Part shown: piece by piece, positions 1 to 64,000 of the stretch | How the letters are laid out: each line of letters begins with the position of its first letter | Numbering within the stretch: position 1 is the stretch's first letter | DNA from: a bacterium | Lineage (GTDB): Bacteria > Patescibacteriota > Minisyncoccia > UBA6257 > 02-FULL-45-10c | Assembly (NCBI GenBank): GCA_021786945.1 | Contig: JAJYMK010000003.1 | Location: 329,366-393,365 of the forward strand | Direction of reading: 5' to 3' | DNA length: 64,000 nucleotides | Translations under genes and position numbers: made by a program | The notes under the pieces: model-generated | The model's input: only the letters and a program-made list of their open reading frames with translations | Database searches by the model: none | What the model was told of the DNA's origin: nothing

Positions 1-1
1 T

Positions 2-427
2 ATACCTATAATTAATGCCGGTAAAACAGGAGATACAACAGCCGATGCGTTAGTACGCTTAAAATCGGATGTCTTGGATAAAAAACCAAACATAGTAATT
101 GTTTTTCTTGGGGGAAATGACTTTTTAATGGGTTACAGCAGTGATGTTACGGAAGTAAACCTTACAACTATAGTATCCGATATACAAAAAACCGGAGCTA
201 AAGTTATTTTACTCGGCGGAGATACCCAATTAGCTTCAGATGTCGAACAAAAAATACAAAAAGTTGCAAATCAAGAAAAAGTTTTTGCATATATACCCAA
301 TATTTTAAACGGCATACTATTCAGAAAAGATCTTATGTACGACAATCTCCATCCAAATGGGAAGGGACATGAATTAATAGCACAAAAAATTCTTCCGGCC
401 CTGCAAAGAGCATTGAGTGAAAATTAA
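2..427 (+). CDS. SGNH/GDSL hydrolase, TesA-like lysophospholipase/arylesterase (5' truncated at window edge)
   Basis: The frame continues upstream of the listed TTG start back to window position 2 (…IPIINAGKTGDTTADAL…). The GDTT(ADAL) block resembles the TesA GDS(L) active-site block, followed by a GGNDxxxG block typical of SGNH hydrolases. Confidence 0.6.
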   Translation: MPIINAGKTGDTTADALVRLKSDVLDKKPNIVIVFLGGNDFLMGYSSDVTEVNLTTIVSDIQKTGAKVILLGGDTQLASDVEQKIQKVANQEKVFAYIPNILNGILFRKDLMYDNLHPNGKGHELIAQKILPALQRALSEN

Positions 428-429
428 AT

Positions 430-458
430 AAAAAAACCGGCCGCGCCGGTTTTTTTAT
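430..458 (+). terminator. rho-independent terminator hairpin (CCGGCCGCGCCGG) plus T-run
   Basis: A GC hairpin immediately after the stop codon, followed by TTTTTTT. Confidence 0.6.
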
Positions 459-462
459 TTTG

Positions 463-533
463 TGCCTCCACATGGAATCGAACCATGGTCAACTGCTTAA
501 AAGGCAGCTGCTTTACCATTAAGCTATGGAGGC
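463..533 (-). tRNA. tRNA-Lys(TTT)
   Basis: The reverse complement folds as a cloverleaf: GCCTCCATAGCTTAATGGTAAAGCAGCTGCCTTTTAAGCAGTTGACCATGGTTCGATTCCATGTGGAGGCA. Anticodon loop is CTTTTAA. Confidence 0.8.
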
Positions 534-634
534 TTATTTTTACCAATTTCAATTAATTTATTTTAAATTAAAAATGTAAAATAATCAATATTTTTATGAT
601 ATAATTAATTTATCAAACTAATAATTTACCCTTA

Positions 635-1546
635 ATGAAAATAATAAAAAATAAAACAATAACTTGGATCGACATTTCAAAACCTACAAAACAAGATATA
701 GAATTTGTAGTAAAACAGCATAAATTTCACCCGATTATTCTAGATGAATTACTTCATCTTTCAGCTAGGTCCCGAGTTGAAAAATATGACCAATATCTCT
801 TCTTAACTTATCATTTGCCGGTTTACGACCCCATATTAAAAACTTCAAGAAAAGCTGAGGTGGATTTTCTCATAACAAAAAATAAAGTTATTTCCGTGCA
901 TTACGAAGAGCTAGAACCGATAAACAACTTTATCAGAAATTTAACCAATAATCCAGGTTTTAAAGAAACGGCCATGACAAATACGGGCAGGCTCATGTAT
1001 TCCCTGATTGAAGAAATAATAAACTTTTCCATGAGACAGCTAAGACACATTGAGGAAAATATAACCAGCCTGACACAAGAATTATTCACCGGTAAAGAAG
1101 ATGCAATGCTCAGAAAAATTTCTTACGTAAAAAGGGACTTGCTCAACTACAGGATAATAAGTAGGCCTCAGGAAATTCTATTAAACTCATTTAAACATGC
1201 CGGAATTAACTTCTGGGGAAACGATATTGCCGTTTACCTATCCGACCTTGTCGGGGATCATCTTAAAGTCATTCAACATCTTGAAAACTACCAGGAAACT
1301 ATTGAGTCATTAGAAGAAACCAATGCACAGCTTCTGGACGCAAAAACTAACTCAGTAATGCAAAAATTCAACATATTGGCTTTTCTTACCATCCCGGCGG
1401 TTATAGTCCTACAATTATTCGCAGTTGAGTCATTTAATAAACTTTTTGGTGATAATGACTTAAAAGTTTTCCTTACCTGTTTAATATTAGTATTTTTGAT
1501 AACTATAATTTCTCTTTTGATATTCAGAAAAAAGAGATGGCTGTAA
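635..1546 (+). CDS. CorA-family divalent cation transporter (non-canonical pore motif)
   Basis: The N-terminal WIDL/HPLxLED-like block (ITWIDISKPT…HPIILDEL…YDQYLFL) and two C-terminal TM helices are typical of CorA. The YGMNF signature is replaced by VESFN. Confidence 0.6.
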   Translation: MKIIKNKTITWIDISKPTKQDIEFVVKQHKFHPIILDELLHLSARSRVEKYDQYLFLTYHLPVYDPILKTSRKAEVDFLITKNKVISVHYEELEPINNFIRNLTNNPGFKETAMTNTGRLMYSLIEEIINFSMRQLRHIEENITSLTQELFTGKEDAMLRKISYVKRDLLNYRIISRPQEILLNSFKHAGINFWGNDIAVYLSDLVGDHLKVIQHLENYQETIESLEETNAQLLDAKTNSVMQKFNILAFLTIPAVIVLQLFAVESFNKLFGDNDLKVFLTCLILVFLITIISLLIFRKKRWL

Positions 1547-1552
1547 TAAAAA

Positions 1553-2980
1553 ATGATTAAAATCTACGACACTTTATCGGGAACAAAACAAGATTTACCG
1601 AATAGCCGCCCAATACGGCTATTTGTTTGCGGTCCAACCGTCTATGACTCCCCGCACATAGGCCATGCCAGAACCTATATTTCTTTCGATACTTTCAATA
1701 GATATCTTCAATCCCAAAAAATAAGAACTTTATATCTGCAAAATATAACCGACGTAGATAACAAAATTATCAGTCGCGCTAAGGAGCAAGATATATCCCC
1801 TATAAAGCTTGCTTTAAAATTTGAAAAAGAATATCACGCCGCCGAAAAAATTCTTAAAATAAAAGGGGTTAAATATGCACGGGCCACAAAACATATTCCC
1901 CAGATAATCGGACAAATCCAAGTTTTGATAGAAAAAAAACACGCCTATAAAACCAACGATGGATATTATTTTGATGTCTCTACTTTTCCGGAATACGGAA
2001 AACTATCCAAAAGAACCGCGCTGCAGGCCGAAGACGCCACTTCCAGAATCGACGAAAGTGCCAATAAAAGAAATAAAGCTGATTTTGTACTCTGGAAATT
2101 CCCCGACCAAAAAGATATTCCGCTGCCAAAAAATACAAAAAAAATAACCTTTAAAATAGTTGACGGTGAACCACTTTGGTACACTGCTCTTGGCTGGGGC
2201 CGTCCAGGCTGGCACATTGAAGACACGGCTATTACGGAACATTATTTCGGCCCGCAATATGACATTCACGGCGGAGCCGTTGAATTAAAATTTCCGCATC
2301 ACGAAGCGGAAATCACACAACAAGAAGCTGCTTCCGAAAAAAAACCACTTGTAAAAATTTGGATGCATACCGGTGTGCTTTTTATCGACGGAAAAAAAAT
2401 GAGTAAGTCCCTGGGTAACTTCATTAAAATAGATGATTTCATCAAAAAATATTCCCCTGAAACACTGCGCCTCCTGATCAATCTCCACCACTATCGTTCC
2501 CCCATTAACTACACCGAAGAATCAGCCAATCAAGCCGACAGTACAATGAAAAGACTTCAGAAAATAATAAACGCCCTTTCATTTATTAAAAATAAAGGCG
2601 CTGTTTCTCCGGAAATAAAAACCTTATTAGAAAAAACCGAGAATGATTTTCAGGAAGCTATGGCCGACGATTTCAATACGCCCAAAGCCCTTGCTTCTAT
2701 TTTTGAAATGATAAATGCAATAGAAAATAAAATCTGGAAATTAACAAAAAATGAAGCTCTGGCTATTAAAAAATTATTAGCCGATAAAATGCTAATCTTC
2801 CTCGGAATAGCCCTAAAAACAGCCAAAATACCCCAAAATATAGCCAAATTAGCTAAGAAAAGGGAGTTATTCAGGAAAAGTAAACAGTTTGCTCAGTCCG
2901 ACCTCTTGAGAAAGAAAATAGAAGAGTTAGGATATATTATAGAGGACACGCCAATAGGTCCGTTCGTAAATAAAATTTAA
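1553..2980 (+). CDS. cysS: cysteinyl-tRNA synthetase
   Basis: Class I HIGH motif (PHIGHARTY) and KMSKS motif (KMSKSLGN). The CysRS-like N-terminus is LFVCGPTVYD. Confidence 0.9.
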   Translation: MIKIYDTLSGTKQDLPNSRPIRLFVCGPTVYDSPHIGHARTYISFDTFNRYLQSQKIRTLYLQNITDVDNKIISRAKEQDISPIKLALKFEKEYHAAEKILKIKGVKYARATKHIPQIIGQIQVLIEKKHAYKTNDGYYFDVSTFPEYGKLSKRTALQAEDATSRIDESANKRNKADFVLWKFPDQKDIPLPKNTKKITFKIVDGEPLWYTALGWGRPGWHIEDTAITEHYFGPQYDIHGGAVELKFPHHEAEITQQEAASEKKPLVKIWMHTGVLFIDGKKMSKSLGNFIKIDDFIKKYSPETLRLLINLHHYRSPINYTEESANQADSTMKRLQKIINALSFIKNKGAVSPEIKTLLEKTENDFQEAMADDFNTPKALASIFEMINAIENKIWKLTKNEALAIKKLLADKMLIFLGIALKTAKIPQNIAKLAKKRELFRKSKQFAQSDLLRKKIEELGYIIEDTPIGPFVNKI

Positions 2981-2995
2981 TTTCTTTTTTAAAAT

Positions 2996-4345
2996 ATGGC
3001 TTCAACAAAATTAAAACTTCCGCCTCAAAATCTGGAAGCGGAGCAATCCGTATTGGGCGCTTTGATGATAGACAAGAATGCAATAATAAACGTTGCCGAT
3101 ATTTTGGTTGCGGAAGATTTTTATAAACCGGCACACGAAAAAATTTACGAAGCTATTCTGAAACTTCACGATAAAAGAGAAGCAATAGATATAGTTACCA
3201 TCACCAACAAACTCAAAGAAATGGGCCTGCTTAAAGATATAGGCGGACAAACTTATTTAACCAAACTGATGGAGTCAGTTCCGTCCGCAGCGCACGTCAC
3301 CCACTATGCCCAAATAGTCAAAGAACAAAAAATCAGAAGAGATCTCATAAATGCTTCAGGTGATATTTCCGAGAAAGCTTTTGGCGGCGGACAAGAATTA
3401 GAAGACACTTTGGATGAAATCGAAAAAAAGATTTTTGCCATTTCCCAGCGCTCAATCCCCCAAAAGTTTTCCAGTATCGGCGAAGGCCTTAAAGGCGCTT
3501 ATGAAAGAATAGAAAAACTTCACAGCGGCGAAGGAAAATTAAGAGGAATTCCAACAGGTTTTCAAGAATTGGATAATATGCTTTCCGGCTTTCAAAGATC
3601 CGATCTCGTTATTTTAGGTGCCAGGCCGTCTATCGGTAAAACCTCATTAGCCTTGGATATCGCCAGAAATGCCGCGGTAAAGCATGGCCAACCGGTAGGA
3701 ATATTCTCTCTTGAAATGTCTAAAGAGCAGGTAATCGACAGAATTATCTCTACCCAAGCAAATGTCCCTTTATGGAATTTAAGGACCGGAAACCTAAAAG
3801 AAGACGAATCATTTGGATATATACAGAGCGCATTGGACGAACTTTCCCAGGCACCAATATTTATAGACGATACCCCATCACCAAACATTCTTCAGATGAG
3901 ATCTATGGCCAGAAGGCTTCAATCCGAAAATGGATTAAGCATGCTTGTAGTGGACTATCTGCAGTTGATACAGCCCCGCACAACTTCAGATAATATGGTT
4001 TCCCAAATAACTGAAATTTCCAGGGGGTTGAAGGGTTTGGCAAGAGAGCTTAATGTTCCGGTAATTGCCCTTTCCCAGCTTTCCAGGGCTGTCGACCAAA
4101 GAGAGAATAAAAGACCAAGATTATCTGATTTAAGAGAATCCGGATCCATTGAACAAGACGCCGACGTTGTCATGTTTATCTACAGAAAAGATCACGAAAA
4201 AACCAATCCTTCTCCGGAAGAAATGGGCACAGCAGAAATCATCGTAGCAAAGCACAGAAACGGCCCGACGGGCACCATTAAATTAAAATTCAACCAAGAA
4301 AGGGCTAGTTTCTCAGATATCGATAAATATCACGACGAGAACTAG
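2996..4345 (+). CDS. dnaB: replicative DNA helicase DnaB
   Basis: DnaB N-terminal signature LPPQNLEAEQSVLGALM. RecA-like Walker A GARPSIGKTSLAL. The C-terminal ATPase domain is present. Confidence 0.9.
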   Translation: MASTKLKLPPQNLEAEQSVLGALMIDKNAIINVADILVAEDFYKPAHEKIYEAILKLHDKREAIDIVTITNKLKEMGLLKDIGGQTYLTKLMESVPSAAHVTHYAQIVKEQKIRRDLINASGDISEKAFGGGQELEDTLDEIEKKIFAISQRSIPQKFSSIGEGLKGAYERIEKLHSGEGKLRGIPTGFQELDNMLSGFQRSDLVILGARPSIGKTSLALDIARNAAVKHGQPVGIFSLEMSKEQVIDRIISTQANVPLWNLRTGNLKEDESFGYIQSALDELSQAPIFIDDTPSPNILQMRSMARRLQSENGLSMLVVDYLQLIQPRTTSDNMVSQITEISRGLKGLARELNVPVIALSQLSRAVDQRENKRPRLSDLRESGSIEQDADVVMFIYRKDHEKTNPSPEEMGTAEIIVAKHRNGPTGTIKLKFNQERASFSDIDKYHDEN

Positions 4346-4357
4346 TAATAAATCCAA

Positions 4358-4969
4358 ATGAACCTTCCGGATCCCATAAAAAATTTCATAGACCACTTCT
4401 CCAAGCTTCCCTCCATAGGCCCACGTCAAGCTACCCGCCTTTCGTTTTTTATAATAAATTCCGGCAAAAAAGAAATTGAGGAAATAAAAAAATCATTTGA
4501 GGAGTTGGAAAAAATGGATATCTGCGAAGATTGTTTTTTTGTTTTTATGCCTAAAAACAATGCAGACAAAAAATGCAATATCTGCAGTGATAATCAAAGA
4601 AATCATAAGATTATAGCTGTAGTGGAAAAAGAAACCGATTTGATTTCTCTGGAAAAAACTAATAAATTCAACGGGGTCTATTTCATTGTGGGTAATCTGC
4701 AAAAAAATGGAATGCTGGGTGTTGAACAAAAAAATAGATTAACCAAATTAAAAAATAGAATTACGAAAGAGCTGGGCGGCCAAGCAGAAGAAATAATAGT
4801 AGCCATAAATCCGACAACATACGGGGATTTCAATGCAACCATTCTCTCGAAAGAACTTAAAGATTTCACAAAAAAAATAACCAGGCTAGGGCGAGGTATA
4901 CCAACTGGCGGTGAAATAGAATTTGCCGACGAAGATACTCTTGGCAATGCCCTAGAAAGAAGAATATAA
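4358..4969 (+). CDS. recR: recombination protein RecR
   Basis: HhH motif LPSIGPRQATRL, C4 zinc finger (CEDC…CNIC), and a Toprim domain. Confidence 0.9.
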   Translation: MNLPDPIKNFIDHFSKLPSIGPRQATRLSFFIINSGKKEIEEIKKSFEELEKMDICEDCFFVFMPKNNADKKCNICSDNQRNHKIIAVVEKETDLISLEKTNKFNGVYFIVGNLQKNGMLGVEQKNRLTKLKNRITKELGGQAEEIIVAINPTTYGDFNATILSKELKDFTKKITRLGRGIPTGGEIEFADEDTLGNALERRI

Positions 4970-4996
4970 AATCCCCCATTTCTGGGGGATTTTAGT
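4965..4996. terminator. bidirectional terminator (ATCCCCCATTTCTGGGGGAT) between recR and rplU
   Basis: A perfect GC hairpin flanked by A-run and T-run, sitting between convergent genes. Confidence 0.6.
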
Positions 4997-5307
4997 TATT
5001 TTATAGACGTAACTTCAATTTCTGTCATTTCTTGCCTGTGTCCTTTTTTCTTTCTTCGTCTTGTCTTGGAGTGATATTTAAAGACAATTTTTTTGTCATC
5101 TTTATAGTTTTCGGTAATCTTAGCTTTTACCTCGGACCCCTTCAAGTAAGGAGCACCAACGGATACGTCTTCACCGTCAGCAACTAATAAAACTTTATCA
5201 AAAACAACTTCGGTTCCGGCTTCTTTATCCAATTTTTCTATTTGAACTTTTTGGCCAACAGCAACTTTATATTGCTTTCCGCCTGTTTCTATAACTGCGA
5301 ATTTCAT
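4996..5307 (-). CDS. rplU: 50S ribosomal protein L21
   Basis: MKFAVIETGGKQYKV… is the canonical L21 N-terminus. Length is 103 aa. Confidence 0.9.
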   Translation of the reverse strand: MKFAVIETGGKQYKVAVGQKVQIEKLDKEAGTEVVFDKVLLVADGEDVSVGAPYLKGSEVKAKITENYKDDKKIVFKYHSKTRRRKKKGHRQEMTEIEVTSIK

Positions 5308-5318
5308 AATGAATACGT

Positions 5319-5663
5319 TTAATTAATAGATATAATAACAAAAACCGCTATTAAAATCAATATGGACAAAACTACGCTGAAGGCCGAAAGCAAATAACTC
5401 AAAAATCTTTCCTTAAAATAAACCCTCATCGAAAGCCAAAAATTAAGGAGAATAATCGTAGCTGAAATTCCTAAAATACTATAAAGATCACTCTTATTTC
5501 CCAAAAAATCGGTTCCTTTATAGCTATCGAAATGCATTACCAATAAATTTCCAGTCTTGTAAAAATTTATAAAAGCCCAAAGCCAAGCCAATAAAACAAT
5601 GAGCATACTAGAACCAAAAGAATATGCCAAAAATTTTTCTTTTTTAAAATCTAATAATTTCAT
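5319..5663 (-). CDS. hypothetical small membrane protein (3-4 TM)
   Basis: Hydrophobic segments and a coding-like frame between rplU and tgt. No recognisable motif. Confidence 0.4.
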   Translation of the reverse strand: MKLLDFKKEKFLAYSFGSSMLIVLLAWLWAFINFYKTGNLLVMHFDSYKGTDFLGNKSDLYSILGISATIILLNFWLSMRVYFKERFLSYLLSAFSVVLSILILIAVFVIISIN

Positions 5664-5669
5664 GATTTT

Positions 5670-6806
5670 TTAAAAATTTCCTTTCATTATATCTTTCCTT
5701 ATTCCTCTCATCAAATTTTCCATAAAATAAATATTATGGATAGAAGTTAAAATACCGGCCAACATTTCCCCGCTCTGGAATAAATGTTTTACATACCCGC
5801 GGGTAAAATTCCGACAAGTGTAACAACCACATCCCTTTTCAATAGGCTTTTTGTCTAAAGCAAATTTTCCTGATTTCATATTCAGGTTTCCTTTTTTGGT
5901 TAAAGCTGTACCGTTCCTGCCCAATCTGGTAGGGGTCACGCAATCAAAAGTATCAATTCCTCGTCTTACCGCTTCAAAAATATCTTCAACCGAACCTATT
6001 CCCAATAAATGCTTAGGTTTATTTTCCGGGAGATTTTCCACAGACCAATCCAATTCATTCTTTTTTCCTTTTTTAAATTTACCGAAAGCTCCACCTATTC
6101 CAAAACCGTCAAAATCCATCTTGCCTATAAATTCCGAGCTCTTTAAACGCAAATCTTTGTATTCTCCGCCTTGCACGATGCCAAAAAGCATCTGATCTTT
6201 TCTTTTATGAGCCTTCAAAGATCTCTCAGCCCAGCGATGAGTACGCTCCATTGCTTCTTTTGTATATTCATAATCGGAAAAAGGTGAGGTGCATTCATCA
6301 AAAGCAAAAATAATATCCGCCCCCAGATTTTCCTGTATTTTCATAGATTCTTCCGGACCAATAAAATGCTTGGAACCGTCCAAAAAAGATTTAAAATAAA
6401 CACCGTCTTCGGTAATCTTCGCAAATTTTTCCATTCCGGCATTTCTTTTTTTTCTGGCTTCTAAAGCCGGCCCGGCAATTTTTGAAGCACCGTGTTCTAA
6501 TCCCAAACCAAGACTAAAAACCTGAAAACCGCCGCTGTCGGTAATAATCGGCTTGGGCCAATTCATAAATTTGTGCAATCCGCCAAATTTTTTAACAACT
6601 TCATCTCCCGGTCTCAAAAATAAATGATAGGTATTACATAAAACAGCTTCAATACCCATTTCGTTAAGCTGTGCCGGGGTAATACCCTTTACCGTTCCTT
6701 TTGTACCAACAGGAAAAAAAGCCGGGGTATGAATCTGACCATGAGGCGTATTAATAACTCCTGCTCGTGCACGATTTTTCTTGGATTTCTTTAAAATTTT
6801 AAACAT
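5670..6806 (-). CDS. tgt: queuine tRNA-ribosyltransferase (tRNA-guanine transglycosylase)
   Basis: Zn motif CGCYTCRNFTRGYVKHLF, DSGGFQV, and a MFKILKK…RARAG N-terminus like E. coli Tgt. The start is set at the internal Met (6806), because the longer ORF runs into the tRNA-Glu gene. Confidence 0.85.
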   Translation of the reverse strand: MFKILKKSKKNRARAGVINTPHGQIHTPAFFPVGTKGTVKGITPAQLNEMGIEAVLCNTYHLFLRPGDEVVKKFGGLHKFMNWPKPIITDSGGFQVFSLGLGLEHGASKIAGPALEARKKRNAGMEKFAKITEDGVYFKSFLDGSKHFIGPEESMKIQENLGADIIFAFDECTSPFSDYEYTKEAMERTHRWAERSLKAHKRKDQMLFGIVQGGEYKDLRLKSSEFIGKMDFDGFGIGGAFGKFKKGKKNELDWSVENLPENKPKHLLGIGSVEDIFEAVRRGIDTFDCVTPTRLGRNGTALTKKGNLNMKSGKFALDKKPIEKGCGCYTCRNFTRGYVKHLFQSGEMLAGILTSIHNIYFMENLMRGIRKDIMKGNF

Positions 6807-6820
6807 AGAAATAAAAAGTA

Positions 6821-6892
6821 GTCCCAACGGGAGTCGAACCCGTGTTTTATCCGTGAGAGGGATATGTCCTGCCACTAGACGATGGGACCGAA
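6821..6892 (-). tRNA. tRNA-Glu(CTC)
   Basis: The reverse complement GTCCCATCGTCTAGTGGCAGGACATATCCCTCTCACGGATAAAACACGGGTTCGACTCCCGTTGGGAC resembles E. coli tRNA-Glu. Anticodon loop is CTCTCAC. Confidence 0.75.
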
Positions 6893-6915
6893 TAATTGGC
6901 TGACTAAAAGCTATT

Positions 6916-8151
6916 TTATACTACTTTTATCTCTTCTACAACTTTTTCCAAATGCATAGCGTGAGAACCTTTTATAATCACCAGATCTCCTTTTTTCATT
7001 ATTTCCTGGACTTTAAGCCTTGCGTCTTCGGAAGTTTCAAAACTGAATATATTTTTTATCGGCATACCTTTTTTGGAGGCTGATTCCGCAATAAATTTAG
7101 ATCTCGGACCAACGGTTACAAGAATATCAAAAACTTCAGGAATCAATCTTCCCAATTCTTCATGGGCCTCAATAGTATACTTCCCAATTTCAAGCATGTC
7201 GCCCAACACCGCAATTTTTCTTTTGAATTTTAAAGACTGCGCCAACTCAATGACAGCCTTCATAGAAGCCGGGGATGCATTATAACTATCGTCGATCAAA
7301 AAAGAATCCTTAATTGCCGGCATCATTTTTGTTCTTTGTGCTGGAGACTGATAATCCCTTAAAGCTTCAGAAACCTTTACCAAGTTCAAACCAAAAGCAA
7401 AACCCACAGCAGCGGCAGCGGCAGCAGCATAAGCCTGTGGCTTACCAAAACAGTTATCTATCCTTACGGGCACAAAAGACCCGCCATAATTCAATTTAAA
7501 AGCAATTCCGACGGGTTTACCATCCTCCATCCTATTTTCAAAATTAGTTATCTGAATAGCGGCTTCCGGACCAAAACCATAACTCATAACGTAGGCCTTA
7601 GTCCTGGATTTCATTTCGGCTACATATTTATCATCAACGTTCAAAACTGCAAATCCGGTACTCGGCAAAATCTCTAAAATCTTTGATTTTTCCCGAGCTA
7701 CGGCATCTGGGCCGCTATAAAATTCAACATGCGCGGGCACATCGCCCACCGCAGTAATAACTCCTATTTGCGGTCTAGCAACATCCAAAAGATTTTTAAT
7801 ATCTCCGGGCTTATCAGCGGCATATTCCAAAATAAGTATTTCCGGGTATTTAAATTTAAATACCAATTTAAAAAAAGAAATAAAAATTACTTTAAACCAA
7901 AAAGCTCCGCCTATAATTTCCCGATAATCACCCAAAATAGTTAAAGGAAGGCCAAGTTCATTATTAAAATTTCCGTGGGTAGCTCTTACAAATCTAGAAT
8001 CTTTCAAAACGCTAAAAATAGCTTCTTTAGTAGAAGTTTTTCCTACACTTCCCGTTACAGCAATGATTCCCGGCTGATATTTCTTCAAAGTCAAAACAGC
8101 TAGTTTCCTTATAATTTTTTCCAATTGTATTTTGAGTTGTTCTTTGTTCAT
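6916..8151 (-). CDS. murF: Mur ligase, UDP-MurNAc-pentapeptide synthetase MurF-like (short, with a low-complexity insert)
   Basis: P-loop IAVTGSVGKTSTKE and the DDSYNASPASM signature. Position after ftsI in the dcw cluster. Confidence 0.7.
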   Translation of the reverse strand: MNKEQLKIQLEKIIRKLAVLTLKKYQPGIIAVTGSVGKTSTKEAIFSVLKDSRFVRATHGNFNNELGLPLTILGDYREIIGGAFWFKVIFISFFKLVFKFKYPEILILEYAADKPGDIKNLLDVARPQIGVITAVGDVPAHVEFYSGPDAVAREKSKILEILPSTGFAVLNVDDKYVAEMKSRTKAYVMSYGFGPEAAIQITNFENRMEDGKPVGIAFKLNYGGSFVPVRIDNCFGKPQAYAAAAAAAVGFAFGLNLVKVSEALRDYQSPAQRTKMMPAIKDSFLIDDSYNASPASMKAVIELAQSLKFKRKIAVLGDMLEIGKYTIEAHEELGRLIPEVFDILVTVGPRSKFIAESASKKGMPIKNIFSFETSEDARLKVQEIMKKGDLVIIKGSHAMHLEKVVEEIKVV

Positions 8152-8153
8152 AG

Positions 8154-9809
8154 TTATTTCTCTATATAATCTGGAGGAATATTATAATAATTAATCAGAA
8201 ATTCCGCTAGATCTTTAAAAACCGGGACAACGGTTTGTCCAGCCAAAAGACCTCCGGCAGGTTTATCTATTCTCAATAAAATAACAAACTTAGGATCGTA
8301 AGCCGGAGCAAAACCTATATATGTATCTATAAATTGGTTATATAAATATCCCCCCTTAGCAGGGATCTGAGCGGTACCGGTTTTTCCGGCTACATAATAT
8401 CCCGGAATATGCGCAACTATGTTTTTATCTACCGCCGAAACCATCATTTTGACAGCCTGTTTAGCAGACTCTTCCGAAACAACACGGCGCACTATTTCGG
8501 GCCTAGTATCGGCCATAATATACGGTTTCATCAAATTACCTCCATTAGCCAAAACCGAAAACGCATTAATCATTGCAATTGGGGTTACTGCTATTCCTTG
8601 ACCAAAAGAAGCTGTAGCAAAATCCACAGCCGAATTTGTTGTCTTTAATTTCTTTATATTACTGGAAACCTCCCCCGGCAACTCTATTCCGGTTTTTTCG
8701 TTAAAACCGAATTTAATCAAATAATTATAAAACAAATCCTTGCCTATCAGCTGCTGAGCATAACTAGCCCCGGTGTTAAGAGAATTTTCTATAACCTGAG
8801 TCATCGTTGTAAGGCCATGGGCGCCCTTTTCTTCGGCGTCCCAGTTTCTTATGGTATAGCCATCCAATTTTATGAAACCCTTATCAACATAAGTGGTTTC
8901 GGGTGTCAGTTTTCCGGCATCAAGTCCGGCGGCCATAGTAAGAACCTTAAAAACAGATCCCGGCTCATAAATACTTTGAACTGTTGGATTCAAAAAATCT
9001 TTAATTTGAAATTCCGAATAATTATTAGGATTAAAACTGGGATAACTATCCATAGCGATTATCTTTCCGGTTTTCGGATCTTGAACTATTACACACCCAC
9101 CTTCCGCATTATATTTATTAACCAAATCCGCCAAAGATGATTCGGCTCTAGACTGCACCGTCGAATCTATAGTCAAAAAAACATCCCTGCCCTGTTCCGG
9201 ATCAATTACTTTATTATCTTTTAATTCTCCGTTTTTTCCGGCAAGCCGTTCATTAGAATAAAATTCAATTCCATATCTTCCTGAAATAACACCGTCCTCA
9301 GAACCTGGAGAAACGAAACCCAAAACCTGAGCGCCTACATCCTGAAAAGGATAAAACCTAAAATTTTTTTGATCGATATAAATACCTTTAATTTGAAGTT
9401 TTTTTACAGCATCAACTTGATCTTGGGTAGCTTTTTTTATTAATTCAAAATACTGATTTGTAGAATTTAAAAATCCATTAATAACTTTTTGCTTATCAAG
9501 ACCAAGAACGCCAGCAACCGATTCGGCCGCTAATGTAGCCGCTTCTTCCCCTTTAGAATAAATTTCTTTCGGTACGGCAAAAATAATATAATACTCCTTG
9601 TTCATTGCCGCCGGATTAAAATTGCCGTATTTGTCGGTAAAATAAATATTACCCCTTAAAGCCTCCAAAAAACCGGATAAACGGCTTTGCGCTTCAGCTT
9701 TTACCGCATAATAAGATCCCTTGGTGATCTGAAGGTTATAAATATTTGAGATTAAGACAAAATATAAAAACACGAATACTGTCGAAATAAAATAAATTCG
9801 CGTCTTCAT
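8154..9809 (-). CDS. ftsI: penicillin-binding protein transpeptidase (FtsI/PBP2-like)
   Basis: SxxK (GSVFKV), SxN (NSLNTG) and KTG (AGKTGTA) motifs, an N-terminal TM anchor, and dcw-cluster context. Confidence 0.85.
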   Translation of the reverse strand: MKTRIYFISTVFVFLYFVLISNIYNLQITKGSYYAVKAEAQSRLSGFLEALRGNIYFTDKYGNFNPAAMNKEYYIIFAVPKEIYSKGEEAATLAAESVAGVLGLDKQKVINGFLNSTNQYFELIKKATQDQVDAVKKLQIKGIYIDQKNFRFYPFQDVGAQVLGFVSPGSEDGVISGRYGIEFYSNERLAGKNGELKDNKVIDPEQGRDVFLTIDSTVQSRAESSLADLVNKYNAEGGCVIVQDPKTGKIIAMDSYPSFNPNNYSEFQIKDFLNPTVQSIYEPGSVFKVLTMAAGLDAGKLTPETTYVDKGFIKLDGYTIRNWDAEEKGAHGLTTMTQVIENSLNTGASYAQQLIGKDLFYNYLIKFGFNEKTGIELPGEVSSNIKKLKTTNSAVDFATASFGQGIAVTPIAMINAFSVLANGGNLMKPYIMADTRPEIVRRVVSEESAKQAVKMMVSAVDKNIVAHIPGYYVAGKTGTAQIPAKGGYLYNQFIDTYIGFAPAYDPKFVILLRIDKPAGGLLAGQTVVPVFKDLAEFLINYYNIPPDYIEK

Positions 9810-9826
9810 ATCTTGTCTTAATCAAA

Positions 9827-10138
9827 TTAATTTACGGCTAAAGCTTCCGAGCTCTTTTCGAAATATTTTGGCTTTGTTTCTTTTACTAATCCGTTTGTTT
9901 TGACAATGCCATTAAGACTACTCAGATCGGTAATTTTATAAAGCTGATTTTTAAAGTCGGCGTTCGCCAACTGAAGAACCTGTAAGTTTTTGGAATTATC
10001 GGAAATCGAATGCTTCAAGCCTACATTCTCATTATAAATGTAAATGTTCAAAAGCACTAAACCAACTAACGCAAAAGACAACAGCAAAGGAGAAGAATTA
10101 TAAGAATATTTAGTTTTATTTGGTTCTATTATAGTCAT
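9827..10138 (-). CDS. FtsL-like cell division protein (single TM)
   Basis: A 103-aa bitopic protein sitting between rsmH and ftsI, which is the conserved ftsL position. Confidence 0.45.
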   Translation of the reverse strand: MTIIEPNKTKYSYNSSPLLLSFALVGLVLLNIYIYNENVGLKHSISDNSKNLQVLQLANADFKNQLYKITDLSSLNGIVKTNGLVKETKPKYFEKSSEALAVN

Positions 10139-10142
10139 TTTT

Positions 10143-11018
10143 TTAAATTATTTTTATTCCTCTTAATTTTGCCGACCTGCTCCGCGGATTATTTTTTATT
10201 TCTTCCGCCGAAGCTATTATTGGTTTTTTTGTTAAAATTTCCGCTACCCCGTCTTTTTTCATATCCCTGAAAGCATTTTTAACTATTCTGTCCTCCAACG
10301 AATGGAATGAAATTATCGCAACCCTTCCTCCGTTTTTTACTATTTCTTTCAGATCTCCAAGTATCTTCTGAAGGTTATCCAGCTCTCCGTTTACAAATAT
10401 CCTTAAAGCCTGAAATGTCCTTGTCGCCGGATCTATCCTTCCCCTTTCGTAACTTTTGGGTAAAACTTCTCTGACTACCCCGGCAAGCTGAAAACTGGTT
10501 TTTATTGCCTCTTTTTTTCTGGCTTCCACGATAGCTCTGGTAATTCTTCCAGGAAATCTCTCTTCCCCATAAACCTTTATAATCTCTTTCAGTTTTTCTT
10601 CTGGATAAGAATTAACCACTTCGTAAGCCGTAAGCCCTCCATCCGAATAAGACATTATCAGCGGCTCATCTTTTTTAAAGCTGAATCCCTTTCCGGAATC
10701 ATCCAGCTGATCCGAAGAAAATCCCAAGTCCAAAAGTAATCCATCCACCTTCGGCAAGGATTTTTCTTTCATGATTTCTTTGATATCCGCGTAATTCCTG
10801 TTCAGGAATAAAAAGTTATTTCTACCAAAAATACTTTTATTCCTTTCCATTGCCTTTTTATCCCAATCCAGCGAAATCAATTTTCCGGTTTCACCAACGG
10901 CTTCCAAAATTTTTCCAGAATGACCGCCGGCTCCAAAAGTGCCATCTATAAAGAATTCACCTTTTTGCGGCTGCAATATTTCCATTACCTCATTTAAAAG
11001 AACTGGAATGTGTGGCAT
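10143..11018 (-). CDS. rsmH: 16S rRNA (cytosine1402-N4)-methyltransferase RsmH/MraW
   Basis: MPHIPVLL…DGTFGAGGHS SAM-binding signature, located downstream of mraZ. Confidence 0.9.
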   Translation of the reverse strand: MPHIPVLLNEVMEILQPQKGEFFIDGTFGAGGHSGKILEAVGETGKLISLDWDKKAMERNKSIFGRNNFLFLNRNYADIKEIMKEKSLPKVDGLLLDLGFSSDQLDDSGKGFSFKKDEPLIMSYSDGGLTAYEVVNSYPEEKLKEIIKVYGEERFPGRITRAIVEARKKEAIKTSFQLAGVVREVLPKSYERGRIDPATRTFQALRIFVNGELDNLQKILGDLKEIVKNGGRVAIISFHSLEDRIVKNAFRDMKKDGVAEILTKKPIIASAEEIKNNPRSRSAKLRGIKII

Positions 11019-11097
11019 ATTTTCAAACCTTAGCTTTTAGCATTGGGCGGAGCCCTACAAACTCTTTTCGCCGCTACAAACTAAGTCCGTTTTTATT

Positions 11098-11529
11098 TTA
11101 AATACCTAACTCCCCTAATTTTTCGGCTATTTCATCTGAAGAGGATTCGGTTTTTGATTTATACTCCTTCCAAGATTCACTGTTCCAGATTTCAATTCGG
11201 TTATAAACTCCGGCAATAACGGTTTCTTTGGAAAGACCCGCATATTCGCGGAGATAATCCGGAATCAAAATTCTTCCCTGCTTGTCGAGTTCCACATCCA
11301 TAGCTCCGGCAACCATCAATCTGACGAACGCCCTGGAATTGGATTGAACCAAAGGAAGATTTATGAGTTTCTGGGCCAAAACCTCCCAGTCTTTGGAAGT
11401 AAAAACAAAAAGACAGTGATCAAGTCCCTTTGTAATAATTGCGCCGGTTCCTACTTTTTGGCGGAATTTTACAGGAAGTGCGATCCTGCCTTTGGTATCT
11501 AAACTATGTTTGTATTCTCCAATAAACAT
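11098..11529 (-). CDS. mraZ: transcriptional regulator MraZ
   Basis: MFIGEYKHSLDTKGRIALP and a second DxxxR repeat, giving the duplicated MraZ fold. Confidence 0.9.
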   Translation of the reverse strand: MFIGEYKHSLDTKGRIALPVKFRQKVGTGAIITKGLDHCLFVFTSKDWEVLAQKLINLPLVQSNSRAFVRLMVAGAMDVELDKQGRILIPDYLREYAGLSKETVIAGVYNRIEIWNSESWKEYKSKTESSSDEIAEKLGELGI

Positions 11530-11555
11530 AAGATGCTTTTATAAGTTATCCCCAG

Positions 11556-11595
11556 AATTAAGGCTTATCCCCACATTTATCCACATCTCACCCTA
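11556..11595. promoter_or_regulatory. cluster of three TTATCC(C/A)CA repeats (DnaA-box-like / MraZ-operator-like) upstream of mraZ
   Basis: TTATCCCCA at 11556, TTATCCCCA at 11575 and a perfect TTATCCACA at 11587, sitting 27-66 bp upstream of the mraZ start. On the mraZ strand they read as TGTGG(A/G) direct repeats. Confidence 0.4.
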
Positions 11596-11648
11596 TATAT
11601 CCATTTTACACCACTAGACCAAATTATGTCAAAGGGCTACACAACAAT

Positions 11649-11677
11649 AAAAAAGCCCGTATTTACGGGCTTTTTTG
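11649..11677. terminator. hairpin AGCCCGTATTTACGGGCT with flanking A/T runs
   Basis: A symmetric terminator-like hairpin lying between mraZ upstream region and tRNA-Val. Confidence 0.5.
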
Positions 11678-11738
11678 GCTATTCATTAAAATTATCCACA
11701 ATAAGCTTTTTTTGCTTATTCCCCACTTTATAAATTGT

Positions 11739-11809
11739 GCGCTCTGCAGGGATCGGACCTGCGACCTTTCCGATGTGAACGGAACGCTCTACCACTGAGC
11801 TAAGAGCGC
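11739..11809 (-). tRNA. tRNA-Val(CAC)
   Basis: The reverse complement GCGCTCTTAGCTCAGTGGTAGAGCGTTCCGTTCACATCGGAAAGGTCGCAGGTCCGATCCCTGCAGAGCGCA folds as a cloverleaf. Anticodon loop is TTCACAT. Confidence 0.8.
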
Positions 11810-11903
11810 AATAAAAATTATTTATTACTTAAATATAATAAACAAAAAACACGCCGAATTCAATTAAATTAAAAAATGATTGGGTTTTAAATTTTTATTA
11901 AAA

Positions 11904-13148
11904 TCAGTTTTTAAGACAACGAACAGGAAATCCCCATGCCCCGCTGTATGAGTACCGAGCTACCGTTGTATAAATAGAAGCCAAAAGCCGCGCCCATGCG
12001 CCACTTCCTCCAGCATCCGAAGACCAAAAGTATGTGTAAGCGTCACGATTACCAAATGACCCAGTAACGCCTCTATAACCAGTTAAAGTACTGTTAAATC
12101 CAGATATTCCGCCAGATTTTAATTTTGTTCCAGCGGCACTACAATCCCAAGTTCCATTCCTAGAAACATTGCAAGTCTGACCCGCATCGGTAAGATATTG
12201 GTCTAGTATATTTTGTTCGGCATCTGTAGGAACGTGCCATCCCACGGGACAGACACCTTGAGCTCCAGCTATTGTTGAACCATGCATAGCGGCCGACCAT
12301 TGATAAACGAAGCCAAATTTATTAGAAATAATGTTAGCAAGTGTTTCTTCGGCGCTATTAGTGGCATTTGGAGGATAAGAATAATAACCATGGTCTAGGC
12401 CATCCCAAGTTGCAGTAACAGGACCTCTGGTTATAGCTGTTCCATCAGGATATTTAGTGGTTCTAATATTCTCAGTCATCCAACATTGTGTGCCAATTAA
12501 AACAGTTGAATAAGAATTATTATCAGCGTCAGTAATTAAGTCTCCACAAGTCAAGCCTGGCAAAATAGCCGAATCTAGGCTCAAATCATTTCCAGTCTCA
12601 AATCTTGTAGAACTTCGTCCTCCATCAGCAACGGCATTCGATGCAAGATATTTGTCGGATTCAAGAGTAGCAGAAAGAGCCCAAGAACCAGGGATATAGG
12701 TGTAGTAGAGACCATTAGCTACGGTATTGACTGGATCAATAGGGAGATTGGAGAAAAGAGTTCCGGCTGAGGATTGAACTGAAGATAGATTGACTGGTAT
12801 CCAACCTGTACCGTCTATATTTCTGTAGTTTCCTGAGGTAGAACAGTGATAGCTACCACTACTGAGAGCTGGGAGACCAAGATCAGAACAATTGGCTTGA
12901 GCGCTTGGTATAGATACATAGACATCACCATGGGTACCCATATTGGTGCTACCTCCAAAGGATTGATACAAGAGAAGAGCTTGGTTTATAGATGTTATCT
13001 CCGTGATTCTATTGGCATCTCTGCTCTGCTTTACCATCTGAGCCGGGTTTATGACCAGGAGAACTGTTGTGGCCAGGACTGCTAATATACCTATGACTAT
13101 CAATAGTTCTATGAGGGTGAAGGCTTTTTGGAATTCAAAACGATTCAT
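11904..13148 (-). CDS. type IV pilin-like protein with C-terminal Fibrobacter-succinogenes-type (FISUMP) domain
   Basis: Prepilin N-terminus QKAFTLIELLIVIGILAV. The C-terminal region has GTQCWMTENIR…, CPVGWHVPTDAEQ…, YFWSSDAGG… and GFPVRCLKN blocks typical of the TIGR02145 paralogous domain. Confidence 0.6.
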   Translation of the reverse strand: MNRFEFQKAFTLIELLIVIGILAVLATTVLLVINPAQMVKQSRDANRITEITSINQALLLYQSFGGSTNMGTHGDVYVSIPSAQANCSDLGLPALSSGSYHCSTSGNYRNIDGTGWIPVNLSSVQSSAGTLFSNLPIDPVNTVANGLYYTYIPGSWALSATLESDKYLASNAVADGGRSSTRFETGNDLSLDSAILPGLTCGDLITDADNNSYSTVLIGTQCWMTENIRTTKYPDGTAITRGPVTATWDGLDHGYYSYPPNATNSAEETLANIISNKFGFVYQWSAAMHGSTIAGAQGVCPVGWHVPTDAEQNILDQYLTDAGQTCNVSRNGTWDCSAAGTKLKSGGISGFNSTLTGYRGVTGSFGNRDAYTYFWSSDAGGSGAWARLLASIYTTVARYSYSGAWGFPVRCLKN

Positions 13149-13213
13149 ATTTAATTATTTTAGCATAATTATATAGAAATAAAAAAAAATATAATAAACA
13201 TATTGTACATAGA

Positions 13214-13250
13214 AACAAAAAACGCCCTGAATTCAATCAGGGCGTTTTTC
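13214..13250 (-). terminator. rplL terminator (ACGCCCTGAATTCAATCAGGGCGT)
   Basis: A perfect hairpin with T-run on the minus strand, right after the rplL stop. Confidence 0.6.
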
Positions 13251-13256
13251 ATAAAA

Positions 13257-13628
13257 TTACTGAAGTTCAACTGTAGCACCGGCAGCTTCCAATTTCTTCT
13301 TCAAATCTTCAGCCTCCTCTTTCTTTAAGCCTTCTTTAACGGCTTTAGGAGCGGCATCTACAATATCCTTGGCTTCTTTCAAACCAAGACCAGTAGCTTC
13401 TCTCAAAACTTTGATAACCTGAATCTTTTGAGCACCGCCGTCTTTCAACATAACTTTCCAGGCGGTCTTCTCTTCGGCTTCGCCTCCGGCAGCAGCACCG
13501 GCTCCGGCAGCCATTACCGGCATAGCGGCAGAAATTCCGAACTTCTCCTCCATCGCCTTTACAAATTCGGCGAGTTCAACAACTTTCATTTCCGCAATCT
13601 TATCCAATAAATCTTTATACTTTTCCAT
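13257..13628 (-). CDS. rplL: 50S ribosomal protein L7/L12
   Basis: Ala/Glu-rich hinge and the conserved C-terminal domain [22 protein letters not shown]. Confidence 0.9.
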
Positions 13629-13653
13629 AATTATTTTTTATTTATTTTTAATT

Positions 13654-14166
13654 TTAATTGCTTGCTTTTTTTGACACTTCAGTTAAACCGAACATGACCT
13701 TTTTGATTGGCATAGTAAGCATCATAGCTATCTGAGCCAATAATACTTCTCTGGAAGGTAATGTAGCGACAAGATTGAATTCTTTGACGTCAACGAGTCT
13801 GCCCTCCTTCAAATCGTATGCTCCCACTACTTCAAATTCGCCTTTTTTGGATTTTTTGATATCCTTGGCAAATTTATTTATTATGGCAGCTACGGAAGTC
13901 AGATCGCCCTTGGCAAATATGGCGGCCATCTGCGACTTTGCAGTCATGGCATCGAAACTGATTCCGGAGTTCTTAAAAGAAATATTTATTAATCTCTTTT
14001 TAACAACTTTCAAATCAGCTCCGGCTTTTTTAAGATCTCTTTTGAGCTTCTTAAAATCCTCCACCAGAACGCCGTTGAAACCGACGAAAACCGCGGTTCC
14101 ACTTTCTTTCAATCTCTTTACGCTTTCGTCAACTAAAGAAGTTTTTTGCTTTTTAGTTAATGGCAT
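13654..14166 (-). CDS. rplJ: 50S ribosomal protein L10
   Basis: L10-like N-terminus; its position directly upstream of rplL on the same strand is the canonical rplJ-rplL order. Confidence 0.9.
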   Translation of the reverse strand: MPLTKKQKTSLVDESVKRLKESGTAVFVGFNGVLVEDFKKLKRDLKKAGADLKVVKKRLINISFKNSGISFDAMTAKSQMAAIFAKGDLTSVAAIINKFAKDIKKSKKGEFEVVGAYDLKEGRLVDVKEFNLVATLPSREVLLAQIAMMLTMPIKKVMFGLTEVSKKASN

Positions 14167-14333
14167 AATTTGTGAATCTTATAATGATTCTATTTTTTTA
14201 ATTAAAAAAGGACCTTTACAGTCCATAGTATATTTGCCCTCACAGCAAATTTTATTTTCCTCGACAGGACTTATGGGTGCCTGTTGTCTATGGATGTACA
14301 TATAATATATACAAAAATGTCCAAATCGTCAAG

Positions 14334-14368
14334 AAAGAAAAAGCCCCGGTTCATTATGAACCGGGGCG
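14334..14368 (-). terminator. terminator hairpin GCCCCGGTTCATTATGAACCGGGGC after AAA+ gene 1
   Basis: A GC hairpin followed by T-run on the minus strand, 7 nt after the stop. Confidence 0.6.
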
Positions 14369-14374
14369 TATTTT

Positions 14375-15706
14375 TTAATCCTTCTTTTCGTCTTTTCCGT
14401 CTTCCTCTTCCTTTTCAAAAACAATTTTGGATTTCTCATTGAGTACGACGTAAATTATGTCTTTCTCTTTGATGAATCCCTTGTTCTTGAGCCGGCAAAG
14501 GGGCTTGCGAAGATATTTGTAAACCTTATTCTTCACGAGCCGTGCGCCATTTTCAGGCTTATCGGTAGCTTCGTTGAGGATGAATTCCTTAACCCTCTCG
14601 TCAAAGACGAGGGTAACCGGAAAACTCTTCAGGACTTTTTCCTGGAATTTGCGCAGTTCCACGTCAACAATCTTGCGCAATATATCCGGACCAAGGGGTC
14701 TGTAAACGCTTATTCTGTCGAGCCGCGCCAGAAATTCCGGCGGGAAAGCTTTCTTAAGCTCTTCGAGGGACTGCTTGTATATTTCTTTATCCAAGACAGA
14801 CTCCTCTTTTTTCTCTATCTTCTGAACGAACCCAAGCTTACCTTTCGGATTCAGTATTTCGGCGATCTGGCGGGAACCGACGTTAGTCGTCATGAGAATA
14901 ACCGAATTGGAAAAATCGGTTATCATGCCGTTGGCCAACTGCAGCTGCGCCTTATCGATGATATTCAGAAGTATATTATGAAGAGCCGGATGGGCTTTTT
15001 CTATCTCATCAAAAAGAATGATGGATTTAGGCCGTTTAACTTCGGTAAATGCCTGCATAGCCGCAAGTCTGTTTACCTCAGACACAACCTTTTCGCGCTC
15101 AGCGAGTATCGGAAAAGCTTCTTTGAGTTTCTTGTTAAGAAGTGGCCATTTCTTTACGTCTACATTTCCCTTCTCGTCAAAAAACTCGGAAAACTCTACC
15201 ATCTGATCGGCTAAGTCATAATTCAACTGAATAAGCTCTTTGACTTTTTCGTTGAATTCTTCTTTCGCCTTGATCATTTTAGGATCCGTGTCTTTTGCGA
15301 ACTTATCGATGCTCCCCTGAAACAGAATGGGAGCAGTGCCCGAATCCCGCGGATCTTTCGGATTCCAGTGGCCAACATAGCCAGCCGGAGAACCGATGAG
15401 TTTGGAAATGCTATGGCTTTCCGAATACGCTTCACACGGAATTTTCGTGAAAGCATTCCTGTCACCAAACCAGTATTCAGCAAGTAATTCAGCCGTTAAG
15501 GTTTTACCGACACCGGAGGGTCCCGCGCACAAACCCACGTAAATAGGTTTGTTTTCCGTAAACATCTCCGACTCGAAAACCTCTATTGCATCGGCCAAAT
15601 CTTTCACTGCCTTATCCTGGCCTTTTATAACAGACAACATGAATTCTAAAAGCCGTAAAGCTTTTTCGCTTGGCTTTTCGCCATCCAACCTTATTCTGCG
15701 TTTCAT
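14375..15706 (-). CDS. standalone Clp/Hsp100 D2-type AAA+ ATPase with ~90-aa insert between Walker A and B
   Basis: ClpB-D2-like entry VIKGQDKAV…PIYVGLCAGPSGVGKT (Walker A). Walker B/sensor block IILFDEIEKAHPALHNILLNIIDKAQL. Sensor-2 EFLARLDRISVYRPLG. Strong SD (GGGGGTGA). GC is elevated (~45%). Confidence 0.7.
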   Translation of the reverse strand: MKRRIRLDGEKPSEKALRLLEFMLSVIKGQDKAVKDLADAIEVFESEMFTENKPIYVGLCAGPSGVGKTLTAELLAEYWFGDRNAFTKIPCEAYSESHSISKLIGSPAGYVGHWNPKDPRDSGTAPILFQGSIDKFAKDTDPKMIKAKEEFNEKVKELIQLNYDLADQMVEFSEFFDEKGNVDVKKWPLLNKKLKEAFPILAEREKVVSEVNRLAAMQAFTEVKRPKSIILFDEIEKAHPALHNILLNIIDKAQLQLANGMITDFSNSVILMTTNVGSRQIAEILNPKGKLGFVQKIEKKEESVLDKEIYKQSLEELKKAFPPEFLARLDRISVYRPLGPDILRKIVDVELRKFQEKVLKSFPVTLVFDERVKEFILNEATDKPENGARLVKNKVYKYLRKPLCRLKNKGFIKEKDIIYVVLNEKSKIVFEKEEEDGKDEKKD

Positions 15707-15789
15707 ACTATCACCCCCGTTATTTAATTTAAAAAGACTCTAATTTAATATTCACCCTTCTAGAAAAAACAGTCAACCCCATTTTTTAA

Positions 15790-15831
15790 AAAAAGAAAAA
15801 GCCCCCCTACTCTTTTCAGAGTAAGGGGGCA
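15790..15831 (-). terminator. terminator hairpin GCCCCCCTACTCTTTTCAGAGTAAGGGGGC after AAA+ gene 2
   Basis: A long GC hairpin plus T-run on the minus strand, directly after the stop codon. Confidence 0.6.
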
Positions 15832-15835
15832 GATT

Positions 15836-17104
15836 TTATTTGACATCGCCAGGCTTCTCCTCTTCACACTGCTTGGAAAAAACCACGTCTTTGCCATCGA
15901 GGTCGACACAGACTATATCCGCTTCTTTTATTTCTTTCCGGTTCCTGAGCCGCGCCATTTCCCGCCTTATGTACTTATCGAACTTGGCAAGAAGCGTCGA
16001 GGCTCCGAATTCCAGACGGTCCAAAGATTCGTTAACGATGAAATTCTTAACTTCATCGCTTATCCTGAGCGAAATAGGAAATGAAGCGTTAACCAGTTCC
16101 GTATAGAACTTATTAAGCTCCAGATCGAAAATCTCGTTCAGAGAATCTTTGAACAGCGGACGGAAAACAGATATCCTGTCAAACGAAGACAGGAAATCAA
16201 GACTTATATTTTCGACCGCAAACTGCATTGAAGATTTATAAATCTTCTTTGCGTCCGAAAGCCGATCATATATAGCCTTGTCCATTTTCTCGATCTGTTC
16301 TTTGCTAGGAGGTTCGAAACCCAGCCTTCCCTTTTTCAGTCCCCTCACCTCTTCCATTATCACATCCGAACTGATGGTGGACGTAACAATAACTATAGAA
16401 TTGGTAAGATCGACTTCTTCGCCGTTTTCGAATCGCACGTATCCGTCTCTCAGCACTCTCTGGATAATACTGAGCATGCCGGGACAAGAACGTTCGAAAT
16501 CACTGAAGACGACGATGGAAAGACTGTTCTGGGGTTTGTAACTGTTGAGCTTCTCCTCAAGAACATTGATTGCATCAACGAGATTAATGCAATGCTTCGT
16601 GGTATCGCCAAGCTTCTGCCGCAGCTCATCTGAGCCGACAGCCGAGTCATTGGCGGTATTACAAAGCCTGAAAAGTTCAGCCTGTTTTTTCTCCAGTATC
16701 TCCTGTAGCTTTTTCTGGCCATTGAATATCCGGCAGTAATCCTTGTTCCTCAGTAAAAGAGGAAGATCGATTTCCGCTCTGGACAACATAGCCGGAACAG
16801 CCGCTACGGTTTCCATATTGAAAGCTCCGCAAGGAATTTCGGAATAATACTTGCTGTTTCCGAAAAATATTTCCGCCAAGCTTTCGACGAAAAGCCGTTT
16901 TCCGACATTTGGCAACCCCAGAAATAATCCCTTATAAATAGGGCTATTTCTGCGCCTCAGTCCGGAAGTCAGGCCTTCAAAGCATTTCACGAAGTTTCCG
17001 ATAACCGGATCCTGACCCTTAATCCTTTCTTTTAACATCGCAAAGAGATTAGAGGCCTTGTCGCTTTTTTCTCCCCGGGAAAGACGTATCATTTTGCGTT
17101 TCAT
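15836..17104 (-). CDS. paralogous Clp-D2-like AAA+ protein with degenerate Walker A/B (predicted pseudo-ATPase)
   Basis: Same architecture as the neighbour (IKGQDPVI…GLFLGLPNVGKRL; SEIPCGAF; FLSSFDRISVFRPL). The residue after the P-loop Lys is R instead of S/T. Walker B reads VVFSDFERSCP rather than hhhhDE. Strong SD AAGGGAGGGG. Confidence 0.65.
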   Translation of the reverse strand: MKRKMIRLSRGEKSDKASNLFAMLKERIKGQDPVIGNFVKCFEGLTSGLRRRNSPIYKGLFLGLPNVGKRLFVESLAEIFFGNSKYYSEIPCGAFNMETVAAVPAMLSRAEIDLPLLLRNKDYCRIFNGQKKLQEILEKKQAELFRLCNTANDSAVGSDELRQKLGDTTKHCINLVDAINVLEEKLNSYKPQNSLSIVVFSDFERSCPGMLSIIQRVLRDGYVRFENGEEVDLTNSIVIVTSTISSDVIMEEVRGLKKGRLGFEPPSKEQIEKMDKAIYDRLSDAKKIYKSSMQFAVENISLDFLSSFDRISVFRPLFKDSLNEIFDLELNKFYTELVNASFPISLRISDEVKNFIVNESLDRLEFGASTLLAKFDKYIRREMARLRNRKEIKEADIVCVDLDGKDVVFSKQCEEEKPGDVK

Positions 17105-17224
17105 AACCCCTCCCTTTTTCCTCTATATTTTTGTAAAAGCTTCTATCCCTATTTAAACACTACAACAAAATAAAAACAACCCCCTGTCAACCGTTATTAA
17201 AAAATTTCATTATTCTTTTGCACT

Positions 17225-17953
17225 TTAATCTTTAATTAAAGGCACGAAGCTGAAACCAAAATATTCTTTTTTATCGAAAAAATCTTTAGCTTTTTTCTCC
17301 ACTACCACAATACTATTTTTAACCGGAGCAATAATTTTTCCACCAATTTTTAATTGCTCAAACCAAAAAGCCGGAATTTCATCACTAGCCGCTGCGGCAA
17401 TAATTTTATCGTATGGTTCAAATTCTTTACAACCCAATGATCCATCTCCAATAATTAATTTTACTATTCCCTGCTTCTCAAATCCATACTTAGACATATT
17501 TTCTCTAGCGAATTTCTGAAGCTCTTCAATCCTCTCCACTGAAATAACTGAATAAGAAATTGAGGTCAGGGTACCTTGGGCGATAATTTCTTTCTGAGTT
17601 TTGTCTTCACTCCCAACAAACTCAGCTCTTTGCTCTATCTCTTTTTTCATATGGGTTAAAATATACGCCATCAGAGCAGTTTTCCAACCAGAACCGGTAC
17701 CAATCTCTAAAACTCGCTCTCCGATTTTTAAATCCAAAAGCTCCAGCATAAAAGCCACGACAAGCGGCTGGGAAATCGTCTGTTCAAAACCGATAGATAG
17801 AGCTTCGTTGGAATAAGCATTGTTTTTTTTCTGTTCCGGCACAAAATCCTTTCTGTCTATATTTTTAAAAGCCTCTATGATTACCGGATTTTTTAAATAA
17901 CCATCCTTTTTTAAAAGCTCTATAAGTTCTTCGTTTGTGTTTAAGACTGCCAT
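17225..17953 (-). CDS. pcm: protein-L-isoaspartate O-methyltransferase
   Basis: TISQPLVVAFMLELL…RVLEIGTGSGWKTALMA is the PIMT SAM-binding signature. GC is native-like (low). Confidence 0.85.
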   Translation of the reverse strand: MAVLNTNEELIELLKKDGYLKNPVIIEAFKNIDRKDFVPEQKKNNAYSNEALSIGFEQTISQPLVVAFMLELLDLKIGERVLEIGTGSGWKTALMAYILTHMKKEIEQRAEFVGSEDKTQKEIIAQGTLTSISYSVISVERIEELQKFARENMSKYGFEKQGIVKLIIGDGSLGCKEFEPYDKIIAAAASDEIPAFWFEQLKIGGKIIAPVKNSIVVVEKKAKDFFDKKEYFGFSFVPLIKD

Positions 17954-17971
17954 AAATATATTATAACAAAA

Positions 17972-18006
17972 GAAAAAGCCCCGATCCTTACGAATCGGGG
18001 CTTATT
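17972..18006 (-). terminator. terminator hairpin GCCCCGATCCTTACGAATCGGGGC after the 721-aa gene
   Basis: A GC hairpin plus T-run on the minus strand; it may act in both directions. Confidence 0.6.
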
Positions 18007-18014
18007 TTCAGGCC

Positions 18015-20180
18015 CTAGAACTTGGCCTGGTCTTTCTTGGATTTCAGATACATGGGATAGTAGTCGCGATACTCGGACGCTATCCTCGTGATCTTCTTCC
18101 CTTCCTTGTCCGTGAACACCTCATTGATGAACATGCCCAGTGACGGCAGCATGGCGTGAGTTTCCAGGAATTCATCCGGGCCTTTAAGGCACGGAACGAG
18201 GATTCCCACGCGCTCATCGTAGAGCATGAACGAGGAGTGGAAGTGGCCGAGATAAGCTATTGCCGGTAAGCCGCCGCTCTCACCGCTTTCGCGGATAAGC
18301 TTCAGGTGTTTTTCAACCTGCGGCGACAGCGAATAGCCCAGCCCGCCCTCGGGGTGTATCAGTTTGTGGTAGATCCCATCCACCACAACCGACCCGAACA
18401 TCGAACCCAGATACCGCAGAAGACCCGACAGCCTGATCGACAGGGTCCTCACGATAAGATGGCCGATGGATTTCCAAGCCCAAGCATCGTGATTGCCTTC
18501 GATGATGTCGGTCTGGAGCCAAACTTCTTTCTGGCTCTTTTCCGTCCTGGTGACGTAGCTTATAGTGCCATCGTCGTTGTTGATCATTTCCGAGACCAGG
18601 ATAGGCTTCTTAGGGTCTACTTTGATCTTCACTTTAGGCCAGTTAGCCACCGCGTGGTTTTCCATGCCGTCGAGATCAGAGAACTTAACGTCGAAGTTAT
18701 GTCCCCTGTAACCCGCCGCAGCAGGGCCATCGGTAACGTCACCGGGATGATACATGCGCCGCACGCCGGCGTCAGCAGCATCCTGATAGGCCTTCTTGAA
18801 GATGTCGGGCAGTTCTTTCTTGCTGCCGCTGTGATTATCCGAAACAGAGGCTTCCTTGGTTGCGAAGACGTAAACGTCCTCGTACTTCAAAGGAAGCGGC
18901 GCAAACTTCCGCTTAACCGACACTTCGAGTTCGTAACGCTTGGTGTCAGGCTTGAACGGAATTTTGATGCCGCAGTTAGACAGCCTCTTGATAATCCCGG
19001 CGACTCCTTCCTTACCCATCTTCAGCCTGCGCGAAAGATCGCCGGCCGATATGATATGCTCCTTCACGAACCAGCCCAGGACCTGCTTCGAAACATCATC
19101 CAGGTTGGCAGCGCGGGACACATTTATGTCGTAGACATCGTTGGTAATGGTGTAGTGATCCAGAGCGTTAAGGTAAACCTTAAGGCCCACAGACGGATCA
19201 AACATCCAGTTATCCCCGAAGCTAAGCTCGGCGATCGTGTAACCCACACGGGGTTCCACGCCGCGGCGTCCCTGACGCATCATTCTCTTGTGAAGGCTCG
19301 GCACGGTCTCTATGAACATGCCGTTGTACTTGGGTAAGCGAGCTCGGCGGTGCAGACCGCCAAAGACCAGAAGCATCGGCTTCGGATCATCTTTCAAGGC
19401 GTTCGCGATTTTCTGCGGCCCATAGCTTACAGCTTTCGGGCTATTGTCGTCCCACGGGGACATCGCTTTGATGCGGACACCTTTTATGTCGAAAGACTTC
19501 TCCAGTTCGCCGGCTTTGCGGAGGTCTTCGCGCTTGTTGCAGATAGCCGACACTATGTCGATGCCGTCTTTTGCCCTCCAGGAAAGTTCTCCCTTACCGC
19601 TTACGATGTAGGTTTTGAACTTTTTGCTCCTGGGGAAACAGTCAACGACGTAGTCGGCCAGCTCCTGCGCGTCACCGAAGAGCGCATCCGATTCGGTCGT
19701 AGCGGTAGGCTTGCTCATTACTAAGCCGCCAACCACCACAACGAAGTCGATATCTTCTTTTACGAAGACGACCTCGTAAAGCCAGTGCAGAAGACTTATC
19801 TGCGCCTGCTTTGACCCCATACGGATCTCAGAGAGGAAAGCAACCTTAAACTTCTTGTTGCTTATCGATATAGGAATCGCCTCTTCACTTTCATCGCCCT
19901 CAACGGCAGTGCTGAGAAACAGCTTTCTGTCCTTGGTGACGTGAATGTTGTAGCCCTTGTCGTTGAGTTTCTCCGCGACGTCCAGCAGATCCTGGATGCT
20001 CGTATTTAAGGCTTTCGCCAGAGCATCTTCGGACTTGTCGGACTTCTTGGTCTTCAACAGAACCAGGAGCCTGAGCTCTTTCTCTTCTTGAGAGAGAGAG
20101 GGGTGCGCTTTTTCGTTGCTCATTTCGGACTTACCGGAGGGCAAGTCCGATTTTTTTTGCTTCTTGCCCTTCTTTTCCAT
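18015..20180 (-). CDS. large (721 aa) protein: degenerate N-terminal phosphoesterase-like region plus intact C-terminal calcineurin-like metallophosphoesterase domain
   Basis: C-terminal half carries SDNHSG (motif I-like), HPGDVTDG (GDxxDG), IEGNHDAWAW (GNHD) and YLGHFHSSF (GHxH). N-terminal half has VAFLSEIRMGS and FVVVVGGLV in the equivalent positions, which look degenerate. Start is set at MEKKGKKQ, which has the SD GGGGGTAG. GC is ~50%, against ~35% background. Confidence 0.55.
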   Translation of the reverse strand: MEKKGKKQKKSDLPSGKSEMSNEKAHPSLSQEEKELRLLVLLKTKKSDKSEDALAKALNTSIQDLLDVAEKLNDKGYNIHVTKDRKLFLSTAVEGDESEEAIPISISNKKFKVAFLSEIRMGSKQAQISLLHWLYEVVFVKEDIDFVVVVGGLVMSKPTATTESDALFGDAQELADYVVDCFPRSKKFKTYIVSGKGELSWRAKDGIDIVSAICNKREDLRKAGELEKSFDIKGVRIKAMSPWDDNSPKAVSYGPQKIANALKDDPKPMLLVFGGLHRRARLPKYNGMFIETVPSLHKRMMRQGRRGVEPRVGYTIAELSFGDNWMFDPSVGLKVYLNALDHYTITNDVYDINVSRAANLDDVSKQVLGWFVKEHIISAGDLSRRLKMGKEGVAGIIKRLSNCGIKIPFKPDTKRYELEVSVKRKFAPLPLKYEDVYVFATKEASVSDNHSGSKKELPDIFKKAYQDAADAGVRRMYHPGDVTDGPAAAGYRGHNFDVKFSDLDGMENHAVANWPKVKIKVDPKKPILVSEMINNDDGTISYVTRTEKSQKEVWLQTDIIEGNHDAWAWKSIGHLIVRTLSIRLSGLLRYLGSMFGSVVVDGIYHKLIHPEGGLGYSLSPQVEKHLKLIRESGESGGLPAIAYLGHFHSSFMLYDERVGILVPCLKGPDEFLETHAMLPSLGMFINEVFTDKEGKKITRIASEYRDYYPMYLKSKKDQAKF

Positions 20181-20487
20181 AATACTACCCCCTTTTAAAT
20201 CCAAGATTTTAGAACCTATACTGCTAATAGCTTCCAAACGCGATACGGGTAAATTTTATACAGAACAAGGAGCGAGGAGGAAATTTATAGTTTTAACTAT
20301 ATTTCCGACAAGCGATGCATGTTATATATACAAATTTACAGTATCCCGAAGGGTTGTGGTCTAAATAATGTGTTTAGGAATTATTAGCAGGATAGGTTCT
20401 TTTTTTAAAGAACTACTTATAATTTAAGTATAAGACCCAGCCGAAATATAATGCAATAGGGCAAAAGTTTTTTTGAATAAAAAATAA

Positions 20488-20516
20488 TTGATATTTACAA
20501 ACCGAAAAGTTATACT
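20488..20516 (+). promoter_or_regulatory. sigma70-like promoter (TTGATA-N17-TATACT) upstream of tRNA-Trp
   Basis: Near-consensus -35 and -10 hexamers with 17-nt spacing, about 20 bp upstream of the tRNA 5' end. Confidence 0.35.
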
Positions 20517-20536
20517 TAAATTTTACATAATAAATT

Positions 20537-20607
20537 GGGGGTATCGGTTAATGGCAAACCAGCGGTCTCCAAAACCGCGACTGGGGGTTCAAGTCCCTCT
20601 GCCCCCG
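20537..20607 (+). tRNA. tRNA-Trp(CCA)
   Basis: GGGGGTATCGGTTAATGGCAAACCAGCGGTCTCCAAAACCGCGACTGGGGGTTCAAGTCCCTCTGCCCCCG folds as a cloverleaf. Anticodon loop is CTCCAAA. Confidence 0.8.
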
Positions 20608-20625
20608 CTCTTAATAAAATAAAAA

Positions 20626-21153
20626 ATGGATAAAAAAATATTTATTCCAATAATCCTTGGAACAGCGCGAGAAGGACGCGAATCGGAAAAAGCTGCTAAA
20701 TTTGTTTTTGAAGAAACAAAAAAATACGGATTCGAAACTGAAATTATAGATGTTAAAGACTACGCTTCACCAGTAACCTGGTCAATGGATCCAGCGATCA
20801 AAGAAAAAATTTCGGCAAAAATAAAAAATGCCAGCGCGTTGATAATTGTCGCACCGGAATATAACCATGGCTATCCCGGTGAACTCAAATTATTTCTCGA
20901 CAACTTCTACGAAGAATATTTTTACAAACCCTTGGGTATTTGCGGGGTTTCATCCGGGCCTTTAGGAGGTGCAAGAATGGTAGAGCAACTAAGAATGATT
21001 TCCATAGAATTCCATATGACGCCGATAAGGGAAGCTGTTTATTTTTCCTCGATAAAGAATCTTTTTGACGAAAAAAACAATATCAAAGACCCCGCGTATT
21101 CAGAAAGAGTAAAAACGATGCTCAAACAGCTAGAATCCTCAATGAGAAACTAA
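20626..21153 (+). CDS. NADPH-dependent FMN reductase family flavoprotein
   Basis: Flavodoxin-like fold with LIIVAPEYNHGYPGELKLFLD, the FMN-reductase signature. Confidence 0.8.
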   Translation: MDKKIFIPIILGTAREGRESEKAAKFVFEETKKYGFETEIIDVKDYASPVTWSMDPAIKEKISAKIKNASALIIVAPEYNHGYPGELKLFLDNFYEEYFYKPLGICGVSSGPLGGARMVEQLRMISIEFHMTPIREAVYFSSIKNLFDEKNNIKDPAYSERVKTMLKQLESSMRN

Positions 21154-21180
21154 AAAATCCCCCGTTTGGGGGATTTTTAA
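21152..21180. terminator. bidirectional terminator ATCCCCCGTTTGGGGGAT
   Basis: A perfect hairpin flanked by A-run and T-run, between convergent genes. Confidence 0.6.
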
Positions 21181-21181
21181 A

Positions 21182-21352
21182 TTATTTCTTTGCTTCTTTA
21201 TGCGGCTGATGCTTTCTGCATTTATTGCAATACTTATTTAATTCAATTTTTCTATCAACAGTTTTTTTATTTTTTCTCGTATAATAACCAATCTCCTTAC
21301 AAACGGAGCACCTAAGTTTTATTAAACGCTCTCCAAATTTACCTTGTGACAT
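21182..21352 (-). CDS. rpmG: 50S ribosomal protein L33 (56 aa; absent from ORF track)
   Basis: Manual translation gives MSQGKFGERLIKLRCSVCKEIGYYTRKNKKTVDRKIELNKYCNKCRKHQPHKEAKK. It has the L33 zinc-ribbon CxxC…CxxC and the KLxLKKYCP-like block. Confidence 0.8.
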   Translation of the reverse strand: MSQGKFGERLIKLRCSVCKEIGYYTRKNKKTVDRKIELNKYCNKCRKHQPHKEAKK

Positions 21353-21427
21353 AATAACTAATTTAAAATTTAATGATTTAAGATTTAATGATTATAGAAT
21401 AAAAACTCTGACTTTGCAATATCTCTG

Positions 21428-21499
21428 AGCCGATGGTGAGAATTGAACTCACGACCTACTCCTTACCATGGAGTTGCTCTACCTCTGAGCTACATCGGC
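21428..21499 (-). tRNA. tRNA-Thr(GGT)
   Basis: The reverse complement GCCGATGTAGCTCAGAGGTAGAGCAACTCCATGGTAAGGAGTAGGTCGTGAGTTCAATTCTCACCATCGGCT folds as a cloverleaf. Anticodon loop is ATGGTAA. Confidence 0.8.
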
Positions 21500-21543
21500 A
21501 TAAATAATATTTTAATAATACAGCCGTAATTTTCAATCGGCTG

Positions 21544-21615
21544 AGCCACTTCCCAGATTTGAACTGGGGACCTTCTCTTTACAAAAGAGTTGCTCTACCG
21601 CTGAGCTAAAGTGGC
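21544..21615 (-). tRNA. tRNA-Thr(TGT)
   Basis: The reverse complement GCCACTTTAGCTCAGCGGTAGAGCAACTCTTTTGTAAAGAGAAGGTCCCCAGTTCAAATCTGGGAAGTGGCT folds as a cloverleaf. Anticodon loop is TTTGTAA and the variable loop is short (type I). Confidence 0.7.
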
Positions 21616-21660
21616 TTATATTTTAAACTACTTTTATACAATACACCTTAATACGGTGTG

Positions 21661-21744
21661 TGGGCAGGGAGGGATTCGAACCCCCGTAGCCACAAGGGCG
21701 CCTGATCTACAGTCAGGTGCAATTGACCGCTCTGCCACCTGCCC
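21661..21744 (-). tRNA. tRNA-Tyr(GTA)
   Basis: 84 nt with a long variable arm. The reverse complement reads GGGCAGGTGGCAGAGCGGTCAATTGCACCTGACTGTAGATCAGG…. Anticodon loop is CTGTAGA. Confidence 0.8.
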
Positions 21745-21760
21745 ATCTGGAAATAAATAT

Positions 21761-22123
21761 TTATAATTTAATTTCCTCTTCCTTTTTTATTTCTCCTGTT
21801 TCCGAAATTTTATTTTCAAAAATATTCGGACGGGAATCTTTTTCAATTGTTGCTGCCGGCTTAAAACCGCTGAGTTTCCTAGTCAATATATTATCAAACT
21901 TCATTACCGCGATTTTGAACTTTCTCAAAATCTTTTCAAACAAATTATTAACCATTAAATCAATCTTCTCAAGGGGCAACTTAGCAATGATACCATCAAA
22001 AAAGGATTTTTTTAATGGGTTAGAAAAAACATTTTCGTCAATTCTTGGAATTGTCCTGGCCACTAAATAAATTATGGCAGCTAGGCTGGCCATAATTAAA
22101 AACTGAAGAATAAAGCTATACAT
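21761..22123 (-). CDS. hypothetical N-terminally membrane-anchored protein
   Basis: An N-terminal TM helix. Preferred over the overlapping plus-strand ORF because it shares the strand of the downstream operon. Confidence 0.35.
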   Translation of the reverse strand: MYSFILQFLIMASLAAIIYLVARTIPRIDENVFSNPLKKSFFDGIIAKLPLEKIDLMVNNLFEKILRKFKIAVMKFDNILTRKLSGFKPAATIEKDSRPNIFENKISETGEIKKEEEIKL

Positions 22124-22142
22124 ATTTTTAAAAACTCAAAGA

Positions 22143-22583
22143 TTAGAGCTCGTACCTCATAAATCTTTCAACCACCATATTTTCTCCAATTTTAGCTATA
22201 ACTTGCTTTATAACATCACTGATATTTTTGGACGAATCTTTAATAAATGGCTGGGCCAAAAGAGCTTCGATATTCTCAGGATTCATAGCTGCAATATGCA
22301 TAGCCAAATCATGGGCTAAATTCTTAAAATCATCTGTCCTTGCAACAAAGTCAGTTTCACAGCGCAATTCCAATAAAACTCCGACTCTACCATTATGAAT
22401 ATAAGATTCAAGCATACCGGAACCGGTTTTTCTGTCAGCCTTTTTTTCGGCTTTTGCCAAACCTCTTTCGGCTATAATATTTTTTGCTTCATCAATATCC
22501 CCCTTAGCTTCATCAAGAGCTCTTTTGCACTCCATTACACCAGCGCCCGTCATTTCTCTCAAATTTTTAATAGCGTCAGACAT
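22143..22583 (-). CDS. tsf: elongation factor Ts (short form, 146 aa)
   Basis: UBA-like N-terminus [26 protein letters not shown], followed by a single EF-Ts core repeat. It lies downstream of rpsB. Confidence 0.85.
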
Positions 22584-22602
22584 GTTTAATTAAAATAAAA
22601 AA

Positions 22603-23361
22603 TTAATTTTTAGAAGAAGCTTTTGCTTCAGAAACAGCCATCGATAATTTTTCCAAAACCCATCTTATTCCCTCTTTAGTTCTGTCATTACAAGGAACAG
22701 GATATTCAACTATTTCAGGGCTAAGATCCGTGTTCATCATAGCAACAACCGGAATTTTCATTTTCTTAGCTTCTTTTACAGCAATCATGTTATGAGTAGC
22801 GTCAACTACAAACATAACCTGTGGTAAACTTTCCATATTTTCCGTACCACTAAAATTTGTATCCAACTTTATAATCTCTCTGTCGATATCAAGTCTTTCT
22901 TTTTTTGTATATTTTTCAAGCTTTCCGGAAGCCTTATCGGCTTTTAATTTCTTAAAATAAGCCACTCTCTTTGAAAGGGTCTTAAAATTAGTCAATGTAC
23001 CGCCAAGCCATCGTTCAACAACGTAGGGCATTCCCAATTTTTCAGCATATTCTCTAACAGCTTGTTTAGCTACCGGGGTGGTACCAACCAACATTACAGA
23101 ACCGCCTTTAGCCACCTTAGATTTAACAAATTCCAAAGCTTTTTCCAAAGCTTCCAATGTCCTGGAAATATCGATAATTTCTATGCCATTTCTTGTAGCA
23201 TAAACATAAGACTTCATACGAGGATGAGTCTTTGATTTTTTATGACCCAAAAAAAGACCCGCCCTCATCATTTCCTCAAGTACCGGCAATTTTGCGGTAT
23301 CGACAGGACCTTCTTTTTCGGAATCTAATTCTTCAAGATTTATTTCGTTTGTTTTAACCAT
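22603..23361 (-). CDS. rpsB: 30S ribosomal protein S2
   Basis: MMRAGLFLGHKKSKTHPRMKSYVY…GGSVMLVGT is the S2 signature. rpsB-tsf gene order. Confidence 0.9.
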   Translation of the reverse strand: MVKTNEINLEELDSEKEGPVDTAKLPVLEEMMRAGLFLGHKKSKTHPRMKSYVYATRNGIEIIDISRTLEALEKALEFVKSKVAKGGSVMLVGTTPVAKQAVREYAEKLGMPYVVERWLGGTLTNFKTLSKRVAYFKKLKADKASGKLEKYTKKERLDIDREIIKLDTNFSGTENMESLPQVMFVVDATHNMIAVKEAKKMKIPVVAMMNTDLSPEIVEYPVPCNDRTKEGIRWVLEKLSMAVSEAKASSKN

Positions 23362-23419
23362 ATAGATAAAAAGTATATATATTTTTTAATGAATCGTCAA
23401 CACCAATTTGTTAGTCTTT

Positions 23420-23722
23420 TCAAGATTCGTCAAGAATAATTCTCTTAGTAAAACGCCCTCTTTTTTCTGCCTTATCAATCCTCACTTTTTCAATTTCTTT
23501 TTTACTGAATTTTTTAAATTCTATTATCGTATCTATAACCTCCATAACATCAGCCAATTCTTCAATGTTTTCAGCTTCATAAAATTCAGAAACTTCTTCC
23601 TTAAGTTTTTCTTTAAGTTTCTCCCAATACTCTTCTAATTCAGCTATATGGATTTCCGCTCGTCCCCCTTTTTGTTTTATATACTCAGGAATCTTATCTC
23701 TGACCAATTTATTATATTTCAT
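23420..23722 (-). CDS. MazG/HisE-like all-alpha NTP pyrophosphohydrolase
   Basis: MKYNKLVRDKIPEYI…EELADVMEVIDTI. This is the YNKLVRDKIPE motif with an EExxD metal site. The start is moved to an internal Met to avoid overlap with trmD. Confidence 0.55.
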   Translation of the reverse strand: MKYNKLVRDKIPEYIKQKGGRAEIHIAELEEYWEKLKEKLKEEVSEFYEAENIEELADVMEVIDTIIEFKKFSKKEIEKVRIDKAEKRGRFTKRIILDES

Positions 23723-24347
23723 TTCTCCACTCTTCAATTTTTTTATGATTTCCCGACAAAAGAACTTTCGGAACAATGCGTTTCTTTCCGGCGATTTTTA
23801 TAACTTCCGGCTTTGTATAAACCTTATAACTTCCCTTTATTTCTTCTAAAGATTCTAGCTTTCCCAAAACCCCGGGAATAAATCTGGAAACAGCGTCAAT
23901 TACAACTCCCGCAGCTAATTCTCCGCCTGACAATACAAAATCTCCTATAGAAACCTCTTCGTCGGCTATATATTTAGCCACTCTTTCATCAACGCCTTCA
24001 TACCTTCCACAAATAAAAATCAATTGATCATATTTAGACAATCTTTTAGCAACCTTGGAATCAAATTTTTTTCCACGCAAGCTAAATAAAATTATCCGAG
24101 ATTTTATTTTTTTATTTTTTAATTTTATTTTGGCTATAGCCCTATCAATAACATCGGCTTTCAAAACCATTCCAGGTCCGCCGCCATATGGGCTATCATC
24201 AACCTTTCGGTGTTTATCTAGGGTAAAATCTCTCAAATTATGGGCCTTTATAGTTATAAGCTTTTTTAATTGCGCCCTATTTAAAATAGACTCTGAAAAA
24301 TACGAATCCAAAATTTTTGGAAAAATTGTAATAATATCAAACTTCAT
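23712..24347 (-). CDS. trmD: tRNA (guanine37-N1)-methyltransferase
   Basis: MKFDIITIFPKIL…SPYGGGPGMVLK, the TrmD SPOUT signature. Confidence 0.9.
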   Translation of the reverse strand: MKFDIITIFPKILDSYFSESILNRAQLKKLITIKAHNLRDFTLDKHRKVDDSPYGGGPGMVLKADVIDRAIAKIKLKNKKIKSRIILFSLRGKKFDSKVAKRLSKYDQLIFICGRYEGVDERVAKYIADEEVSIGDFVLSGGELAAGVVIDAVSRFIPGVLGKLESLEEIKGSYKVYTKPEVIKIAGKKRIVPKVLLSGNHKKIEEWRNEI

Positions 24348-24377
24348 AATATAAACATTATAGATTAATAAAACGCA

Positions 24378-24409
24378 TAAAAAAAGCTCCGCCAAAAGTG
24401 GCGGAGCTT
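24378..24409 (-). terminator. terminator hairpin AGCTCCGCCAAAAGTGGCGGAGCT
   Basis: A hairpin followed by a T7 run on the minus strand, after the stop of the 123-aa ORF. Confidence 0.6.
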
Positions 24410-24414
24410 AATTA

Positions 24415-24786
24415 CTAAAATTCAAGTCTAAGAGAAAAATTATCGATAATAATTTTTTCCACATCTTCAACCGAATAATAAGGCTGAATTTTTATAACAG
24501 GAACATCTGTATTTTTACCGAGATGATTCAAAACGCCCTGATATGAGCTTTTTATCTGAAACCAGATCTTGCCCCGCTGAGGCACTATTATTAAAAAATC
24601 TCTTTTCTTCACTACATCGTTAAAGCTATTTTTAACGCTCTTGGAAAAACCCAAGATGTAACCCTTCTCCTTCAATGAAACACAGGCGCGCAGAACTTTA
24701 TCTTCGGACAAATCACCTCGTTCATTTTGAATCGTCCGTAACAAACGCCGAAAGCGATAAACGCGCTCGCATTTTTTTGAATTCAT
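24415..24786 (-). CDS. hypothetical protein (occupies the rimM position in the rpsP-KH-rimM-trmD neighbourhood, but is not recognisable as RimM)
   Basis: A coding-like frame with no recognisable motif. Confidence 0.35.
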   Translation of the reverse strand: MNSKKCERVYRFRRLLRTIQNERGDLSEDKVLRACVSLKEKGYILGFSKSVKNSFNDVVKKRDFLIIVPQRGKIWFQIKSSYQGVLNHLGKNTDVPVIKIQPYYSVEDVEKIIIDNFSLRLEF

Positions 24787-24897
24787 AGATTCCTCCTTTT
24801 TTTGACATTACAAATAGCTGTAAAATATTAAACAGTATAAATATATTCTTGTCAAAATAAAAACCCCCGAAATCCAGGGGTTTTTACTAATCATTGA

Positions 24898-25215
24898 TTA
24901 AAATTTCAAATCTGTATCGGCAAAGGATGGGGCCACATCTTCTCTTCTCTGATGAGTGGAACCTTCCGGCTCTTCAATCTTGAGATTTACCCTGGCATTA
25001 TTTCTCATGCCAACAATTCTCAAGAGAGAGCGAATTGCCTTTGCAGTTGAACCCTGTCGTCCTACAATAAGACCCATGTCCTGAGGAGCTACTTTTAAAG
25101 TAAGCAATACCCCCATTTCATCAACTTTTCTGTTTATTTCTACCTTGTCTGGATTCTCAACTATAGATTTAACAAGATATTCGAGAAAAGCTTGATCGTT
25201 TGTATTATTAGTCAT
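24898..25215 (-). CDS. KH-domain RNA-binding protein (YlqC/UPF0109-like)
   Basis: GLIVGRQGSTAKAIRSLL is the KH GxxG loop. It is the conserved neighbour of rpsP. Confidence 0.75.
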   Translation of the reverse strand: MTNNTNDQAFLEYLVKSIVENPDKVEINRKVDEMGVLLTLKVAPQDMGLIVGRQGSTAKAIRSLLRIVGMRNNARVNLKIEEPEGSTHQRREDVAPSFADTDLKF

Positions 25216-25268
25216 TTCTGCGATCCTTTTTAACTCTGGCGACCTTTTCTTTTAATTGTTATAAAAGT

Positions 25269-25577
25269 CTATTTAGCTGCTGGGGCGGCTGCTTTGTCTT
25301 CGGCTTTCTTTTTAGATTTTTTATGAGCCGCGATTTTTTTGCCAGTAATTATTTTGGCGTCAATCAAAAGGTTATGAGCGGTTGGAGACAATTTAGCTCC
25401 AACTCCAAGCCAATAATTAATCCTCTCTTTTTCAAAACCACTCTGATTTTTTCGAGGGTCATACCAACCCAAACTTTCCTTTTGTTCGCCTAAAAGCTTA
25501 CTTCGCTTTTCACCAACAACAAGCCTGTAATAAGGCTGATGTTTTTTACCGCGGCGCTGTAATCGAATCATTAACAT
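25269..25577 (-). CDS. rpsP: 30S ribosomal protein S16
   Basis: MLMIRLQRRGKKHQPYYRLVV is the S16 N-terminus. Start is set at the internal Met. Confidence 0.85.
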   Translation of the reverse strand: MLMIRLQRRGKKHQPYYRLVVGEKRSKLLGEQKESLGWYDPRKNQSGFEKERINYWLGVGAKLSPTAHNLLIDAKIITGKKIAAHKKSKKKAEDKAAAPAAK

Positions 25578-25616
25578 AATAGGATATATTCTATACAAAA
25601 TTATATAAAACGTCAA

Positions 25617-34517: not shown

Positions 34518-35744
34518 TTATTTCTTAGGCAGTAAAATATTTAAATATGCATTTTGCTGGTTTAAATATTTTTCGACTACCTTTTTTATTTCTCCAATGG
34601 TTAAATTTTTAATTTTCTCTTCATATTCTTTATAACCAATAGGTTTACCAAAATAAACCATCTCATTTGCGGCTGAAGAAATTATATTAAAAGGACTTTC
34701 AAAAGAAAAAGCCAATGCTCCCAATGCCCTACTTTTAGTTTTTTTAAATCTTTCCTCATCTTCTTTGGTTTGATCAATAATAGATAATACCAATTTATTA
34801 ATTTCTTCATATTTTTGAGAAGTCGTACTCATTGAAACGGAAAAATAACCAACATCCAATCCTGGATAATACGAAGTACCAACAGAATAAATAAGGTTTC
34901 TTTTGACTCTAAGCTCTTGGAATAACGGAGAAGCGCCGCCGCCATTAAGCATAGATGTAAAAAAATCCAATGCTAATTTTTCATCAAACGATATCTGATC
35001 AATAAAAAAACTTAAATCAAATTTTGTCTGATTGAAATCTTTATTACCTATAAAAATTTTCTTATCGGGCTTAATTAATGCTGCAACCCTTTTATTGTTT
35101 TTTTGTCCTGACTTTAATTGACCAAAATATTTTTCAAAAAGATCTAAAGTTTTTTGACTATCTATATTCCCCGCAACAAAAAATACATAATTACTAGAAT
35201 TATAAAATTTTGTCTTAAAAGAAATTAAATCTGAAATAGATAAATTAGAGACGCTCTGTTCGTTGCCAACAACAGGGTGACTAATCGGATGAGAAGAAAA
35301 AAGATTGCCCATTACTAAATTAAAAAAATAAGAATTAGGGTTATCATTGTTTTTTTTAATTTCTTCAATAATAACTTTTTTTTCTGATTCCCAATCAGCT
35401 TCCCTTAAAAGTGGTTGTTCTAATACTTCATACAACCAATTAATTGATCGTTCAATTTCATAGTCGGGAACCTTACTATAAAAAAAGGTTCTATCCTTAT
35501 TTGTTACGGCATTTATAAATCCACCAACTTCTTCAATATAGCTTTGTAAAGATAAGCTATCGCTAAATTTTTTAGTACCCTTAAACGGCATGTGTTCCAA
35601 CGCGTGAGCAATACCAAACTGATCATTTTTTTCATCCCTTGAACCAACATTCACTAAAGCTCCGCAAGCCACTGATTTTAATCCGCTTAATTGCATAAAA
35701 TAAACTGGAATGCCATTTTTAGTTTTAGTTTCAAAAAATTCCAT
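34518..35744 (-). CDS. M16 family zinc peptidase (pitrilysin/insulinase-like)
   Basis: Inverted zincin motif HALEHMPFKGT (HxxEH). Confidence 0.8.
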   Translation of the reverse strand: MEFFETKTKNGIPVYFMQLSGLKSVACGALVNVGSRDEKNDQFGIAHALEHMPFKGTKKFSDSLSLQSYIEEVGGFINAVTNKDRTFFYSKVPDYEIERSINWLYEVLEQPLLREADWESEKKVIIEEIKKNNDNPNSYFFNLVMGNLFSSHPISHPVVGNEQSVSNLSISDLISFKTKFYNSSNYVFFVAGNIDSQKTLDLFEKYFGQLKSGQKNNKRVAALIKPDKKIFIGNKDFNQTKFDLSFFIDQISFDEKLALDFFTSMLNGGGASPLFQELRVKRNLIYSVGTSYYPGLDVGYFSVSMSTTSQKYEEINKLVLSIIDQTKEDEERFKKTKSRALGALAFSFESPFNIISSAANEMVYFGKPIGYKEYEEKIKNLTIGEIKKVVEKYLNQQNAYLNILLPKK

Positions 35745-35748
35745 AAAT

Positions 35749-37818
<2,070 letters not shown>

Positions 37819-37873
37819 TTAAATAAAGTCTTAAATTACCTTATTATTATAAGATAAACAGAGACATCTATCT

Positions 37874-39385
37874 ATGCGCGTATTATCAAAAAATTCCATA
37901 TATATAATAACAGCTGTTGCTCTTGCCGCCCTGGCTTTTTCTACGCTCAACTTCTACATCCTCGGCTTTTTCTATATAGCTCCCTATTTTTTATTCCTGA
38001 TTAAAAACGACGATTTAAAAACTTTGCTTTGGGGCAGCTTTGTTTTCTGTTTTTTATTTCTCATAGCCACAGCCTACGTGACTTTCGAGCCGCTACTCTT
38101 CCTGGCTTCTTCGGCAATATTTTTGGGACTGCCAGTTTCTTTTTTCCTTATCAAAAAACTAATCAGGGAAAAGTTCGCAATGTTTTCCCTTCCGGTAATC
38201 TGGACTTTTTGGAATATTGTGTGGGCATACTACAGCCCGCTTCCATTCACGGTATTAACCGCGGGAAATACTTTGGGAATATCGCCGTTTGTGGGGATAG
38301 CGGCCACAGGAGGAATTATTGCCCTTACCCTATTTACCGCCATCGTCAATTTTCTTGTTATGCTTTTTCTTCTAAATATAAAACCGGGCTTTAATAAAAA
38401 ATCTTTTTTAATTTTTACGATAGCATTGTTAATTATTTCGGGCGGATATATATATTCAAAAACCCAATTAAAAATAAATTCTAGGCATTATTTAAATCTT
38501 AAAAACACCATTAACGTGGCTTCGGTTTCAATAAATTCAGATTTCGATAAAAATTTTGATGTCTTCAAAAATGATGAACTCTCAAGCGAAGAAAAGATAA
38601 AAGCAATCCCGCTTATACAAAGCACCTTGGAACCTATAAAAGAAGGACTTAAAAACAAGAATTCCGATCTGATAATTTTACCTGAAGACATGATAGATAT
38701 AACTAGTAAAAACGATACCGACGAGGAAGCTTATCAGAAATATCAAATAACAAATGCCGGAATCCTGATTAGGGCCTATCGTGAAATGGCGAAAGAACTG
38801 AATTCCAACATTCTCAGTATTATGACGACTATCAAATACGATAAAAGAAGTATTAGCGGTATTTTATTCGATAAGAAGGGCGAAATCTCCGGCGTTTACG
38901 ACAAATCCACACTTACCATAGGAAGCGAGTACTGGCCGTTTAAAAACTGGAGGCCATTCTACTACAACTGGATCGGCCAAATAATTCCGGACATTAAAGA
39001 CGATAGCCCTATATTCGATCAAAAATATTCTTATCAGGCCGGAAAAATGACCGTTTTAAAAAATAATTATTTACCGGAAATCGCTTCTCCAATTTGTGTA
39101 GAAATATTTTATCCGGAAAAACTTAAAGAATTCAGAAATCTTGGAGCAAAAATAATAATTCATTCTTCCAGCAATGTATGGACTGTAGCTTATGGCTTAA
39201 ATAGCTATCTGAAGCTCAGCGACAGAATAAGAATAATAGAATCCGTTTGGTTAAAAACACCGGTAATCTTCAATGGCAGAAGCGAGATGGCCGGAATAGT
39301 TACGCCCGGCGGGAACATAGAAAAACAGGCGTATGAAGCAAATAATAAAAATTTCGGAATAAAATTTACAGATCTTAAATTTTAA
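37874..39385 (+). CDS. apolipoprotein N-acyltransferase-like (polytopic N-terminus plus CN-hydrolase domain)
   Basis: 6-8 N-terminal TM helices. The C-terminal nitrilase-like region has IILPEDM (Glu), a Lys region, and SPICVEIFYPE (Cys). Confidence 0.6.
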   Translation: MRVLSKNSIYIITAVALAALAFSTLNFYILGFFYIAPYFLFLIKNDDLKTLLWGSFVFCFLFLIATAYVTFEPLLFLASSAIFLGLPVSFFLIKKLIREKFAMFSLPVIWTFWNIVWAYYSPLPFTVLTAGNTLGISPFVGIAATGGIIALTLFTAIVNFLVMLFLLNIKPGFNKKSFLIFTIALLIISGGYIYSKTQLKINSRHYLNLKNTINVASVSINSDFDKNFDVFKNDELSSEEKIKAIPLIQSTLEPIKEGLKNKNSDLIILPEDMIDITSKNDTDEEAYQKYQITNAGILIRAYREMAKELNSNILSIMTTIKYDKRSISGILFDKKGEISGVYDKSTLTIGSEYWPFKNWRPFYYNWIGQIIPDIKDDSPIFDQKYSYQAGKMTVLKNNYLPEIASPICVEIFYPEKLKEFRNLGAKIIIHSSSNVWTVAYGLNSYLKLSDRIRIIESVWLKTPVIFNGRSEMAGIVTPGGNIEKQAYEANNKNFGIKFTDLKF

Positions 39386-41094
39386 ATAGCTATATCGGGA
39401 GTAATAAAAAATTCTTTCAGAAATTTATTTTTTGTTTGTTCTTGGGATGTTTTTATTTGTCCAAAAATATCGGCTATAGGCCTGGACTGCAAATAATGCT
39501 GAGCGAAAACATCGCCCATCAGCTTAAAAATAGTCGGGTGAAAAATAGAATTAACCTCTGGCTCCCCCATTGAGTATTTAGAAATCGGTTCAATGGAAAA
39601 AATATCGCTAAGTTTATTATTTTTAAATATGATATTCGGTACGCTTACGGCCAAATTTTTAAAATCATTTTTCGAGCAACTATTCATACACACTAGCGAA
39701 AAACCGAAATTTTGATCAAAAAAATCGTAAACGGGCGGATGATAAGGAATCCCAACCAAACCAGCAGATTCAAGGGTCGCCAAAATCGCCTTTTGCACCG
39801 ATCCGAAATATGCCTCACTCTGTATCACGGAAACCCCATTTTCAGCCAAAACAGATTTAAGTAAAACATAAAACTCTTTGGAATAAAGATGTGAGAGGCC
39901 ATCGTCAGTCGGATCGGGAAAATCAACAAAAACCAAATCATATTTTTCTTTTTTTTGCTGCTCCACAAATTTAAATGCATCGGAAATAACCACATTAACT
40001 TTAGGATCAAAAAAAGCGCTATTGTTTAACGCTTTCATAAAACCTAGATTAGAGGAAGCTGAAATAATTGCCGGATCAATATCAACCAGGGTAATTTTTT
40101 TTACATCCGGATATTTTAAAATTTCCCGCAATGCCAACCCGTCACCCCCGCCTAACACAAGAATATTTTCATGTTTTAAGGCTAAACTCATGGCGGGATG
40201 AATAAAGGATTCATGGTAAACAGCATCCCAATCTCCCGACTCAAACTGCCTTTGCCCGTTTATATAGAGACTTATTTTACCGTCACTCGCTTTTAAAAAT
40301 GTAAGACGCTGATACGGTGAATTAATATGATAAAGGATTTCTCTATCCCCGAATTGCTTTTTCTCAAAAAATAATTCTAGCGATTCACCATTTATAAATC
40401 CCAGCATATTTACTAAAAATACAGCAATAAAAACAATGGGGAGAATTATTTTCCCCTTTTTAATATCGGATGCCGCCAATACAAAAACTGCGGCTAAAAT
40501 ATTTATAATGCCTATTAAAAAAGATGTCTTTATGAGCCCGAAGTTAGCAAAAAAGAAAATCGGTAGCGACACGGAAATTATTAAGGCGCCGATATAATCC
40601 CAAAAAAAGGCCCTACCTATAGCATCTTTCAATATTTCTTTTTCCGAAAGAATCCTTATGTACAAAGGGAGTTCAAAACCCGCCAAAACGCCTACAAAAG
40701 AAATAAAAAATAAGGAGAAGGCTGTAAATAATAACTGGGCTCCGGCTAAACCGCCAAGAAAAGCAATAATATCCGGGAATTTTAAATTTCCGAAGAAAGA
40801 AAAGAAATAGGCATAGGCGCCAAAAAGCACCGTGCTAATCGAGCCGCCTACTAAGGCTATCAAAACCTCAACAAAAACCAGCTTTTCATAAATACCTTCT
40901 TTTATTTTTGCCGAAAGCCACCCGCCTATACCCAAAGCAGCCAAGAAAAAACCTATAATCAGCGAAAAATAATAAATAGATGAGCCGAGCAAATTTGATA
41001 AAACGCTGCCGGCTAAAATTTCGTACCCTATAACCGCTACCGAGGACAGAAAAACCGACAATATTATTAATCTCTTAGTTATTCTTTCATTCAT
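39382..41094 (-). CDS. membrane-bound spermidine synthase-like aminopropyltransferase
   Basis: A polytopic N-terminal half. The C-terminal SpeE fold has VLGGGDGLALREILKYPDVKKITLVDIDPAII. Confidence 0.7.
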   Translation of the reverse strand: MNERITKRLIILSVFLSSVAVIGYEILAGSVLSNLLGSSIYYFSLIIGFFLAALGIGGWLSAKIKEGIYEKLVFVEVLIALVGGSISTVLFGAYAYFFSFFGNLKFPDIIAFLGGLAGAQLLFTAFSLFFISFVGVLAGFELPLYIRILSEKEILKDAIGRAFFWDYIGALIISVSLPIFFFANFGLIKTSFLIGIINILAAVFVLAASDIKKGKIILPIVFIAVFLVNMLGFINGESLELFFEKKQFGDREILYHINSPYQRLTFLKASDGKISLYINGQRQFESGDWDAVYHESFIHPAMSLALKHENILVLGGGDGLALREILKYPDVKKITLVDIDPAIISASSNLGFMKALNNSAFFDPKVNVVISDAFKFVEQQKKEKYDLVFVDFPDPTDDGLSHLYSKEFYVLLKSVLAENGVSVIQSEAYFGSVQKAILATLESAGLVGIPYHPPVYDFFDQNFGFSLVCMNSCSKNDFKNLAVSVPNIIFKNNKLSDIFSIEPISKYSMGEPEVNSIFHPTIFKLMGDVFAQHYLQSRPIADIFGQIKTSQEQTKNKFLKEFFITPDIAI

Positions 41095-41099
41095 TTTAA

Positions 41100-41462
41100 T
41101 TAATAATGTCTTTTAATGTTTTTTCGCATAACCTTTCTAGGTTTGTATAAATCGCGGAACATTTCAAACGCCCTTCTTGCTTTCATTTCATTTTTTTTGC
41201 TGTAATTACAAAAAAATATATCTAAGTTCAAAGAACTATTTTCCGGCCAGGTATGAATGGCAACATGGGACTCAGAAACCAAAAAAACCAGACTTATGCC
41301 TCCTCCCCCGCCAAATTTATGACTGCAAAAATCAACAATTTCAAAACCGGATTTTTTAATTATTTTTTCCGCTTCTTTTTTTAAAACTTTATCATCAAAA
41401 AAATAAACTTTATCTGCCCGGCAATTTTTAAAATCTCCCAAAATTTGTAATCCTTGCTTCAT
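41100..41462 (-). CDS. speH: S-adenosylmethionine decarboxylase proenzyme (small SpeH-type)
   Basis: VSESHVAIHTWPEN is the self-processing serine site of class 1 AdoMetDC. Confidence 0.8.
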   Translation of the reverse strand: MKQGLQILGDFKNCRADKVYFFDDKVLKKEAEKIIKKSGFEIVDFCSHKFGGGGGISLVFLVSESHVAIHTWPENSSLNLDIFFCNYSKKNEMKARRAFEMFRDLYKPRKVMRKNIKRHY

Positions 41463-41467
41463 ATAAT

Positions 41468-41941
41468 TTATTTAATAAGTTTTATAGTTTGCTGAAATAC
41501 ATAAGAAGTATCCAGGGTCTTTGCCGTTGATTTTATATTGTAATAAATATAAGCAGGATCCGGACTTGGAGTAATAAGAGAACAGGTAACCGTAAGATTG
41601 ACTTTGGTATTATTGATTTTCTCTATATCGAATTGCGGCTTTTTATCGCAAGCCAACCCCTTATCGCAATCAGAACATTCATACTCCCCACTATCCGCAT
41701 TCAATAAATTACCGGCTTTCCAATCGGCATAAAGTTTATACATACGCCATTCCAAACCGGCATCGGCAGCAAAAACCGAAACCGCCGAAGACCCAGAATC
41801 GGCCGTTTGCCGAGTTTGCCTGGCAGTCAATAATCCAGAAATAGCCGTAGCGCCGATAATAACTCCAGCCATAGCTAAAACTACCATCATCATTACCTGA
41901 CCACCACGCGAATTATTGTTTTTTATGATTTTTCTGTTCAT
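41468..41941 (-). CDS. hypothetical secreted protein (possible pilin-associated)
   Basis: An N-terminal hydrophobic segment; downstream of two pilin-like genes. Confidence 0.35.
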   Translation of the reverse strand: MNRKIIKNNNSRGGQVMMMVVLAMAGVIIGATAISGLLTARQTRQTADSGSSAVSVFAADAGLEWRMYKLYADWKAGNLLNADSGEYECSDCDKGLACDKKPQFDIEKINNTKVNLTVTCSLITPSPDPAYIYYNIKSTAKTLDTSYVFQQTIKLIK

Positions 41942-41949
41942 TTTATTTA

Positions 41950-42651
41950 TTAATCCCTAAAATCACTTCTTGGACTTACAGATGTCTGAAGATTATTAAA
42001 AGGAACTCTTGATTCTGATATTTGTGTATTTTTAGTACCAATTCTCAACAAAATAGTTATTTTTGGATAATCCCGGTATTTAAATCCAACCCCACTATCA
42101 ATCCTGAAATTCGCGTATTCCACCCTCAAATTTTCACTGACAATACTTGTAAAAACATCGGGTACACCACTATCACAAGTAGCATATCCCATAGCTCTAC
42201 TACTCCACTCCAAAGTTCTGTTAGCCACATTCCATCTATAAGTAATATAATTTCCTTTATATTGAAATTTTAGACATTTGTATGCAATAACCCCCCCCTG
42301 ATCATACGCTGTCTCATTTGCAAAAGTTGAACCCGCGCCCTTTCGTATCATCCTTGCCATTTGGTCGAGTGTGAGAGAGGCGTCGTTATTAGCCGAAATC
42401 AACGCCACCGCGGTTCTGTTTGTCCTTAAGGAATAAACAAAGATGCCCGAAACTATTGCTATCACAACTGAAAAAACCGATATAGCCACTAAAAGCTCTA
42501 TCATTGTAAACCCCCGCACCAAACGAGCATCAAACGCTTGGCGTTTCTGTCCAAACAATAATCCTTCTGGTGAGAAGGTAAACCATCCTTTTTTTGAAAA
42601 TTTTAATCCAGGAATATTTTGAAACATAAAAATTAGTGAAGCAGGTTCCAC
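41950..42651 (-). CDS. prepilin-type N-terminal cleavage/methylation domain protein (pseudopilin)
   Basis: RG|FTMIELLVAISVFSV, a class III signal with Glu at +5. Confidence 0.6.
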   Translation of the reverse strand: MEPASLIFMFQNIPGLKFSKKGWFTFSPEGLLFGQKRQAFDARLVRGFTMIELLVAISVFSVVIAIVSGIFVYSLRTNRTAVALISANNDASLTLDQMARMIRKGAGSTFANETAYDQGGVIAYKCLKFQYKGNYITYRWNVANRTLEWSSRAMGYATCDSGVPDVFTSIVSENLRVEYANFRIDSGVGFKYRDYPKITILLRIGTKNTQISESRVPFNNLQTSVSPRSDFRD

Positions 42652-43172
42652 TTAAACTCTTTTAGATCATAAAAGTAATCGACAACGCTGAAATCATAAG
42701 ACTCTGTTTTTGATTTCCAGTAAACGGTAGAAATGACCTTTATATGGCTATCATCAATGTTTGTTATATTTATTTTTCTATTAAATGTAGTTATCTTGTC
42801 ATCTTCAATTTGTTTATATCTATAGCCGCCGCCATCGATATTAAAATACAAAAAATCATTTGATCCATCCCAAGGAAAAAGCGACGATTGTGTATAATCA
42901 ATTTTATAATCACCATCAATAGTAAAACCCGGAAGAGTATTCCAAGGATTATCATCTATAATATTTCTATCTAATAAATTTTTAACCAGCTCAACTCCTT
43001 CATTGGCTAGATTTATAGCAACGTATCTGTCGGCATCTATCCTATTTACACTTAAGGAGGTGGATGTAAGAGTAAAAATACCAAGCAATCCAATAACGAT
43101 AACCGACAAGCCTATTAAAGCCTCTACCATAACCTGTCCGGAATATTTTTTTAGTTTATTGGAGATTTTCAT
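42633..43172 (-). CDS. type IV pilin-like protein
   Basis: KKYSG|QVMVEALIGLSVIVIGL, a prepilin leader with Glu at +5. Confidence 0.55.
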   Translation of the reverse strand: MKISNKLKKYSGQVMVEALIGLSVIVIGLLGIFTLTSTSLSVNRIDADRYVAINLANEGVELVKNLLDRNIIDDNPWNTLPGFTIDGDYKIDYTQSSLFPWDGSNDFLYFNIDGGGYRYKQIEDDKITTFNRKINITNIDDSHIKVISTVYWKSKTESYDFSVVDYFYDLKEFKWNLLH

Positions 43173-43253
43173 TGTCTATTATTTTATTATATCAGAAAAA
43201 ATCATTTTTTTTATATATATTTTGTGATATTCTAAATAAAATAACCATTTTAA

Positions 43254-44879
43254 ATGAAAAATATTTTTAGTAAAAATAGAATGTTACTGGCCGCCATGTT
43301 CATTACTGCTTTTTCGAGCATGGTTTATGAATTTGTATTGGCCAACACACTCACCTTCCTTTTAGGTGATACCATCCTCTACTACACTCTCGTTATAGGA
43401 TTCTTCATGCTTTCTCTGGGTATTGGATCTTATTTATCCTATAAAATTGGTCTGGATCCTATAACAAAACAACATCATGACTTTAAAAGTTCAAAAGCAT
43501 TGGTTATTGCCCAATTATTTCTTGGTTTAATAGGCGGAGGATCTTCTTTTGCGATACTTTATCTGGGAGGCTCTTCTATTCATGCACAAAACGCTCTTAC
43601 CGAAAGCAGCGGACTAATTAAAATACTCTTGGCTTCCACTATCCCCCTGCATCTTATAGCTTTAATTTTAATATGCGGCATTGGATTGCTGGTGGGACTG
43701 GAAATACCTCTTATTTACAGACTTCTGGAACGCACAGAAAAAAGATTGGCTTTGGTATTGGCAGCTGACTATCTCGGATCCTTTGTGGGATCTTCAATGT
43801 TTTCTTTGTTTTTGCTGCCGACCCTCGGAATACTAAGGGTTTCTTTTTTGGCTGGGATTCTCAATCTGTCCGCCGGACTTCTCCTTATTTTTTCCAGACA
43901 AGAAATTTCCAAAAAAATATTCCTCACCCTCTATGCAATACTTGCAATTATATTATGCTGGGGCTTCTCAAACTCCGACAGCTTGGAAAACTATTTGGAC
44001 ACGATTTACTATTCCGGAGATAATCCAGTAACAATCGTTGAAAGAATAAACTCGCCATATCAAAAAATTGTACTGACCGAAAGAAAAGAAAAAGAGAGAA
44101 ATGAAATCTCTCTTTTTTTAAATGGCTATTTGCAATTCGACTCCAAAGACGAATCACAGACATATCACAAAACCCTTGTTGATCCCGCTTTTTATCTGGC
44201 CAAAAATCATAAAAATATATTGATCTTGGGGGGCGGCGACGGTTTACCGGCTCAAGAAGTGCTTAGACAGCCCGGCGTTGAAAAGATTACAGACGTAGAC
44301 ATAGACAAGGCTATAGTAGATCTGGCCAAAGACAACAGCTTGTTAAGCGAATTCAACGGGCATGCATTTAGCGATCCAAAAGTTAACATCGTAATACAAG
44401 ATGCCTTTTTATATGTAAGAAATTCGCATGAAAAATTCGATGTTATCGTTGTAGATTTCCCGGAGGGCGTTGATATTCCCCTAGCTAGATCATATTCAAT
44501 ACAATTTATAAAAGACCTTGGAAGAATTCTTTCGCCTGGAGGCGTAATCGCTTTCCAAGTTGATACCTTCGATACATTAAGCTATTGGTCTGTAGTAAAA
44601 ACAATAGCTGCTTCCGGACTTTATATTCTTCCCACGCACACCATTCCGCCACAAGGAGCTTCTTTTGAAAAAGAAGGAATAATATTTGCAAGCAACTCCA
44701 GCTTTGATTTGTCCAATCTTAAAGAAGATTACGCTTTCTGGGCAAAATCTCTTTTAAACGGACAAAGCCTGCAATTCTCCAATAAACTCAGCCAGGTAGA
44801 CATAAACACCTTCTACAGGCCAATTTTCCTTCATTATTTCAAGAAAGAATTCTGGGCATCCTTCTGGATTGGGTTATAA
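43254..44879 (+). CDS. membrane-bound spermidine synthase-like protein (paralog of 39382-41094)
   Basis: A polytopic N-terminus. The SpeE fold has ILILGGGDGLPAQEVLRQPGVEKITDVDIDKAIV. Confidence 0.7.
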   Translation: MKNIFSKNRMLLAAMFITAFSSMVYEFVLANTLTFLLGDTILYYTLVIGFFMLSLGIGSYLSYKIGLDPITKQHHDFKSSKALVIAQLFLGLIGGGSSFAILYLGGSSIHAQNALTESSGLIKILLASTIPLHLIALILICGIGLLVGLEIPLIYRLLERTEKRLALVLAADYLGSFVGSSMFSLFLLPTLGILRVSFLAGILNLSAGLLLIFSRQEISKKIFLTLYAILAIILCWGFSNSDSLENYLDTIYYSGDNPVTIVERINSPYQKIVLTERKEKERNEISLFLNGYLQFDSKDESQTYHKTLVDPAFYLAKNHKNILILGGGDGLPAQEVLRQPGVEKITDVDIDKAIVDLAKDNSLLSEFNGHAFSDPKVNIVIQDAFLYVRNSHEKFDVIVVDFPEGVDIPLARSYSIQFIKDLGRILSPGGVIAFQVDTFDTLSYWSVVKTIAASGLYILPTHTIPPQGASFEKEGIIFASNSSFDLSNLKEDYAFWAKSLLNGQSLQFSNKLSQVDINTFYRPIFLHYFKKEFWASFWIGL

Positions 44880-44990
44880 ATTTGCCTCTGTTTACTATAT
44901 TGACTTTTTGTTAAAATAGTGATATTATATATATTAGTATAAGTTAAGTGCAACGATTGAAAATTTAATAAAAATCTGGAGGAAAAGTAT

Positions 44991-45704
44991 ATGAAAAAGA
45001 TATGGGTGGCTGTACTGACGTTTGTACTCCCCCTGATCTTCACCCTCAGGGTGAACGCTCAGGCGGTTTCGGATAACCCTTCGAAGGCAGAGATCCACAA
45101 GCTCTTCGATACGGTACCCCTCGAAAAGATGGATAAGCACGGGGTGCCGGTAAAGGAGCCGAGATTCAGCGCTTCAATAGGTATCGGACCTGGTTACCAT
45201 ATCGGGTTTGAAAATGTGGGACGAATAAAGGCTTATGATAACGCCTTTTCCTTCTCCACCCGCCTCGGATACTCCCCCCTGAAATATTTAGAAATTCAGG
45301 GTGAATATTCCAAGACGGGCATCTTCAAAAGACACAGGCCCGAATACAAACAGACGATCTCTTTCACCTTCTATACCTTTACGGTTAACTTGAAGGCTGG
45401 TATCCCGGTAGAGGTAAAAGGGCATAAATTTTACCCCTATCTAGTCGGCGGATACGGAAGAGCCGTGCTTTACTACGAAAATGTGGATACGATGAGCGGA
45501 GTGGTAAGCTGGGTTCCTAAAAAGTATTACACCAATTATTGCTCGAAAATAGGATTTGGGATTGAGACGCAAATCTCGGATCAAATATTCCTATTTTCTG
45601 AAGTGAATAATTGGAAAATGCTAAAATGGAATCCTTACTACAGCGTCGATCGTTTGGACATAACTTATTCACAAGCACTGGTCGGAGCAACACTGAAGTT
45701 CTAA
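44991..45704 (+). CDS. outer-membrane beta-barrel-like protein (porin-family fold)
   Basis: Signal peptide MKKIWVAVLTFVLPLIFTLRVNA. Alternating amphipathic strands and a C-terminal …GATLKF aromatic terminus. The gene is ~50% GC. Confidence 0.55.
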   Translation: MKKIWVAVLTFVLPLIFTLRVNAQAVSDNPSKAEIHKLFDTVPLEKMDKHGVPVKEPRFSASIGIGPGYHIGFENVGRIKAYDNAFSFSTRLGYSPLKYLEIQGEYSKTGIFKRHRPEYKQTISFTFYTFTVNLKAGIPVEVKGHKFYPYLVGGYGRAVLYYENVDTMSGVVSWVPKKYYTNYCSKIGFGIETQISDQIFLFSEVNNWKMLKWNPYYSVDRLDITYSQALVGATLKF

Positions 45705-45705
45705 A

Positions 45706-45742
45706 CAAAAAACCCGCGGACAACCGCGGGTTTTTATTTTTT
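45706..45742 (+). terminator. terminator ACCCGCGGACAACCGCGGGT plus T-run
   Basis: A perfect GC hairpin after the stop codon. Confidence 0.6.
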
Positions 45743-45745
45743 AAA

Positions 45746-47299
45746 CTATTGATACGCTTTCTCGCAATTACCCAAATTATTACATACATATCCAGACGAA
45801 CAAGTTCCACAAGAAATAGTTCCACCGCAGCCGTTGTCTACACCACCGCAGGTCCTAGAAATACAAGCGGTTGTAGTAGCTGTCGGAGTACAACTACTAG
45901 AATCAACACAAGCTCCGTTTGTACAAACTTGGCCGGAAGAACAAACTAATTCCGGCATTACCAACCTTGTAACACCGCAGTTGCTTACCTGGGAAATCTG
46001 CGAAGTTCCGCAAATAGTTTTAACATCGGGAGTATAAGAAGACGAAGTGCAAGTAAAACTCGGGATTCCGGAAGGAACAACGGGAATACTATTTGCATCA
46101 TTTAAAATCTGAACTGATAGCTTTGCTATATCACTATCGCTTGTAAATCCGAGAGTTTTTAAGAAGCTGCTTATATCGCATTGACCACCAATAAACTTAC
46201 TATTCTGATAATCAAACGAAGAAAGGCTGAAACAATCAAATGTATTACCCTTGGCAGTTACCTGCACCATAGCACCGGTATATAGGTTCTCTCCGGCTAC
46301 GGAAGCTACGTTAAACTTACCGTCACTTAAATCATTTTTGCTAATAACAACAGATGGACTTACGGGTTCCGGTAAAGTTATTTTAAAACAATCTTTACAC
46401 TCGCTCATTTTTCCGTCTGGATTCTGGATTCTTACGCTCCAAGCTCCAGTAGGCGCATCGGTAATATTACAAACGCCACCAGTAAGAGTTCTAGAATCCG
46501 GTACAGTAAAACCAGTACAATCAACACTTTTACCATCGTTTACCAAAGAAACTTTCGTATCCTTTGAAAATCCAGCGCCAGTGAGAGTCATCGCGTTAGT
46601 TAAATATTGAACGTTGGTTGGAGCCGAAACCACATCGCCATCGCTGCAACCAGCAGCATTACAAGCCACAACTTTATAATAAAAAGGTTTAGTTGGATCC
46701 TGAATTCTGTTTTCCAAGAAAAATCTTTGCCCATTATTCATCTCGGTAGTGGTTATAACGGTAGATAAGGAAGACGCACTCGTTCCTCGATAAATTTTAT
46801 AAGAGACACTCGAGGCTCCACCTAAAGAAGAAGGGGCGTCCCAATAAACTCTGAATCCGTGGTTAATATAAGTTCCGTCTTCATATTTATTAGAAACTTG
46901 AACGTTTAAAGGTTTTGACGGGATAGTTTGAATGGTTGAGGGGCCCGTTGGATTTATACCGGATCCCGTTTCTAGACAAACCGTACCAAACGAACCCAAA
47001 CAAGTACCCGCAGAAACAAGACCGGTAAATTGTTCCGCGATTTGATTTACCGGGCAAGAAAGGCCAAAAGTAACGCCGCATTGACCTACGCCGGAAACAA
47101 TATTAACCACATTGCCAACCATTTGAGCCACCGGTGCCACAACGGCATTATAAACAGTATTCACTACAGGTATGCTATTTATTATATTTTCTCCAATTGA
47201 AACAACTGTGCCAATAACAGGCGTGCCCTTTGCTTGAGCGGCGGGTACCACCAAAATTGAACCGACCAGAACTAATGATAATAATATTTTTTTATACAT
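45746..47299 (-). CDS. large secreted protein with Fn3-like module and Cys-rich C-terminus
   Basis: A signal peptide. Fn3-like block YKIYRGTSASSLS…YYKVVACNAAGCS. C-terminal CxxC-rich region. Confidence 0.45.
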   Translation of the reverse strand: MYKKILLSLVLVGSILVVPAAQAKGTPVIGTVVSIGENIINSIPVVNTVYNAVVAPVAQMVGNVVNIVSGVGQCGVTFGLSCPVNQIAEQFTGLVSAGTCLGSFGTVCLETGSGINPTGPSTIQTIPSKPLNVQVSNKYEDGTYINHGFRVYWDAPSSLGGASSVSYKIYRGTSASSLSTVITTTEMNNGQRFFLENRIQDPTKPFYYKVVACNAAGCSDGDVVSAPTNVQYLTNAMTLTGAGFSKDTKVSLVNDGKSVDCTGFTVPDSRTLTGGVCNITDAPTGAWSVRIQNPDGKMSECKDCFKITLPEPVSPSVVISKNDLSDGKFNVASVAGENLYTGAMVQVTAKGNTFDCFSLSSFDYQNSKFIGGQCDISSFLKTLGFTSDSDIAKLSVQILNDANSIPVVPSGIPSFTCTSSSYTPDVKTICGTSQISQVSNCGVTRLVMPELVCSSGQVCTNGACVDSSSCTPTATTTACISRTCGGVDNGCGGTISCGTCSSGYVCNNLGNCEKAYQ

Positions 47300-47346
47300 A
47301 TTTTTATTTTTTCGCCGACTGGCGATTTTAATTTATTTTTTAAAAA

Positions 47347-48735
47347 TTATTTATAACCGACGGGTGGATAGATCCCATCAAGACGAATAGGAATAACTCC
47401 TATTTGACAACTGCCATTAACACAAGAGTAGCCGGGCTGACTACAGCCCTGGCATAAACCGCCACATTGCCCACAAGTATCGCCATTCGCATCGGGTACA
47501 CATCCAGTGCAAGTTTCGCAGCTCTTTGTAGTTGTATTGCAATAAGCATTATCTCCCGTGCAAACCACACAGGCCACGCCGCAATTATCGGTATCTACGC
47601 AAGTTTTGCCATCACAAATATTGGGCGGGTTTACAACACAAATATTATTACATGCGCCTAAACAATCAGAAGCTGTATATTCCCCCGCTGCAGCCGGAAT
47701 GCAGGTATTGGCATTACATGTGTAGTGCGGGATTCCGCTGCAAGAACTATTACAATTAGAGTCTGTAAAAGAACCATTTGGGTCGGCAATGCACAAAGAA
47801 CCGTTGCAGGAATAATGCGGAGTACCGCTACAAATTCCGCCACAATCAGAAGCGGCAAGGGAGCCGCCTTTATAAGAAATACAAAGTGATCCATCGCAGG
47901 CATATTGAGCAATTCCGCTTCCGCAAAGCCCGCCGCAACCGTCCGAACATGTTTGCCCCGAAGGTAAATTGGTTGCGCAAAAACAATTCGGTATACAATT
48001 ATTTAAATCTTCATTAAAAACAGGTATTTCTGTCTCTTGAATAGTATTATCTTGTTTTGTTTCCCCTGTCTCTAAATTAATGGTAGCTATGCCGTTATTA
48101 AAATTTTCGCTGCTCACATAAACCCCGGGCTTGGAAGTAACTTGACCGGTCGTCGCAATTTTTAAAGTAACATATGAGGTGGGGGCAGACTCTGTATTTA
48201 TAACTATAATTCCGGCGGAAGAAGTGACATCGCATCCAATCTCACAAATAGATTTTCCTTGAAAATTAAATAATTTAGCTTTTGCATCGGACGAATAAAA
48301 AACAACATCTTTTATAAATTGAGAACTGGAAGTTATAGCTGTAACATTTAAAATTCTTAAACCGGAAGATAAATTATTTACACCTCCCTGACCCGCCAAA
48401 GGACTGTCTTTAACCAAATTAACACAATCTTTATAAGAATAAATTGTATAAGTATCCGGATTATTATTTATCCCCTGCTCAAAAGATACTCCGTATCCGC
48501 AAATACCCTTATCCGCACCGGCGCCCTGCAAAGTAAGGGCCTTAGCCCTGTTTATAGCACTAGCCACTCCGGCGATATCTGTATTTAGATTAAGTTGCGC
48601 CTGATTAACCTTATTATTTACAAGCAAAACGGCGGTTGTTACCGCCAAAACTCCAACTACCGCAATAGCTTCCACAAGAGTAAACCCCGCCTGCGCAGAT
48701 AGACCTCCTTGAAAATTTATATGTTTTTTGAACAT
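47347..48735 (-). CDS. pilin-like protein with long Cys-rich tandem-repeat C-terminal domain (candidate minor pilin/adhesin)
   Basis: AG|FTLVEAIAVVGVLAV prepilin N-terminus. C-terminal ~27-aa repeats such as PHYSCNGSLCIADPNGSFTDSNCNSSCSGI / PHYTCNANTCIPAAAGEYTASDCLGACNN. Confidence 0.55.
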   Translation of the reverse strand: MFKKHINFQGGLSAQAGFTLVEAIAVVGVLAVTTAVLLVNNKVNQAQLNLNTDIAGVASAINRAKALTLQGAGADKGICGYGVSFEQGINNNPDTYTIYSYKDCVNLVKDSPLAGQGGVNNLSSGLRILNVTAITSSSQFIKDVVFYSSDAKAKLFNFQGKSICEIGCDVTSSAGIIVINTESAPTSYVTLKIATTGQVTSKPGVYVSSENFNNGIATINLETGETKQDNTIQETEIPVFNEDLNNCIPNCFCATNLPSGQTCSDGCGGLCGSGIAQYACDGSLCISYKGGSLAASDCGGICSGTPHYSCNGSLCIADPNGSFTDSNCNSSCSGIPHYTCNANTCIPAAAGEYTASDCLGACNNICVVNPPNICDGKTCVDTDNCGVACVVCTGDNAYCNTTTKSCETCTGCVPDANGDTCGQCGGLCQGCSQPGYSCVNGSCQIGVIPIRLDGIYPPVGYK

Positions 48736-48769
48736 ACTCCTTATTTAATAATTATAATTCTTCTATAAA

Positions 48770-49657
48770 TTAAAACAAACCAAAAATTTTAAAATAATGG
48801 CTTAAAATATATTGCCCAAAAAACATAAGTGTTAGCGACCCTAAAATCAAAAAAGGACCAAAAGGCACAGAGTCCTTAAATCCTTTTATTCTTTTTATCA
48901 ATAAATAAATTCCGAAAATTGATCCGATTATAAAAGAGAACGCCAAGAGAAATACAACATCTGGCCAGCCAAAAATAATGCCTAAAGCTGTAATAAATTT
49001 AAGATCACCGAAACCCATCCCCTTTCCTCGTGTGGCAAAAATAATAAGACCGATAACCAAAAAACCTATGGCCATTCCCAATAAATGATTCGTCCAGATA
49101 TTCTGCCTGAAACCAAAAAGCATGGAAAAACTTCCGACAAATGAACCATTGCCAAATTGAGAAAAATTATTATAAAAATAATTCTCGGCGATCAAAAGAA
49201 TGCCCAAAATACCGGCAAAAATATTAAGCTCGTCGGGAATGATATAAAATCTGTAATCTATAATCCAAATAAGGATAAATACCAGAAAAATAGAAATCCA
49301 AAGGGCACTAAAAAGCCATAAAAATAAAGGCGAATTCAAAAAAACAGAGTTTAATTCAGGAACCGCCTTAAAATAAAAAGGCAGTAAAAAAGTAAATCCT
49401 CCGGCTAATTCCACTAGAGGATATTGCCAAGAAATTTTAGATCCACATTTCCTGCACCTTCCAAGCTGGGCAAAAAAACTTACTACAGGAATAAGTTCGT
49501 ACCAGCTGAGAGTTTTGTCGCAAGTTCTGCATTTGGATCTGCCGGTGCATTTTTTTATATTGCAAAAAAAACTTTCCTCCGGAAAATAACGGAAAGCAAC
49601 AACATTTAAAAAACTGCCTATAGCCAAACCGATTAAAAATAAAAGTAGCCAGGGCAT
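48770..49657 (-). CDS. pilD: prepilin peptidase (A24 family)
   Basis: N-terminal CxxC…CxxC zinc finger, polytopic, with catalytic Asp motifs. Confidence 0.8.
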   Translation of the reverse strand: MPWLLLFLIGLAIGSFLNVVAFRYFPEESFFCNIKKCTGRSKCRTCDKTLSWYELIPVVSFFAQLGRCRKCGSKISWQYPLVELAGGFTFLLPFYFKAVPELNSVFLNSPLFLWLFSALWISIFLVFILIWIIDYRFYIIPDELNIFAGILGILLIAENYFYNNFSQFGNGSFVGSFSMLFGFRQNIWTNHLLGMAIGFLVIGLIIFATRGKGMGFGDLKFITALGIIFGWPDVVFLLAFSFIIGSIFGIYLLIKRIKGFKDSVPFGPFLILGSLTLMFFGQYILSHYFKIFGLF

Positions 49658-49661
49658 TTAT

Positions 49662-50096
49662 TTAGAAAGGTATACAAAATGTACTGGAAGTCTTCGTGCA
49701 ATCAATAGTACAAACTGTACCATACTCCTTAATCTGAGAAGTGCTGGTTTCCAATTTATCGCTTAAGACATAGTTGTAATCTGCACCTGCCGGGCAAACT
49801 GTATATTTATAAACATAATCACCGGAATTAGTGGGATCGGTGGGCAAATTTTTGACTCCGGCACTGGCTAATTGACTGACCAGATCTGTCCAAGTTACAG
49901 ATGTAGGATAAGATCCAAACTTAGCATAATAAAGCTCTAATCCATTTTGAACTTGTCGTAAATCACTCATTCTTTTTGCGTCTCTTCCGGAAGCCCTGAA
50001 ACCACTCATACCAACCAAAGTAAGAGCGCTCAAAACACCGATAATAGAAATAACAATTAAAATTTCAATTAATGTAAAGCCCTGTTGTTTTTTCAT
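49662..50096 (-). CDS. pilA: type IV major pilin
   Basis: MKKQQG|FTLIEILIVISIIGVLSA is the canonical class III leader. Start is set at the internal Met. Confidence 0.8.
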   Translation of the reverse strand: MKKQQGFTLIEILIVISIIGVLSALTLVGMSGFRASGRDAKRMSDLRQVQNGLELYYAKFGSYPTSVTWTDLVSQLASAGVKNLPTDPTNSGDYVYKYTVCPAGADYNYVLSDKLETSTSQIKEYGTVCTIDCTKTSSTFCIPF

Positions 50097-50120
50097 GTTT
50101 TTATTATAACACAACACTAA

Positions 50121-51329
50121 TTAAAAAGTCTGGACCAAGTTATACATAGGCAAAAGCACGGCGGCAAACAAGATACCCACGGCAACGCCCATTACAATCA
50201 TAATTGCCGGCTGAATAAGCTCGACTAAGTTGTCGATGGTTTCTCCAGCTTCACGGTTATAAAAAGATCCGGCCCGGGCAAGAAGTTCATCTAATTGACC
50301 CGTACTCTCTCCTACCGCAACCATCTGGCTAACCAATGTAGGAAAATAATCGCTATTTTGCTCCAAAGCATTGGAAAGCAAAACACCTTCGCGCACGGCG
50401 TCGGCCAGATCTTTAATGGCATCTCTATAAATAATACTACCTACTGTATGACTGGAAATTTCCAAAGCCTGTGCAACCGGAACTCCACCTTTAATAAGAA
50501 CGCTTGTGGATTCGGCAAATCTGGATACATAAGTTTTTTTAAATAAGCTTCCAAAAACAGGCAATTTGATAATAGTTTCATCCCACACCACTTTTCCTTC
50601 CGAGCTTTTAAAATAATTAATCAAGCTAAGTACAACCATAGCCAAGAAAATAATAATGGCAAGCCACCACTGCAAAAGAAAATTACCCATAAACAAAAAA
50701 ACTTGTGTGATAAGCGGCAACGGCACATTCGATTCGGCAAAAATAGGGGTCAATTGAGGAAAAACAAAACCGATCATTATAGCGCCAACAACAAATAGCA
50801 AAGATACGACAATGATAGGATAGGTTAAAGCGCCCTTTATTTTAGAACTGAATTCATAATCTTTTTCCAGATAGTCGGCTAAATAATTAACCACCTCGTC
50901 CACTCGGCCGGTAATTTCGGCTGATCGGATCATACTGATATAAAAATTGGAAAAAATATTGCCATGACGCTCCAGAGCTTGGGAAAAAGAAAGACCAGAA
51001 TCAACATCTGAAGAAATCTCCCCTATTACTTCCCGCAACACCAAATTCGGTGTTTGTTTATAAACATTTTTAAGAGAATCACCTAAAGATATTTTTGCAT
51101 TCAAAAGTACAGCTAATTGACGCGTAAGAATCATTACGTCTTTTTTCTTTACCTTTTTCAGGAAATTAACTATCGGATCGTACCAATGAGGAACTTCGGC
51201 AGACTCCAAGCTTAATAAATAGAGATTATTGCCAATCAAAATATTGTAAGCCGCTTCGCGGTTTACGCCCTCCACAAATCCGGTCTGTAATTCCCCTGTT
51301 TGCGTTCTGGCTGTGTACTTAAATTTCAT
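50121..51329 (-). CDS. pilC: type IV pilus assembly platform protein PilC (GspF family)
   Basis: Two T2SS-F repeats with three TM helices. Confidence 0.85.
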   Translation of the reverse strand: MKFKYTARTQTGELQTGFVEGVNREAAYNILIGNNLYLLSLESAEVPHWYDPIVNFLKKVKKKDVMILTRQLAVLLNAKISLGDSLKNVYKQTPNLVLREVIGEISSDVDSGLSFSQALERHGNIFSNFYISMIRSAEITGRVDEVVNYLADYLEKDYEFSSKIKGALTYPIIVVSLLFVVGAIMIGFVFPQLTPIFAESNVPLPLITQVFLFMGNFLLQWWLAIIIFLAMVVLSLINYFKSSEGKVVWDETIIKLPVFGSLFKKTYVSRFAESTSVLIKGGVPVAQALEISSHTVGSIIYRDAIKDLADAVREGVLLSNALEQNSDYFPTLVSQMVAVGESTGQLDELLARAGSFYNREAGETIDNLVELIQPAIMIVMGVAVGILFAAVLLPMYNLVQTF

Positions 51330-51358
51330 AAATTTGGCTTACAATCCAAAATTTAAAT

Positions 51359-52441
51359 TTATAATCTTTCTAAGAGTATTCTAAGCTCTGCGGGATTCAA
51401 AGAATACAATTCGGCGTTTTCCAAAGAAATCTGTTTTTTTCTGACCAAATCAACCAAGGATCTATTTAAAGTACTCATACCCTCCTGCATACTTGTTTCG
51501 ATAACCAAATCAATCTGATAAGACTTTCTTTCTCTGATTAAATTCCTGATAGCCGAATTGACCAACATCACTTCATAGGCAGGCACCCTACCTCCGTCTA
51601 TTCTAGGAATAAGTCTTTGTGAAACGATACCAACCAATGTAGCGGCCAATTGGGAAATAACCTGACTTTGCTGATTTGGAGGAAAACTGTCGATGATTCT
51701 GTCGATTGTCTGAGAAGCCGAATTTGTATGCAATGTAGAAAACACCAAGTGACCGGTTTCGGCAGCGGTCATAGCCGTAGCGATAGATTCAGCATCGCGC
51801 ATTTCACCCACCATGATAACGTCCGGATCCTGTCTTAATACGGTTCTTAAGGCCGAATTAAAAGTCGGGGTGTCCAGCTTAACTTCTCTCTGCGAAATAA
51901 TGCATCTGTCTTGCACGAAAAGATATTCTATAGGATCTTCTACGGTGATAATATGGTCTGTCCTCTGATGATTTATTTCATCTAAAATAGCGGCAAGGGT
52001 AGTTGATTTTCCATGACCGGCAGGACCCACGACTAACACAAAACCCTGAGACAATCTGGCAAAATCGTGCAAAATTGTCGGCAAATTTAAAGCCTCTATC
52101 GTCTTAACTTCGGCTGGAATAAGCCTTAATGCCGCAGACATAAATCCTCTCTGAAAATACACATTACACCTAAACCTAGCTTTATCCTCAAAGGAAAAAG
52201 CGAAATCCAATTGCCTCTCTTCAAAAAAAACTTTTTTCTGATTTTCAGTCAACAGAGTGTTTATCAATCCTTCAACATCGTCAGGAGTTAAAATAGGCTC
52301 TTTTTGTATGCCAATAAGAACACCGTCAATTCTTAAGGTTGGTCTTCGGCCGACGGATAAATGCAAGTCGGAAGCACCCTGTTTTGCGGTAGTTAACAAC
52401 AACTCATTTAATTTTTGCTTATAAAGTTCTGCGTCAGCCAT
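51359..52441 (-). CDS. pilT: twitching motility ATPase PilT
   Basis: Walker A GPAGHGKSTT, plus Asp and His boxes. About 360 aa, with no N-terminal GspE-N domain. Confidence 0.85.
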   Translation of the reverse strand: MADAELYKQKLNELLLTTAKQGASDLHLSVGRRPTLRIDGVLIGIQKEPILTPDDVEGLINTLLTENQKKVFFEERQLDFAFSFEDKARFRCNVYFQRGFMSAALRLIPAEVKTIEALNLPTILHDFARLSQGFVLVVGPAGHGKSTTLAAILDEINHQRTDHIITVEDPIEYLFVQDRCIISQREVKLDTPTFNSALRTVLRQDPDVIMVGEMRDAESIATAMTAAETGHLVFSTLHTNSASQTIDRIIDSFPPNQQSQVISQLAATLVGIVSQRLIPRIDGGRVPAYEVMLVNSAIRNLIRERKSYQIDLVIETSMQEGMSTLNRSLVDLVRKKQISLENAELYSLNPAELRILLERL

Positions 52442-52474
52442 ATTTTTTATTATAACAATTAATTTTAAGTTTTA

Positions 52475-54205
52475 TTATTCTTCGGAAGTTTCCCTTAATA
52501 TCTCATCTATTCCGACTATTCCATTTAATGCTTTCAGTATTCCGTCTTGCCTCAAGGTTACCATCCCCTGTCTTTGTTCTTCTGCCATAATTTTATCTTC
52601 AGTTGATCCGCTATTAATGATTTTTTCAAGTTCTTTTGTCATTCTCAATATTTCAAAGATGCCGATTCTTCCCACAACGCCCTTTCCCTTACAAGCTGGG
52701 CAACCAACTGGTTTATAAACCATAAAATTATCTTTAAACTTAACCGTAGCTTTTATAGTTTCTGGCAACTTATCAATTTCTTTTTTAATTATCTCGGCAA
52801 CTGGAGCAGAAGCCGGCTCCGCCTGCTTACACTTATCGCAAAGCCTGGAAACCAACCTTTGGGAAACAACAAGATTTAAGGCAGACGGGATCAAAAACGA
52901 ATCAACTTTCATATCCTGAAGTCTCGGAATAACGCCAGCGGCATTATTTGTATGTAATGTGGACAAAACAATATGACCGGTAAGTGCCGCGTGGACAGCC
53001 AAAGAAGCTGTCTCATTATCTCTAATTTCACCAACCATTATAATATCTGGGTCCTGTCTTAAAATTTGCCTTAATCCAGCGGCGAAATCATATCCAATTT
53101 CCGGTTTTACCTGAGACTGATTTATACCGTCCATATAATATTCGACTGGGTCCTCTAAGCTAACTATGTTTACTCCAATTTTATTCAAAATCTGTAATAA
53201 GGCATATAAAGTAGTAGATTTTCCTGAACCGGTTGGGCCGGTAACTAATACCATCCCATAGGGCTTTTCTATGGCTTCTTTAATTAAACTAGAATTTTCC
53301 GGAGAAAAGCCAAGATCGTCTAAACTTCTTAAGCCAACGGAAGAATCCAAAACACGAATAGCCACTTTTTCACCCATTGGAGTGGGAAATGTAGCAACAC
53401 GAAAATCGATATCCCTACCAAAAACAGTGCTCTTAAATCTTCCGTCCTGAGGAATTCTGGTTTCATCAATTTTTAAATTAGCCATTACTTTAATTCTGGA
53501 AATAATAGGCTGCTGTAATTCGGCCGGTAACTCCGCCACTTCCTGCAAATCTCCGTCAATTCTGAATCTTATCCTGAAGAAAAGCTTTTCAGGTTCGAAA
53601 TGAATATCGGAGGCTCCTTGAGAAACAGCCTCTTTTAAAGTAGAAGCGACAATCTTGATGATCGGAGCATCCTCGGTAACAGAAACTTTTTCTTCAAGCT
53701 GAACTATTTTTTCTCTTGGGGCGGATTTTATATTTTTAACCGATTTAACGGCTTGGTCGACTTCATCTTTAAAGGGAGAATATTTTTTAAGAATGGCGTC
53801 ATAATCTCCGTAGCTAATTAAAAAAATGCCGAGATTGATCTGTAATTGTTTGGCTGTAAACTTCAAAGCATCTTGAGCTTTCTGATCATCGGGATTTACC
53901 ATTCCAACTACAAGCATGTCATTGGTTTTGGAAAGCGGAACCACCTTATAAGTTCTAGCCGTTTCTTCCGATATATACTGCAAAATATCCTTTCCTATAG
54001 TTTCGGCTTTAAACTGCTTAAAAGGAACTTTTAAGACCTGGCTTTTTGCCTTAGCTACCTCGGAATCATCAACTAAACGTTTGTTGAAAATAATTTCCTC
54101 AACGCTCTTTTGACTCAAAAAAGATTCCCTAAGAATCTTTTCTGAAACCTCCTGAGTAATTAAATTTTTATCCGTTAAAGCTTTTAATAAAATCTGTGAA
54201 TCCAT
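52475..54205 (-). CDS. pilB: type IV pilus assembly ATPase PilB (GspE family)
   Basis: N-terminal GspE-N domain, Walker A GPTGSGKSTT, and a C-terminal tetracysteine (CDKC…CPACKGKG). Confidence 0.85.
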   Translation of the reverse strand: MDSQILLKALTDKNLITQEVSEKILRESFLSQKSVEEIIFNKRLVDDSEVAKAKSQVLKVPFKQFKAETIGKDILQYISEETARTYKVVPLSKTNDMLVVGMVNPDDQKAQDALKFTAKQLQINLGIFLISYGDYDAILKKYSPFKDEVDQAVKSVKNIKSAPREKIVQLEEKVSVTEDAPIIKIVASTLKEAVSQGASDIHFEPEKLFFRIRFRIDGDLQEVAELPAELQQPIISRIKVMANLKIDETRIPQDGRFKSTVFGRDIDFRVATFPTPMGEKVAIRVLDSSVGLRSLDDLGFSPENSSLIKEAIEKPYGMVLVTGPTGSGKSTTLYALLQILNKIGVNIVSLEDPVEYYMDGINQSQVKPEIGYDFAAGLRQILRQDPDIIMVGEIRDNETASLAVHAALTGHIVLSTLHTNNAAGVIPRLQDMKVDSFLIPSALNLVVSQRLVSRLCDKCKQAEPASAPVAEIIKKEIDKLPETIKATVKFKDNFMVYKPVGCPACKGKGVVGRIGIFEILRMTKELEKIINSGSTEDKIMAEEQRQGMVTLRQDGILKALNGIVGIDEILRETSEE

Positions 54206-54237
54206 AATTTTTTACTTCTTGTTAATAAGTTCAATCT

Positions 54238-54549
54238 CTAAAAAGGCAGAAGCGGATTAGATCTTCCTGGATTGGTAATAGCCCCACCGGCTGATCCCCC
54301 AATACTTTGTCTTATCTTTGTCTGTAATTCTTTTTTGGTGGAACTAAGATCATTTTTAAAAGTATCGCTATTAACCTTAGAAATATCGGAGACTATTCTT
54401 TGGCTGGACGGAACTATTTTTTCAATTAAAGGAGTTTCCGTAAAAAACAGCAAATACGATCCTATGCCGGCAACAAAAAGAAAGATTCCAATTATCAGAA
54501 AGGGTAACCAGTTAAATTGTTTTTTTTCTTCAGCGATTAAAATAGCCAT
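54238..54549 (-). CDS. hypothetical small bitopic protein in pilus operon
   Basis: One TM helix; lies between pilO-like and pilB. Confidence 0.35.
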   Translation of the reverse strand: MAILIAEEKKQFNWLPFLIIGIFLFVAGIGSYLLFFTETPLIEKIVPSSQRIVSDISKVNSDTFKNDLSSTKKELQTKIRQSIGGSAGGAITNPGRSNPLLPF

Positions 54550-54562
54550 ATTTTTTAAAAAA

Positions 54563-55132
54563 TTACTGAACCTGATAATAAGTATCTACGACCAATTCAT
54601 AATTAAAAACATTTTTGTCCAATGTATTTACCTGATAAACTCTAAGCGTTCTCACATCCATGAGCCTTATATTGTTTTCCAAAAATCTTAAAAGCTCCTT
54701 AAAAGCATCGTAGGTACCTGCCAATTTAAGCGAAACTCTTAAGATTCCGTAGTTTTTAACAAGGGTATTTGTAGATTTTTGCTGAATAGGCAAATTTTCC
54801 AAGTTTATGGAATCGATTCCGATATTATTTAATGCGCTTATTGCCTGAATCTGATAAACAACATTGGCGACTTCCTGTTTGTCCGGAAGAGCAAGAGCCA
54901 GATCGTTTTGTATCTGATTTATGTCTGCCTGATTCTTGCCATACAAACTATTTGCATAATCTATAGCATCGGACTGAGCCGCAAAAAAGTTTTTGCCCGA
55001 AGCTAGCTCTCCTCTCAATTCTTGTACTGTGTTATATTCCGGTTTCAATAAAACAACATAGATAATTAAAGCGCCAAAAATAAGAGTTGCGGAACCAAGT
55101 AATGCTAATAATCTTTTAGTTGAAGCTTTCAT
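54563..55132 (-). CDS. PilO-like pilus assembly protein
   Basis: N-terminal TM plus coiled-coil; positioned after pilN-like. Confidence 0.5.
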   Translation of the reverse strand: MKASTKRLLALLGSATLIFGALIIYVVLLKPEYNTVQELRGELASGKNFFAAQSDAIDYANSLYGKNQADINQIQNDLALALPDKQEVANVVYQIQAISALNNIGIDSINLENLPIQQKSTNTLVKNYGILRVSLKLAGTYDAFKELLRFLENNIRLMDVRTLRVYQVNTLDKNVFNYELVVDTYYQVQ

Positions 55133-55134
55133 GA

Positions 55135-55686
55135 TTATTTTTGAAATAATTTAGAAGATAAAATCAGAGTTACTCTGAAATTAACTTTGTTCTCTACAAC
55201 TCTCGACTGATTTAAGATGTATGATTCAATAGAAGTTTTTTCCGCGTCATATAATGCGAGCTGACGGCTCAAAGATTCAAAATTTAAAGCAATTCCGGAC
55301 AAAACTATTTTCCTGTCGTCTACGCTCAAATCAATATTGTTGTAATAAACAGATGGATAAGTAATTTTTTCCAATAAAGGAAAAACTTTAGTTCCATAAA
55401 CATGACCGGCTAAAAGCGTCTTAAAATTGGAAAGCCTAGAATAAACATCGACAAACTTAGCCTGGGAATCAGAAGAAATTTTTTGGCTTAAAGCCTGGGT
55501 TTCTTCGTCGGTTGCGGCAATCTGATTATTCAGAAAAGTTTCGTAACCAAAAGCCAAACCAAAATAAACAAGTAGGGATAATGCGAAAACAAAAATAGAA
55601 AAAGCCAAAAGCTTCCATGGCAAACCAGAGCCGAGATTATCGGACTTCATGATTTGATCTGAGACATTTTGGCTGAATTGTGCCAT
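55135..55686 (-). CDS. PilN-like pilus assembly protein
   Basis: N-terminal TM anchor; positioned directly after pilM. Confidence 0.5.
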   Translation of the reverse strand: MAQFSQNVSDQIMKSDNLGSGLPWKLLAFSIFVFALSLLVYFGLAFGYETFLNNQIAATDEETQALSQKISSDSQAKFVDVYSRLSNFKTLLAGHVYGTKVFPLLEKITYPSVYYNNIDLSVDDRKIVLSGIALNFESLSRQLALYDAEKTSIESYILNQSRVVENKVNFRVTLILSSKLFQK

Positions 55687-55692
55687 TTTATA

Positions 55693-56769
55693 TTAAATAT
55701 TTTTTACTCCCAATCCCAATGCTACAGTAAGATACGGGCCCAAATCCTTAATAATAGGCTCCATTTCTCCGGGATAAGATATTTTTGAAAAGGGTTCGGC
55801 TTTTTTGACGGGCAGACCCATCTGATCCTCGAAATATTTTTCTATTCCAAGCAGATTGGCTCCCCCGCCGGTTAATATGATACTAGAAATGCTTTCGTTA
55901 TAACTTTTTTCAAAATTATTTTTTACCCTCTCCGCTTCATTAATTATAACATCTAATATAGGCATCATTAATGTGGATAACTCATATTCTCCTCCGGTGC
56001 CCGTAAGGCCTCTTAATTTTTTCAAATCTTCAGCCCTCCTAATTCTTATATTTAAACCGGAAGAAATTGTTTGGGTAAGAGAACCGCCCGCGAAATCGGT
56101 CTGTCCAGAAAACTTTAAATTGCCATCCTGAGCAACATAAATACTGGTAGACCTGGAACCTATATCGACAATTAAAGCATCATCTTTTATTCCGCTTGTA
56201 AGAATACGCGCGGAACTCAAACCCTCTATTTCAAGAGCCATCAAATTAAGTCCGGCGGCTTTAAAAATGTTTTTATATCTAGAAATAATTTCGTTTGGAA
56301 CAGAAATCAATAAAATCTGCTGGACCCTGTCTCCATTTTCATTTTTTTTCTCCCCAACTCTGAGCCAATCAATAGTAACCGAACTTATCGGAAGCGGAAT
56401 ATATTGCTTTGCCTGAAACCCCATTATTTTGGAGGTATCTCCGTCTGGCATAAGGGGCATTTCCAAAAGAGTGGTAAAGGCCGAAAAAGAAGGCAGGGAC
56501 GCAACGACATTTTTGCTATTACTTTTCGTATGTTTAACCATCAGCTTTAGAAGATCTACCGTTTCATTTTCAAGCATCTTTAAAGAACTCGTCTGGATAG
56601 CATTATTCGGCCTCTCTAGGTGGCCATAACTCTCCAAAAAACCATAATTCCTCAAAAACGGAAGCCCTTTGGTTTTTACCAGCTCAATCATTTTTATGGA
56701 AGTTGTTCCAATATCTACACCTAAATAGGTATTACTTCCAAAAATCGATTCTAAAAAATTAAAAGCCAT
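55693..56769 (-). CDS. pilM: type IV pilus assembly protein PilM (actin-like ATPase fold)
   Basis: LGVDIGTTSIKMIEL is the actin/FtsA-like phosphate-1 motif. It is the first gene of the operon. Confidence 0.8.
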   Translation of the reverse strand: MAFNFLESIFGSNTYLGVDIGTTSIKMIELVKTKGLPFLRNYGFLESYGHLERPNNAIQTSSLKMLENETVDLLKLMVKHTKSNSKNVVASLPSFSAFTTLLEMPLMPDGDTSKIMGFQAKQYIPLPISSVTIDWLRVGEKKNENGDRVQQILLISVPNEIISRYKNIFKAAGLNLMALEIEGLSSARILTSGIKDDALIVDIGSRSTSIYVAQDGNLKFSGQTDFAGGSLTQTISSGLNIRIRRAEDLKKLRGLTGTGGEYELSTLMMPILDVIINEAERVKNNFEKSYNESISSIILTGGGANLLGIEKYFEDQMGLPVKKAEPFSKISYPGEMEPIIKDLGPYLTVALGLGVKNI

Positions 56770-56823
56770 AGATTTATTTAAAAAATGCCGTGATACAATT
56801 TATATATATTTATTATATCAAAT

Positions 56824-57537
56824 ATGGAATTTATTTATAAGCTTAAAAATATATTTTTTGATATTTTGTTTCCGTCTATATGTCTTAATTGCAAAATTAA
56901 TTTAACAATAGACGAAAAAAATAAAAAGGTGTGTGAAAAATGTATTGATTCCATAATTATATATTCCTCTTTTTTCTGTCCTAAATGCAAAAATAGGGTT
57001 CCAACCCAAGAAAAAACCTGCCATAAAGAAATTAAATTCCTGCTGGCTCCGGTAACGGACTATCAAAACCCTGTAATAAAAAATATTATTCGGTTTTTTA
57101 AATATAAGAAATGGAAAAGTCTTATGGTTATAATAACTCCCTTAATAAATAATTATCTTGATAATCTTAGTCAGGATCTTAAAAGTTTTATTATCATACC
57201 TATCCCCCTTCATAAAGATCGGTTTAAAGAAAGGGGCTTTAATCAGTCCGAATATATCGCCAAAGTGATCTCCGAAAAAACTAAAGCCGAAATAAATACG
57301 GGTAACTTAAAAAGAATAAAAGCTACTAAAACTCAGGCTGATTCGAAAAATTTGGAAGAAAGAGTAAAAAATATAAAAAATTGCTTTGCCTTGGAAAATC
57401 CGGAAGAAATAAAAAATAAAAACATATTATTAGTTGATGACGTTTTTACTTCTGGCTCAACAATGACTGAAGCGGTAAAAATACTCAAACAATCCGGAGC
57501 TAAAAAAATAATAGCTTTTGTTTTGGCAAAAGCTTAA
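56824..57537 (+). CDS. comFC: ComF family phosphoribosyltransferase-like competence protein
   Basis: N-terminal CxxC…CxxC zinc finger. C-terminal PRTase motif LLVDDVFTSGSTM. Confidence 0.75.
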   Translation: MEFIYKLKNIFFDILFPSICLNCKINLTIDEKNKKVCEKCIDSIIIYSSFFCPKCKNRVPTQEKTCHKEIKFLLAPVTDYQNPVIKNIIRFFKYKKWKSLMVIITPLINNYLDNLSQDLKSFIIIPIPLHKDRFKERGFNQSEYIAKVISEKTKAEINTGNLKRIKATKTQADSKNLEERVKNIKNCFALENPEEIKNKNILLVDDVFTSGSTMTEAVKILKQSGAKKIIAFVLAKA

Positions 57538-57543
57538 AAAATG

Positions 57544-57617
57544 TGGTGGACCATGCGAGAATCGAACTCGCGTCTCCCGGATGCAAACCGGGTGCTCTAC
57601 CACTAAGCTAATGGCCC
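57544..57617 (-). tRNA. tRNA-Cys(GCA) with encoded CCA
   Basis: The reverse complement GGGCCATTAGCTTAGTGGTAGAGCACCCGGTTTGCATCCGGGAGACGCGAGTTCGATTCTCGCATGGTCCACCA folds as a cloverleaf. Anticodon is GCA. Confidence 0.8.
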
Positions 57618-57676
57618 GCGGTTTATTTTAAACAATAGTTTAAAGATTAAACTAATTCTTTAAAAACCGCAATTTT

Positions 57677-57886
57677 TTATTTTTCTTCGTTACACTTACA
57701 ATTCTTGCTGAAGCAATAAATATAAAGGATTTCCAATAAACCCATTGTATTTATAACCAACAAGGCGACAAACCACTTTTTGCTGTCTGCTTTAGCGGCT
57801 GTCCAAAGAGCTATTCCCTTCCAGACAAGCGTCCAGACAAGCATTAATGTAAAAAGAAATGGGTTGTGACCAATAAATTCAAACAT
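57677..57886 (-). CDS. hypothetical small membrane protein (2 TM)
   Basis: 69 aa, hydrophobic, with a C-terminal Cys pair. Confidence 0.35.
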   Translation of the reverse strand: MFEFIGHNPFLFTLMLVWTLVWKGIALWTAAKADSKKWFVALLVINTMGLLEILYIYCFSKNCKCNEEK

Positions 57887-57935
57887 AATTATTTAAAATA
57901 ATATTTGATTCGACTTATTCAGTTTAACATAAAAG

Positions 57936-58022
57936 CGGAGGGTGCAGGATTTGAACCTGCGAGGGGCTTTCGCCCCAACCGCATTTCGAGTGCGGCGCAC
58001 TAGACCACTATGCGAACCCTCC
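57936..58022 (-). tRNA. tRNA-Ser(CGA)
   Basis: 87 nt with a long variable arm. The reverse complement reads GGAGGGTTCGCATAGTGGTCTAGTGCGCCGCACTCGAAATGCGG…. Anticodon loop is CTCGAAA. Confidence 0.8.
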
Positions 58023-58069
58023 AATAGGATTTACTAATAAATAATATACCAAATACGGCCCAAAATAAA

Positions 58070-58094
58070 AATCCGGCTCCTCACAAGCCGAATT
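58070..58094. repeat. 25-bp hairpin repeat AATCCGGCTCCTCACAAGCCGAATT (copy 1)
   Basis: Self-complementary (stem CGGCT/AGCCG) with a T-run. A second copy lies 410 bp away. Confidence 0.5.
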
Positions 58095-58114
58095 TTTAAT
58101 TTTAACGCAGTAAA

Positions 58115-58366
58115 CTAGGAAAGATGCTGAGAAACCAACTTGGTCATTTCAAACATATTCACAGTTCCCTTTCCGCCGAAAACTTTTTTCAAAGCTTCGT
58201 CGGCGTTGATGTTGCGCTTATTTTGCTGATCCTGAAGACCGTTCTTCTTGATATACGCCCAAATCTTCTTAACAACTTCCGCTCTGGGCATAGGACCTTT
58301 TCCGACAACCGCAGCCAATTCCGGGCTGACATTCATCGGTTTCATTAACGCAGAACCTTTTGCCAT
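58115..58366 (-). CDS. SWIB/MDM2 domain protein
   Basis: VSPELAAVVG…RAEVVKKIWAYIKKNGLQDQQNKRNINADEALKKVFG…MFEMTKLVSQHL is the canonical SWIB fold. Start is set at the internal Met. Confidence 0.75.
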   Translation of the reverse strand: MAKGSALMKPMNVSPELAAVVGKGPMPRAEVVKKIWAYIKKNGLQDQQNKRNINADEALKKVFGGKGTVNMFEMTKLVSQHLS

Positions 58367-58479
58367 TGTTTTGAATAAATAAAGAGTGGATTGCGACTTG
58401 TTTAAATACAATCACTCGTGTTTTTTACTTAAAGTAATTATACCAAGCAATAAATCTTTGGGCAATTTGATTAAAATAA

Positions 58480-58504
58480 AATTCGGCTCCTCACAAGCCG
58501 AATT
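58480..58504. repeat. 25-bp hairpin repeat AATTCGGCTCCTCACAAGCCGAATT (copy 2)
   Basis: 24/25 identical to copy 1, in direct orientation. Confidence 0.5.
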
Positions 58505-58532
58505 GTAAAAAACTATCGTAAAAACATAAAAA

Positions 58533-58688
58533 CTATTTAGCGCCCATAATCCTGAACATCTTAGTGCCGCAAACAGGACACATTCCCGTCATAGCCTTTC
58601 TGACTTTTCCACCCTTCCCCTTCATCTCAACTTCTTTCGCATCCTTCATTTCTTTTTTAGCCTTACACTTTACACAATACGCTTCCAT
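58533..58688 (-). CDS. small zinc-ribbon protein (51 aa; absent from ORF track)
   Basis: Manual translation gives MEAYCVKCKAKKEMKDAKEVEMKGKGGKVRKAMTGMCPVCGTKMFRIMGAK, with a CxxC…CxxC ribbon. Confidence 0.5.
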   Translation of the reverse strand: MEAYCVKCKAKKEMKDAKEVEMKGKGGKVRKAMTGMCPVCGTKMFRIMGAK

Positions 58689-58763
58689 GTTTTTTTAATT
58701 AAGAAAGAAATATCGCGACCTTAAAATAACGATATTTCATTATTTTTCTCTTATAAAATAAGT

Positions 58764-58917
58764 ATATCACGCCCACAAAAGGGCCGGCAAACCTTTCAAC
58801 TCCGAATTCGGATCAGTCAAAAAATTTGTCCCGCTCCACCTTATAGTGGAAACTCACATTTGGCAATTGTCCTCACAACAATCTTCATTTGTGAACCCTT
58901 TTCTAGGCGTGATATAT
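58764..58917. repeat. 154-bp element bounded by inverted repeats (TATATCACGCC…GGCGTGATATA)
   Basis: A perfect 11-bp terminal IR, extended to ~18/21, encloses a 130-bp region with internal hairpins. No ORF. Confidence 0.35.
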
Positions 58918-58973
58918 AAATTACTACTAAAGTATATTATAAAGCATATTTTTTAAAATATTCCAGAAAAGAA

Positions 58974-59105
58974 CTGTGGATAACCGGACACCTGGCCAAT
59001 TCTTTCTTCAGCCCGCCTCACTTGCTCCAGCGTACTCACTCACTAATTCCTCGGCTCACTGGGTCGCTTTCAGCGATCACTATGCCCGCTCGCCTGCGCA
59101 GGTTT
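58974..59105. other. 132-bp GC-rich (~58%) non-coding patch flanked by 10-bp direct repeats CAGAAAAGAA
   Basis: A sharp GC shift inside an AT-rich intergenic region. It contains a perfect DnaA-box 9-mer (TGTGGATAA at 58976-58984) and the palindrome CCTGCGCAGG. Confidence 0.3.
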
Positions 59106-59217
59106 CAGAAAAGAATTTAACCTCGCTTTAATAAAAAATAAGACATGCCTACTTAATACAATACGAATCGTTTGCCAATTTAACAAAAAAAAATTATTAT
59201 AAAACAGATTCAATAAA

Positions 59218-59289
59218 GCCCTCGTAGTTCAATGGATAGAACAAATCCGTCCTAAGGATAAGATTGAGGTTCGATTCCTCACGAGGGCA
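59218..59289 (+). tRNA. tRNA-Arg(CCT)
   Basis: GCCCTCGTAGTTCAATGGATAGAACAAATCCGTCCTAAGGATAAGATTGAGGTTCGATTCCTCACGAGGGCA folds as a cloverleaf. Anticodon loop is GTCCTAA. Confidence 0.8.
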
Positions 59290-59339
59290 CATAGATTGAA
59301 TTTTTTAAAAAATAATATATTATATACTTATTGTTTTAT

Positions 59340-59410
59340 GGGCCTATAGTATAGTGGTAGAACGCCTCCATGGCATGGAGGAGGTGGGAGTTCGATTCTC
59401 CCTAGGTCCA
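59340..59410 (+). tRNA. tRNA-Ala(GGC)
   Basis: GGGCCTATAGTATAGTGGTAGAACGCCTCCATGGCATGGAGGAGGTGGGAGTTCGATTCTCCCTAGGTCCA folds as a cloverleaf. It has the G3:U70 identity pair. Anticodon is GGC. Confidence 0.8.
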
Positions 59411-59418
59411 CATAAATC

Positions 59419-59450
59419 AAAAACATCCCAATTGGGATGTTTTTGATTTT
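59419..59450. terminator. bidirectional terminator ACATCCCAATTGGGATGT
   Basis: A perfect hairpin with flanking A-run and T-run, between tRNA-Ala and the convergent hemerythrin gene. Confidence 0.6.
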
Positions 59451-59862
59451 AATACAAACCGTGTTCGTTAAAACACTTAGTATACTTTTTATCTAGGGTT
59501 TCCAAATGATCAACTAACCAATTTTCCAAAAAATCGATCAATTCAAAAACTATTTCGTACGTATCACCATTTACTTGTTTAATTTTTATAACAAAATCTC
59601 CGGCATCCCTTCTCAATTTATTATGAGCTTCAATATGCTCAGCCGCGCCATCATAATTAAACTCTTTAAAATACATCTCTTCGGTCAAAAAATGAGCATT
59701 GGCATGATTCATCAAAACTTCCAATTCTTTATTTATAATATCCGGCGATTTTTTGGACATCAAAGAATCATAAATAAAATGCATTGATTCCAAAATCTCC
59801 TGGTGCTGAAGGTCTATCTGTTTAACATTCACACTATAATCTTGCCTCCATTCAAAAATCAT
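59449..59862 (-). CDS. hemerythrin-like (HHE cation-binding) protein
   Basis: W..YSV.V..ID.QH..L N-terminal block, plus later H…H…HxxxE ligand pattern. 137 aa. Confidence 0.8.
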   Translation of the reverse strand: MIFEWRQDYSVNVKQIDLQHQEILESMHFIYDSLMSKKSPDIINKELEVLMNHANAHFLTEEMYFKEFNYDGAAEHIEAHNKLRRDAGDFVIKIKQVNGDTYEIVFELIDFLENWLVDHLETLDKKYTKCFNEHGLY

Positions 59863-59871
59863 ATTTTTAAA

Positions 59872-60402
59872 TTATTCGATGCAGCAATCAATAGCTTTTT
59901 TAACCAATTCCCCCAACTTTCCCATAAAACCCTTCTTTTCCTCATCATGTTTATTCATTGCGGCACTATCTATTTTTTTAATATCACCGGTAGCTACCAG
60001 CTTCATATTTAAACCCCAAAATAAAGAATAAAGATTATAGGCTTTTTCAAAAAGCTCGTACGCCTCCTTTTCATTGCCAATACCCAACTGCTTAGTGCCA
60101 ACCTCCATCAAACGCATGGATGCGGCCAAAAGATGCTTGGAAATACACCAAACCTCGCCTTCGTATTCCTTAATAATTTTTTTAAGGAGCTCTTTTCGCA
60201 TTTCCCGTACCTCTCTTATTAAATCAAAATATTCCGGTTTATTTGTTTTGGCGCCGGTAAAAAAGAAATGTTCTTCAATGCTTATTAAGTTCATAATGGC
60301 AATACTCAAGTCCTCGTCTGAAGAAAGATCCATTTTCTCCTTCTTCTTCATATGATCTATTTTTTCTATAAACTCATTAAGTTTTTTAATATCCTGTTCC
60401 AT
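59872..60402 (-). CDS. hypothetical protein
   Basis: Coding-like and charged/helical. No motif recognised. Confidence 0.4.
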   Translation of the reverse strand: MEQDIKKLNEFIEKIDHMKKKEKMDLSSDEDLSIAIMNLISIEEHFFFTGAKTNKPEYFDLIREVREMRKELLKKIIKEYEGEVWCISKHLLAASMRLMEVGTKQLGIGNEKEAYELFEKAYNLYSLFWGLNMKLVATGDIKKIDSAAMNKHDEEKKGFMGKLGELVKKAIDCCIE

Positions 60403-60422
60403 ATTAAATAGTCTAGCAGAAA

Positions 60423-60920
60423 TTATCTTGTTAATAAATAAAATACTCCGCTGCCCAAAATAAGTACAACCAAATTAAGGACAACTTTCTGAAAGGGAAA
60501 ATAAACTTTTTCGTTATTTTTCGCCTTTAAGTAAAAATGAAAACTGGTTCCAAGATAAAATAGTATGCTTCCGGCTAAAACTCCCAATAAAAGCTTATCC
60601 ACCCCCCAAAATTTATTTAGCTCCTTACCAATTAGTCCCGTATAATAAAGCGGAACCAGCGTTAGTAAATAATATGCCAAAAAAGTAATTGATCCGCATC
60701 CCTTAAAACACCATTTCTTTTTTACAAGCCAATTTACAGTCCACCAAGCCATTGCGATAATAAGCGCGCCTACCCACAACCCAACAATAGTATCGTCTAC
60801 CCCAAATTCTTCAGCTATTCCAACGCCGGCGCCAACGGCAATAACGCAAACGGGACAAATCGCCTGGGCTGAAACAGCAAACATAAGCCCACCGGCAATC
60901 AATAATGTCAATAAATACAT
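60423..60920 (-). CDS. hypothetical polytopic membrane protein
   Basis: 4-5 predicted TM helices. Confidence 0.4.
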   Translation of the reverse strand: MYLLTLLIAGGLMFAVSAQAICPVCVIAVGAGVGIAEEFGVDDTIVGLWVGALIIAMAWWTVNWLVKKKWCFKGCGSITFLAYYLLTLVPLYYTGLIGKELNKFWGVDKLLLGVLAGSILFYLGTSFHFYLKAKNNEKVYFPFQKVVLNLVVLILGSGVFYLLTR

Positions 60921-60925
60921 GGAGT

Positions 60926-61300
60926 TTATTTTATTTTTTCCTGAAAAAATTTAATTATATCGGCATCGCCCATCAAGCATTTGGAATTTGAGCTATCCCA
61001 CAAAAAAGGAATTCCGATACTATCCGACAGACCGCAAGCAGCCGCTCTTTTCTGTAATTCGGATATATTAGCCGAATTATTATCTACGCTTTTTCTTACA
61101 TAGGAAACCTTATCCAAAACTTTATTTTCTTCCAAAAATTTTTCTACATTTTGACAATGCGGACAACTATCGCTGTAAAATAATACTAAATTTTCCGAGG
61201 TCCCAACCGGACCGGAAGATTTATTCATATTAAAAAATAATACAAACGCAACAATACCAACAAATAAAAGGATAATGCCAATTAATAATTTTTTATTCAT
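60926..61300 (-). CDS. membrane-anchored thioredoxin/glutaredoxin-like protein
   Basis: Signal anchor plus YSDSCPHCQN (CxxC). Confidence 0.6.
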   Translation of the reverse strand: MNKKLLIGIILLFVGIVAFVLFFNMNKSSGPVGTSENLVLFYSDSCPHCQNVEKFLEENKVLDKVSYVRKSVDNNSANISELQKRAAACGLSDSIGIPFLWDSSNSKCLMGDADIIKFFQEKIK

Positions 61301-61391
61301 AAAACAGTGATTTAATAATAAAGAAAAGAAATATTTTAATCAAATAATTGAATAATCAATAAAATTTGATATATTAATAAAACAGTTAAAA

Positions 61392-61481
61392 GGAGGCGTG
61401 CCTGAGCGGTTGAAAGGGGCAGTCTTGAAAACTGCTATATCCGAAAGGGTATCGGAGGTTCGAATCCTCCCGCCTCCGCCA
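61392..61481 (+). tRNA. tRNA-Ser(TGA) with encoded CCA
   Basis: GGAGGCGTGCCTGAGCGGTTGAAAGGGGCAGTCTTGAAAACTGC… folds as a cloverleaf with a long variable arm. Anticodon loop is CTTGAAA. Confidence 0.8.
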
Positions 61482-61483
61482 AT

Positions 61484-61807
61484 TTATTTTAACAGATCGT
61501 CACTTCCTTTTTCGTCTTTAGGTAAACCCCATCTCCATCCGGGCTTTTCGCCTTTTTTATAACAAATCCCAATAAGAACTGCTGTGAGCAAAAGCACTGA
61601 AAAAACTCCAATCACCGGCCGCGCATTAAATTTGTTTGTAAAATAAACAAAAAATGCCAGCCAGACCAAAAGAACAACCCAACCCTGCCATTTAGCAGGT
61701 GTCCAACCCCAGCCATAAAGCTTAGCCTTAAACCAATAGCTGTTAGGATTATCTCTTAAATAATTAATGTATTTTTTAAACATGGCGGTCGTTGAATCTT
61801 TTATCAA
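61484..61807 (-). CDS. hypothetical Trp-rich membrane protein
   Basis: Two TM helices. No motif recognised. Confidence 0.4.
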   Translation of the reverse strand: MIKDSTTAMFKKYINYLRDNPNSYWFKAKLYGWGWTPAKWQGWVVLLVWLAFFVYFTNKFNARPVIGVFSVLLLTAVLIGICYKKGEKPGWRWGLPKDEKGSDDLLK

Positions 61808-61973
61808 GAAAGATTTTAAGATCTTTAAGATTATTATCGGTTAATTTTACCAACCCACCAAAATCATCTTTTATTTCCAAACCCGGCTCTCCCCCAACTT
61901 CAGTCTCTATAGCAACCGGGCAATTAGAACAATTCTGACAAAACTCATAAACCAATCCTATTTTATTTTTCAT
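61776..61973 (-). CDS. hypothetical small Cys-containing protein (CQNCSNC)
   Basis: A 65-aa ORF that overlaps the downstream gene by 32 nt. Uncertain. Confidence 0.3.
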   Translation of the reverse strand: MKNKIGLVYEFCQNCSNCPVAIETEVGGEPGLEIKDDFGGLVKLTDNNLKDLKIFLDKRFNDRHV

Positions 61974-62025
61974 AATAATTAATTATTTTTTATTTTATAC
62001 CGCCGACAGGCGGATTTTTGATTTT

Positions 62026-62619
62026 TTAAATATTTTCTTTAGCTTTAAAAATTTTAAATATTCCTGCGGCCAATATATCTTTTTCGGTAATTACTGATTT
62101 ATCGAAATAAATATCAAAAACGTTGGGAAGACTAAATTTTATATCCCCCACGCCAGACATCTTTTTAAGATCATCGATAACCAATGGGGCATGTCCTGAA
62201 CATGGAATATCAACGGATAATTCTATTTTTGACAAAAGGGCGATATTGACCGGCTTACTAGAATAAAGATAGTTGGAGGCCAGTGGGAAAACAATCAAGA
62301 AAAAAATCATATTAACTGCTACAACCCCGGAAAATAACGTTGTCAGATACTTCCAATTATTCCTTATACCAGCAATACCGAAAGATTTATTTTTTAACAG
62401 ATATATTCCGGCCGAAATGACGGCCAAAAATAAAGATATACCCATCAACCAATAAAACGAGTACCGATTAAGCAAAAAAGATCTGAAAAAAGAAGAAATA
62501 GCGGTTGTACCAAGAACGGCAAAAACAAAAAACAGAATACATCCCGAATGAGGAATGATGCCGTAAAACAGTCCCGACAGAAATCCACTTGGTTTTTTAT
62601 CGACACAACAATTATCCAT
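62026..62619 (-). CDS. membrane protein with N-terminal CC pair and C-terminal soluble domain (CSGH), possible metal handling
   Basis: MDNCCVDKK, 4 TM helices, and a C-terminal DIPCSGHAP…GVGDIKF. It lies immediately downstream of csoR-like. Confidence 0.4.
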   Translation of the reverse strand: MDNCCVDKKPSGFLSGLFYGIIPHSGCILFFVFAVLGTTAISSFFRSFLLNRYSFYWLMGISLFLAVISAGIYLLKNKSFGIAGIRNNWKYLTTLFSGVVAVNMIFFLIVFPLASNYLYSSKPVNIALLSKIELSVDIPCSGHAPLVIDDLKKMSGVGDIKFSLPNVFDIYFDKSVITEKDILAAGIFKIFKAKENI

Positions 62620-62621
62620 AA

Positions 62622-62897
62622 TTATATTTTTGATTTCTTAAAAACTTCAACCAATTCATCCAAAACCCTTTCCCTTTCCTTTTTTGATCCGAATTTTATG
62701 GCATCGCTGACACAGCCGTCGAAATGACCTTTTAAAATACGCTCATTCAATTTATATAAAGCCGAAATAACCCCAAGATTCTGCTGGATAATATCTATAC
62801 AATAACGATCTTCTTCCAGCATTTTTTTGACACCACCAAGATGACCAATAAGATAATTGAGCCTTTTTAAATTTTCCTTTTTAAAATTTTCTTTCAT
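62622..62897 (-). CDS. csoR: CsoR/RcnR family metal-sensing transcriptional repressor
   Basis: EDRYCIDIIQQ…LKGHFDGCVSDAIKFG…VLDELVEVFKK closely matches B. subtilis CsoR, with a Cys…His-x3-Cys ligand set. Confidence 0.7.
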   Translation of the reverse strand: MKENFKKENLKRLNYLIGHLGGVKKMLEEDRYCIDIIQQNLGVISALYKLNERILKGHFDGCVSDAIKFGSKKERERVLDELVEVFKKSKI

Positions 62898-62913
62898 TTT
62901 TTATTTTTTATTT

Positions 62914-62937
62914 ATACCCTCCCCCTGGGGGGTTGTA
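62914..62937. promoter_or_regulatory. candidate CsoR operator (ATACCCTCCCCCTGGGGGGTTGTA)
   Basis: A GC-rich C5/G6 pseudo-palindrome sitting 17 bp upstream of the csoR start, in an AT-rich promoter region. This is the typical CsoR operator architecture. Confidence 0.4.
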
Positions 62938-62973
62938 AACTAAGTATATTTCCATACTCTCCGGTCTGTCAAA

Positions 62974-63020
62974 TTAAAAAAACCGCCCTGATTAAATTGG
63001 GCGGTTTAAAAATTTTTTTT
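62974..63020. terminator. bidirectional terminator AACCGCCCTGATTAAATTGGGCGGTT
   Basis: A long hairpin with an A7 run before and a T8 run after. Confidence 0.6.
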
Positions 63021-63228
63021 AAAAAAGATTTGGGTAGGCGGACTTGATTACCGGCAAGTACTCAAACAACAAAATTACCAGAATCCAAAAAATCGAAGAA
63101 AAAACAACCCCGGCTATAAAACCAGAAAGGGATGAGGCCAGTACCCTGCCTATTCTTACTTTAAAACTCTTTTCCTCTTCACAAATAAATTGTTTTAAAA
63201 CATTACTCATACAAAAATTATACCACAA
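63019..63228 (-). CDS. hypothetical small membrane protein
   Basis: A 69-aa ORF with one or two TM helices. Uncertain. Confidence 0.3.
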   Translation of the reverse strand: MWYNFCMSNVLKQFICEEEKSFKVRIGRVLASSLSGFIAGVVFSSIFWILVILLFEYLPVIKSAYPNLF

Positions 63229-63268
63229 TCAAAAATGATTAAATTTTTGATATACTTAATATAATAAA

Positions 63269-64000
63269 ATGCCAATATTACCGACAGCAACAAAGAAATC
63301 TTTTTGGGCGCTACCAATTCATGAATGCCTAAATATTCTGGAAACCAGCCGTGAAGGCCTTTCCGAAGAAGAAGCGAAAAAAAGAACGCTTGTTTTTGGT
63401 AAAAATTCTATTCCTGAAAAATCAAAAACAACAAAGACAAAAATATTAATAAATCAATTAAAAAGTCCATTAATATTTATTCTATTTATTGCCGGAATAA
63501 TTACACTAGCCCTGCAAAAATACAATGATGCTGCTTTTATTTTTGGAGCCGCTTTCATAAATTGCTTTTTGAGTTTTTATCAGGAAAATAAAGCGGAGGC
63601 GGCACTCAGTCATCTTAAAACTTATATAGAAAAAAGGGCGAGGGTTTTACGCGAAGATCATGAATACGAAATTGACGCGGAGGAATTAGTGCCGGGTGAT
63701 ATGATACACATTTCCCAAGGCGAGAGAATCCCCTGCGATGCACGACTTATATATACTAATAATTTTTCGGTTGATGAATCTACTCTTACCGGAGAATCGC
63801 TTCCGGTACAAAAAATAACTGATCCGGTAAATTTTCAGGCCGTGCTCGGCGATCAAAAATGCATGATCTTTGCCGGAACACTTGCTGTTCAGGGATTTGG
63901 GAATGCAATTGTAACCACAACAGGAAAAGAAACCGAGATAGGAAAAATAGCATTACTGGTAGGTTCACAAGAAAGTATAACTCCGCTACAAAAAACCATA
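63269..64000 (+). CDS. P-type cation-transporting ATPase (P2-like; 3' truncated at window edge)
   Basis: An open frame from ATG 63269 to the window end. Cation-ATPase N-terminal domain, TM1-2, and the actuator TGES motif (LTGESLPV). Confidence 0.8.
   Translation, partial: MPILPTATKKSFWALPIHECLNILETSREGLSEEEAKKRTLVFGKNSIPEKSKTTKTKILINQLKSPLIFILFIAGIITLALQKYNDAAFIFGAAFINCFLSFYQENKAEAALSHLKTYIEKRARVLREDHEYEIDAEELVPGDMIHISQGERIPCDARLIYTNNFSVDESTLTGESLPVQKITDPVNFQAVLGDQKCMIFAGTLAVQGFGNAIVTTTGKETEIGKIALLVGSQESITPLQKTI

Follow-up and report, generated by a model that had tools for sequence, protein, structure and literature searches.

The gene lying between rplL and a tRNA-Val gene in this genome is likely, in our assessment, to encode a lectin-headed type IV pilin, probably a fixed variant of a protein family targeted by diversity-generating retroelements (DGR), and to have arrived by a lineage-specific insertion that duplicated a module shared by its two neighbors. 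The filled site and an empty counterpart in a relative illustrate how a very reduced genome may acquire a gene for an adhesin and still keep two overlapping signals intact. We consider the apparent overlap of a terminator with a promoter at this site and the recurrent DGR targeting of the pilin family to be the observations most worth keeping.

The window, by which we mean the whole 64,000-nucleotide stretch that was analyzed, has a G+C content of 37.7%. On its minus strand, the order is rplJ, rplL, a terminator, the 414-aa open reading frame (ORF), tRNA-Val(CAC), a bidirectional terminator, mraZ, and rsmH (Table 1). Eight contigs from independent assemblies, retrieved by exact match, carry the identical arrangement, so it is not an assembly artifact.

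Table 1. Features of the insertion site, the encoded pilin, and the pilus gene cluster (nucleotide positions are those of the window; residues refer to the 414-aa protein).
Feature	Position	Strand	Basis
rplJ	14166-13654	-	ORF list
rplL (ribosomal protein L7/L12), upstream of insertion	13257-13628	-	ORF; Pfam Ribosomal_L12 on identical contig; syntenic with L083
rplL intrinsic terminator, current	13215-13252	-	Terminator scan (16 pairs); RNA fold
Prepilin-FISUMP gene, 414 aa	11904-13148	-	ORF, Pfam, TIGRFAM, family alignment, AF2 model
tRNA-Val (anticodon CAC), downstream of insertion	11737-11809	-	ARAGORN; Rfam tRNA, 67.5 bits
Bidirectional terminator hairpin 3' of tRNA-Val, arms 13/13	11648-11677	.	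Repeat and terminator scans
Left repeat copy, predicted tRNA-Val promoter, 34 nt	11831-11864	.	Promoter scan; L083 identity; layout in 8 relatives
Right repeat copy: terminator loop, 3' arm, T-run, -10-like TATTAT (13191-13196)	13187-13237	.	Repeat scan
Perfect TATAAT hexamer, putative pilin -10, ~20 nt upstream of ATG	13168-13173	-	Position; likeness to paralogue P0016
Leader, predicted cleavage after Ala9	Residues 1-9	-	N_methyl motif
Alpha-1 helix	Residues 12-63	-	AF2 model
Pilin head, beta-rich	Roughly residues 64-200	-	AF2 model
C-type-lectin-fold FISUMP domain	Residues 216-413 (12503-11910)	-	Pfam; fold comparison
DGR variable region equivalent, GNRDAYTYFWSS...GFPVRCLKN	Residues 366-414 (11907-12053)	-	In-frame alignment with VR/TR of L163, L169, L171
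Type IV pilus machinery, whole cluster in window	48770-54205	-	Peptidase_A24, T2SSE (two), T2SSF, N_methyl
PilB-like ATPase	52475-54205	-	Pfam T2SSE
PilT-like	51359-52441	-	Pfam T2SSE
PilC platform	50121-51329	-	Pfam T2SSF
151-aa pilin	49662-50117	-	Pfam N_methyl
Prepilin peptidase	48770-49657	-	Pfam Peptidase_A24

Judged from its domain matches and predicted structure, the 414-aa product is a type IV pilin, and a FISUMP domain with a C-type-lectin fold closes its globular part. The N-terminus matched PF07963 (N_methyl; residues 7-29, E 7.7e-6, 25.7 bits, cut-off 21.2) and TIGR02532 (25.3 bits, cut-off 16.3), and the C-terminus matched PF09603 (Fib_succ_major; residues 216-413, E 2.9e-30, 106.4 bits, cut-off 33.9, with profile positions 1-187 of 187 covered) and TIGR02145 (E 2e-23, 84.1 bits, cut-off 41.65). 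All four scores lie above their cut-offs and bear out the fusion of a type IV prepilin N-terminus with a FISUMP domain that a sequence-only reading of this DNA had proposed. The first residues, MNRFEFQKA/FTLIELL, have the features of a class III signal peptide, with Ala at -1, Phe at +1, and Glu at +5; position -1 is G, A, or S among homologues in the family alignment. In the AF2 model (pLDDT 83), the N-terminal helix leads into a head rich in beta strands, the C-terminal domain stands apart from both, and the family profile matched solved type IV pilins over the N-terminal helix (E 4e-10 to 1e-3). A Foldseek search with the AF2 model gave nothing significant (best E 0.29). The C-terminal domain is folded like DGR variable proteins, in a lectin fold. 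That the FISUMP head belongs to this lectin-fold, DGR-target class had gone unseen in the first reading.

Genes for a peptidase and for PilB-, PilC-, and PilT-like proteins are present in the window, as are further pilins encoded at 41-54 kb, and the first four make processing and assembly of the 414-aa pilin plausible. The prepilin peptidase would cleave the prepilin after Ala9, and the subunit would then be built into a type IV pilus, probably in a minor or tip position because it is bulky. Its last ~49 residues would form a ligand-binding face by which the cell attaches, perhaps to a host. In combining a pilin helix with extra globular domains that would fit a pilus tip, the protein resembles modular or minor type IV pilins such as Vibrio cholerae TcpB. 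However, TcpB was a weak Foldseek match with a different C-terminal fold, and beyond the helix it has no significant structural or sequence likeness to the window pilin (best E 0.29).

The prepilin-FISUMP fusion is already known and is common in Patescibacteria (CPR), and the window gene is a tidy but ordinary example. Dozens of Patescibacteria proteins have the full architecture, with the same two Pfam domains, the same length class, and 40-68% full-length identity to the window pilin. They share its scaffold of Cys, Trp, and Arg residues, which is conserved in the family alignment alongside a variable C-terminal stretch. Database annotations already exist for several of them, under the names 'prepilin-type N-terminal cleavage/methylation domain-containing protein' and 'FISUMP domain-containing protein.' The sequence-only reading had taken the FISUMP domain to belong normally to secreted or lipoprotein families of Bacteroidetes and Fibrobacteres; the fusion is real, but it is not unusual.

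The pilin module itself, ~200 aa long, also recurs, with 65-86% identity, in proteins that end in a different domain, such as Laminin_G_3, fn3, FGE-sulfatase, or CBM_4_9, and four same-contig paralogues are among these proteins with varied C-terminal domains. A second FISUMP pilin of the same genome (P0016) lies directly after rplK. Its N-terminal module is ~80% identical to that of the window pilin in protein, with many synonymous differences. Nothing points to recent gene conversion between the two. Other family members either neighbor unrelated housekeeping genes or form part of a cluster of four genes; among the FISUMP pilins of Patescibacteria, the window copy is alone in lying, with its duplicated terminator/promoter module, between rplL and tRNA-Val.

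FISUMP pilins are recurrent DGR targets in Patescibacteria, as the loci of three homologues show. The closest homologue of the window pilin (P0002, 68% identity) adjoins thrC and is followed by bAvd, a template repeat (TR), and a reverse transcriptase (RT); its variable region (VR) and TR match at 165 of 194 positions, with TR adenines accounting for 18 of the 29 mismatches. Loci L163, L169, and L171 each carry a prepilin-FISUMP target, bAvd, TR, and RT, with TR-VR mismatches at TR adenines in 18/29, 19/20, and 15/16 cases, respectively. Besides the P0002 cassette, three RT loci of the same RT clade were examined, two with a prepilin-FISUMP target (the 19/20 and 15/16 cases) and the third with a different large target; prepilin-FISUMP targets were thus found in three of four cassettes. 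The TRs of L163, L169, and L171 encode nearly the same peptide, to which the last 49 residues of the window pilin align, differing at every Asn codon. A sites are over-represented among the differences between the window's VR equivalent and the three TRs (p 0.005, 0.015, and 0.08).

The window pilin is thus a member of a DGR-target family, not a demonstrated target itself. Within the 64-kb window, out of a genome of ~697 kb, tblastn with the L163 RT and Avd returned nothing below E 0.37, and no TR was found, the gene's last 447 nt having no second copy by blastn. Most likely, the window copy is a fixed variant that stands alone, with no RT, Avd, or TR in the 64 kb. The alternative, which we regard as unlikely, is that a DGR at another genomic location acts on it remotely, in trans, and that its lectin face is still hypermutated. 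This alternative draws on the same family evidence, namely that three homologues, including the closest, are true DGR targets, that the C-terminal domain is folded like DGR variable proteins, and that divergence from the homologous TRs is biased to A sites; in addition, an enrichment of DGRs has been described for CPR bacteria (Roux et al. 2021). The absence of RT, Avd, and TR from the window argues against it. So does the 90% cluster of the pilin, which contains a single member sequence, with no near-identical variants in the database; the eight contigs that carry the pilin were retrieved by exact match. None of the best 120 of 7996 RT matches, all at least 63% identical to the query, came from the pilin's 696,638-bp contig, which is a weak test. 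A search for TR-encoded ORFs with the 73-aa C-terminal stretch listed no candidate and likewise missed the pilin itself. A GC-rich hairpin after the VR is present in L163 and L169 and absent after the stop codon of the window gene, but it is absent also from L171, one of the three real cassettes, and so does not discriminate DGR targets.

Among the known systems closest to the window pilin is a class of DGR variable proteins that has been described before. Fib_succ_major, DUF1566, and DUF823 constitute a known DGR target class (CLec2, or 'category d'; Wu et al. 2018, PMC5758913), with Legionella LdtA as an example, and the C-terminal stretch of the window pilin aligns with homologous VRs and TRs. 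Structural counterparts of its C-terminal domain are TvpA (2Y3C), TaqVP (5VF4), and Mtd (1YU0). It differs from DGR variable proteins in lacking RT, Avd, and TR within 64 kb, and the modes of display also differ, with a type IV pilin N-terminus in the window protein, a lipoprotein signal in LdtA, and a phage tail fiber in Mtd. VR-holding pilin-type domains are noted as rare in the DGR literature, and DUF1566 targets are reported to include 'putative pilin structures.' The targets of CPR DGRs typically have no recognizable membrane or conserved domains, and how they are displayed at the surface was left open (Roux et al. 2021). If general, prepilin-FISUMP display would answer how these targets reach the surface. 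We regard as unlikely the combined reading in which type IV pili are the platform on which Patescibacteria present DGR-diversified lectin heads and the window copy, too, is still diversified in trans.

The same concept, a pilus subunit with a distal, diversifiable C-lectin head, is known from the type V tip adhesins of Bacteroides (Macadangdang et al., preprint, PMC11601372). Those pili are made from lipoprotein precursors by strand exchange, whereas the window pilin belongs to the type IV system of prepilin peptidase and PilB/PilC, and the phyla differ. The Bacteroides tip adhesins are diversified by DGRs, whereas the window copy is most likely a fixed variant. Prepilin-FISUMP cassettes are the type IV counterpart of the Bacteroides type V case, which makes them a modest addition and no new kind of system. 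Their recurrent targeting suggests that episymbionts may carry hypervariable lectin heads on type IV pili, as Bacteroides does on type V pili.

Comparison with related loci identifies the pilin gene as a lineage-specific insertion at the rplL/tRNA-Val site. The comparison covered 160 loci, drawn from collections of genomes and metagenomes, that encode relatives of RplL. Many Paceibacteria-like relatives have tRNA-Val(CAC) only 35-150 nt behind rplL and on its strand (for example, L005, L006/L086, L008, L009, L019, L088, L090, L095, and L098). In the closest relative found, L083, RplL is 91% identical and an AAA gene, rplJ, and rplL show 80-88% DNA identity. Its site is empty: the sequence behind the rplL stop codon, AATAAAAAAACACGCCGATTGAATTCGGCGTGTTTTTTGTTTATGATACTT...GCGCGCATAGCTCAG, comprises a terminator and then tRNA-Val, inside which the contig ends, with no gene between. 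By tblastn with the pilin, none of the 160 loci had a pilin in the rplL-tRNA-Val spacer. The sole match, in L009, was to a pilin module that lacks FISUMP and is located 1.3 kb past the tRNA. These comparisons support the earlier proposal of an insertion at the junction of the rplL terminator and tRNA-Val, and relatives indeed have rplL followed directly by tRNA-Val.

We also considered whether the pilin could be ancestral at this site, with recombination between its flanking direct repeats (described below) having removed it from relatives, so that the empty sites would be deletion products. Direct repeats of 34 nt would permit precise excision, and the length of the rplL-tRNA-Val spacer varies among lineages. 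However, direct adjacency occurs at many phylogenetic depths, from 60 to 91% RplL identity, homologous pilins elsewhere lie in unrelated contexts, and the nearest homologue, only 68% identical, is the one adjoining thrC. Given the empty site in L083, the adjacency in many relatives, and the 0/160 count of spacer pilins, insertion is far more parsimonious than repeated loss, and we consider ancestral presence improbable. The insert is ~1.36 kb long. The GC3 of the pilin gene (0.31) is like that of neighboring genes and thus gives no hint that the gene recently came from a foreign source.

The insertion is bracketed by direct repeats, as the sequence-only reading had noticed. The first block is identical at 14 of 14 positions (11831-11844 and 13187-13200; AAATATAATAAACA), and the second matches at 22 of 25 (11840-11864 and 13213-13237). 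The two blocks are colinear, and the right copy contains 17 extra bases at 13196-13212. When local alignments of the two intergenic regions were chained under stricter scoring, 3 of 5000 dinucleotide shuffles reached the observed score (z 4.3). The left copy is identical at 27 of 27 positions to the 3' half of the L083 rplL terminator; it is without the 5' arm, which is replaced by the end of the insert.

Repeats next to a tRNA gene might suggest a small mobile element or genomic island that entered by an integrase or transposase, with the repeats (ATTGAATTC junction) as att sites or a target-site duplication. This is very improbable. The insert contains a single ORF, and no recombinase, transposase, or integrase was found in its ORF list. 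A tRNA-associated integrative island was rejected on these grounds and because the repeat sits 22 nt upstream of the tRNA-Val 5' end, not across the tRNA 3' end. A transposon or insertion sequence was rejected in view of the missing transposase, the weak, AT-rich inverted matches near the ends (71-78%), and a duplication of 34 nt, which is far above the usual length for transposases. Four other family members were checked and none has flanking repeats, so the repeat is no hallmark of a mobile cassette.

Coincidental or convergent similarity between two AT-rich intergenic regions, each needing a T-run and a -10 box, is barely credible: the region is AT-rich and 138 of 2000 shuffles reached the score under lenient gap costs, but the 3 in 5000 under stricter chained scoring, the expected occurrences per 64-kb window (0.35 for a 14-mer with at most one mismatch and 0.01 for the degenerate 25-mer), and the identity of the left copy with half of the L083 terminator largely refute it.

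The repeat of the inserted pilin gene is instead probably explained by an overlap of the rplL terminator with the tRNA-Val promoter. The rplL terminator in the window has 13-nt arms (13218-13230 and 13237-13249) that are 100% complementary, a TTGAAT loop (13231-13236), and then a T-run. The left copy has a -35 element (TTGAAT, 11858-11863), a 17-nt spacer, and a -10 element (TATTAT, 11835-11840) in the promoter scan. In eight relatives, the terminator loop is TTGAA[T/A], followed at a distance of exactly 17 nt (16 nt in one) by a TAnnnT hexamer, which in turn precedes the tRNA by some 12-25 nt. Loop and spacing are conserved among genomes, and the terminator stems vary through compensated changes. 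The simplest reading is that the two signals overlap throughout the clade, with the loop serving as the -35 element and the 3' arm and T-run as the spacer. The clade would thus have a conserved arrangement in which the loop of a terminator hairpin is at the same time the -35 box for the promoter that follows.

The two copies appear to have divided these roles. The right copy keeps the complete hairpin and folds strongly (-23 kcal/mol, z -7.07), with the 17 extra bases parting its loop from the -10-like box, which agrees with its earlier identification as the rplL terminator. No stable fold was found in the left copy (-5.2 kcal/mol, z +0.8). The left copy had been described as a truncated duplicate of the terminator. 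It does lack the 5' arm, but it is not decayed, as its identity to the L083 half and its intact promoter elements attest. We infer that the left copy is an intact tRNA-Val promoter and the right copy a working rplL terminator. The insertion would have duplicated a 34-nt shared terminator/promoter module, after which the right copy would serve rplL as its terminator and the left copy tRNA-Val as its promoter. Since both neighbors need the module, an insertion without duplication would cost either the rplL terminator or the tRNA-Val promoter.

One detail does not follow from this scheme in its simplest form. Relative to the left copy and L083, the right hairpin has three fully compensated base-pair changes, while the non-stem bases of the repeat are all identical. 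Compensated stem changes beside identical flanking bases are not predicted by simple target duplication and drift. The right stem may have evolved quickly, the right flank may later have been replaced by recombination, or it may have arrived with the insert.

No terminator of its own was found for the pilin gene, the first one downstream being the bidirectional hairpin beyond tRNA-Val, so pilin transcripts are predicted to read through tRNA-Val as far as that hairpin. Transcription would start from the gene's own TATAAT, and the same-genome paralogue P0016 has TTATAAT at the equivalent place upstream.

The spacer between rplL and tRNA-Val is a site where extra genes recur. In two relatives (L007 and L084), this spacer is filled by a small cysteine-rich ORF of 65-74 aa with a CxxC...CxxC arrangement, and in five more distant relatives (L010, L012, L013, L051, and L077) it holds a conserved ORF of approximately 205 aa.

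The region directly after rplL had a common layout across relatives. The rplL terminator loop reads TTGAA[T/A] in the closest relative found, L083, which has the empty site, and in L003, L005, L019, L006, L090, L098, and L004. A TAnnnT hexamer follows this loop by exactly 17 nt (16 nt in L098), upstream of tRNA-Val. The terminator stems covary among relatives, while the loop and the spacing are kept. Judged from these sequence patterns, the terminator loop looks like it doubles as the -35 box of the downstream promoter. We note that several relatives carry partial tRNA-Val-like fragments and GC-rich palindromes between this promoter and the real tRNA-Val.

Prepilin-FISUMP genes were also found elsewhere. 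P0016, the paralogous pilin of the same genome, lies directly downstream of rplK and the rplK terminator, in the place normally held by rplA. It is a second pilin directly 3' of a ribosomal-protein gene. A flanking repeat was not found at the P0016 locus. One Patescibacteria genome contained four prepilin-FISUMP paralogues inside approximately 6 kb (L167), and a reverse transcriptase was absent within 8 kb of this cluster. The L171 DGR cassette, whose target is a prepilin-FISUMP gene, has a large serine recombinase and another reverse transcriptase gene on its flanks, and the region adjoins a type II restriction-modification fusion gene; this cassette may lie within a mobile region.

Within the window, the PilB/T/C/D cluster is accompanied by several ORFs without a Pfam match and by further prepilin-like genes of 233, 462, and 151 aa. 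The residue at position -1 is Gly in these three pilins versus Ala in the FISUMP pilin and P0016. Two paralogous AAA_2/ClpB_D2-small proteins (443 and 422 aa), the first of which is syntenic in L083, are encoded immediately upstream of rplJ, at the expected position of rplK and rplA. A ribosomal L10 leader match upstream of rplJ was sub-threshold.

Coordinates of the features discussed
Feature	Location	Strand	Remark
Loop-hexamer arrangement	window 11835-11863
Candidate ribosomal L10 leader	window 14195-14311	(-)	37.7 bits, below gathering score 44
AAA_2/ClpB_D2-small paralogues	window 14375-15706 and 15836-17104	(-)
Further prepilin-like genes	window 41950-50117	(-)
Cys-rich spacer ORF	L007 4451-4648
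Cys-rich spacer ORF	L084 3516-3740
P0016, paralogous FISUMP pilin	L164 3421-5230		same genome, outside window
Four-pilin cluster	L167 6671-12934
Features around DGR cassette	L171 1006-2274 and 6254-7525
tRNA-Val-like fragments/GC-rich palindromes	L004 1456-1650; L006/L086 after rplL; L087 3366-3670; L003 4430-4500
Palindrome copy	L169 4145-4165

In L003, the palindrome CCTGCCTGCCGGCAGGCAGG lies within the tRNA-Val D-arm region, and a near-identical copy is found directly 3' of the DGR variable region in L169. Palindromes of this type may represent a small palindromic mobile element.

What the first reader, a model, noticed from the sequence alone, without database searches (positions are those of the whole stretch)
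14334..20240. Foreign-composition block between rplJ and tRNA-Trp: paired AAA+ ATPases plus a large metallophosphoesterase protein; candidate undescribed module
The conserved rplK-rplA-rplJ-rplL neighbourhood is interrupted immediately upstream of rplJ by three co-oriented minus-strand genes whose GC (~45% and ~50%) clearly exceeds the ~35% background.

Each gene carries a strong GGAGG-type SD and its own GC-hairpin terminator.

The content is an active-looking Clp-D2-like AAA+ protein, a degenerate paralog of it, and a 721-aa protein with a calcineurin-like phosphoesterase/nuclease domain. This combination resembles the ATPase-plus-effector logic of many anti-phage systems, but I cannot match it to a described family.

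Native low-GC pcm sits between the AAA pair and the large gene, so the block may be two separate insertions or a mosaic.
Basis: partly seen in the sequence, partly recalled or inferred. Interest (0 to 1): 0.85.

Follow-up and report, generated by a model that had tools for sequence, protein, structure and literature searches.

The report
DP1-like nuclease plus Clp-like ATPases
An uncultivated ultra-small bacterium carries, where four core ribosomal and transcription genes normally sit, a rare two-module DNA-cutting-type enzyme related to phage proteins, a protein-repair gene and a pair of Clp-type protein-unfolding ATPases; the cluster is inherited rather than freshly inserted, but the nuclease gene is exchanged and recoded unusually fast and its role is unknown.

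Summary
The described features are real. Three minus-strand genes have raised GC. Third-codon-position GC (GC3) is 0.69 for the large gene and 0.51/0.52 for the ATPases, against a window median of 0.34. Each has its own ribosome-binding site and terminator.

The block is not a recent insertion. The same order (large gene, pcm, AAA, rplJ-rplL-mraZ) recurs in related Patescibacteria genomes, and pcm belongs to it.

The 721-aa protein is two tandem modules, each a winged helix plus a calcineurin-like phosphodiesterase. The first module has lost its metal ligands and the second keeps all five motifs. Its closest solved fold is DP1, the proofreading exonuclease subunit of archaeal DNA polymerase D. 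One-module relatives are phage genes.

AAA1 is a single-ring ClpC-D2-type unfoldase. It has a GYVG pore loop, an inserted coiled-coil hairpin and an LGF loop at the ClpP-docking position. AAA2 is a catalytically dead paralogue.

The large gene stays next to such an ATPase in three different neighbourhoods but occurs alone in four others, so functional coupling is plausible, not proven.

The nuclease gene diverges far faster than its flanks: three equidistant allele clades at about 53% identity, against 80-90% for flanking genes.

A defence role is possible but unsupported by direct evidence. I rate this an undescribed variant of known protein kinds, of moderate interest.

The parts
18015..20180 (-). 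Large gene ('BIG', 721 aa): two tandem modules, each a winged helix plus a DP1-type phosphodiesterase
   Evidence: - ORF, identical to P0001.
- AlphaFold model: pLDDT 71.6, pTM 0.73.
- GC3 is 0.69.
19911..20090 (-). First winged-helix domain (about aa 31-90)
   Evidence: - Three helices and a wing in the model.
- Weak HTH_11 and BirA-repressor matches.
- MarR-family matches with the family profile.
19161..19862 (-). N-terminal phosphodiesterase-like module, catalytically dead (about aa 107-340)
   Evidence: Alignment with active one-module relatives shows the motif changes:
- SDTHxGS becomes SEIRMGS.
- GDxxDG becomes GGLVMS.
- GNHD becomes GKGE.
- HPxGG becomes SPWDDN.
- GHxH becomes GGLH.

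The same losses are seen in the copies in L005, L001 and L012.
18930..19118 (-). Second winged-helix domain (about aa 355-417)
   Evidence: - The family profile matches the AdcR/MarR winged helix at E 0.0046.
- Helices 362-402 in the model.
18063..18875 (-). C-terminal phosphodiesterase module with all five metal-binding motifs (about aa 436-706)
   Evidence: - Motifs SDNHSG, GDVTDG, GNHD, HPEGG and GHFH are present.
- H450, G480, D481, N563, H564, H609, G645 and H648 are invariant in 14-18 homologues.
17976..18003 (-). Terminator hairpin after the large gene
   Evidence: 12-pair stem followed by a T run.
17225..17953 (-). pcm, protein-L-isoaspartate O-methyltransferase
   Evidence: - Pfam PCMT 6.8e-56.
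- NCBIfam equivalogs above cutoff: 195 against 188, and 172.2 against 159.05.
- Native GC3 of 0.32.
- Conserved at this position in relatives.
15836..17104 (-). AAA2, catalytically dead paralogue of AAA1
   Evidence: - 32% identical to AAA1.
- AAA_2 1.5e-07 and ClpB_D2-small 6.9e-06.
- Walker A reads GLPNVGKR, Walker B reads FSDFE, and there is no pore loop.
- It keeps the RLGF loop.
15801..15830 (-). Terminator hairpin after AAA2
   Evidence: 13-pair stem followed by a T run.
14375..15706 (-). AAA1, single-ring ClpC/ClpB-D2-type AAA+ unfoldase
   Evidence: - AAA_2 7.6e-34 and ClpB_D2-small.
- ClpB/ClpV/ClpA D2 matches at 1e-50 to 1e-56, far below the equivalog cutoffs.
- Model pLDDT 86.2, with a coiled-coil hairpin (helices 142-173 and 184-221) inserted after the GYVG pore loop.
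- KLGF at 290-293 aligns with the LGF of chain 8xon_S, an entry described as a ClpC1:ClpP1P2 degradation complex.
- G292 is invariant in 29 homologues.
14343..14367 (-). Terminator hairpin after AAA1
   Evidence: 11-pair stem followed by a T run.
13257..14166 (-). rplJ-rplL, conserved downstream flank (context)
   Evidence: ORFs. They lie downstream of the cluster.
20537..21352 (.). Upstream flank (context): tRNA-Trp (+), an FMN-reductase-like gene (+) and rpmG (-)
   Evidence: rpmG and the FMN reductase lie upstream of the large gene in L005, L006 and L003.

Best explanation
**What the locus is.** It is a vertically inherited, lineage-specific cluster in a Patescibacteria (CPR) genome. It sits between rpmG/tRNA-Trp and rplJ, where secE-nusG-rplK-rplA usually lie. 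It consists of separately transcribed genes.

**1. The 721-aa protein.**
- It is a fused pseudo-dimer of a winged-helix plus DP1-type phosphodiesterase unit. That unit exists as a one-module protein in many phage genomes.
- The first module has lost its metal ligands and probably serves only for binding. The second is intact.
- Inferred: it binds DNA through its winged helices and acts as a single-active-site 3'-5' exo- or endonuclease, by analogy with DP1 and Mre11.

**2. pcm.** It is an ordinary isoaspartyl protein-repair methyltransferase.

**3. AAA1 and AAA2.**
- AAA1 is a single-ring ClpC-D2-type unfoldase. It threads polypeptides with a GYVG pore loop, has a coiled-coil hairpin insertion, and carries an LGF loop at the position used by ClpC1 to dock on ClpP.
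- Inferred: it feeds a ClpP-like peptidase.
- AAA2 is a dead paralogue. Inferred: it co-assembles with AAA1.

**Inferred coupling.** The unfoldase and the nuclease work together. Most likely the unfoldase controls the nuclease by activating, removing or degrading it, or it strips proteins from the DNA that the nuclease processes.

**Composition.** The nuclease gene's deviant composition reflects repeated in-place replacement by divergent alleles, not a one-off island insertion.
For: **Synteny**
- Searches show the same gene order in relatives.

**Architecture of the large protein**
- Dead and active modules.
- The one-module family profile finds PolD DP1 as the best PDB sequence at 4.8e-09, ahead of generic phosphoesterases. 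The shared motifs are GDxVDGxGxYxGQ and QAQT.
- NCBIfam PolD-small-subunit matches reach 1e-18 in one-module relatives.
- One-module relatives lie in phage genomes, next to terminase, portal, capsid and methyltransferase genes.

**AAA1**
- HMM, fold and loop evidence.
- AAA2 motif loss.

**Adjacency of the large gene and an AAA in three different neighbourhoods**
- The window's clade.
- L013: the large gene followed by a 520-aa AAA, with no pcm.
- L017: a 736-aa remote homologue (hhalign probability 98.3) followed by an AAA and a degenerate AAA.

**Allele replacement**
- Flanking genes are 80-90% identical among four close genomes.
- The large gene falls into clades that are 51-54% identical. 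That is the same distance as to much more distant genomes.

**GC3**
-.
Against: - Each gene has its own promoter-like site and strong terminator, so this is not an operon.
- The large gene occurs without an adjacent AAA in L008/L015, L012, L014 and L027.
- An AAA1 homologue occurs without the large gene in L018.
- No ClpP was found in the window or in any fetched locus. Only a small part of each genome was visible.
- Nuclease activity and DNA binding are inferred from fold and motifs only. Phosphoesterases of this superfamily also act on nucleotides, lipids and phosphoproteins.
- The persistent GC3 excess across relatives is not fully explained by replacement alone.
Confidence: 0.45

Rival explanations
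1. These are unlinked neighbours. AAA1/AAA2 and pcm are general proteostasis genes: a CPR substitute for ClpC/ClpX plus protein repair. The large phosphodiesterase is an unrelated, phage-derived gene that happens to occupy the adjacent slot. There is no functional module.
For: - Each gene has a separate promoter and terminator.
- The large gene occurs alone next to rplJ, next to parAB or next to a membrane protein in four lineages.
- The AAA occurs next to a Trypsin_2 protease without the large gene.
- The evolutionary tempos differ: AAA1 looks vertical at 63-74% identity, while the large gene falls into incongruent clades.
Against: - The pair stays adjacent in three otherwise different neighbourhoods at deep divergence.
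- In L016 a very divergent phosphoesterase-like 845-aa protein still occupies the slot before pcm and AAA.
Confidence: 0.3
2. This is an anti-phage or anti-mobile-element defence system. The AAA+ pair senses or gates, and the DNA-binding phosphodiesterase is the nuclease effector. The fast turnover reflects an arms race.
For: - The nuclease slot is hypervariable between conserved flanks.
- Its composition is deviant.
- It has phage homologues.
- AAA1 matches the PADLOC models PDC-M37B (5e-26) and DolB (3e-13).
- Homing-endonuclease ORFs lie nearby in relatives.
Against: - The PADLOC matches reflect general Clp-D2 homology. ClpB/ClpV/ClpA models score far better, at 1e-50 to 1e-56.
- The large protein matches no PADLOC model.
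- The locus sits among ribosomal and cell-division genes, with no other defence genes seen.
- Its position is fixed across relatives.
- The conserved LGF loop points to proteolysis.
- There are no experimental data.
Confidence: 0.15
3. This is a DP1-like accessory or proofreading subunit of a DNA polymerase. The large protein would work with a replicative or repair polymerase as DP1 does with DP2, or as B-subunits do with family-B polymerases.
For: - DP1 and the B-subunits are the top fold matches.
- There is DP1-specific sequence similarity in the wider family.
- A dead phosphodiesterase module parallels the inactivated eukaryotic B-subunits (PMC7544198).
- A PHP-domain protein lies next to the cluster in L001 and L002.
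Against: - The model has no OB-fold domain.
- No polymerase gene is adjacent in any locus.
- Phage one-module relatives lie in head-morphogenesis or methyltransferase neighbourhoods, not replication modules.
- NCBIfam DP1 scores are far below the cutoff: 67 against 445.
Confidence: 0.05
4. This is a recent horizontally acquired island, inserted as one or two pieces between rplJ and tRNA-Trp.
For: - GC and GC3 are raised and confined to three genes.
- A tRNA gene lies at one border.
Against: - The same genes are in the same order in relatives whose flanking genes are only 47-90% identical.
- pcm is part of the conserved order.
- There are no att-like direct repeats and no integrase.
- IMG/VR holds no copy.
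Confidence: 0.05

Closest known systems
Archaeal PolD small subunit DP1 (3'-5' proofreading exonuclease) and the eukaryotic polymerase B-subunits
   Same: - The wider family shares the DP1-type extended motif II (GDxVDGxGxYxGQ) and the QAQT motif after motif V.
- There is an inactivated phosphodiesterase copy, as in eukaryotic B-subunits.
   Different: - It has no OB-fold domain and no DP1 N-terminal domain.
- Winged helices precede each phosphodiesterase module.
- Two modules are fused in one chain.
- No DP2 or family-B polymerase partner was seen.
- It occurs in bacteria and phages rather than archaea and eukaryotes.
- NCBIfam scores are far below the cutoff.
One-module phage proteins with a winged helix and a phosphoesterase (match phrog_7339, 'DNA repair exonuclease'; uncharacterised)
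   Same: - They are homologous to each half of the large protein. The exhaustive profile search gave 1782 hits at E<=1e-3, many of them 300-430 aa.
- They have the same order of winged helix then phosphodiesterase.
   Different: - The phage proteins have one module with intact motifs, and some carry inteins.
- The CPR protein is a dead-plus-active tandem encoded in a fixed chromosomal position.
ClpC1/ClpC D2 ring (ClpP-partnered Hsp100) and ClpX
   Same: - AAA_2 plus the D2-small domain, a GYVG pore loop and the Walker, sensor and arginine motifs.
- The LGF tripeptide aligns with the LGF of chain 8xon_S, from an entry described as a ClpC1:ClpP1P2 degradation complex.
- It is a single-ring unfoldase, like ClpX.
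   Different: - It has only one AAA module and no N-domain or D1.
- A roughly 100-aa coiled-coil hairpin is inserted right after pore loop 1. From my own knowledge, this is the position of the HslU I-domain.
- It is paired with a dead paralogue.
- It is not a ClpX orthologue (26.9 bits against a cutoff of 359).
Mre11-Rad50 / SbcCD
   Different: - The ATPase here is a Clp-type AAA+, not an ABC/SMC protein.
- There is no capping domain.
- No Mre11 or SbcD model matches.
Dodola (DolA/DolB) and PADLOC candidate PDC-M37
   Same: They include a ClpB-D2-like AAA+ component. AAA1 matches DolB at 3e-13 and PDC-M37B at 5e-26.
   Different: - The matches are partial and much weaker than those to Clp chaperones.
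- No DolA or PDC-M37A-like partner is present.
- The large protein matches no PADLOC model.

Membership tests
Calcineurin-like metallophosphoesterase superfamily | Five metal-binding motifs: DxH, GDxxD, GNH(D/E), H and GxH | tested here: met
   - The C-terminal module has SDNHSG, GDVTDG, GNHD, HPEGG and GHFH. The key residues are invariant in homologues.
- The N-terminal module has lost most of them.
- Pfam Metallophos does not reach E 0.1 on this protein itself, but it matches relatives.
Calcineurin-like metallophosphoesterase superfamily | Beta-sandwich phosphoesterase fold | tested here: met
   [not shown]
PolD DP1 / polymerase B-subunit family | DP1-type phosphodiesterase sequence signature | tested here: inconclusive
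   - One-module relatives hit DP1 first in the PDB (4.8e-09) and hit NCBIfam NF003118 at up to 1e-18, but at 67 bits against a cutoff of 445.
- The window protein's own profile gave no DP1 sequence hit at E<=1, only the fold match.
PolD DP1 / polymerase B-subunit family | OB-fold domain preceding the phosphodiesterase domain | tested here: not met
   The model shows a winged helix plus a short linker before each phosphodiesterase module, with no OB barrel.
PolD DP1 / polymerase B-subunit family | Partner catalytic subunit (DP2, or a family-B polymerase with a C-terminal zinc-finger domain) | not tested
   None is seen within about 10 kb in any locus. Whole genomes were not available.
Mre11/SbcD nucleases | Family model match and an adjacent Rad50/SbcC ATPase | tested here: not met
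   No Mre11 or SbcD NCBIfam or Pfam hit. The neighbours are pcm and Clp-like AAA+ genes.
Clp/Hsp100 AAA+ (D2-type module) | AAA_2 domain plus ClpB_D2-small domain with intact Walker A/B, sensor-1, arginine finger, sensor-2 and GYVG pore loop | tested here: met
   AAA1 meets this. AAA2 fails all the catalytic motifs.
Clp/Hsp100 class I (ClpA/B/C) | Two tandem AAA modules plus an N-domain | tested here: not met
   AAA1 is 443 aa with a single module. NCBIfam equivalog scores are 171-191 against cutoffs of 885-1232.
ClpP-partnered unfoldases (ClpA/C/X) | (I/L/V)G(F/L) docking loop after sensor-1 | tested here: met
   - KLGF at 290-293 aligns with LGF of chain 8xon_S, an entry described as a ClpC1:ClpP1P2 degradation complex.
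- ClpB has a gap at this position.
- G292 is invariant in 29 homologues.
- The loop has low confidence in the model, which would fit a flexible loop.
ClpP-partnered unfoldases (ClpA/C/X) | A ClpP peptidase encoded in the genome and physical docking to it | not testable with these tools
   There is no ClpP in the 64-kb window or the fetched loci.
ClpX / HslU orthologues | Equivalog model above cutoff | tested here: not met
   ClpX scores 26.9 bits against 359. No HslU hit.
Dodola / PDC-M37 defence systems | Both components present (DolA+DolB, or M37A+M37B) | tested here: not met
   Only partial B-component matches for AAA1 were found. pcm, AAA2 and the large protein give no A-component match.
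Protein-L-isoaspartate O-methyltransferase (PCMT) | Equivalog model above curated cutoff | tested here: met
   NF001453 scores 195 against 188. TIGR00080 scores 172.2 against 159.05. The PADLOC mad2 hit reflects the shared methyltransferase fold; NCBIfam MADS2 scores 15 bits against 720.
Recently acquired genomic island | Atypical composition | tested here: met
   [not shown]
Recently acquired genomic island | Absent from the same site in relatives; flanking repeats, integrase or mobile-element genes | tested here: not met
   Present at the same site in all relatives recovered. No att-like repeats. Not found on viral contigs.

The most novel reading that the evidence does not exclude
The tandem dead-plus-active DP1-type nuclease and the active-plus-dead ClpC-like unfoldase pair form a previously undescribed two-part system specific to Patescibacteria. 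In it, a proteolysis-linked AAA+ machine gates a phage-derived DNA nuclease, for example as an immune or abortive-infection device. The nuclease cassette would be exchanged between lineages at a fixed chromosomal hot spot. A related reading is that the large phage and CPR clade of DP1-like phosphodiesterases represents the mobile-element reservoir from which the archaeal DP1 and eukaryotic B-subunit lineage is derived, or to which it is sister.
Probability: 0.2. Interest if true: 0.75.

Novelty: new variant of a known kind. Interest (0 to 1): 0.5.

Why it matters
- **Unknown biology of Patescibacteria.** These bacteria have tiny genomes with many genes of unknown role. This locus is a conserved but fast-turning-over gene set wedged into one of the most conserved gene arrays in bacteria.
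- **Reach of the DP1/B-subunit fold.** The phosphodiesterase type otherwise tied to archaeal and eukaryotic replicative polymerases has a large, uncharacterised radiation in phages and CPR bacteria. That radiation includes a fused dead-plus-active form that parallels the inactivation seen in eukaryotic B-subunits.
- **A minimal Clp-type unfoldase.** The locus suggests a one-ring ClpC-D2-like unfoldase with a ClpP-docking loop and a new coiled-coil insertion. It could be the main regulated-proteolysis ATPase of these organisms.
- **If the two are coupled.** It would be a new way of putting a nuclease under the control of an unfoldase.
- **If they are not coupled.** The locus is still a clear example of in-place allele replacement that leaves a strong, gene-sized composition scar.

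Tried and rejected
- **Pfam, NCBIfam and PADLOC on the large protein** gave only weak helix-turn-helix hits. The family profile against PDB sequences also found only winged-helix proteins.
- **BLASTP of the N-terminal half against the C-terminal half** was not significant. The duplication became visible only through alignment with one-module relatives.
- **Broad alignments A2 and A4** were too divergent for the search for related loci.
- **The genome-contig scan** returned only 5 loci and the metagenome scan 9, so co-occurrence statistics are thin.
- **The viral-contig scan and tblastn against cultured phages** found no two-module copy. One one-module hit turned up, in Halorubrum virus BLv36, with every gene annotated as hypothetical.
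- **The afdb50 fold library** was unavailable.
- **ClpP** was sought by tblastn in the window and all loci and not found. This is uninformative, because only small genome fractions were visible.
- **Literature searches** for bacterial or phage DP1 homologues, PDC-M37, and Clp proteases in CPR gave nothing specific. PMC7544198 analyses only archaeal and eukaryotic DP1/B-subunits.
- **Island borders** were sought as direct or inverted repeats. Only shared terminator and promoter-like motifs were found.
- **Mosaic structure inside the large gene** was tested by sliding-window GC3 and codon identity against L005. Both were uniform, with no breakpoint.
- **The 845-aa protein of L016** could not be shown to be homologous. 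hhalign probabilities were 1-3%, leaving only motif-level resemblance.

Full report
**Observation**

The region holds four minus-strand genes between rplJ-rplL and tRNA-Trp:
- AAA1, 14375-15706
- AAA2, 15836-17104
- pcm, 17225-17953
- a large gene, 18015-20180

The window averages 37.7% GC. AAA1, AAA2 and the large gene have 44.1, 44.6 and 52.8% GC, while pcm has 35.5%.

Each of the three genes has a G-rich ribosome-binding site, a promoter-like site and a strong hairpin terminator.

One caveat concerns the gene order. rplK, rplA and nusG are not in the window at all. rpmG (21182-21352), a tRNA cluster and tRNA-Trp lie on the far side. The block therefore occupies the place where secE-nusG-rplK-rplA normally lie. 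It does not split an array that is visible here.

**Not a fresh insertion**

The large protein has only 16 relatives in the word-indexed search of 5.8 billion proteins. The contigs that encode them show the same order: S16-KH-trmD-rpsB-tsf ... large gene, pcm, AAA, then (AAA2 or a PHP protein), rplJ-rplL-mraZ-rsmH-PBP-mur (also L016 and L021-L025). Names attached to related proteins and loci place these organisms in Patescibacteria/Minisyncoccota.

pcm is a conserved member of the arrangement and a true PCMT. No att-like repeats or integrase flank the block, and no copy lies on IMG/VR viral contigs. The idea of a foreign block, or of two insertions around a native pcm, is therefore not supported.

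**The large protein**

Library scans gave only weak helix-turn-helix hits. The alignment of homologues, the structure model (pLDDT 71.6, pTM 0.73) and an alignment with one-module relatives show two tandem modules. Each is a winged helix followed by a calcineurin-like phosphodiesterase domain.
- The C-terminal module keeps all five metal-binding motifs: SDNHSG, GDVTDG, GNHD, HPEGG and GHFH.
- The N-terminal module has lost them: SEIRMGS, GGLVMS, GKGE, SPWDDN and GGLH. It still has its own invariant residues, which suggests a binding role.

An exhaustive profile search found 1782 relatives at E<=1e-3. They include 650-850-aa two-module proteins and many 300-430-aa one-module proteins, some interrupted by inteins.

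The one-module profile hits DP1 as its best PDB sequence (4.8e-09), through an extended motif II and a QAQT motif. It also hits NCBIfam PolD-small-subunit models, well below cutoff.

The one-module proteins are phage genes:
- They sit on contigs of about 35-48 kb.
- Their neighbours include terminase, portal, ribonucleotide reductase with an intein, and DNA methyltransferase genes.
- In Halorubrum virus BLv36 the gene lies between the portal/minor-head genes and the major capsid gene.

A paper on DP1/B-subunit phylogeny considers only archaeal and eukaryotic members (PMC7544198).

The protein fails several DP1 membership criteria. It has no OB fold, no partner polymerase was seen, and model scores are below cutoff. 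I file it as a DP1-type phosphodiesterase of a distinct, uncharacterised clade, not as a DP1 orthologue. By analogy, its most likely activity is metal-dependent nuclease action on DNA guided by the winged helices. This is inferred, not shown.

**The ATPases**

AAA1 is a one-module Clp/Hsp100 D2-type AAA+. All catalytic motifs and the GYVG pore loop are conserved in 29 homologues. Two features stand out.
- The model (pLDDT 86.2) shows a two-helix coiled-coil hairpin (142-173 and 184-221) inserted directly after the pore loop.
- The tripeptide LGF (291-293) aligns with the LGF of chain 8xon_S, from an entry described as a ClpC1:ClpP1P2 degradation complex. ClpB has a gap at this position. The glycine is invariant across the family, including in the dead paralogues.

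From established knowledge of Clp ATPases, (I/L/V)G(F/L) loops dock the unfoldase on ClpP. I therefore infer a ClpP-feeding unfoldase. No ClpP could be located in the limited sequence available.

AAA2 is 32% identical to AAA1 and has lost Walker A/B, sensor-1, both arginines and the pore loop. A similarly degenerate second AAA follows the active one in the distant locus L017. This suggests mixed rings.

AAA1 is not a ClpX or HslU orthologue. The PADLOC hits to PDC-M37B and DolB are partial and much weaker than the hits to Clp chaperones. No partner components of those systems are present.

**Is it a module?**

Evidence for coupling is that the large gene and an AAA of this family are adjacent in three different neighbourhoods:
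- the window's clade;
- L013, which has no pcm and different flanks;
- L017, with a 736-aa remote homologue (hhalign probability 98.3) followed by two AAAs, downstream of cohesin/dockerin-like genes.

In L016 an 845-aa protein with only motif-level phosphoesterase resemblance occupies the slot before pcm, AAA and rplJ.

Evidence against coupling:
- The large gene stands alone next to rplJ (L008/L015, L014), between rpsI and parAB (L012), or before a membrane protein (L027).
- An AAA homologue sits next to a Trypsin_2 protease without the large gene (L018).
- The window genes are separate transcription units.

I put functional coupling at roughly even odds.

**Evolutionary behaviour**

Among four close genomes (window, L005, L006, L003), the flanking proteins are 75-99% identical in every pair. 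The large protein is 77% identical between the window and L005, and 83% between L006 and L003. Across those two pairs it is only 51-54% identical. That equals its identity to copies in far more distant genomes (L001 and L002), whose flanks are 47-81% identical.

AAA1 looks vertical but fast-evolving, at 63-74% identity.

The large gene is GC3-richer than its host genome in several relatives:
- L003: 0.59 against about 0.38
- L005: 0.455 against about 0.35
- L006: 0.436 against about 0.32

It is not GC3-richer in L008, or in the GC-richer L001/L002 genomes.

Against L005, synonymous third-position differences run 182 AT-to-GC against 58 GC-to-AT in the window copy.

The simplest reading is repeated in-place replacement of the nuclease allele from donors of other composition, possibly helped by biased gene conversion at a recombination hot spot. 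Free-standing homing-endonuclease ORFs sit just upstream in several relatives. This is inference, and the persistence of the GC3 excess is not fully explained.

**Verdict**

The finding is real and is more than ordinary housekeeping. The 'foreign island' reading is wrong, and the 'anti-phage system' reading is unproven.

The best-supported description is a lineage-conserved cluster that combines three things:
- a phage-related, DP1-type tandem dead/active nuclease-like protein;
- a protein-repair methyltransferase;
- a minimal ClpC-like unfoldase with a dead paralogue.

The link between nuclease and unfoldase is plausible but unshown. Both proteins belong to known superfamilies. The architecture, the pairing and the evolutionary behaviour appear undescribed in the libraries and papers I could search. 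I rate it a new variant of known kinds, with interest about 0.5.

Noticed in passing
window 20537-21744: rpmG (L33, 21182-21352, minus strand), tRNA-Thr/Thr/Tyr (21427-21744) and tRNA-Trp (20537-20608, plus strand) look like remnants of the usual tRNA/rpmG-secE-nusG-rplK-rplA-rplJ-rplL array. secE, nusG, rplK and rplA were not found anywhere in the 64-kb window or in related loci.
   Followed up: partly
[not shown]
   Followed up: partly
window 18306-19337 (+): A 343-aa ORF runs antisense inside the large gene. It is most likely a by-product of the gene's GC richness, not a gene.
   Followed up: no
L001 4474-5301 and 6968-7207; L003 9426-9662; L007 2392-2601: Free-standing LAGLIDADG and GIY-YIG homing-endonuclease ORFs lie just upstream of the large gene in several relatives. 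They could promote local gene conversion or allele exchange.
   Followed up: no
L009 9086-11137; proteins P0016 and P0237; BFVD entry A0A8S5P6X8: Some phage one-module phosphodiesterase relatives are interrupted by inteins. Neighbouring phage genes (ribonucleotide reductase, an epimerase) also carry inteins.
   Followed up: no
L016 4560-7097: An 845-aa protein occupies the large-gene slot before pcm, AAA and rplJ. Those flanks are 61-68% identical to the window's. The protein itself shows only motif-level phosphoesterase resemblance (GDTHHG, DGDIVQG, GNH) and cannot be aligned by BLAST or hhalign.
   Followed up: partly
L018 8001-10119; L014 12325-13395; L001 14980-16047 and L002 10915-11973: Variable neighbours were seen. 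An AAA1 homologue is followed by a Trypsin_2 protease (L018). An HExxH 'Aminopep'-like protein lies between the large gene and rplJ (L014). A PHP-domain protein lies between the AAA and rplJ (L001, L002).
   Followed up: partly
window 17225-17953 (pcm, residues ~103-135): The PCMT carries an insertion of about 33 residues that splits the family match into two stretches.
   Followed up: no
window 14323-14347, 15781-15805, 17958-17982: The terminators after AAA1, AAA2 and the large gene share nearly the same 3' half (GGGGCTTTTTCTTTT on the coding strand). A 17-nt promoter-like motif is shared upstream of rplJ (14299-14315) and upstream of the large gene (20318-20334).
   Followed up: no
L012 2278-9546: In one genome labelled Saccharibacteria, the large gene lies between rpsD-rpoA-rplQ-rplM-rpsI and parA-parB, with dnaG further downstream. 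This is a quite different, chromosome-maintenance neighbourhood.
   Followed up: no

What the first reader, a model, noticed from the sequence alone, without database searches (positions are those of the whole stretch)
14375..17104. Tandem standalone ClpB-D2-like AAA+ paralogs: one canonical, one with degenerated Walker A and B, both with a ~90-aa insert
Both proteins (443 and 422 aa) consist of a single Hsp100 second-nucleotide-binding-domain homolog: the GQDxAV entry, the P-loop, the DEIEKAHP-type Walker B/sensor-1 block, and the sensor-2 FLxRxDRISVxRPL.

Between the IGSPAGYVG block and Walker B both carry a ~90-residue charged, helical insertion that canonical ClpB/ClpA D2 lacks. It resembles in position, but not sequence, the HslU I-domain.

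Gene 2 has GLPNVGKR (Arg in the S/T position) and VVFSDFERS (DE lost), so it is predicted to be catalytically dead. Active/inactive AAA+ pairs typically form obligate hetero-oligomers.
Basis: seen in the sequence. Interest (0 to 1): 0.8.

Follow-up and report, generated by a model that had tools for sequence, protein, structure and literature searches.

The report
Single-ring Clp unfoldase plus dead paralog
Two neighbouring genes in a tiny-genome (CPR/Patescibacteria) bacterium encode a stripped-down, one-ring version of the Clp protein-unfolding motor and a conserved "dead" copy of it; both keep the loop that normally plugs such motors onto the ClpP protease, so this looks like an undescribed minimal protein-degradation machine with a built-in non-catalytic subunit.

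Summary
Gene A (14375-15706, 443 aa) and gene B (15836-17104, 422 aa) are paralogs (32% identity, E 2e-54). Each is a single Hsp100 D2-type AAA+ module carrying a ~100-residue insert, which AlphaFold2 models as an antiparallel coiled-coil hairpin.

B is more degenerate than reported. It has lost the pore-1 loop, the Walker A Thr, Walker B Asp and Glu, sensor 1, the arginine finger and sensor 2. It is nevertheless intact in 14 orthologs under purifying selection (dN/dS about 0.1).

The interpretation needs correcting:
- Both proteins carry a hydrophobic-Gly-Phe loop at the position of the ClpC1 LGF and ClpX IGF ClpP-docking loops, which ClpB lacks. They look like ClpP partners, not ClpB-like disaggregases.
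- A belongs to a large, unnamed family (>100 clusters at 50% identity). Named members are all Patescibacteria; some are fused to a Lon N-domain.
- "Obligate hetero-oligomer" is not supported. Close relatives keep A without B, and B and A are separate transcription units. An alternating A3B3 ring would have no complete ATPase site.

ClpP co-occurrence and A-B contact could not be tested. Verdict: new variant of a known kind, of moderate interest.

The parts
14375..15706 (-). Gene A: catalytically intact single-module Clp/Hsp100 D2-type AAA+ protein, 443 aa
15500..15523 (-). A Walker A, GPSGVGKT (residues 62-69)
   Evidence: G62, G67 and K68 invariant in the family
15371..15382 (-). A pore-1 loop, GYVG (residues 109-112)
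   Evidence: aligns to the GYVG of ClpB NBD2
15296..15367 (-). A conserved post-pore element, W-x-P...G-T-x-P-I-L-x-Q-x-x-I-D (residues 114-137), the first part of the insert
   Evidence: P126, L128, Q130, I133 and D134 are nearly invariant across 47 family members
15047..15283 (-). A antiparallel coiled-coil hairpin (helices 142-173 and 184-220), variable in sequence and length across the family
   Evidence: AF2 secondary structure, pLDDT 80-91; low sequence conservation; insert length 75-190 aa across the family
14999..15022 (-). A Walker B, IILFDEIE (D233, E234)
14882..14890 (-). A sensor 1, TTN (N275)
14828..14839 (-). A KLGF: hydrophobic-Gly-Phe tripeptide in a flexible loop, putative ClpP-docking loop
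   Evidence: Conserved as [ILMV]-G-[FLY] in all family members examined; aligns to ClpC1 NLGF in 8xon while ClpB has a gap there; ClpX block starts at the same place; low pLDDT 49-67
14717..14734 (-). A arginine-finger block, FLARLD (R328)
   Evidence: spacing to sensor 2 matches T. thermophilus ClpB
14540..14548 (-). A sensor 2, GAR (R389)
15836..17104 (-). Gene B: conserved pseudo-ATPase paralog, 422 aa
   Evidence: ORF; 32% identity to A; Pfam; 14 orthologs with 69% mean column identity; dN/dS 0.08-0.11; AF2 pLDDT 82; Foldseek top hits are ClpC in ClpCP complexes and ClpB NBD2
16895..16918 (-). B degenerate Walker A, GLPNVGKR (Lys kept, Thr replaced by Arg or Lys)
16736..16816 (-). B segment replacing the pore-1 loop region (METVAAVPAMLSRAEIDLPLLL...); no aromatic pore loop
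   Evidence: Gap opposite GSPAGYVGH in all 14 B orthologs
16541..16744 (-). B coiled-coil hairpin (helices 121-153 and 159-188)
   Evidence: AF2
16493..16516 (-). B degenerate Walker B, IVVFSDFE (Asp to Ser, Glu to Asp)
16376..16384 (-). B sensor-1 position, TST (Asn to Thr)
16316..16327 (-). B RLGF: hydrophobic-Gly-Phe loop retained (G262 and F263 invariant)
   Evidence: the loop has pLDDT below 50
16178..16195 (-). B arginine-finger block, FLSSFD (Arg to Ser; Leu in some orthologs)
15998..16006 (-). B sensor-2 position, GAS (Arg to Ser or Ala)
15801..15830 (-). Intrinsic-terminator-like hairpin (13 bp, 8 GC, T-run) 5 nt after the B stop codon
   Evidence: equivalent hairpins with different stem sequences in L088, L092, L093, L094 and L090
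15747..15776 (-). Promoter-like site (TTGACT-18-AATATT) upstream of A, followed by an RBS (GGGGGTGA)
   Evidence: GGGTTGAC...AATATTAAAT conserved in five orthologous intergenic regions
14343..14367 (-). Terminator-like hairpin after the A stop codon, ahead of the L10 leader and rplJ
   Evidence: L10_leader match at 14195-14311
17225..17953 (-). Context: protein-L-isoaspartate O-methyltransferase (PCMT), conserved upstream neighbour
   Evidence: Pfam E 6.8e-56; same position in L001, L003, L088, L092-L094 and L098
18015..20237 (-). Context: conserved ~720-aa hypothetical protein (BIG) with a C-terminal metallophosphoesterase-like half and wHTH-like stretches; GC 0.52

Best explanation
**A: the working subunit.** A is the active subunit of a minimal, single-ring Clp/Hsp100-type protein unfoldase. 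So far the family is named only in Patescibacteria (CPR).
- It is one ClpC/ClpA/ClpB-D2-type AAA+ module with every catalytic element and a GYVG pore-1 loop. It should therefore form a ring that threads polypeptides using ATP (inferred from homology).
- A conserved 25-residue element follows the pore loop, and then a variable antiparallel coiled-coil hairpin grows out of the helix between the pore loop and Walker B. This is the site where HslU carries its I-domain. On a hexamer these hairpins would most likely form a crown around the entry of the channel and act as the substrate or adaptor receptor, since the protein has no N-domain (inferred).
- On the opposite face, a flexible hydrophobic-Gly-Phe loop sits at the position of the ClpC1 LGF and ClpX IGF loops. 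It most likely docks the ring onto ClpP, making A a third kind of single-ring partner of a self-compartmentalised peptidase (ClpP here), beside ClpX (ClpP) and HslU (HslV) (inferred; ClpP co-occurrence untested).

**B: the dead paralog.** B is an old paralog kept by purifying selection.
- It retains the fold, the hairpin, the D2-small domain, the P-loop lysine and the LGF loop.
- It has lost the pore-1 loop and every hydrolysis residue, including the trans-acting arginine finger.
- It cannot translocate, hydrolyse ATP, or activate a neighbour's site.
- It has its own promoter and terminator and is dispensable in close relatives.

Most likely B is an accessory, non-catalytic subunit. It would either enter A rings in a minority position (for example A5B1 or A4B2, which leaves A-A interfaces active) or compete with A for the ClpP surface, and so tune the machine. 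It is not an obligate alternating partner.

For: **The insert is a coiled-coil hairpin.** AF2 models have pLDDT 85 and 82. The start of the insert is conserved and the hairpin itself is variable.

**The hydrophobic-Gly-Phe loop.**
- It is present in all A, B and B2 sequences in the 68-sequence family alignment (IGF 27, LGF 26, MGF 7, plus IGL, VGF and IGY). It is also present in most of the wider family.
- It aligns to the NLGF of the ClpC1 chain in the Streptomyces ClpC1:ClpP1P2 structure 8xon, while T. thermophilus ClpB has gaps there.
- A family profile matches ClpX starting at this loop (profile 280-413 against ClpX 258-395, E 1e-16).
- The loops have low pLDDT, as flexible docking loops do.
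- PMC10149685 states that LGF loops dock ClpC onto ClpP, that ClpB lacks them, and that their presence discriminates ClpC from ClpB.

**Quality-control context.** Longer relatives fuse the same module to a Lon N-terminal substrate-binding domain. PCMT, a protein-repair enzyme, is the conserved upstream neighbour.

**B is functional but dead.** There are 14 intact orthologs whose degenerate motifs are themselves invariant. dN/dS is 0.08-0.11.

**B is an accessory.**
- In six orthologous loci (L088, L090, L092, L093, L094, L099), as in the window itself, B lies immediately upstream of A.
- A occurs without B in syntenic L003 and L001, and no B-family protein from those contigs appeared.
- The terminator and promoter between B and A are conserved, with different stem sequences.
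Against: - No clpP gene lies in the 64-kb window or in any fetched locus. The rest of the genome could not be read, so the proposed protease partner is unverified.
- Overall similarity is as high to ClpB NBD2 as to ClpC D2 (299 versus 292 bits). The top NCBIfam matches are ClpV and ClpB.
- Nothing here tests physical contact between A and B.
- A second degenerate type (P0135) sits alone in the A slot on a 96.5-kb contig with no A-type gene seen from that contig. This hints that dead paralogs can act without an adjacent A.
- The B+B2 grouping could be long-branch attraction.
- The orientation of the hairpin relative to the pore was not inspected, because no coordinates were available.
Confidence: 0.5

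Rival explanations
1. One reading: A and B form an obligate, probably alternating, hetero-hexamer that works as a ClpB-like stand-alone chaperone or disaggregase. The dead subunit would be a structural or regulatory partner, as in other active/inactive AAA+ pairs.
For: - The tandem arrangement is conserved in all six orthologous loci checked.
- B is under purifying selection.
- Both keep the same fold and hairpin.
- Top HMM matches include ClpB.
Against: - A is present without B in close syntenic relatives.
- B and A are separate transcription units.
- B lacks the arginine finger. In an alternating ring, every A site would therefore lack its trans arginine and every B site its cis residues, leaving no complete ATPase site (reasoning from AAA+ ring geometry).
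- Both proteins carry the ClpP-type loop that ClpB lacks.
Confidence: 0.12
2. B acts on its own. It would form a non-translocating ring or oligomer that occupies ClpP through its LGF loops. It could be a cap, a gate-opener or a competitive inhibitor of A, or it could be a passive holdase using its hairpins. In this model it does not mix with A in one ring.
For: - The LGF loop is invariant in B although all motor functions are gone.
- B has its own promoter and terminator.
- The related degenerate protein P0135 stands alone in the A slot in another lineage.
- The strict conservation of GLPNVGK[RK] suggests that a ligand, possibly nucleotide, is still bound.
Against: - AAA+ ring assembly usually depends on nucleotide held at intact interfaces, and B lacks the arginine finger and sensor 2.
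- The window-type B was found only immediately next to A.
- There is no direct test.
Confidence: 0.22
3. The hydrophobic-Gly-Phe loop does not bind ClpP. A would be a protease-independent remodeller, or would work with another partner encoded nearby. Candidates are the conserved ~720-aa phosphoesterase-like protein, PCMT, or in distant members a trypsin-like protease.
For: - The BIG-PCMT-A order is conserved even at about 55% BIG identity.
- Trypsin_2 lies next to the distant member P0057.
- No clpP is seen nearby.
- ClpP-partner unfoldases are known to act alone in some contexts (PMC10149685, discussion).
Against: - The whole region is syntenic housekeeping DNA (rpsB-tsf ... rplJL-mraZ), so gene order may reflect descent and not function.
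- The tripeptide, its position and its flexible-loop context match the ClpP-docking loops of ClpC1 and ClpX.
- Two of the loci carry an unrelated large protein in the BIG position.
Confidence: 0.15
4. The pair, with the neighbouring phosphoesterase-like protein, is an anti-phage or conflict system that uses a ClpB-like ATPase, like the Dodola DolB or PDC-M37 candidates.
For: There are weak to moderate PADLOC hits of A to PDC-M37B (E 5e-26) and DolB (E 3e-13). An effector-like metallophosphoesterase lies nearby.
Against: - The PADLOC scores (90 bits) are well below the ClpB and ClpC scores (about 190 bits) and cover only generic AAA_2 blocks.
- BIG has no PADLOC hit.
- The locus sits in a conserved housekeeping neighbourhood and is inherited vertically across relatives, with congruent A and B trees.
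- No mobile-element features were seen.
Confidence: 0.04
5. B is a decaying pseudogene or an annotation artefact.
For: All catalytic motifs are lost.
Against: - B has a full-length ORF in 14 orthologs down to 42% identity.
- dN/dS is about 0.1.
- The degenerate motifs are themselves invariant.
- B has a confident AF2 fold and its own RBS, promoter and terminator.
Confidence: 0.01

Closest known systems
ClpC / ClpC1 / ClpA D2 ring (ClpP-partner Hsp100 proteins)
   Same: - Same AAA_2 + D2-small module, GYVG pore loop, Walker, sensor and arginine-finger set.
- Same hydrophobic-Gly-Phe loop after sensor 1. It aligns to the ClpC1 NLGF.
- S. aureus ClpC scores 292 bits against the family profile.
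   Different: - No Clp_N domain, no D1 ring and no M-domain; the protein is a single ring.
- It has a ~100-residue insert after the pore loop that ClpC and ClpA lack.
- The NCBIfam ClpA model scores 171 bits against a cut-off of 993.
ClpB NBD2 and human CLPB/Skd3 (a single-ring D2-type disaggregase)
   Different: - ClpB and Skd3 lack the ClpP-docking loop; ClpB shows gaps at that position (PMC10149685).
- Skd3 has an ankyrin N-domain.
- Neither has the post-pore coiled-coil insert.
HslU (its I-domain)
   Same: - Single-ring HCLR-clade unfoldase.
- It carries a helical domain inserted between the GYVG pore loop and Walker B, projecting from the entry face (position known from the HslU structures; my own knowledge).
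   Different: - No sequence similarity in the insert.
- HslU docks HslV through C-terminal tails, not a hydrophobic-Gly-Phe loop.
- HslU is much less similar overall than ClpB or ClpC.
ClpX
   Same: - Single-ring ClpP partner.
- The IGF loop is at the homologous position.
- The arginine finger and GAR sensor 2 align.
   Different: - A has no zinc-binding N-domain.
- ClpX has no post-pore insert.
ClpI (Actinomycetota; PMC10149685)
   Same: ClpI is a Clp class recognised only by bioinformatics. It is intermediate between ClpB and ClpC in similarity and is classified by the presence or absence of the LGF loop.
   Different: ClpI is double-ringed with an N-domain and an M-domain, has no dead paralog, and belongs to a different phylum.
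Torsin with LAP1/LULL1, and other active/inactive AAA+ pairs
   Different: In Torsin/LAP1 the dead partner donates the arginine finger that activates the ATPase (my own knowledge). B has lost that arginine, so this mechanism cannot apply.
LonB and LonC AAA+ modules
   Same: These are HCLR-clade protease motors. LonB carries a domain inserted into its AAA+ module. LonC has an AAA-like module that has lost ATPase activity through replacement of essential residues (PMC9569914).

Membership tests
Hsp100/Clp D2-type AAA+ module (Pfam AAA_2 + ClpB_D2-small) | AAA_2 and ClpB_D2-small domains above the Pfam gathering scores | tested here: met
   A scores 117.6 and 36.9 bits, B 32.0 and 26.5 bits, against cut-offs of 27 and 21.9
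Hsp100/Clp D2-type AAA+ module (Pfam AAA_2 + ClpB_D2-small) | The fold superposes best on solved D2 rings | tested here: met
ClpB (stand-alone disaggregase) | Two AAA+ rings (D1 and D2) with a long M-domain in D1 | tested here: not met
   Only one AAA+ module of 443 or 422 aa, with the match restricted to NBD2. TIGR03346 scores 188 bits against a cut-off of 1232
ClpB (stand-alone disaggregase) | Absence of the ClpP-docking LGF/IGL loop | tested here: not met
   The KLGF and RLGF loops are present and conserved, and T. thermophilus ClpB is gapped there. The criterion comes from PMC10149685
ClpC/ClpA/ClpE (double-ring ClpP partners) | Hydrophobic-Gly-Phe/Leu loop after sensor 1 of D2 | tested here: met
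ClpC/ClpA/ClpE (double-ring ClpP partners) | Clp_N domain and D1 ring | tested here: not met
   No such Pfam hits; the protein starts at the D2 linker helix. TIGR02639 scores 171 bits against a cut-off of 993
ClpC/ClpA/ClpE (double-ring ClpP partners) | Physical and functional coupling to ClpP, with clpP present in the genome | not testable with these tools
   No clpP in the window or in the fetched loci.
ClpX | N-terminal C4 zinc-binding domain and a ClpX-specific profile score | tested here: not met
HslU | I-domain inserted between the pore-1 loop and Walker B | tested here: inconclusive
   An insert exists at the same topological site. It shows no detectable sequence relation to the I-domain, and residue-level equivalence to HslU was not computed
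HslU | Overall orthology to HslU | tested here: not met
Active/inactive AAA+ hetero-oligomer | The dead paralog always co-occurs with an active partner | tested here: met
   For the window-type B, B lies immediately upstream of A in all six orthologous loci checked, as in the window. The B2-type P0135 is an apparent exception
Active/inactive AAA+ hetero-oligomer | The active partner depends on the dead one (obligate pairing) | tested here: not met
   A alone is found in syntenic L003 and L001 and in most of the more than 100 family clusters
Active/inactive AAA+ hetero-oligomer | The dead partner supplies the trans arginine finger (Torsin/LAP1 type) | tested here: not met
   FLSSFD or FLSLFD replaces FLARLD in all 14 B orthologs
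Active/inactive AAA+ hetero-oligomer | Direct A-B contact in one ring | not testable with these tools

The most novel reading that the evidence does not exclude
A and B would build a naturally asymmetric ClpP-docked ring. One or two fixed subunits would have no pore loop, no ATPase and no arginine finger, but would keep a ClpP-docking loop and a receptor hairpin. That would be a hard-wired "seam" in a protein translocase. It would provide a natural experiment on how many working subunits a hand-over-hand AAA+ motor needs, and it would establish a third class of single-ring partner for a self-compartmentalised peptidase (beside ClpX and HslU), one found so far only in CPR bacteria.
Probability: 0.2. 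Interest if true: 0.75.

Novelty: new variant of a known kind. Interest (0 to 1): 0.55.

Why it matters
**Proteostasis in CPR bacteria.** CPR/Patescibacteria have tiny genomes, and how they maintain their proteins is almost unstudied. This locus points to a large, unnamed family of minimal Clp motors. Each has one D2-type ring, an HslU-style receptor insert and a ClpP-type docking loop. Some members have recruited a Lon N-domain. If A docks on ClpP, the textbook list of ClpP partners (ClpX, ClpA, ClpC, ClpE) gains a structurally distinct single-ring member.

**The dead paralog as a natural experiment.** B keeps only the docking loop and the receptor hairpin. That makes it a natural dissection of which parts of an AAA+ subunit matter apart from motor activity. 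It could be used to test models of subunit coordination and ClpP gating.

**Limits.** The parts are individually familiar and the function remains inferred, so this is a solid lead, not a surprise of the first rank.

Tried and rejected
- **Metagenome-contig scan with the B alignment.** Only 4 loci were returned. They were useful, but too few for statistics.
- **Search for ClpP.** Motif scans of the window and of all 98 loci fetched by that point found none. The rest of the genome could not be reached, so this says nothing about presence or absence.
- **Literature.** Nine full-text searches found no description of a single-ring D2-type Clp protein with such an insert, of its dead paralog, or of Clp systems in Parcubacteria.
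- **PADLOC.** Only generic AAA_2-level hits appeared, so the defence reading was rejected.
- **BIG protein.** No Pfam hit for the window copy, no PDB relative and no named homolog.
- **afdb50 fold search.** The library was not available.
- **First tree script.** It timed out. I redid it with a faster NJ and bootstrap. This is a simple distance method, and the B+B2 clade may be long-branch attraction.
- **Cluster and contig look-ups.** They gave no accession or organism name for the window genome.
- **Considered and rejected:** B as a pseudogene; orthology of A or B to HslU or ClpX; a Torsin/LAP1-type activation mechanism.

Full report
**1. What is there**

The two ORFs lie exactly where reported, on the minus strand. 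A is 14375-15706 (443 aa) and B is 15836-17104 (422 aa). They are full-length paralogs with 32% identity, E 2e-54. Both pass the Pfam gathering scores for AAA_2 and ClpB_D2-small. NCBIfam models for ClpV, ClpB and ClpA match only their D2 part, far below the equivalog cut-offs. The best solved relative is T. thermophilus ClpB NBD2 (A E 5e-46, B E 1.2e-22).

ClpB NBD2 aligns in two blocks. In A, residues 114-223 face about 11 residues of ClpB. In B the gap covers residues 90-193. The net insert of about 100 residues is real.

The window is ordinary CPR-type housekeeping DNA. It holds aminoacyl-tRNA synthetase genes, dnaB, ligA, type IV pilus genes, and a dcw cluster next to rplJL.

**2. Motif states**

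I aligned 68 homologs and rechecked the result on 135 further cluster representatives.

| Element | A and its orthologs | B and its 13 orthologs |
|---|---|---|
| Walker A | GPSGVGKT | GLPNVGK[RK] |
| Pore-1 loop | GYVG | deleted |
| Walker B | FDEIE | FSDFE |
| Sensor 1 | Asn | Thr |
| Arginine-finger block | FLARLD | FLS[SL]FD |
| Sensor 2 | GAR | GA[SA] |

The degenerate versions in B are conserved as such. Its Arg lies 59 residues before the GAR Arg in T. thermophilus ClpB on the alignment. That agrees with the R747/R806 numbering, which I cite from my own knowledge. B is therefore more thoroughly dead than reported, and it cannot donate an arginine finger.

**3. B is not a pseudogene**

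- Fourteen orthologs down to 42% identity keep the full ORF, with 69% mean column identity.
- dN/dS against four orthologs is 0.08-0.11. A gives 0.035-0.12. dS is saturated, so these are rough figures.
- The AF2 model is confident, with pLDDT 82.

**4. Structure**

AF2 gives A a pLDDT of 85. The insert begins with a conserved stretch, W-x-P...G-T-x-P-I-L-x-Q-x-x-I-D. In it P126, L128, Q130, I133 and D134 are nearly invariant across the family. Two long antiparallel helices follow (142-173 and 184-220), poorly conserved and variable in length. B has the same hairpin (121-153 and 159-188).

The insert site, between the pore-1 loop and the Walker B strand, is where HslU carries its I-domain (my own knowledge). 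LonB also has a domain inserted in its AAA+ module, and LonC has lost ATPase activity through residue replacements (PMC9569914).

**5. The feature that changes the interpretation**

After sensor 1 both proteins have a longer, low-confidence loop containing KLGF (A 290-293) or RLGF (B 260-263).

- A hydrophobic-Gly-Phe/Leu/Tyr tripeptide is present at this place in every A, B and B2 sequence in the family alignment and in most of the wider family.
- This segment's best solved match is the ClpC1 chain of the Streptomyces ClpC1:ClpP1P2 complex (8xon). There NLGF aligns to KLGF, while T. thermophilus ClpB has gaps.
- A family profile matches ClpX beginning at this loop.

PMC10149685 states that LGF loops dock ClpC onto ClpP and that ClpB lacks them. 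It also states that their presence or absence discriminates ClpC from ClpB. By that criterion A and B are ClpP-partner-type, not ClpB-type. In overall similarity they sit between ClpB and ClpC (299 against 292 bits).

I found no clpP in the window or in any fetched locus, and I could not read the rest of the genome. ClpP docking is therefore an inference.

**6. Family and distribution**

The word-indexed search found about 50 full-length relatives of A. They are named only "AAA family ATPase" or "ClpA", and the named ones come from Patescibacteria, Minisyncoccota or Parcubacteria.

A profile search of 1.84 billion cluster representatives listed its best 150 hits. Most of them are single-module proteins of 400-520 aa matched in one stretch across the insert. 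Their inserts run 75-190 residues, their catalytic motifs are intact and they have a hydrophobic-Gly-Phe loop. This is a sizeable unnamed family.

Several longer members (657-952 aa) place a Lon N-terminal substrate-binding domain in front of the same module and have no protease domain. That fits a protein-quality-control role.

Among the 150 best representatives, only the B type and a second type, B2, are degenerate. B2 is represented by P0135 and by the second gene of locus L004. It keeps Walker A, the Walker B Asp, the sensor-1 Asn and the sensor-2 Arg. It has lost the pore loop, the Walker B Glu (now His) and the arginine finger (now His).

**7. Gene context and history**

- The order BIG (~720 aa) - PCMT - B - A - rplJ - rplL - mraZ recurs in the window, L088, L093 and L094. 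It also recurs in L092 up to A, where that contig ends. B-A adjacency is also seen in L090 and L099.
- Relatives whose A is 74% (L003) and 59% (L001) identical have PCMT - A - rplJ with no B. No B-family protein from those contigs appeared.
- A more distant member (L098) still shows BIG - PCMT - A.
- L004 has a BIG-like gene, then A, then a B2 gene. L007 has an unrelated 820-aa gene, then P0135 alone, then rplJ.
- In an NJ tree, B and B2 group together (84% bootstrap). B is not sister to its neighbouring A clade (1%). The B tree is congruent with the A tree of the same genomes.

I read this as an old duplication followed by repeated loss of the dead copy. Long-branch attraction cannot be excluded.

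**8. Transcription signals**

- Five nucleotides after the B stop codon lies a 13-bp GC-rich hairpin with a T-run (15830-15801).
- A TTGACT-18-AATATT site (15776-15747) follows, and then a strong RBS before A.
- The same layout occurs in five orthologous intergenic regions with different stem sequences, which argues that the hairpin is functional.
- A is followed by its own terminator (14367-14343) and by an L10-leader-like element at 14195-14311. That element scores 37.7 bits, below the gathering score of 44.

B and A thus look monocistronic and separately controllable.

**9. How it most likely works**

*Shown:* A has every element of a working D2-type motor. B has none of the motor elements but keeps the fold, the hairpin and the docking-type loop, and it is under selection. 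A can exist without B.

*Inferred:*
- A forms a ring that threads substrates.
- The hairpins crown the entry face and serve as the substrate or adaptor receptor, in the absence of any N-domain.
- The hydrophobic-Gly-Phe loops dock the ring on ClpP.
- B is an accessory subunit, not an obligate one.

Geometry supports the last point. ATP sites in AAA+ rings are completed in trans by the neighbour's arginine finger. In an alternating A3B3 ring, every A site would face a B subunit without that arginine, and every B site lacks its own catalytic residues, so no site would be complete. Rings with a minority of B (A5B1 or A4B2) would keep active A-A interfaces. Alternatively, B could compete with A for the ClpP surface. 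That B keeps its LGF loop makes sense in either case.

My estimates:

| Claim | Probability |
|---|---|
| A is an active single-ring Clp-type unfoldase | 0.85 |
| A docks on ClpP | 0.55 |
| B is a functional pseudo-ATPase | 0.85 |
| B enters mixed rings with A | 0.4 |
| B acts as a separate oligomer on ClpP | 0.2-0.3 |

**10. Comparison and novelty**

The closest known things are the D2 rings of ClpC/ClpC1/ClpA (same docking loop) and ClpB NBD2 with human Skd3 (best overall match). Skd3 shows that one D2-type ring can work alone. ClpX is the single-ring ClpP partner, and HslU shares the insert position. ClpI is a Clp class defined bioinformatically by LGF presence (PMC10149685). Torsin/LAP1 is the active/dead pair.

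The locus fails the defining tests for membership in ClpB, ClpC/A, ClpX and HslU, and for the Torsin/LAP1 mechanism (see the membership table). Nine literature searches found no description of this architecture or of the pair.

I rate it a new variant of a known kind, of moderate interest (0.55). The parts are familiar. The combination and the natural dead subunit are not. The key functional claims still need a genome-wide ClpP check and biochemistry.

Noticed in passing
window 18015-20237 (-): The conserved ~720-aa hypothetical protein (BIG) has GC 0.52 and GC3 0.67 in a 0.38-GC window. Its orthologs are also GC3-rich (0.45-0.59), and A and B are mildly raised (GC3 about 0.51). The C-terminal half has metallophosphoesterase motifs (DNH, GDxxD, GNHD, GHFH). 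The N-terminal half looks like a degenerate copy, and each half is preceded by a wHTH-like stretch. Its 29 homologs are all unnamed, and the only taxon-level source name is Candidatus Liptonbacteria (CPR). At least 7 lie on the same contigs as A-family genes. In the B-bearing genomes it is 77-87% identical, generally more conserved than A (70-90%) or B (62-80%); A is higher only in L088 (90% against 84%).
   Followed up: partly
P0167/P0279, P0200, P0201, P0211, P0224, P0230; loci L095-L097: Longer relatives of A fuse a Lon N-terminal substrate-binding domain (PF02190) to the same insert-bearing D2-type module, with no protease domain. This is a Lon-N/Clp-motor chimera that appears undescribed. 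One source names such a protein 'DNA polymerase III delta prime subunit'.
   Followed up: partly
L007:6001-7185 (P0135) and L004:7354-8496: A second kind of degenerate paralog (B2) has an intact Walker A, no pore loop, Walker B Glu replaced by His, and the arginine finger replaced by His. In L004 it follows an active A-type gene. In L007 it sits alone in the A slot between an 820-aa ORF and rplJ, and no A-type gene was seen from that 96.5-kb contig.
   Followed up: partly
window 14195-14311 (-): There is a full-length match to the ribosomal protein L10 leader (RF00557) upstream of rplJ. It scores 37.7 bits, below the gathering score of 44 (E 0.002). The sequence is conserved in the orthologous loci.
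   Followed up: partly
L001:2560-5097 and L007:3430-5892: In two related loci the position upstream of the AAA+ gene is occupied by a different large protein (820-845 aa; the two are 51% identical to each other). It has no detectable similarity to BIG and no Pfam domain.
   Followed up: no
L006:7385-8119 and L005:4869-5903: The distant family member P0057 is followed by a 244-aa Trypsin_2 protease gene. Member P0039 is preceded by a holB-like (DNA polymerase III delta-prime) gene.
   Followed up: no
window 11904-13148 (-): This 414-aa protein has an N-terminal type IV pilin-like signal (FTLIELLIVIGILAVLA) and a large C-terminal domain. It sits between rplL and mraZ, where relatives have shorter or no genes.
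   Followed up: no
window 45746-48735 (-): Two adjacent ORFs of 517 and 462 aa have no Pfam match. They lie in a stretch of slightly raised GC (0.41-0.42), next to the type IV pilus genes.
   Followed up: no
window 39382-41094 (-) and 43254-44879 (+): Two large paralogous proteins (570 and 541 aa) each carry a spermidine-synthase-like domain in their C-terminal half.
   Followed up: no

Follow-up and report, generated by a model that had tools for sequence, protein, structure and literature searches.

The locus described here raises two questions: what a protein with one intact and one degenerate metallophosphoesterase (MPE) domain does in a CPR bacterium, and why its gene differs so strongly in composition from its surroundings. 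According to the literature, the DP1-type phosphodiesterase exonuclease belongs to archaeal PolD alone, and the eukaryotic B-subunits contain dead copies of it (PMC10721889, PMC7544198). The origin of the DP1 subunit of PolD is an open question (PMC7281927). We analysed the gene in the window, which is the whole stretch of 64,000 nucleotides, together with its homologs.

The gene and its transcription unit

The features of the gene are listed in Table 1. A strong Shine-Dalgarno sequence precedes the ATG, and the same start position is found in the orthologs (alignment A1). An alternative longer form from a TTG at 20237 is unlikely. The strong terminator sits between the stop codon and the start of the PCMT gene at 17953. 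The two promoter candidates (20409-20380 and 20325-20296) are consensus matches only. The Shine-Dalgarno sequence and the terminator support the prediction of a monocistronic unit.

Besides PCMT, the neighbours include AAA+ genes and an FMN reductase gene. L005/L008, L007, L010 and L022 lack the AAA+ genes at this locus. An operon with PCMT and the AAA+ genes was rejected because of the strong terminator and because the AAA+ genes are missing in other lineages. On the same evidence, a functional link to the AAA+ genes, whose co-localisation elsewhere the first-pass annotation proposed to check, is not supported.

The GC content of the gene is 0.528, compared with 0.377 for the window, and GC1/2/3 is 0.544/0.355/0.686. 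Its GC3 is the highest of the 46 ORFs of at least 150 aa (z = 5.2; mean 0.350 and sd 0.065 for the other 45), and its codon usage is wholly unlike the remainder of the window. The GC step coincides with the ORF ends, and the foreign codon usage likewise stops at the ORF boundaries. The gene had been described before as the highest-GC gene in the window, and our figures (52.8% GC, top rank in GC3) agree with this.

Antisense ORFs of 343, 124 and 64-82 aa lie over the gene. In the orthologs, the longest antisense run free of stops measures between 160 and 355 aa, and its length follows GC. The antisense ORFs are therefore a side effect of composition and spurious, as the first-pass annotation had supposed. 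We rejected them as real genes since their lengths track GC and they are not conserved. An Rfam scan of the window returned tRNAs only, with no match inside the gene.

Table 1. Features of the gene and its flanks, with positions in the window.
Feature	Residues	Positions	Strand	Basis
Complete CDS, 721 aa + stop		18015..20180	(-)	ORF list, ortholog alignment A1
Shine-Dalgarno sequence AAAGGGGG		20186..20196	(-)	few bases upstream of ATG at 20180; read directly
Lys-rich charged tail	1-27	20100..20180	(-)	predicted disordered (pLDDT <50); variable columns in A1
First winged helix-turn-helix, HTH_11/BirA/MarR-like	28-95	19896..20099	(-)	
Degenerate (pseudo) MPE module	100-345	19146..19883	(-)	alignment A2, motif census, single-module profile match
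Second winged helix-turn-helix	350-425	18906..19133	(-)	
Intact MPE module	430-715	18036..18893	(-)	
Putative DP1 L-H-L 1 equivalent GDVTDGPAAAGYRGHNFDVKF	480-500	18681..18743	(-)	A1, DP1 alignments
Beta-rich insertion, ~35 aa, between motifs II and III	~519-554	18519..18626	(-)	alignment A2; strands E518-560 in model
Putative DP1 L-H-L 2 equivalent VPCLKGPDEFLETHAMLPSLG	661-682	18135..18200	(-)	A1, DP1 alignment block 2
Intrinsic terminator, 12-bp stem (7 G-C pairs) then T run		17976..18003	(-)	terminator scan
AT-rich upstream region, two candidate sigma-70-like promoters		20296..20409	(-)	promoter scan

Domain architecture

The protein consists of a winged helix-turn-helix (wHTH) and a degenerate MPE, followed by a second wHTH and an intact MPE. 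In the AF2 model, which is of medium confidence (pLDDT 71, pTM 0.72), a three-helix wHTH with a beta hairpin precedes each MPE, and the protein ends shortly after the C-terminal MPE. The second wHTH matches the BirA-repressor domain (residues 378-418) and AdcR/MarR (profile positions 354-413), and was aligned to the first by hhalign. Both resemble BirA, NiaR and MarR, which are ligand-responsive repressors. The beta-rich insertion is specific to the C-module of this subfamily, and the single-module profile match splits there.

The Lys-rich N-terminus pointed out in the first-pass annotation is real and predicted to be disordered. Both wHTH domains had been missed, and the duplicated unit is wHTH plus MPE.

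One intact and one degenerate active site

All five motifs of the calcineurin-like superfamily (DxH, GD, GNH[DE], H and GHxH) are present in the C-module, as SDNHSG (D448, H450), GDVTDG (D481), GNHD (N563, H564), H609 and GHFH (H646, H648). H450, D481, N563, H564, H609 and H648 are invariant in 15 orthologs. The equivalents in the N-terminal half are E118, R120, G152, K196, G197, S241, G275 and H277; seven of these eight motif positions (metal ligands and the catalytic His) are replaced and one is kept. In the wider tandem family, conservation of the residues at the degenerate site is lost. In alignment A1 the ORF is intact, the catalytic residues are invariant and both halves are strongly conserved.

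When the two halves were compared by hhalign, they aligned over 290 columns with a probability of 95.9% and an E-value of 5e-9. A profile made from single-module relatives also matched both, with 176 bits for the N-terminal half and 79+78 bits for the C-terminal half. These sequence comparisons show that the protein arose by duplication of a wHTH+MPE module in tandem. The earlier reading of the sequence, an intact metallophosphatase in the C-terminal half and a degenerate duplicate in the N-terminal half, is confirmed on both counts by the motif census, the ortholog conservation and the hhalign comparison.

The predicted fold is the alpha-beta-beta-alpha sandwich of the calcineurin-like superfamily. 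A Foldseek search of the model against the PDB gave confident matches that were all MPE folds, and the top ones include SapH and MJ0936. In sequence searches the link to the superfamily is transitive. The protein itself did not reach the Pfam gathering threshold for Metallophos and had no match to it even at E up to 1; its ortholog P0011 and the single-module relatives pass the threshold. Searched against Pfam, NCBIfam and PDB sequences, the protein gave weak wHTH matches and no MPE match. The 15-ortholog profile gave MarR-type matches only against the PDB.

Relationship to DP1

The single-module profile matched all six distinct DP1 sequences in the PDB, with E-values from 1e-12 to 5e-10. The same profile matched MJ0936 at 3e-4 and Mre11 at 0.8. 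PRK04036 (DNA polymerase II small subunit) was the best NCBIfam match for 9 of 10 single-module relatives. In phmmer searches with individual relatives, DP1 was the sole MPE below E 0.1, and MJ0936 stood at about 0.5. By sequence profile and predicted structure, the MPE of this family is closest to the 3'-5' proofreading exonuclease domain of DP1. For the tandem protein itself, the DP1 link runs through the single-module relatives and one comparison on the medium-confidence model (pLDDT 71). The score of a full-length DP1 equivalog was not reached: the best relative had at most 67 bits, compared with NCBIfam cut-offs of 425-993, and the tandem protein had no match.

The DP1 blocks aligned by HMMER, residues 356-453 and 548-595, take in L-H-L 1 (403-423) and most of L-H-L 2 (577-597). 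These are the loops that give DP1 its selectivity for single-stranded DNA (ssDNA) (PMC10721889). At the putative L-H-L 1 equivalent, G485, G490, Y491, G493, H494 and D497 are invariant, and the L-H-L 1 signature is found in 82 of 164 family members. At the putative L-H-L 2 equivalent, K666 and D669 do not vary, and F671 is mostly conserved. An aromatic residue (Y491, F671) stands in each putative loop-equivalent place; both loops have pLDDT <50 in the model.

Distribution and genomic context of the family

An exhaustive profile search found 1,784 cluster representatives of the family. A word-indexed homolog search found only 16 proteins, which greatly understates the family size. Tandem forms invariably have a dead N-copy and a live C-copy; they come from CPR bacteria and from two archaeal contigs. 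The single-module forms are mostly viral and retain every motif. No tandem form was found in a scan of IMG/VR. When 50,697 genomes of cultured phages were searched by tblastn, the tandem protein had no match, and the single-module relative P0149 matched only an archaeal virus, Halorubrum virus BLv36. The haloarchaeal Rpe phosphoesterase, also considered, shed no light on the family. In some sources, relatives are named "biotin operon repressor/predicted phosphodiesterase".

On viral contig L019, the family gene lies between a FEN 5'-3' exonuclease gene and DnaC/DnaB/DnaG. This virus carries an SbcCD pair as well, so the family and SbcCD are not redundant. In BLv36 the family gene lies between the portal and capsid genes, and the viral context is not uniformly replicative. 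Five family members carry inteins, at no fewer than two sites beside catalytic motifs. Long family members showed no extra domains besides inteins.

Tandem forms are found at core chromosomal loci adjoining ribosomal-protein or RNA-polymerase-subunit genes, in both bacteria and archaea. The gene lies upstream of rplJ-rplL in the clade of the window. It adjoins RpoA in L007, Rpo11 and a TFS-like Zn-ribbon in L021, and Rpo3 and RpoN in L023.

Gene replacement at a conserved locus

Orthologs hold the same locus in genomes diverged to 30-50% identity. L004 and L006 are sisters by their neighbour genes, which are 81-99% identical except for the more variable AAA+ (67%). However, their copies of the tandem gene are only 50% identical, and the L004 copy is 77% identical to that of the window. 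This one gene has undergone in-situ replacement between the sister genomes. The identity matrix of the family is star-like, with five to six allele classes, and the raised GC of the gene recurs in several lineages. The allele in this genome may come from in-situ replacement from a GC-richer relative, or from a locus where recombination is unusually frequent.

Because synteny is conserved, the gene is not a simple foreign island, and a recent island of that kind was rejected. The first-pass annotation had taken the gene for foreign high-GC DNA. That description suits the codon usage and the in-situ replacement, but not the position of the gene, which in many CPR genomes lies at a core locus with conserved synteny. 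It had also named a universal housekeeping ortholog as the finding that would speak against its view; the conserved core locus is part of such a finding.

Proposed function and its alternatives

The reading we prefer, with a probability of about 0.4, is that the protein is a single-chain asymmetric pseudo-dimer that works in replication or repair as a metal-dependent 3'-5' exonuclease on ssDNA and belongs to a chromosomal, wHTH-fused, DP1-like family. The two MPE modules would pack together in one chain, and the tandem would take the place of the homodimer that the single-module viral relatives are expected to form, with one two-metal active site left. The site of the live C-module would hydrolyse DNA, starting at a 3' end that is single-stranded. 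The dead module has an Arg/Lys-rich loop at the equivalent place; this module and the two wHTHs may position DNA or dock a partner protein. Reduced-genome CPR bacteria and some archaea would use the protein to replicate or repair their DNA. In favour of a role in DNA metabolism we counted the replication context of L019, the inteins and the parallel with Bxb1 gp47 described below. Against the DP1-like reading we counted the transitive sequence link, the medium-confidence model with its low pLDDT in both loops, the lack of an OB fold, the small-molecule phosphodiesterases SapH and MJ0936 among the top Foldseek matches, and the context in BLv36.

A bolder version, which we regard as unlikely, makes the family a free-standing sister group of the PolD DP1/B-subunit exonuclease module, or possibly its source, which would have persisted apart from PolD in viruses, CPR bacteria and some archaea. 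In CPR bacteria and those archaea, the protein would then be a trans-acting, ssDNA-specific 3'-5' exonuclease for editing or end processing. The tandem would dock on the replisome or else on RNA polymerase, a related double-psi beta-barrel enzyme whose subunit genes adjoin repeatedly, and the fused dead copy would recapitulate in cis the inactivation of the B-subunits.

The live MPE might instead hydrolyse a signalling or damaged nucleotide, for example a cyclic nucleotide or Ap4A. The protein would then be a nucleotide or small-molecule phosphodiesterase coupled to transcriptional regulation, with the wHTHs on an operator and the dead module as sensor. The top Foldseek matches (SapH is an Ap4A hydrolase/phosphodiesterase), the resemblance of the wHTHs to BirA, NiaR and MarR, and the names given to some relatives all point this way. 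However, the family profile matches DP1 about eight orders of magnitude better than it matches MJ0936, over a region that takes in the putative equivalents of the ssDNA-binding loops. Single-module relatives occur in viral genomes, in one case within a replication module, and inteins in the family favour DNA-metabolism enzymes. The residues at the degenerate site of the N-module vary among the wider set of tandem forms, and this speaks against a ligand pocket that is conserved. We consider a phosphodiesterase of this kind doubtful.

The allele turnover would also suit an arms race, with the protein as a nuclease involved in conflict: an effector against phages, or the product of a viral gene that has been domesticated. 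The in-situ replacement (50% identity between L004 and L006), the star-like matrix with its allele classes, the foreign codon usage and the viral single-module relatives agree with this explanation, and the neighbouring AAA+ gene matches the PADLOC candidates PDC-M37B and DolB. The protein itself had no match to PADLOC-DB profiles at E up to 0.01, and the terminator separates its gene from the AAA+ genes. The gene occupies a stable core locus among ribosomal-protein genes in distant CPR lineages and archaea rather than a variable island, and the scan of IMG/VR found no tandem form. Xenologous replacement also befalls housekeeping genes such as those for aminoacyl-tRNA synthetases. A conflict nuclease is improbable in our view.

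The repeated adjacency to RNA-polymerase-subunit genes (L007, L021, L023) and the place upstream of rplJ-rplL could also mean that the protein acts on RNA or with RNA polymerase, for example by trimming RNA 3' ends or transcripts after recruitment via the wHTHs. DP2, the natural partner of DP1, shares a double-psi beta-barrel core with RNA polymerases (PMC10721889, PMC7281927), which fits this idea. The adjacency may, however, merely mirror the density of informational genes in small genomes, and the DP1 loops bind DNA. MPEs are not known to act together with RNA polymerase. We rate this explanation as very unlikely.

Least probable is the view, in line with the foreign-DNA reading of the first-pass annotation, that this is simply a recently acquired gene from a high-GC donor with no host role: it accounts for the GC3 (0.686 compared with 0.35) and the codon usage, but is already largely refuted by the conserved synteny across genomes diverged to 30-50% identity, and it sits poorly with the intact ORF, the invariant catalytic residues, the strong conservation of both halves and the recurrence of elevated GC in several lineages.

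Significance

A large family with putative DP1-specific loop signatures is present in viruses, CPR bacteria and some archaea, and has carried automated labels only so far. It is a tangible candidate for the broader clade that supplied DP1, and a candidate new nuclease in organisms about whose machinery for replication and repair little is known. The closest characterised relative, DP1, was previously reported from archaea and eukaryotes only, and the protein described here comes from a CPR bacterium. If the family were indeed a sister group of the PolD module, the DP1-type nuclease would no longer be exclusive to archaeal PolD. The tandem form shows plainly how a live and a dead enzyme can be joined in nature. 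Its gene sits at a core locus, keeps a foreign codon dialect and has been exchanged between sister genomes, and so offers a useful case in which to study xenologous replacement or biased gene conversion in CPR genomes.

Comparison with known systems

The YfcE/MJ0936/Vps29-type enzymes (Metallophos_2) are single-domain proteins of about 160-190 aa that act on small substrates. They lack the extended loops of DP1 that have putative equivalents in this family, and their profile similarity is much weaker (3e-4). In contrast to Mre11/SbcD, the tandem protein has no capping domain and its gene has no adjacent Rad50/SbcC gene; the profile E-value is 0.8.

The MPE gp47 of mycobacteriophage Bxb1 has its catalytic residues intact, and its predicted fold is closest to Mre11 and DP1 (PMC11795197). 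It is a recombination directionality factor, is needed for phage DNA replication and has weak 3'-5' exonuclease activity, and its gene lies near replication genes (PMC11795197). In this it parallels the viral single-module relatives, such as the one in the replication context of L019. The tblastn searches of the 50,697 phage genomes with the tandem protein and a single-module relative returned no mycobacteriophage, and homology to gp47 was not seen there. No further domain is described in gp47 (PMC11795197), whereas a wHTH precedes each MPE in the tandem protein.

DP1 is the small subunit of archaeal PolD and an Mre11-like phosphodiesterase (COG1311, PRK04036; PDB 5ihe, 6knb, 6t8h, 8ppt). The tandem protein has the same ligand set (D, H, D, N, H, H, H) and the catalytic His of GNH[DE]. 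DP1 GDVVDGIGIYPGQ corresponds to GDxxDG..Y[RKP]G[HQ] in the family, and QAQTEFQK of DP1 corresponds to PC.K..DEF in the tandem protein. Unlike DP1, the tandem protein lacks the OB fold and the DP1 N-terminal domain, and has a wHTH before each MPE instead: no OB-fold match was found in it, and the regions before the MPEs match HTH_11, BirA and MarR. It is also a tandem with a dead first copy, and its family occurs in CPR bacteria and viruses, not in archaea alone. No polymerase gene was seen beside any family member (64-kb window, flanks of up to 22 kb).

In the eukaryotic B-subunits and in inactivated archaeal DP1-like proteins, a dead DP1-type MPE is retained as a structural module (PMC7544198). 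The B-subunits of Pol alpha, delta and epsilon are a precedent for what the N-module appears to be. However, they are separate OB-fold proteins that bind the C-terminal domain of the polymerase, whereas the dead module of the tandem protein shares a chain with a live one.

Gene structure and domain duplication

The gene for the 721-aa protein is a real ORF. A strong Shine-Dalgarno sequence, AAAGGGGG, lies ahead of the ATG at 20180, and the orthologs start at the equivalent Met. Together with the strong terminator between the stop codon and the next gene, these signals predict a self-contained transcription unit. Long ORFs are present on the antisense strand. Their length varies from ortholog to ortholog in step with GC, which makes them by-products of composition; the first-pass annotation was right to call them spurious.

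Features of the window and of contigs carrying relatives
Contig	Feature	Position	Strand
Window	Gene for the 721-aa protein	18015-20180	-
Window	Strong intrinsic terminator	18003-17976	-
Window	Protein-L-isoaspartate O-methyltransferase (PCMT)	17225-17953	-
Window	Second AAA+ gene, 422 aa	15836-17104	-
Window	First AAA+ gene, 443 aa	14375-15706	-
Window	Pilin-like gene	11904-13148	-
Window	tRNA gene	20537-20607	+
Window	Three-tRNA cluster	21428-21744	-
Window	237-aa ORF	44991-45704	+
Window	High-GC2 ORF	45746-47299	-
Window	High-GC2 ORF	47347-48735	-
L001	GIY-YIG/LAGLIDADG_3 ORFs	6968-7207, 4474-5301
L002	GIY-YIG/LAGLIDADG_3 ORFs	9426-9662, 2484-2750
L004	GIY-YIG/LAGLIDADG_3 ORF	1-28
L019	QueD, QueE and QueC genes	11329-15962

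All motif strings quoted in that annotation were found in the protein. Its proposal of a metallophosphoesterase (MPE) fold with a duplicated, degenerate N-terminal half was confirmed by hhalign of the two halves and by motif alignment with active relatives that have one module. It overlooked a domain of the winged helix-turn-helix (wHTH) type that opens each half. Weak HTH_11, BirA and MarR matches fall at residues ~32-95 and ~350-420, and the AF2 model (pLDDT 71, pTM 0.72) has three helices and a hairpin at both positions. When residues 1-344 were aligned with 345-721, 290 columns including the wHTH were matched (95.9% probability, E 5e-9); the duplicated unit is therefore wHTH plus MPE.

The correspondence of motifs was fixed by aligning the protein with the active single-module relatives. 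Motifs I to V of the C-module read SDNHSGS, PGDVTDG, EGNHD, LIHPEGG and GHFHSS. In the N-module, SEIRMGS, VGGLV, SGKGE, MSPWDDN and GGLHRR take their place, and 7 of 8 motif positions are lost. The two-metal site of the C-module is intact and conserved, with H450, D481, N563, H564, H609 and H648 invariant in 15 orthologs. A beta-rich insertion of ~35 aa lies between motifs II and III of this module. The protein is thus a fused live/dead pair of MPE modules, each with a wHTH and each resembling the MPE of DP1, the small subunit of archaeal DNA polymerase D (PolD). It is a new architectural variant inside a known superfamily.

Family size and motif census

A word-indexed search recovered just 15 full-length homologs, against 1,784 cluster representatives at E ≤1e-3, 918 of them at E ≤1e-10, in an exhaustive profile search. 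A Pfam search with the protein itself gave no MPE match. Its membership in the superfamily is transitive, because single-module relatives exceed the Pfam Metallophos thresholds and a profile of 15 of them matches both the N-module (176 bits) and the C-module (79+78 bits). This profile found no second family copy in the 64-kb window.

Motifs were tallied in 164 members. In two-module (tandem) proteins (650-880 aa), the N-module is degenerate in nearly all, with residues that differ by subfamily (ERG.., DRN.. and others), and the C-module keeps D-H-D-N-H-H-(H/N)-H, sometimes with minor changes. Almost all single-module proteins (300-430 aa) have the full motif set. In a Saccharibacteria-labelled subclade (P0014, P0015, P0017-P0020) and in P0111, motif I is ACTH instead of SDxH, so that the first ligand Asp is Cys, and motif V is GNxH; the C-module is otherwise intact. 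These variants may reflect a different metal preference, not inactivation.

Inteins, some of which have LAGLIDADG domains, interrupt at least five members (P0016, P0092, P0096, P0118, P0264). They sit beside catalytic motifs, at two or more sites: directly after the GNHD of motif III and in the stretch from motif I to motif II. Inteins in such positions are typical of replication and repair enzymes.

Likeness to PolD DP1

Independent lines of sequence comparison point to the phosphoesterase (PDE) domain of DP1, a proofreading exonuclease, as the probable nearest characterised relative. Searched against the PDB, the single-module profile matched all six distinct DP1 sequences best (E 1e-12 to 5e-10). 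The comparison with DP1 in the first-pass annotation was right. The next MPE was MJ0936 (E 3e-4), and Mre11 had an E of 0.8. Individual single-module relatives gave the same ranking in phmmer, DP1 foremost. In NCBIfam, 9 of 10 such relatives matched models of the "DNA polymerase II small subunit" best; with scores far under the equivalog cut-offs, this similarity is confined to the domain level. Compared with DP1, the protein lacks the OB fold and the DP1 N-terminal domain, and no DP1-style partner subunit was seen in the window or in the flanks of the examined loci. It is not an ortholog of DP1.

The aligned DP1 blocks, residues 356-453 and 548-595 (5ihe chain offset 144), cover motifs I-III and V, residues 403-423 and most of 577-597. 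The last two segments are the "exonuclease selectivity loops" of a 2023 cryo-EM study, which stack on primer bases and admit only single-stranded DNA to the active site (PMC10721889). Their predicted equivalents are conserved here. Loop 403-423 corresponds to GDVTDGPAAAGYRGHNFDV, with G485, G490, Y491, G493, H494 and D497 invariant, and loop 577-597 to PCLKGPDEFLETHAMLP, with K666 and D669 invariant. The signature Y[RKP]G[HQ] occurs in at least 82 of the 164 members.

Genomic setting

Tandem members occupy core chromosomal loci; the MAG titles among them include Saccharibacteria, Spechtbacteria and "Patescibacteria group". The order in the window clade is S16-KH-TrmD-S2-EF-Ts ... target-PCMT-AAA+(1-2)-L10-L12-MraZ-MraW-PBP-Mur, and in a distant CPR member it is target-(small ORF)-PCMT-YceG-DJ-1-L10-L12. 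Another tandem gene lies directly ahead of L10-L12, a Spechtbacteria ortholog is 7 kb upstream of L10, and contig L007 reads S11-S4-RpoA-L17-L13-S9-target-ParA-ParB. Two archaeal contigs carry tandem genes, one beside Rpo11, a TFS-like Zn-ribbon, PcrB and G1P dehydrogenase (L021), the other beside S13-S4-S11-Rpo3 ... L13-S9-RpoN (L023). A 1,277-nt contig in a Nanoarchaeota MAG (L009) holds a fragment 50% identical to the CPR protein; either it is mis-binned or it is a sign of CPR-to-DPANN transfer.

PCMT is immediately downstream, or one small ORF off, also in L001, L002, L004, L015, L016 and L022. This adjacency persists in CPR lineages as distant as that of P0024, despite the terminator between the pair in the window. 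PCMT is a generic methyltransferase match to PADLOC "mad2". The two AAA+ paralogs (AAA_2 plus ClpB_D2-small; one or two copies in relatives) have raised GC3, 0.51 against ~0.35 in the window. Among PADLOC candidates, the first matches PDC-M37B (E 5e-26) and DolB; in the second, Walker A is degenerate (GLPNVGKR). A link between AAA+ genes and the target, raised in the first-pass annotation, is unsupported: the terminator lies ahead of PCMT and both AAA+ genes. Elsewhere in the window, the pilin-like gene encodes an N-terminal methylation motif and a Fib_succ_major domain.

Most single-module members lie on virus-like contigs (35-48 kb) that carry terminase, Rad52 and many small ORFs. On L019 the MPE gene lies in a run of RNase HII, FEN 5'-3' exonuclease, MPE, QueD, DnaC-like loader, DnaB and DnaG Zn-ribbon; this virus also encodes a separate SbcCD pair. 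Its PTPS/QueD, radical-SAM QueE and QueC genes (queuosine/preQ0 pathway) are interleaved with DnaC/DnaB/DnaG, which suggests that the viral DNA is modified with 7-deazaguanine. The only cultured-virus match was Halorubrum virus BLv36, where the gene lies between portal and capsid genes. No tandem form was found in IMG/VR.

Composition and allele history

The gene has a GC of 0.528, compared with 0.377 in the window, and third codon positions account for almost all of the excess (GC1/2/3 0.544/0.355/0.686). Its GC3 is the highest among 46 ORFs (z = 5.2), in line with its description as the highest-GC gene. The second-highest GC3 (0.542) belongs to the 237-aa ORF. Two adjoining ORFs have an unusually high GC2 of 0.49, which suggests Gly/Ala/Thr/Ser-rich surface proteins. 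The GC step falls at the ends of the target ORF. Compared with the rest of the window, CTG (0.45 vs 0.10), CGC (0.39 vs 0.05), TTC (0.81 vs 0.21) and AAG (0.65 vs 0.23) are raised and AGA (0.06 vs 0.52) is lowered. The earlier label of foreign DNA therefore holds for codon usage, a dialect separate from the window, but not for a simple foreign island, which we rejected because the locus is conserved.

Target GC3 exceeds the local mean at 10 of 10 loci examined. The excess is extreme in the window, L006 (z = 5.6) and L015 (0.579 vs 0.372 in the adjoining PCMT fragment), and mild at the others (z 0.2-2.2). L004 and L006 are mutually closest by PCMT, L10, L12, MraZ, MraW and PBP (81-99% identity), with lower identity for AAA+ (67%). 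The target gene, however, is 50% identical between L004 and L006 and 77% between L004 and the window. Since its tree conflicts with those of its neighbours, the target gene alone has been replaced in situ. Identities across the family give a star-like matrix, with alleles falling into five to six classes at ~50-55% identity.

Replacement could come from repeated import from GC-richer relatives, or from a hotspot of local recombination accompanied by GC-biased gene conversion. Free-standing GIY-YIG ORFs of 78-88 aa and one LAGLIDADG_3 ORF lie near the locus in relatives. If they are homing-type nucleases, gene conversion driven by them around the locus could be part of the explanation for both allele replacement and high GC3. 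On the opposite strand, 357 nt upstream of the start codon, is a tRNA gene; a three-tRNA cluster is 1.2 kb away, and the window has 15 tRNA genes in total. Such genes are common landmarks for recombination and integration.

Proposed function and comparison with known systems

We propose, with a probability of about 40% for the whole, that both modules pair within the single chain as an asymmetric pseudo-dimer that has one active site. Dimeric action is known from MPE nucleases like Mre11 and SbcD, and the modelled pTM suggests a defined domain arrangement. The enzyme would strip nucleotides off single-stranded 3' DNA ends, and the dead module and wHTH domains would hold DNA or a partner. The dead-module loop equivalent to the second DP1 selectivity loop (L-H-L 2), PSLHKRMMRQGRRGVEP, is Arg/Lys-rich.

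Given the conserved ssDNA-loop equivalents and a viral relative that lies within a replication module, we consider a nucleotide phosphodiesterase-regulator unlikely. A conflict-related nuclease, for which the viral relatives speak and against which the core chromosomal location of the tandem form speaks, is improbable to the same degree. An RNA- or RNA-polymerase-associated role, in favour of which ribosomal-protein and RNA-polymerase genes are neighbours, is the least probable of these rivals and very doubtful.

For the proposed exonuclease, the nearest functional precedent among phage MPEs is Bxb1 gp47, which replication requires and which is a weak 3'-5' exonuclease (PMC11795197). No sequence relationship between gp47 and this family was detectable by tblastn of 50,697 phage genomes with the target and a single-module relative. 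Relatives already carry the label "DNA polymerase II small subunit" in some source databases and in a viral structure library; automated pipelines have evidently picked up the DP1 likeness, and we found no published study of it for this family. DP1 and B-subunit homologs are treated in the literature as archaeal and eukaryotic (PMC7544198, PMC10721889). Outside polymerases, the PolD/B-subunit exonuclease module seems to have its closest relative in the large unstudied clade described here.
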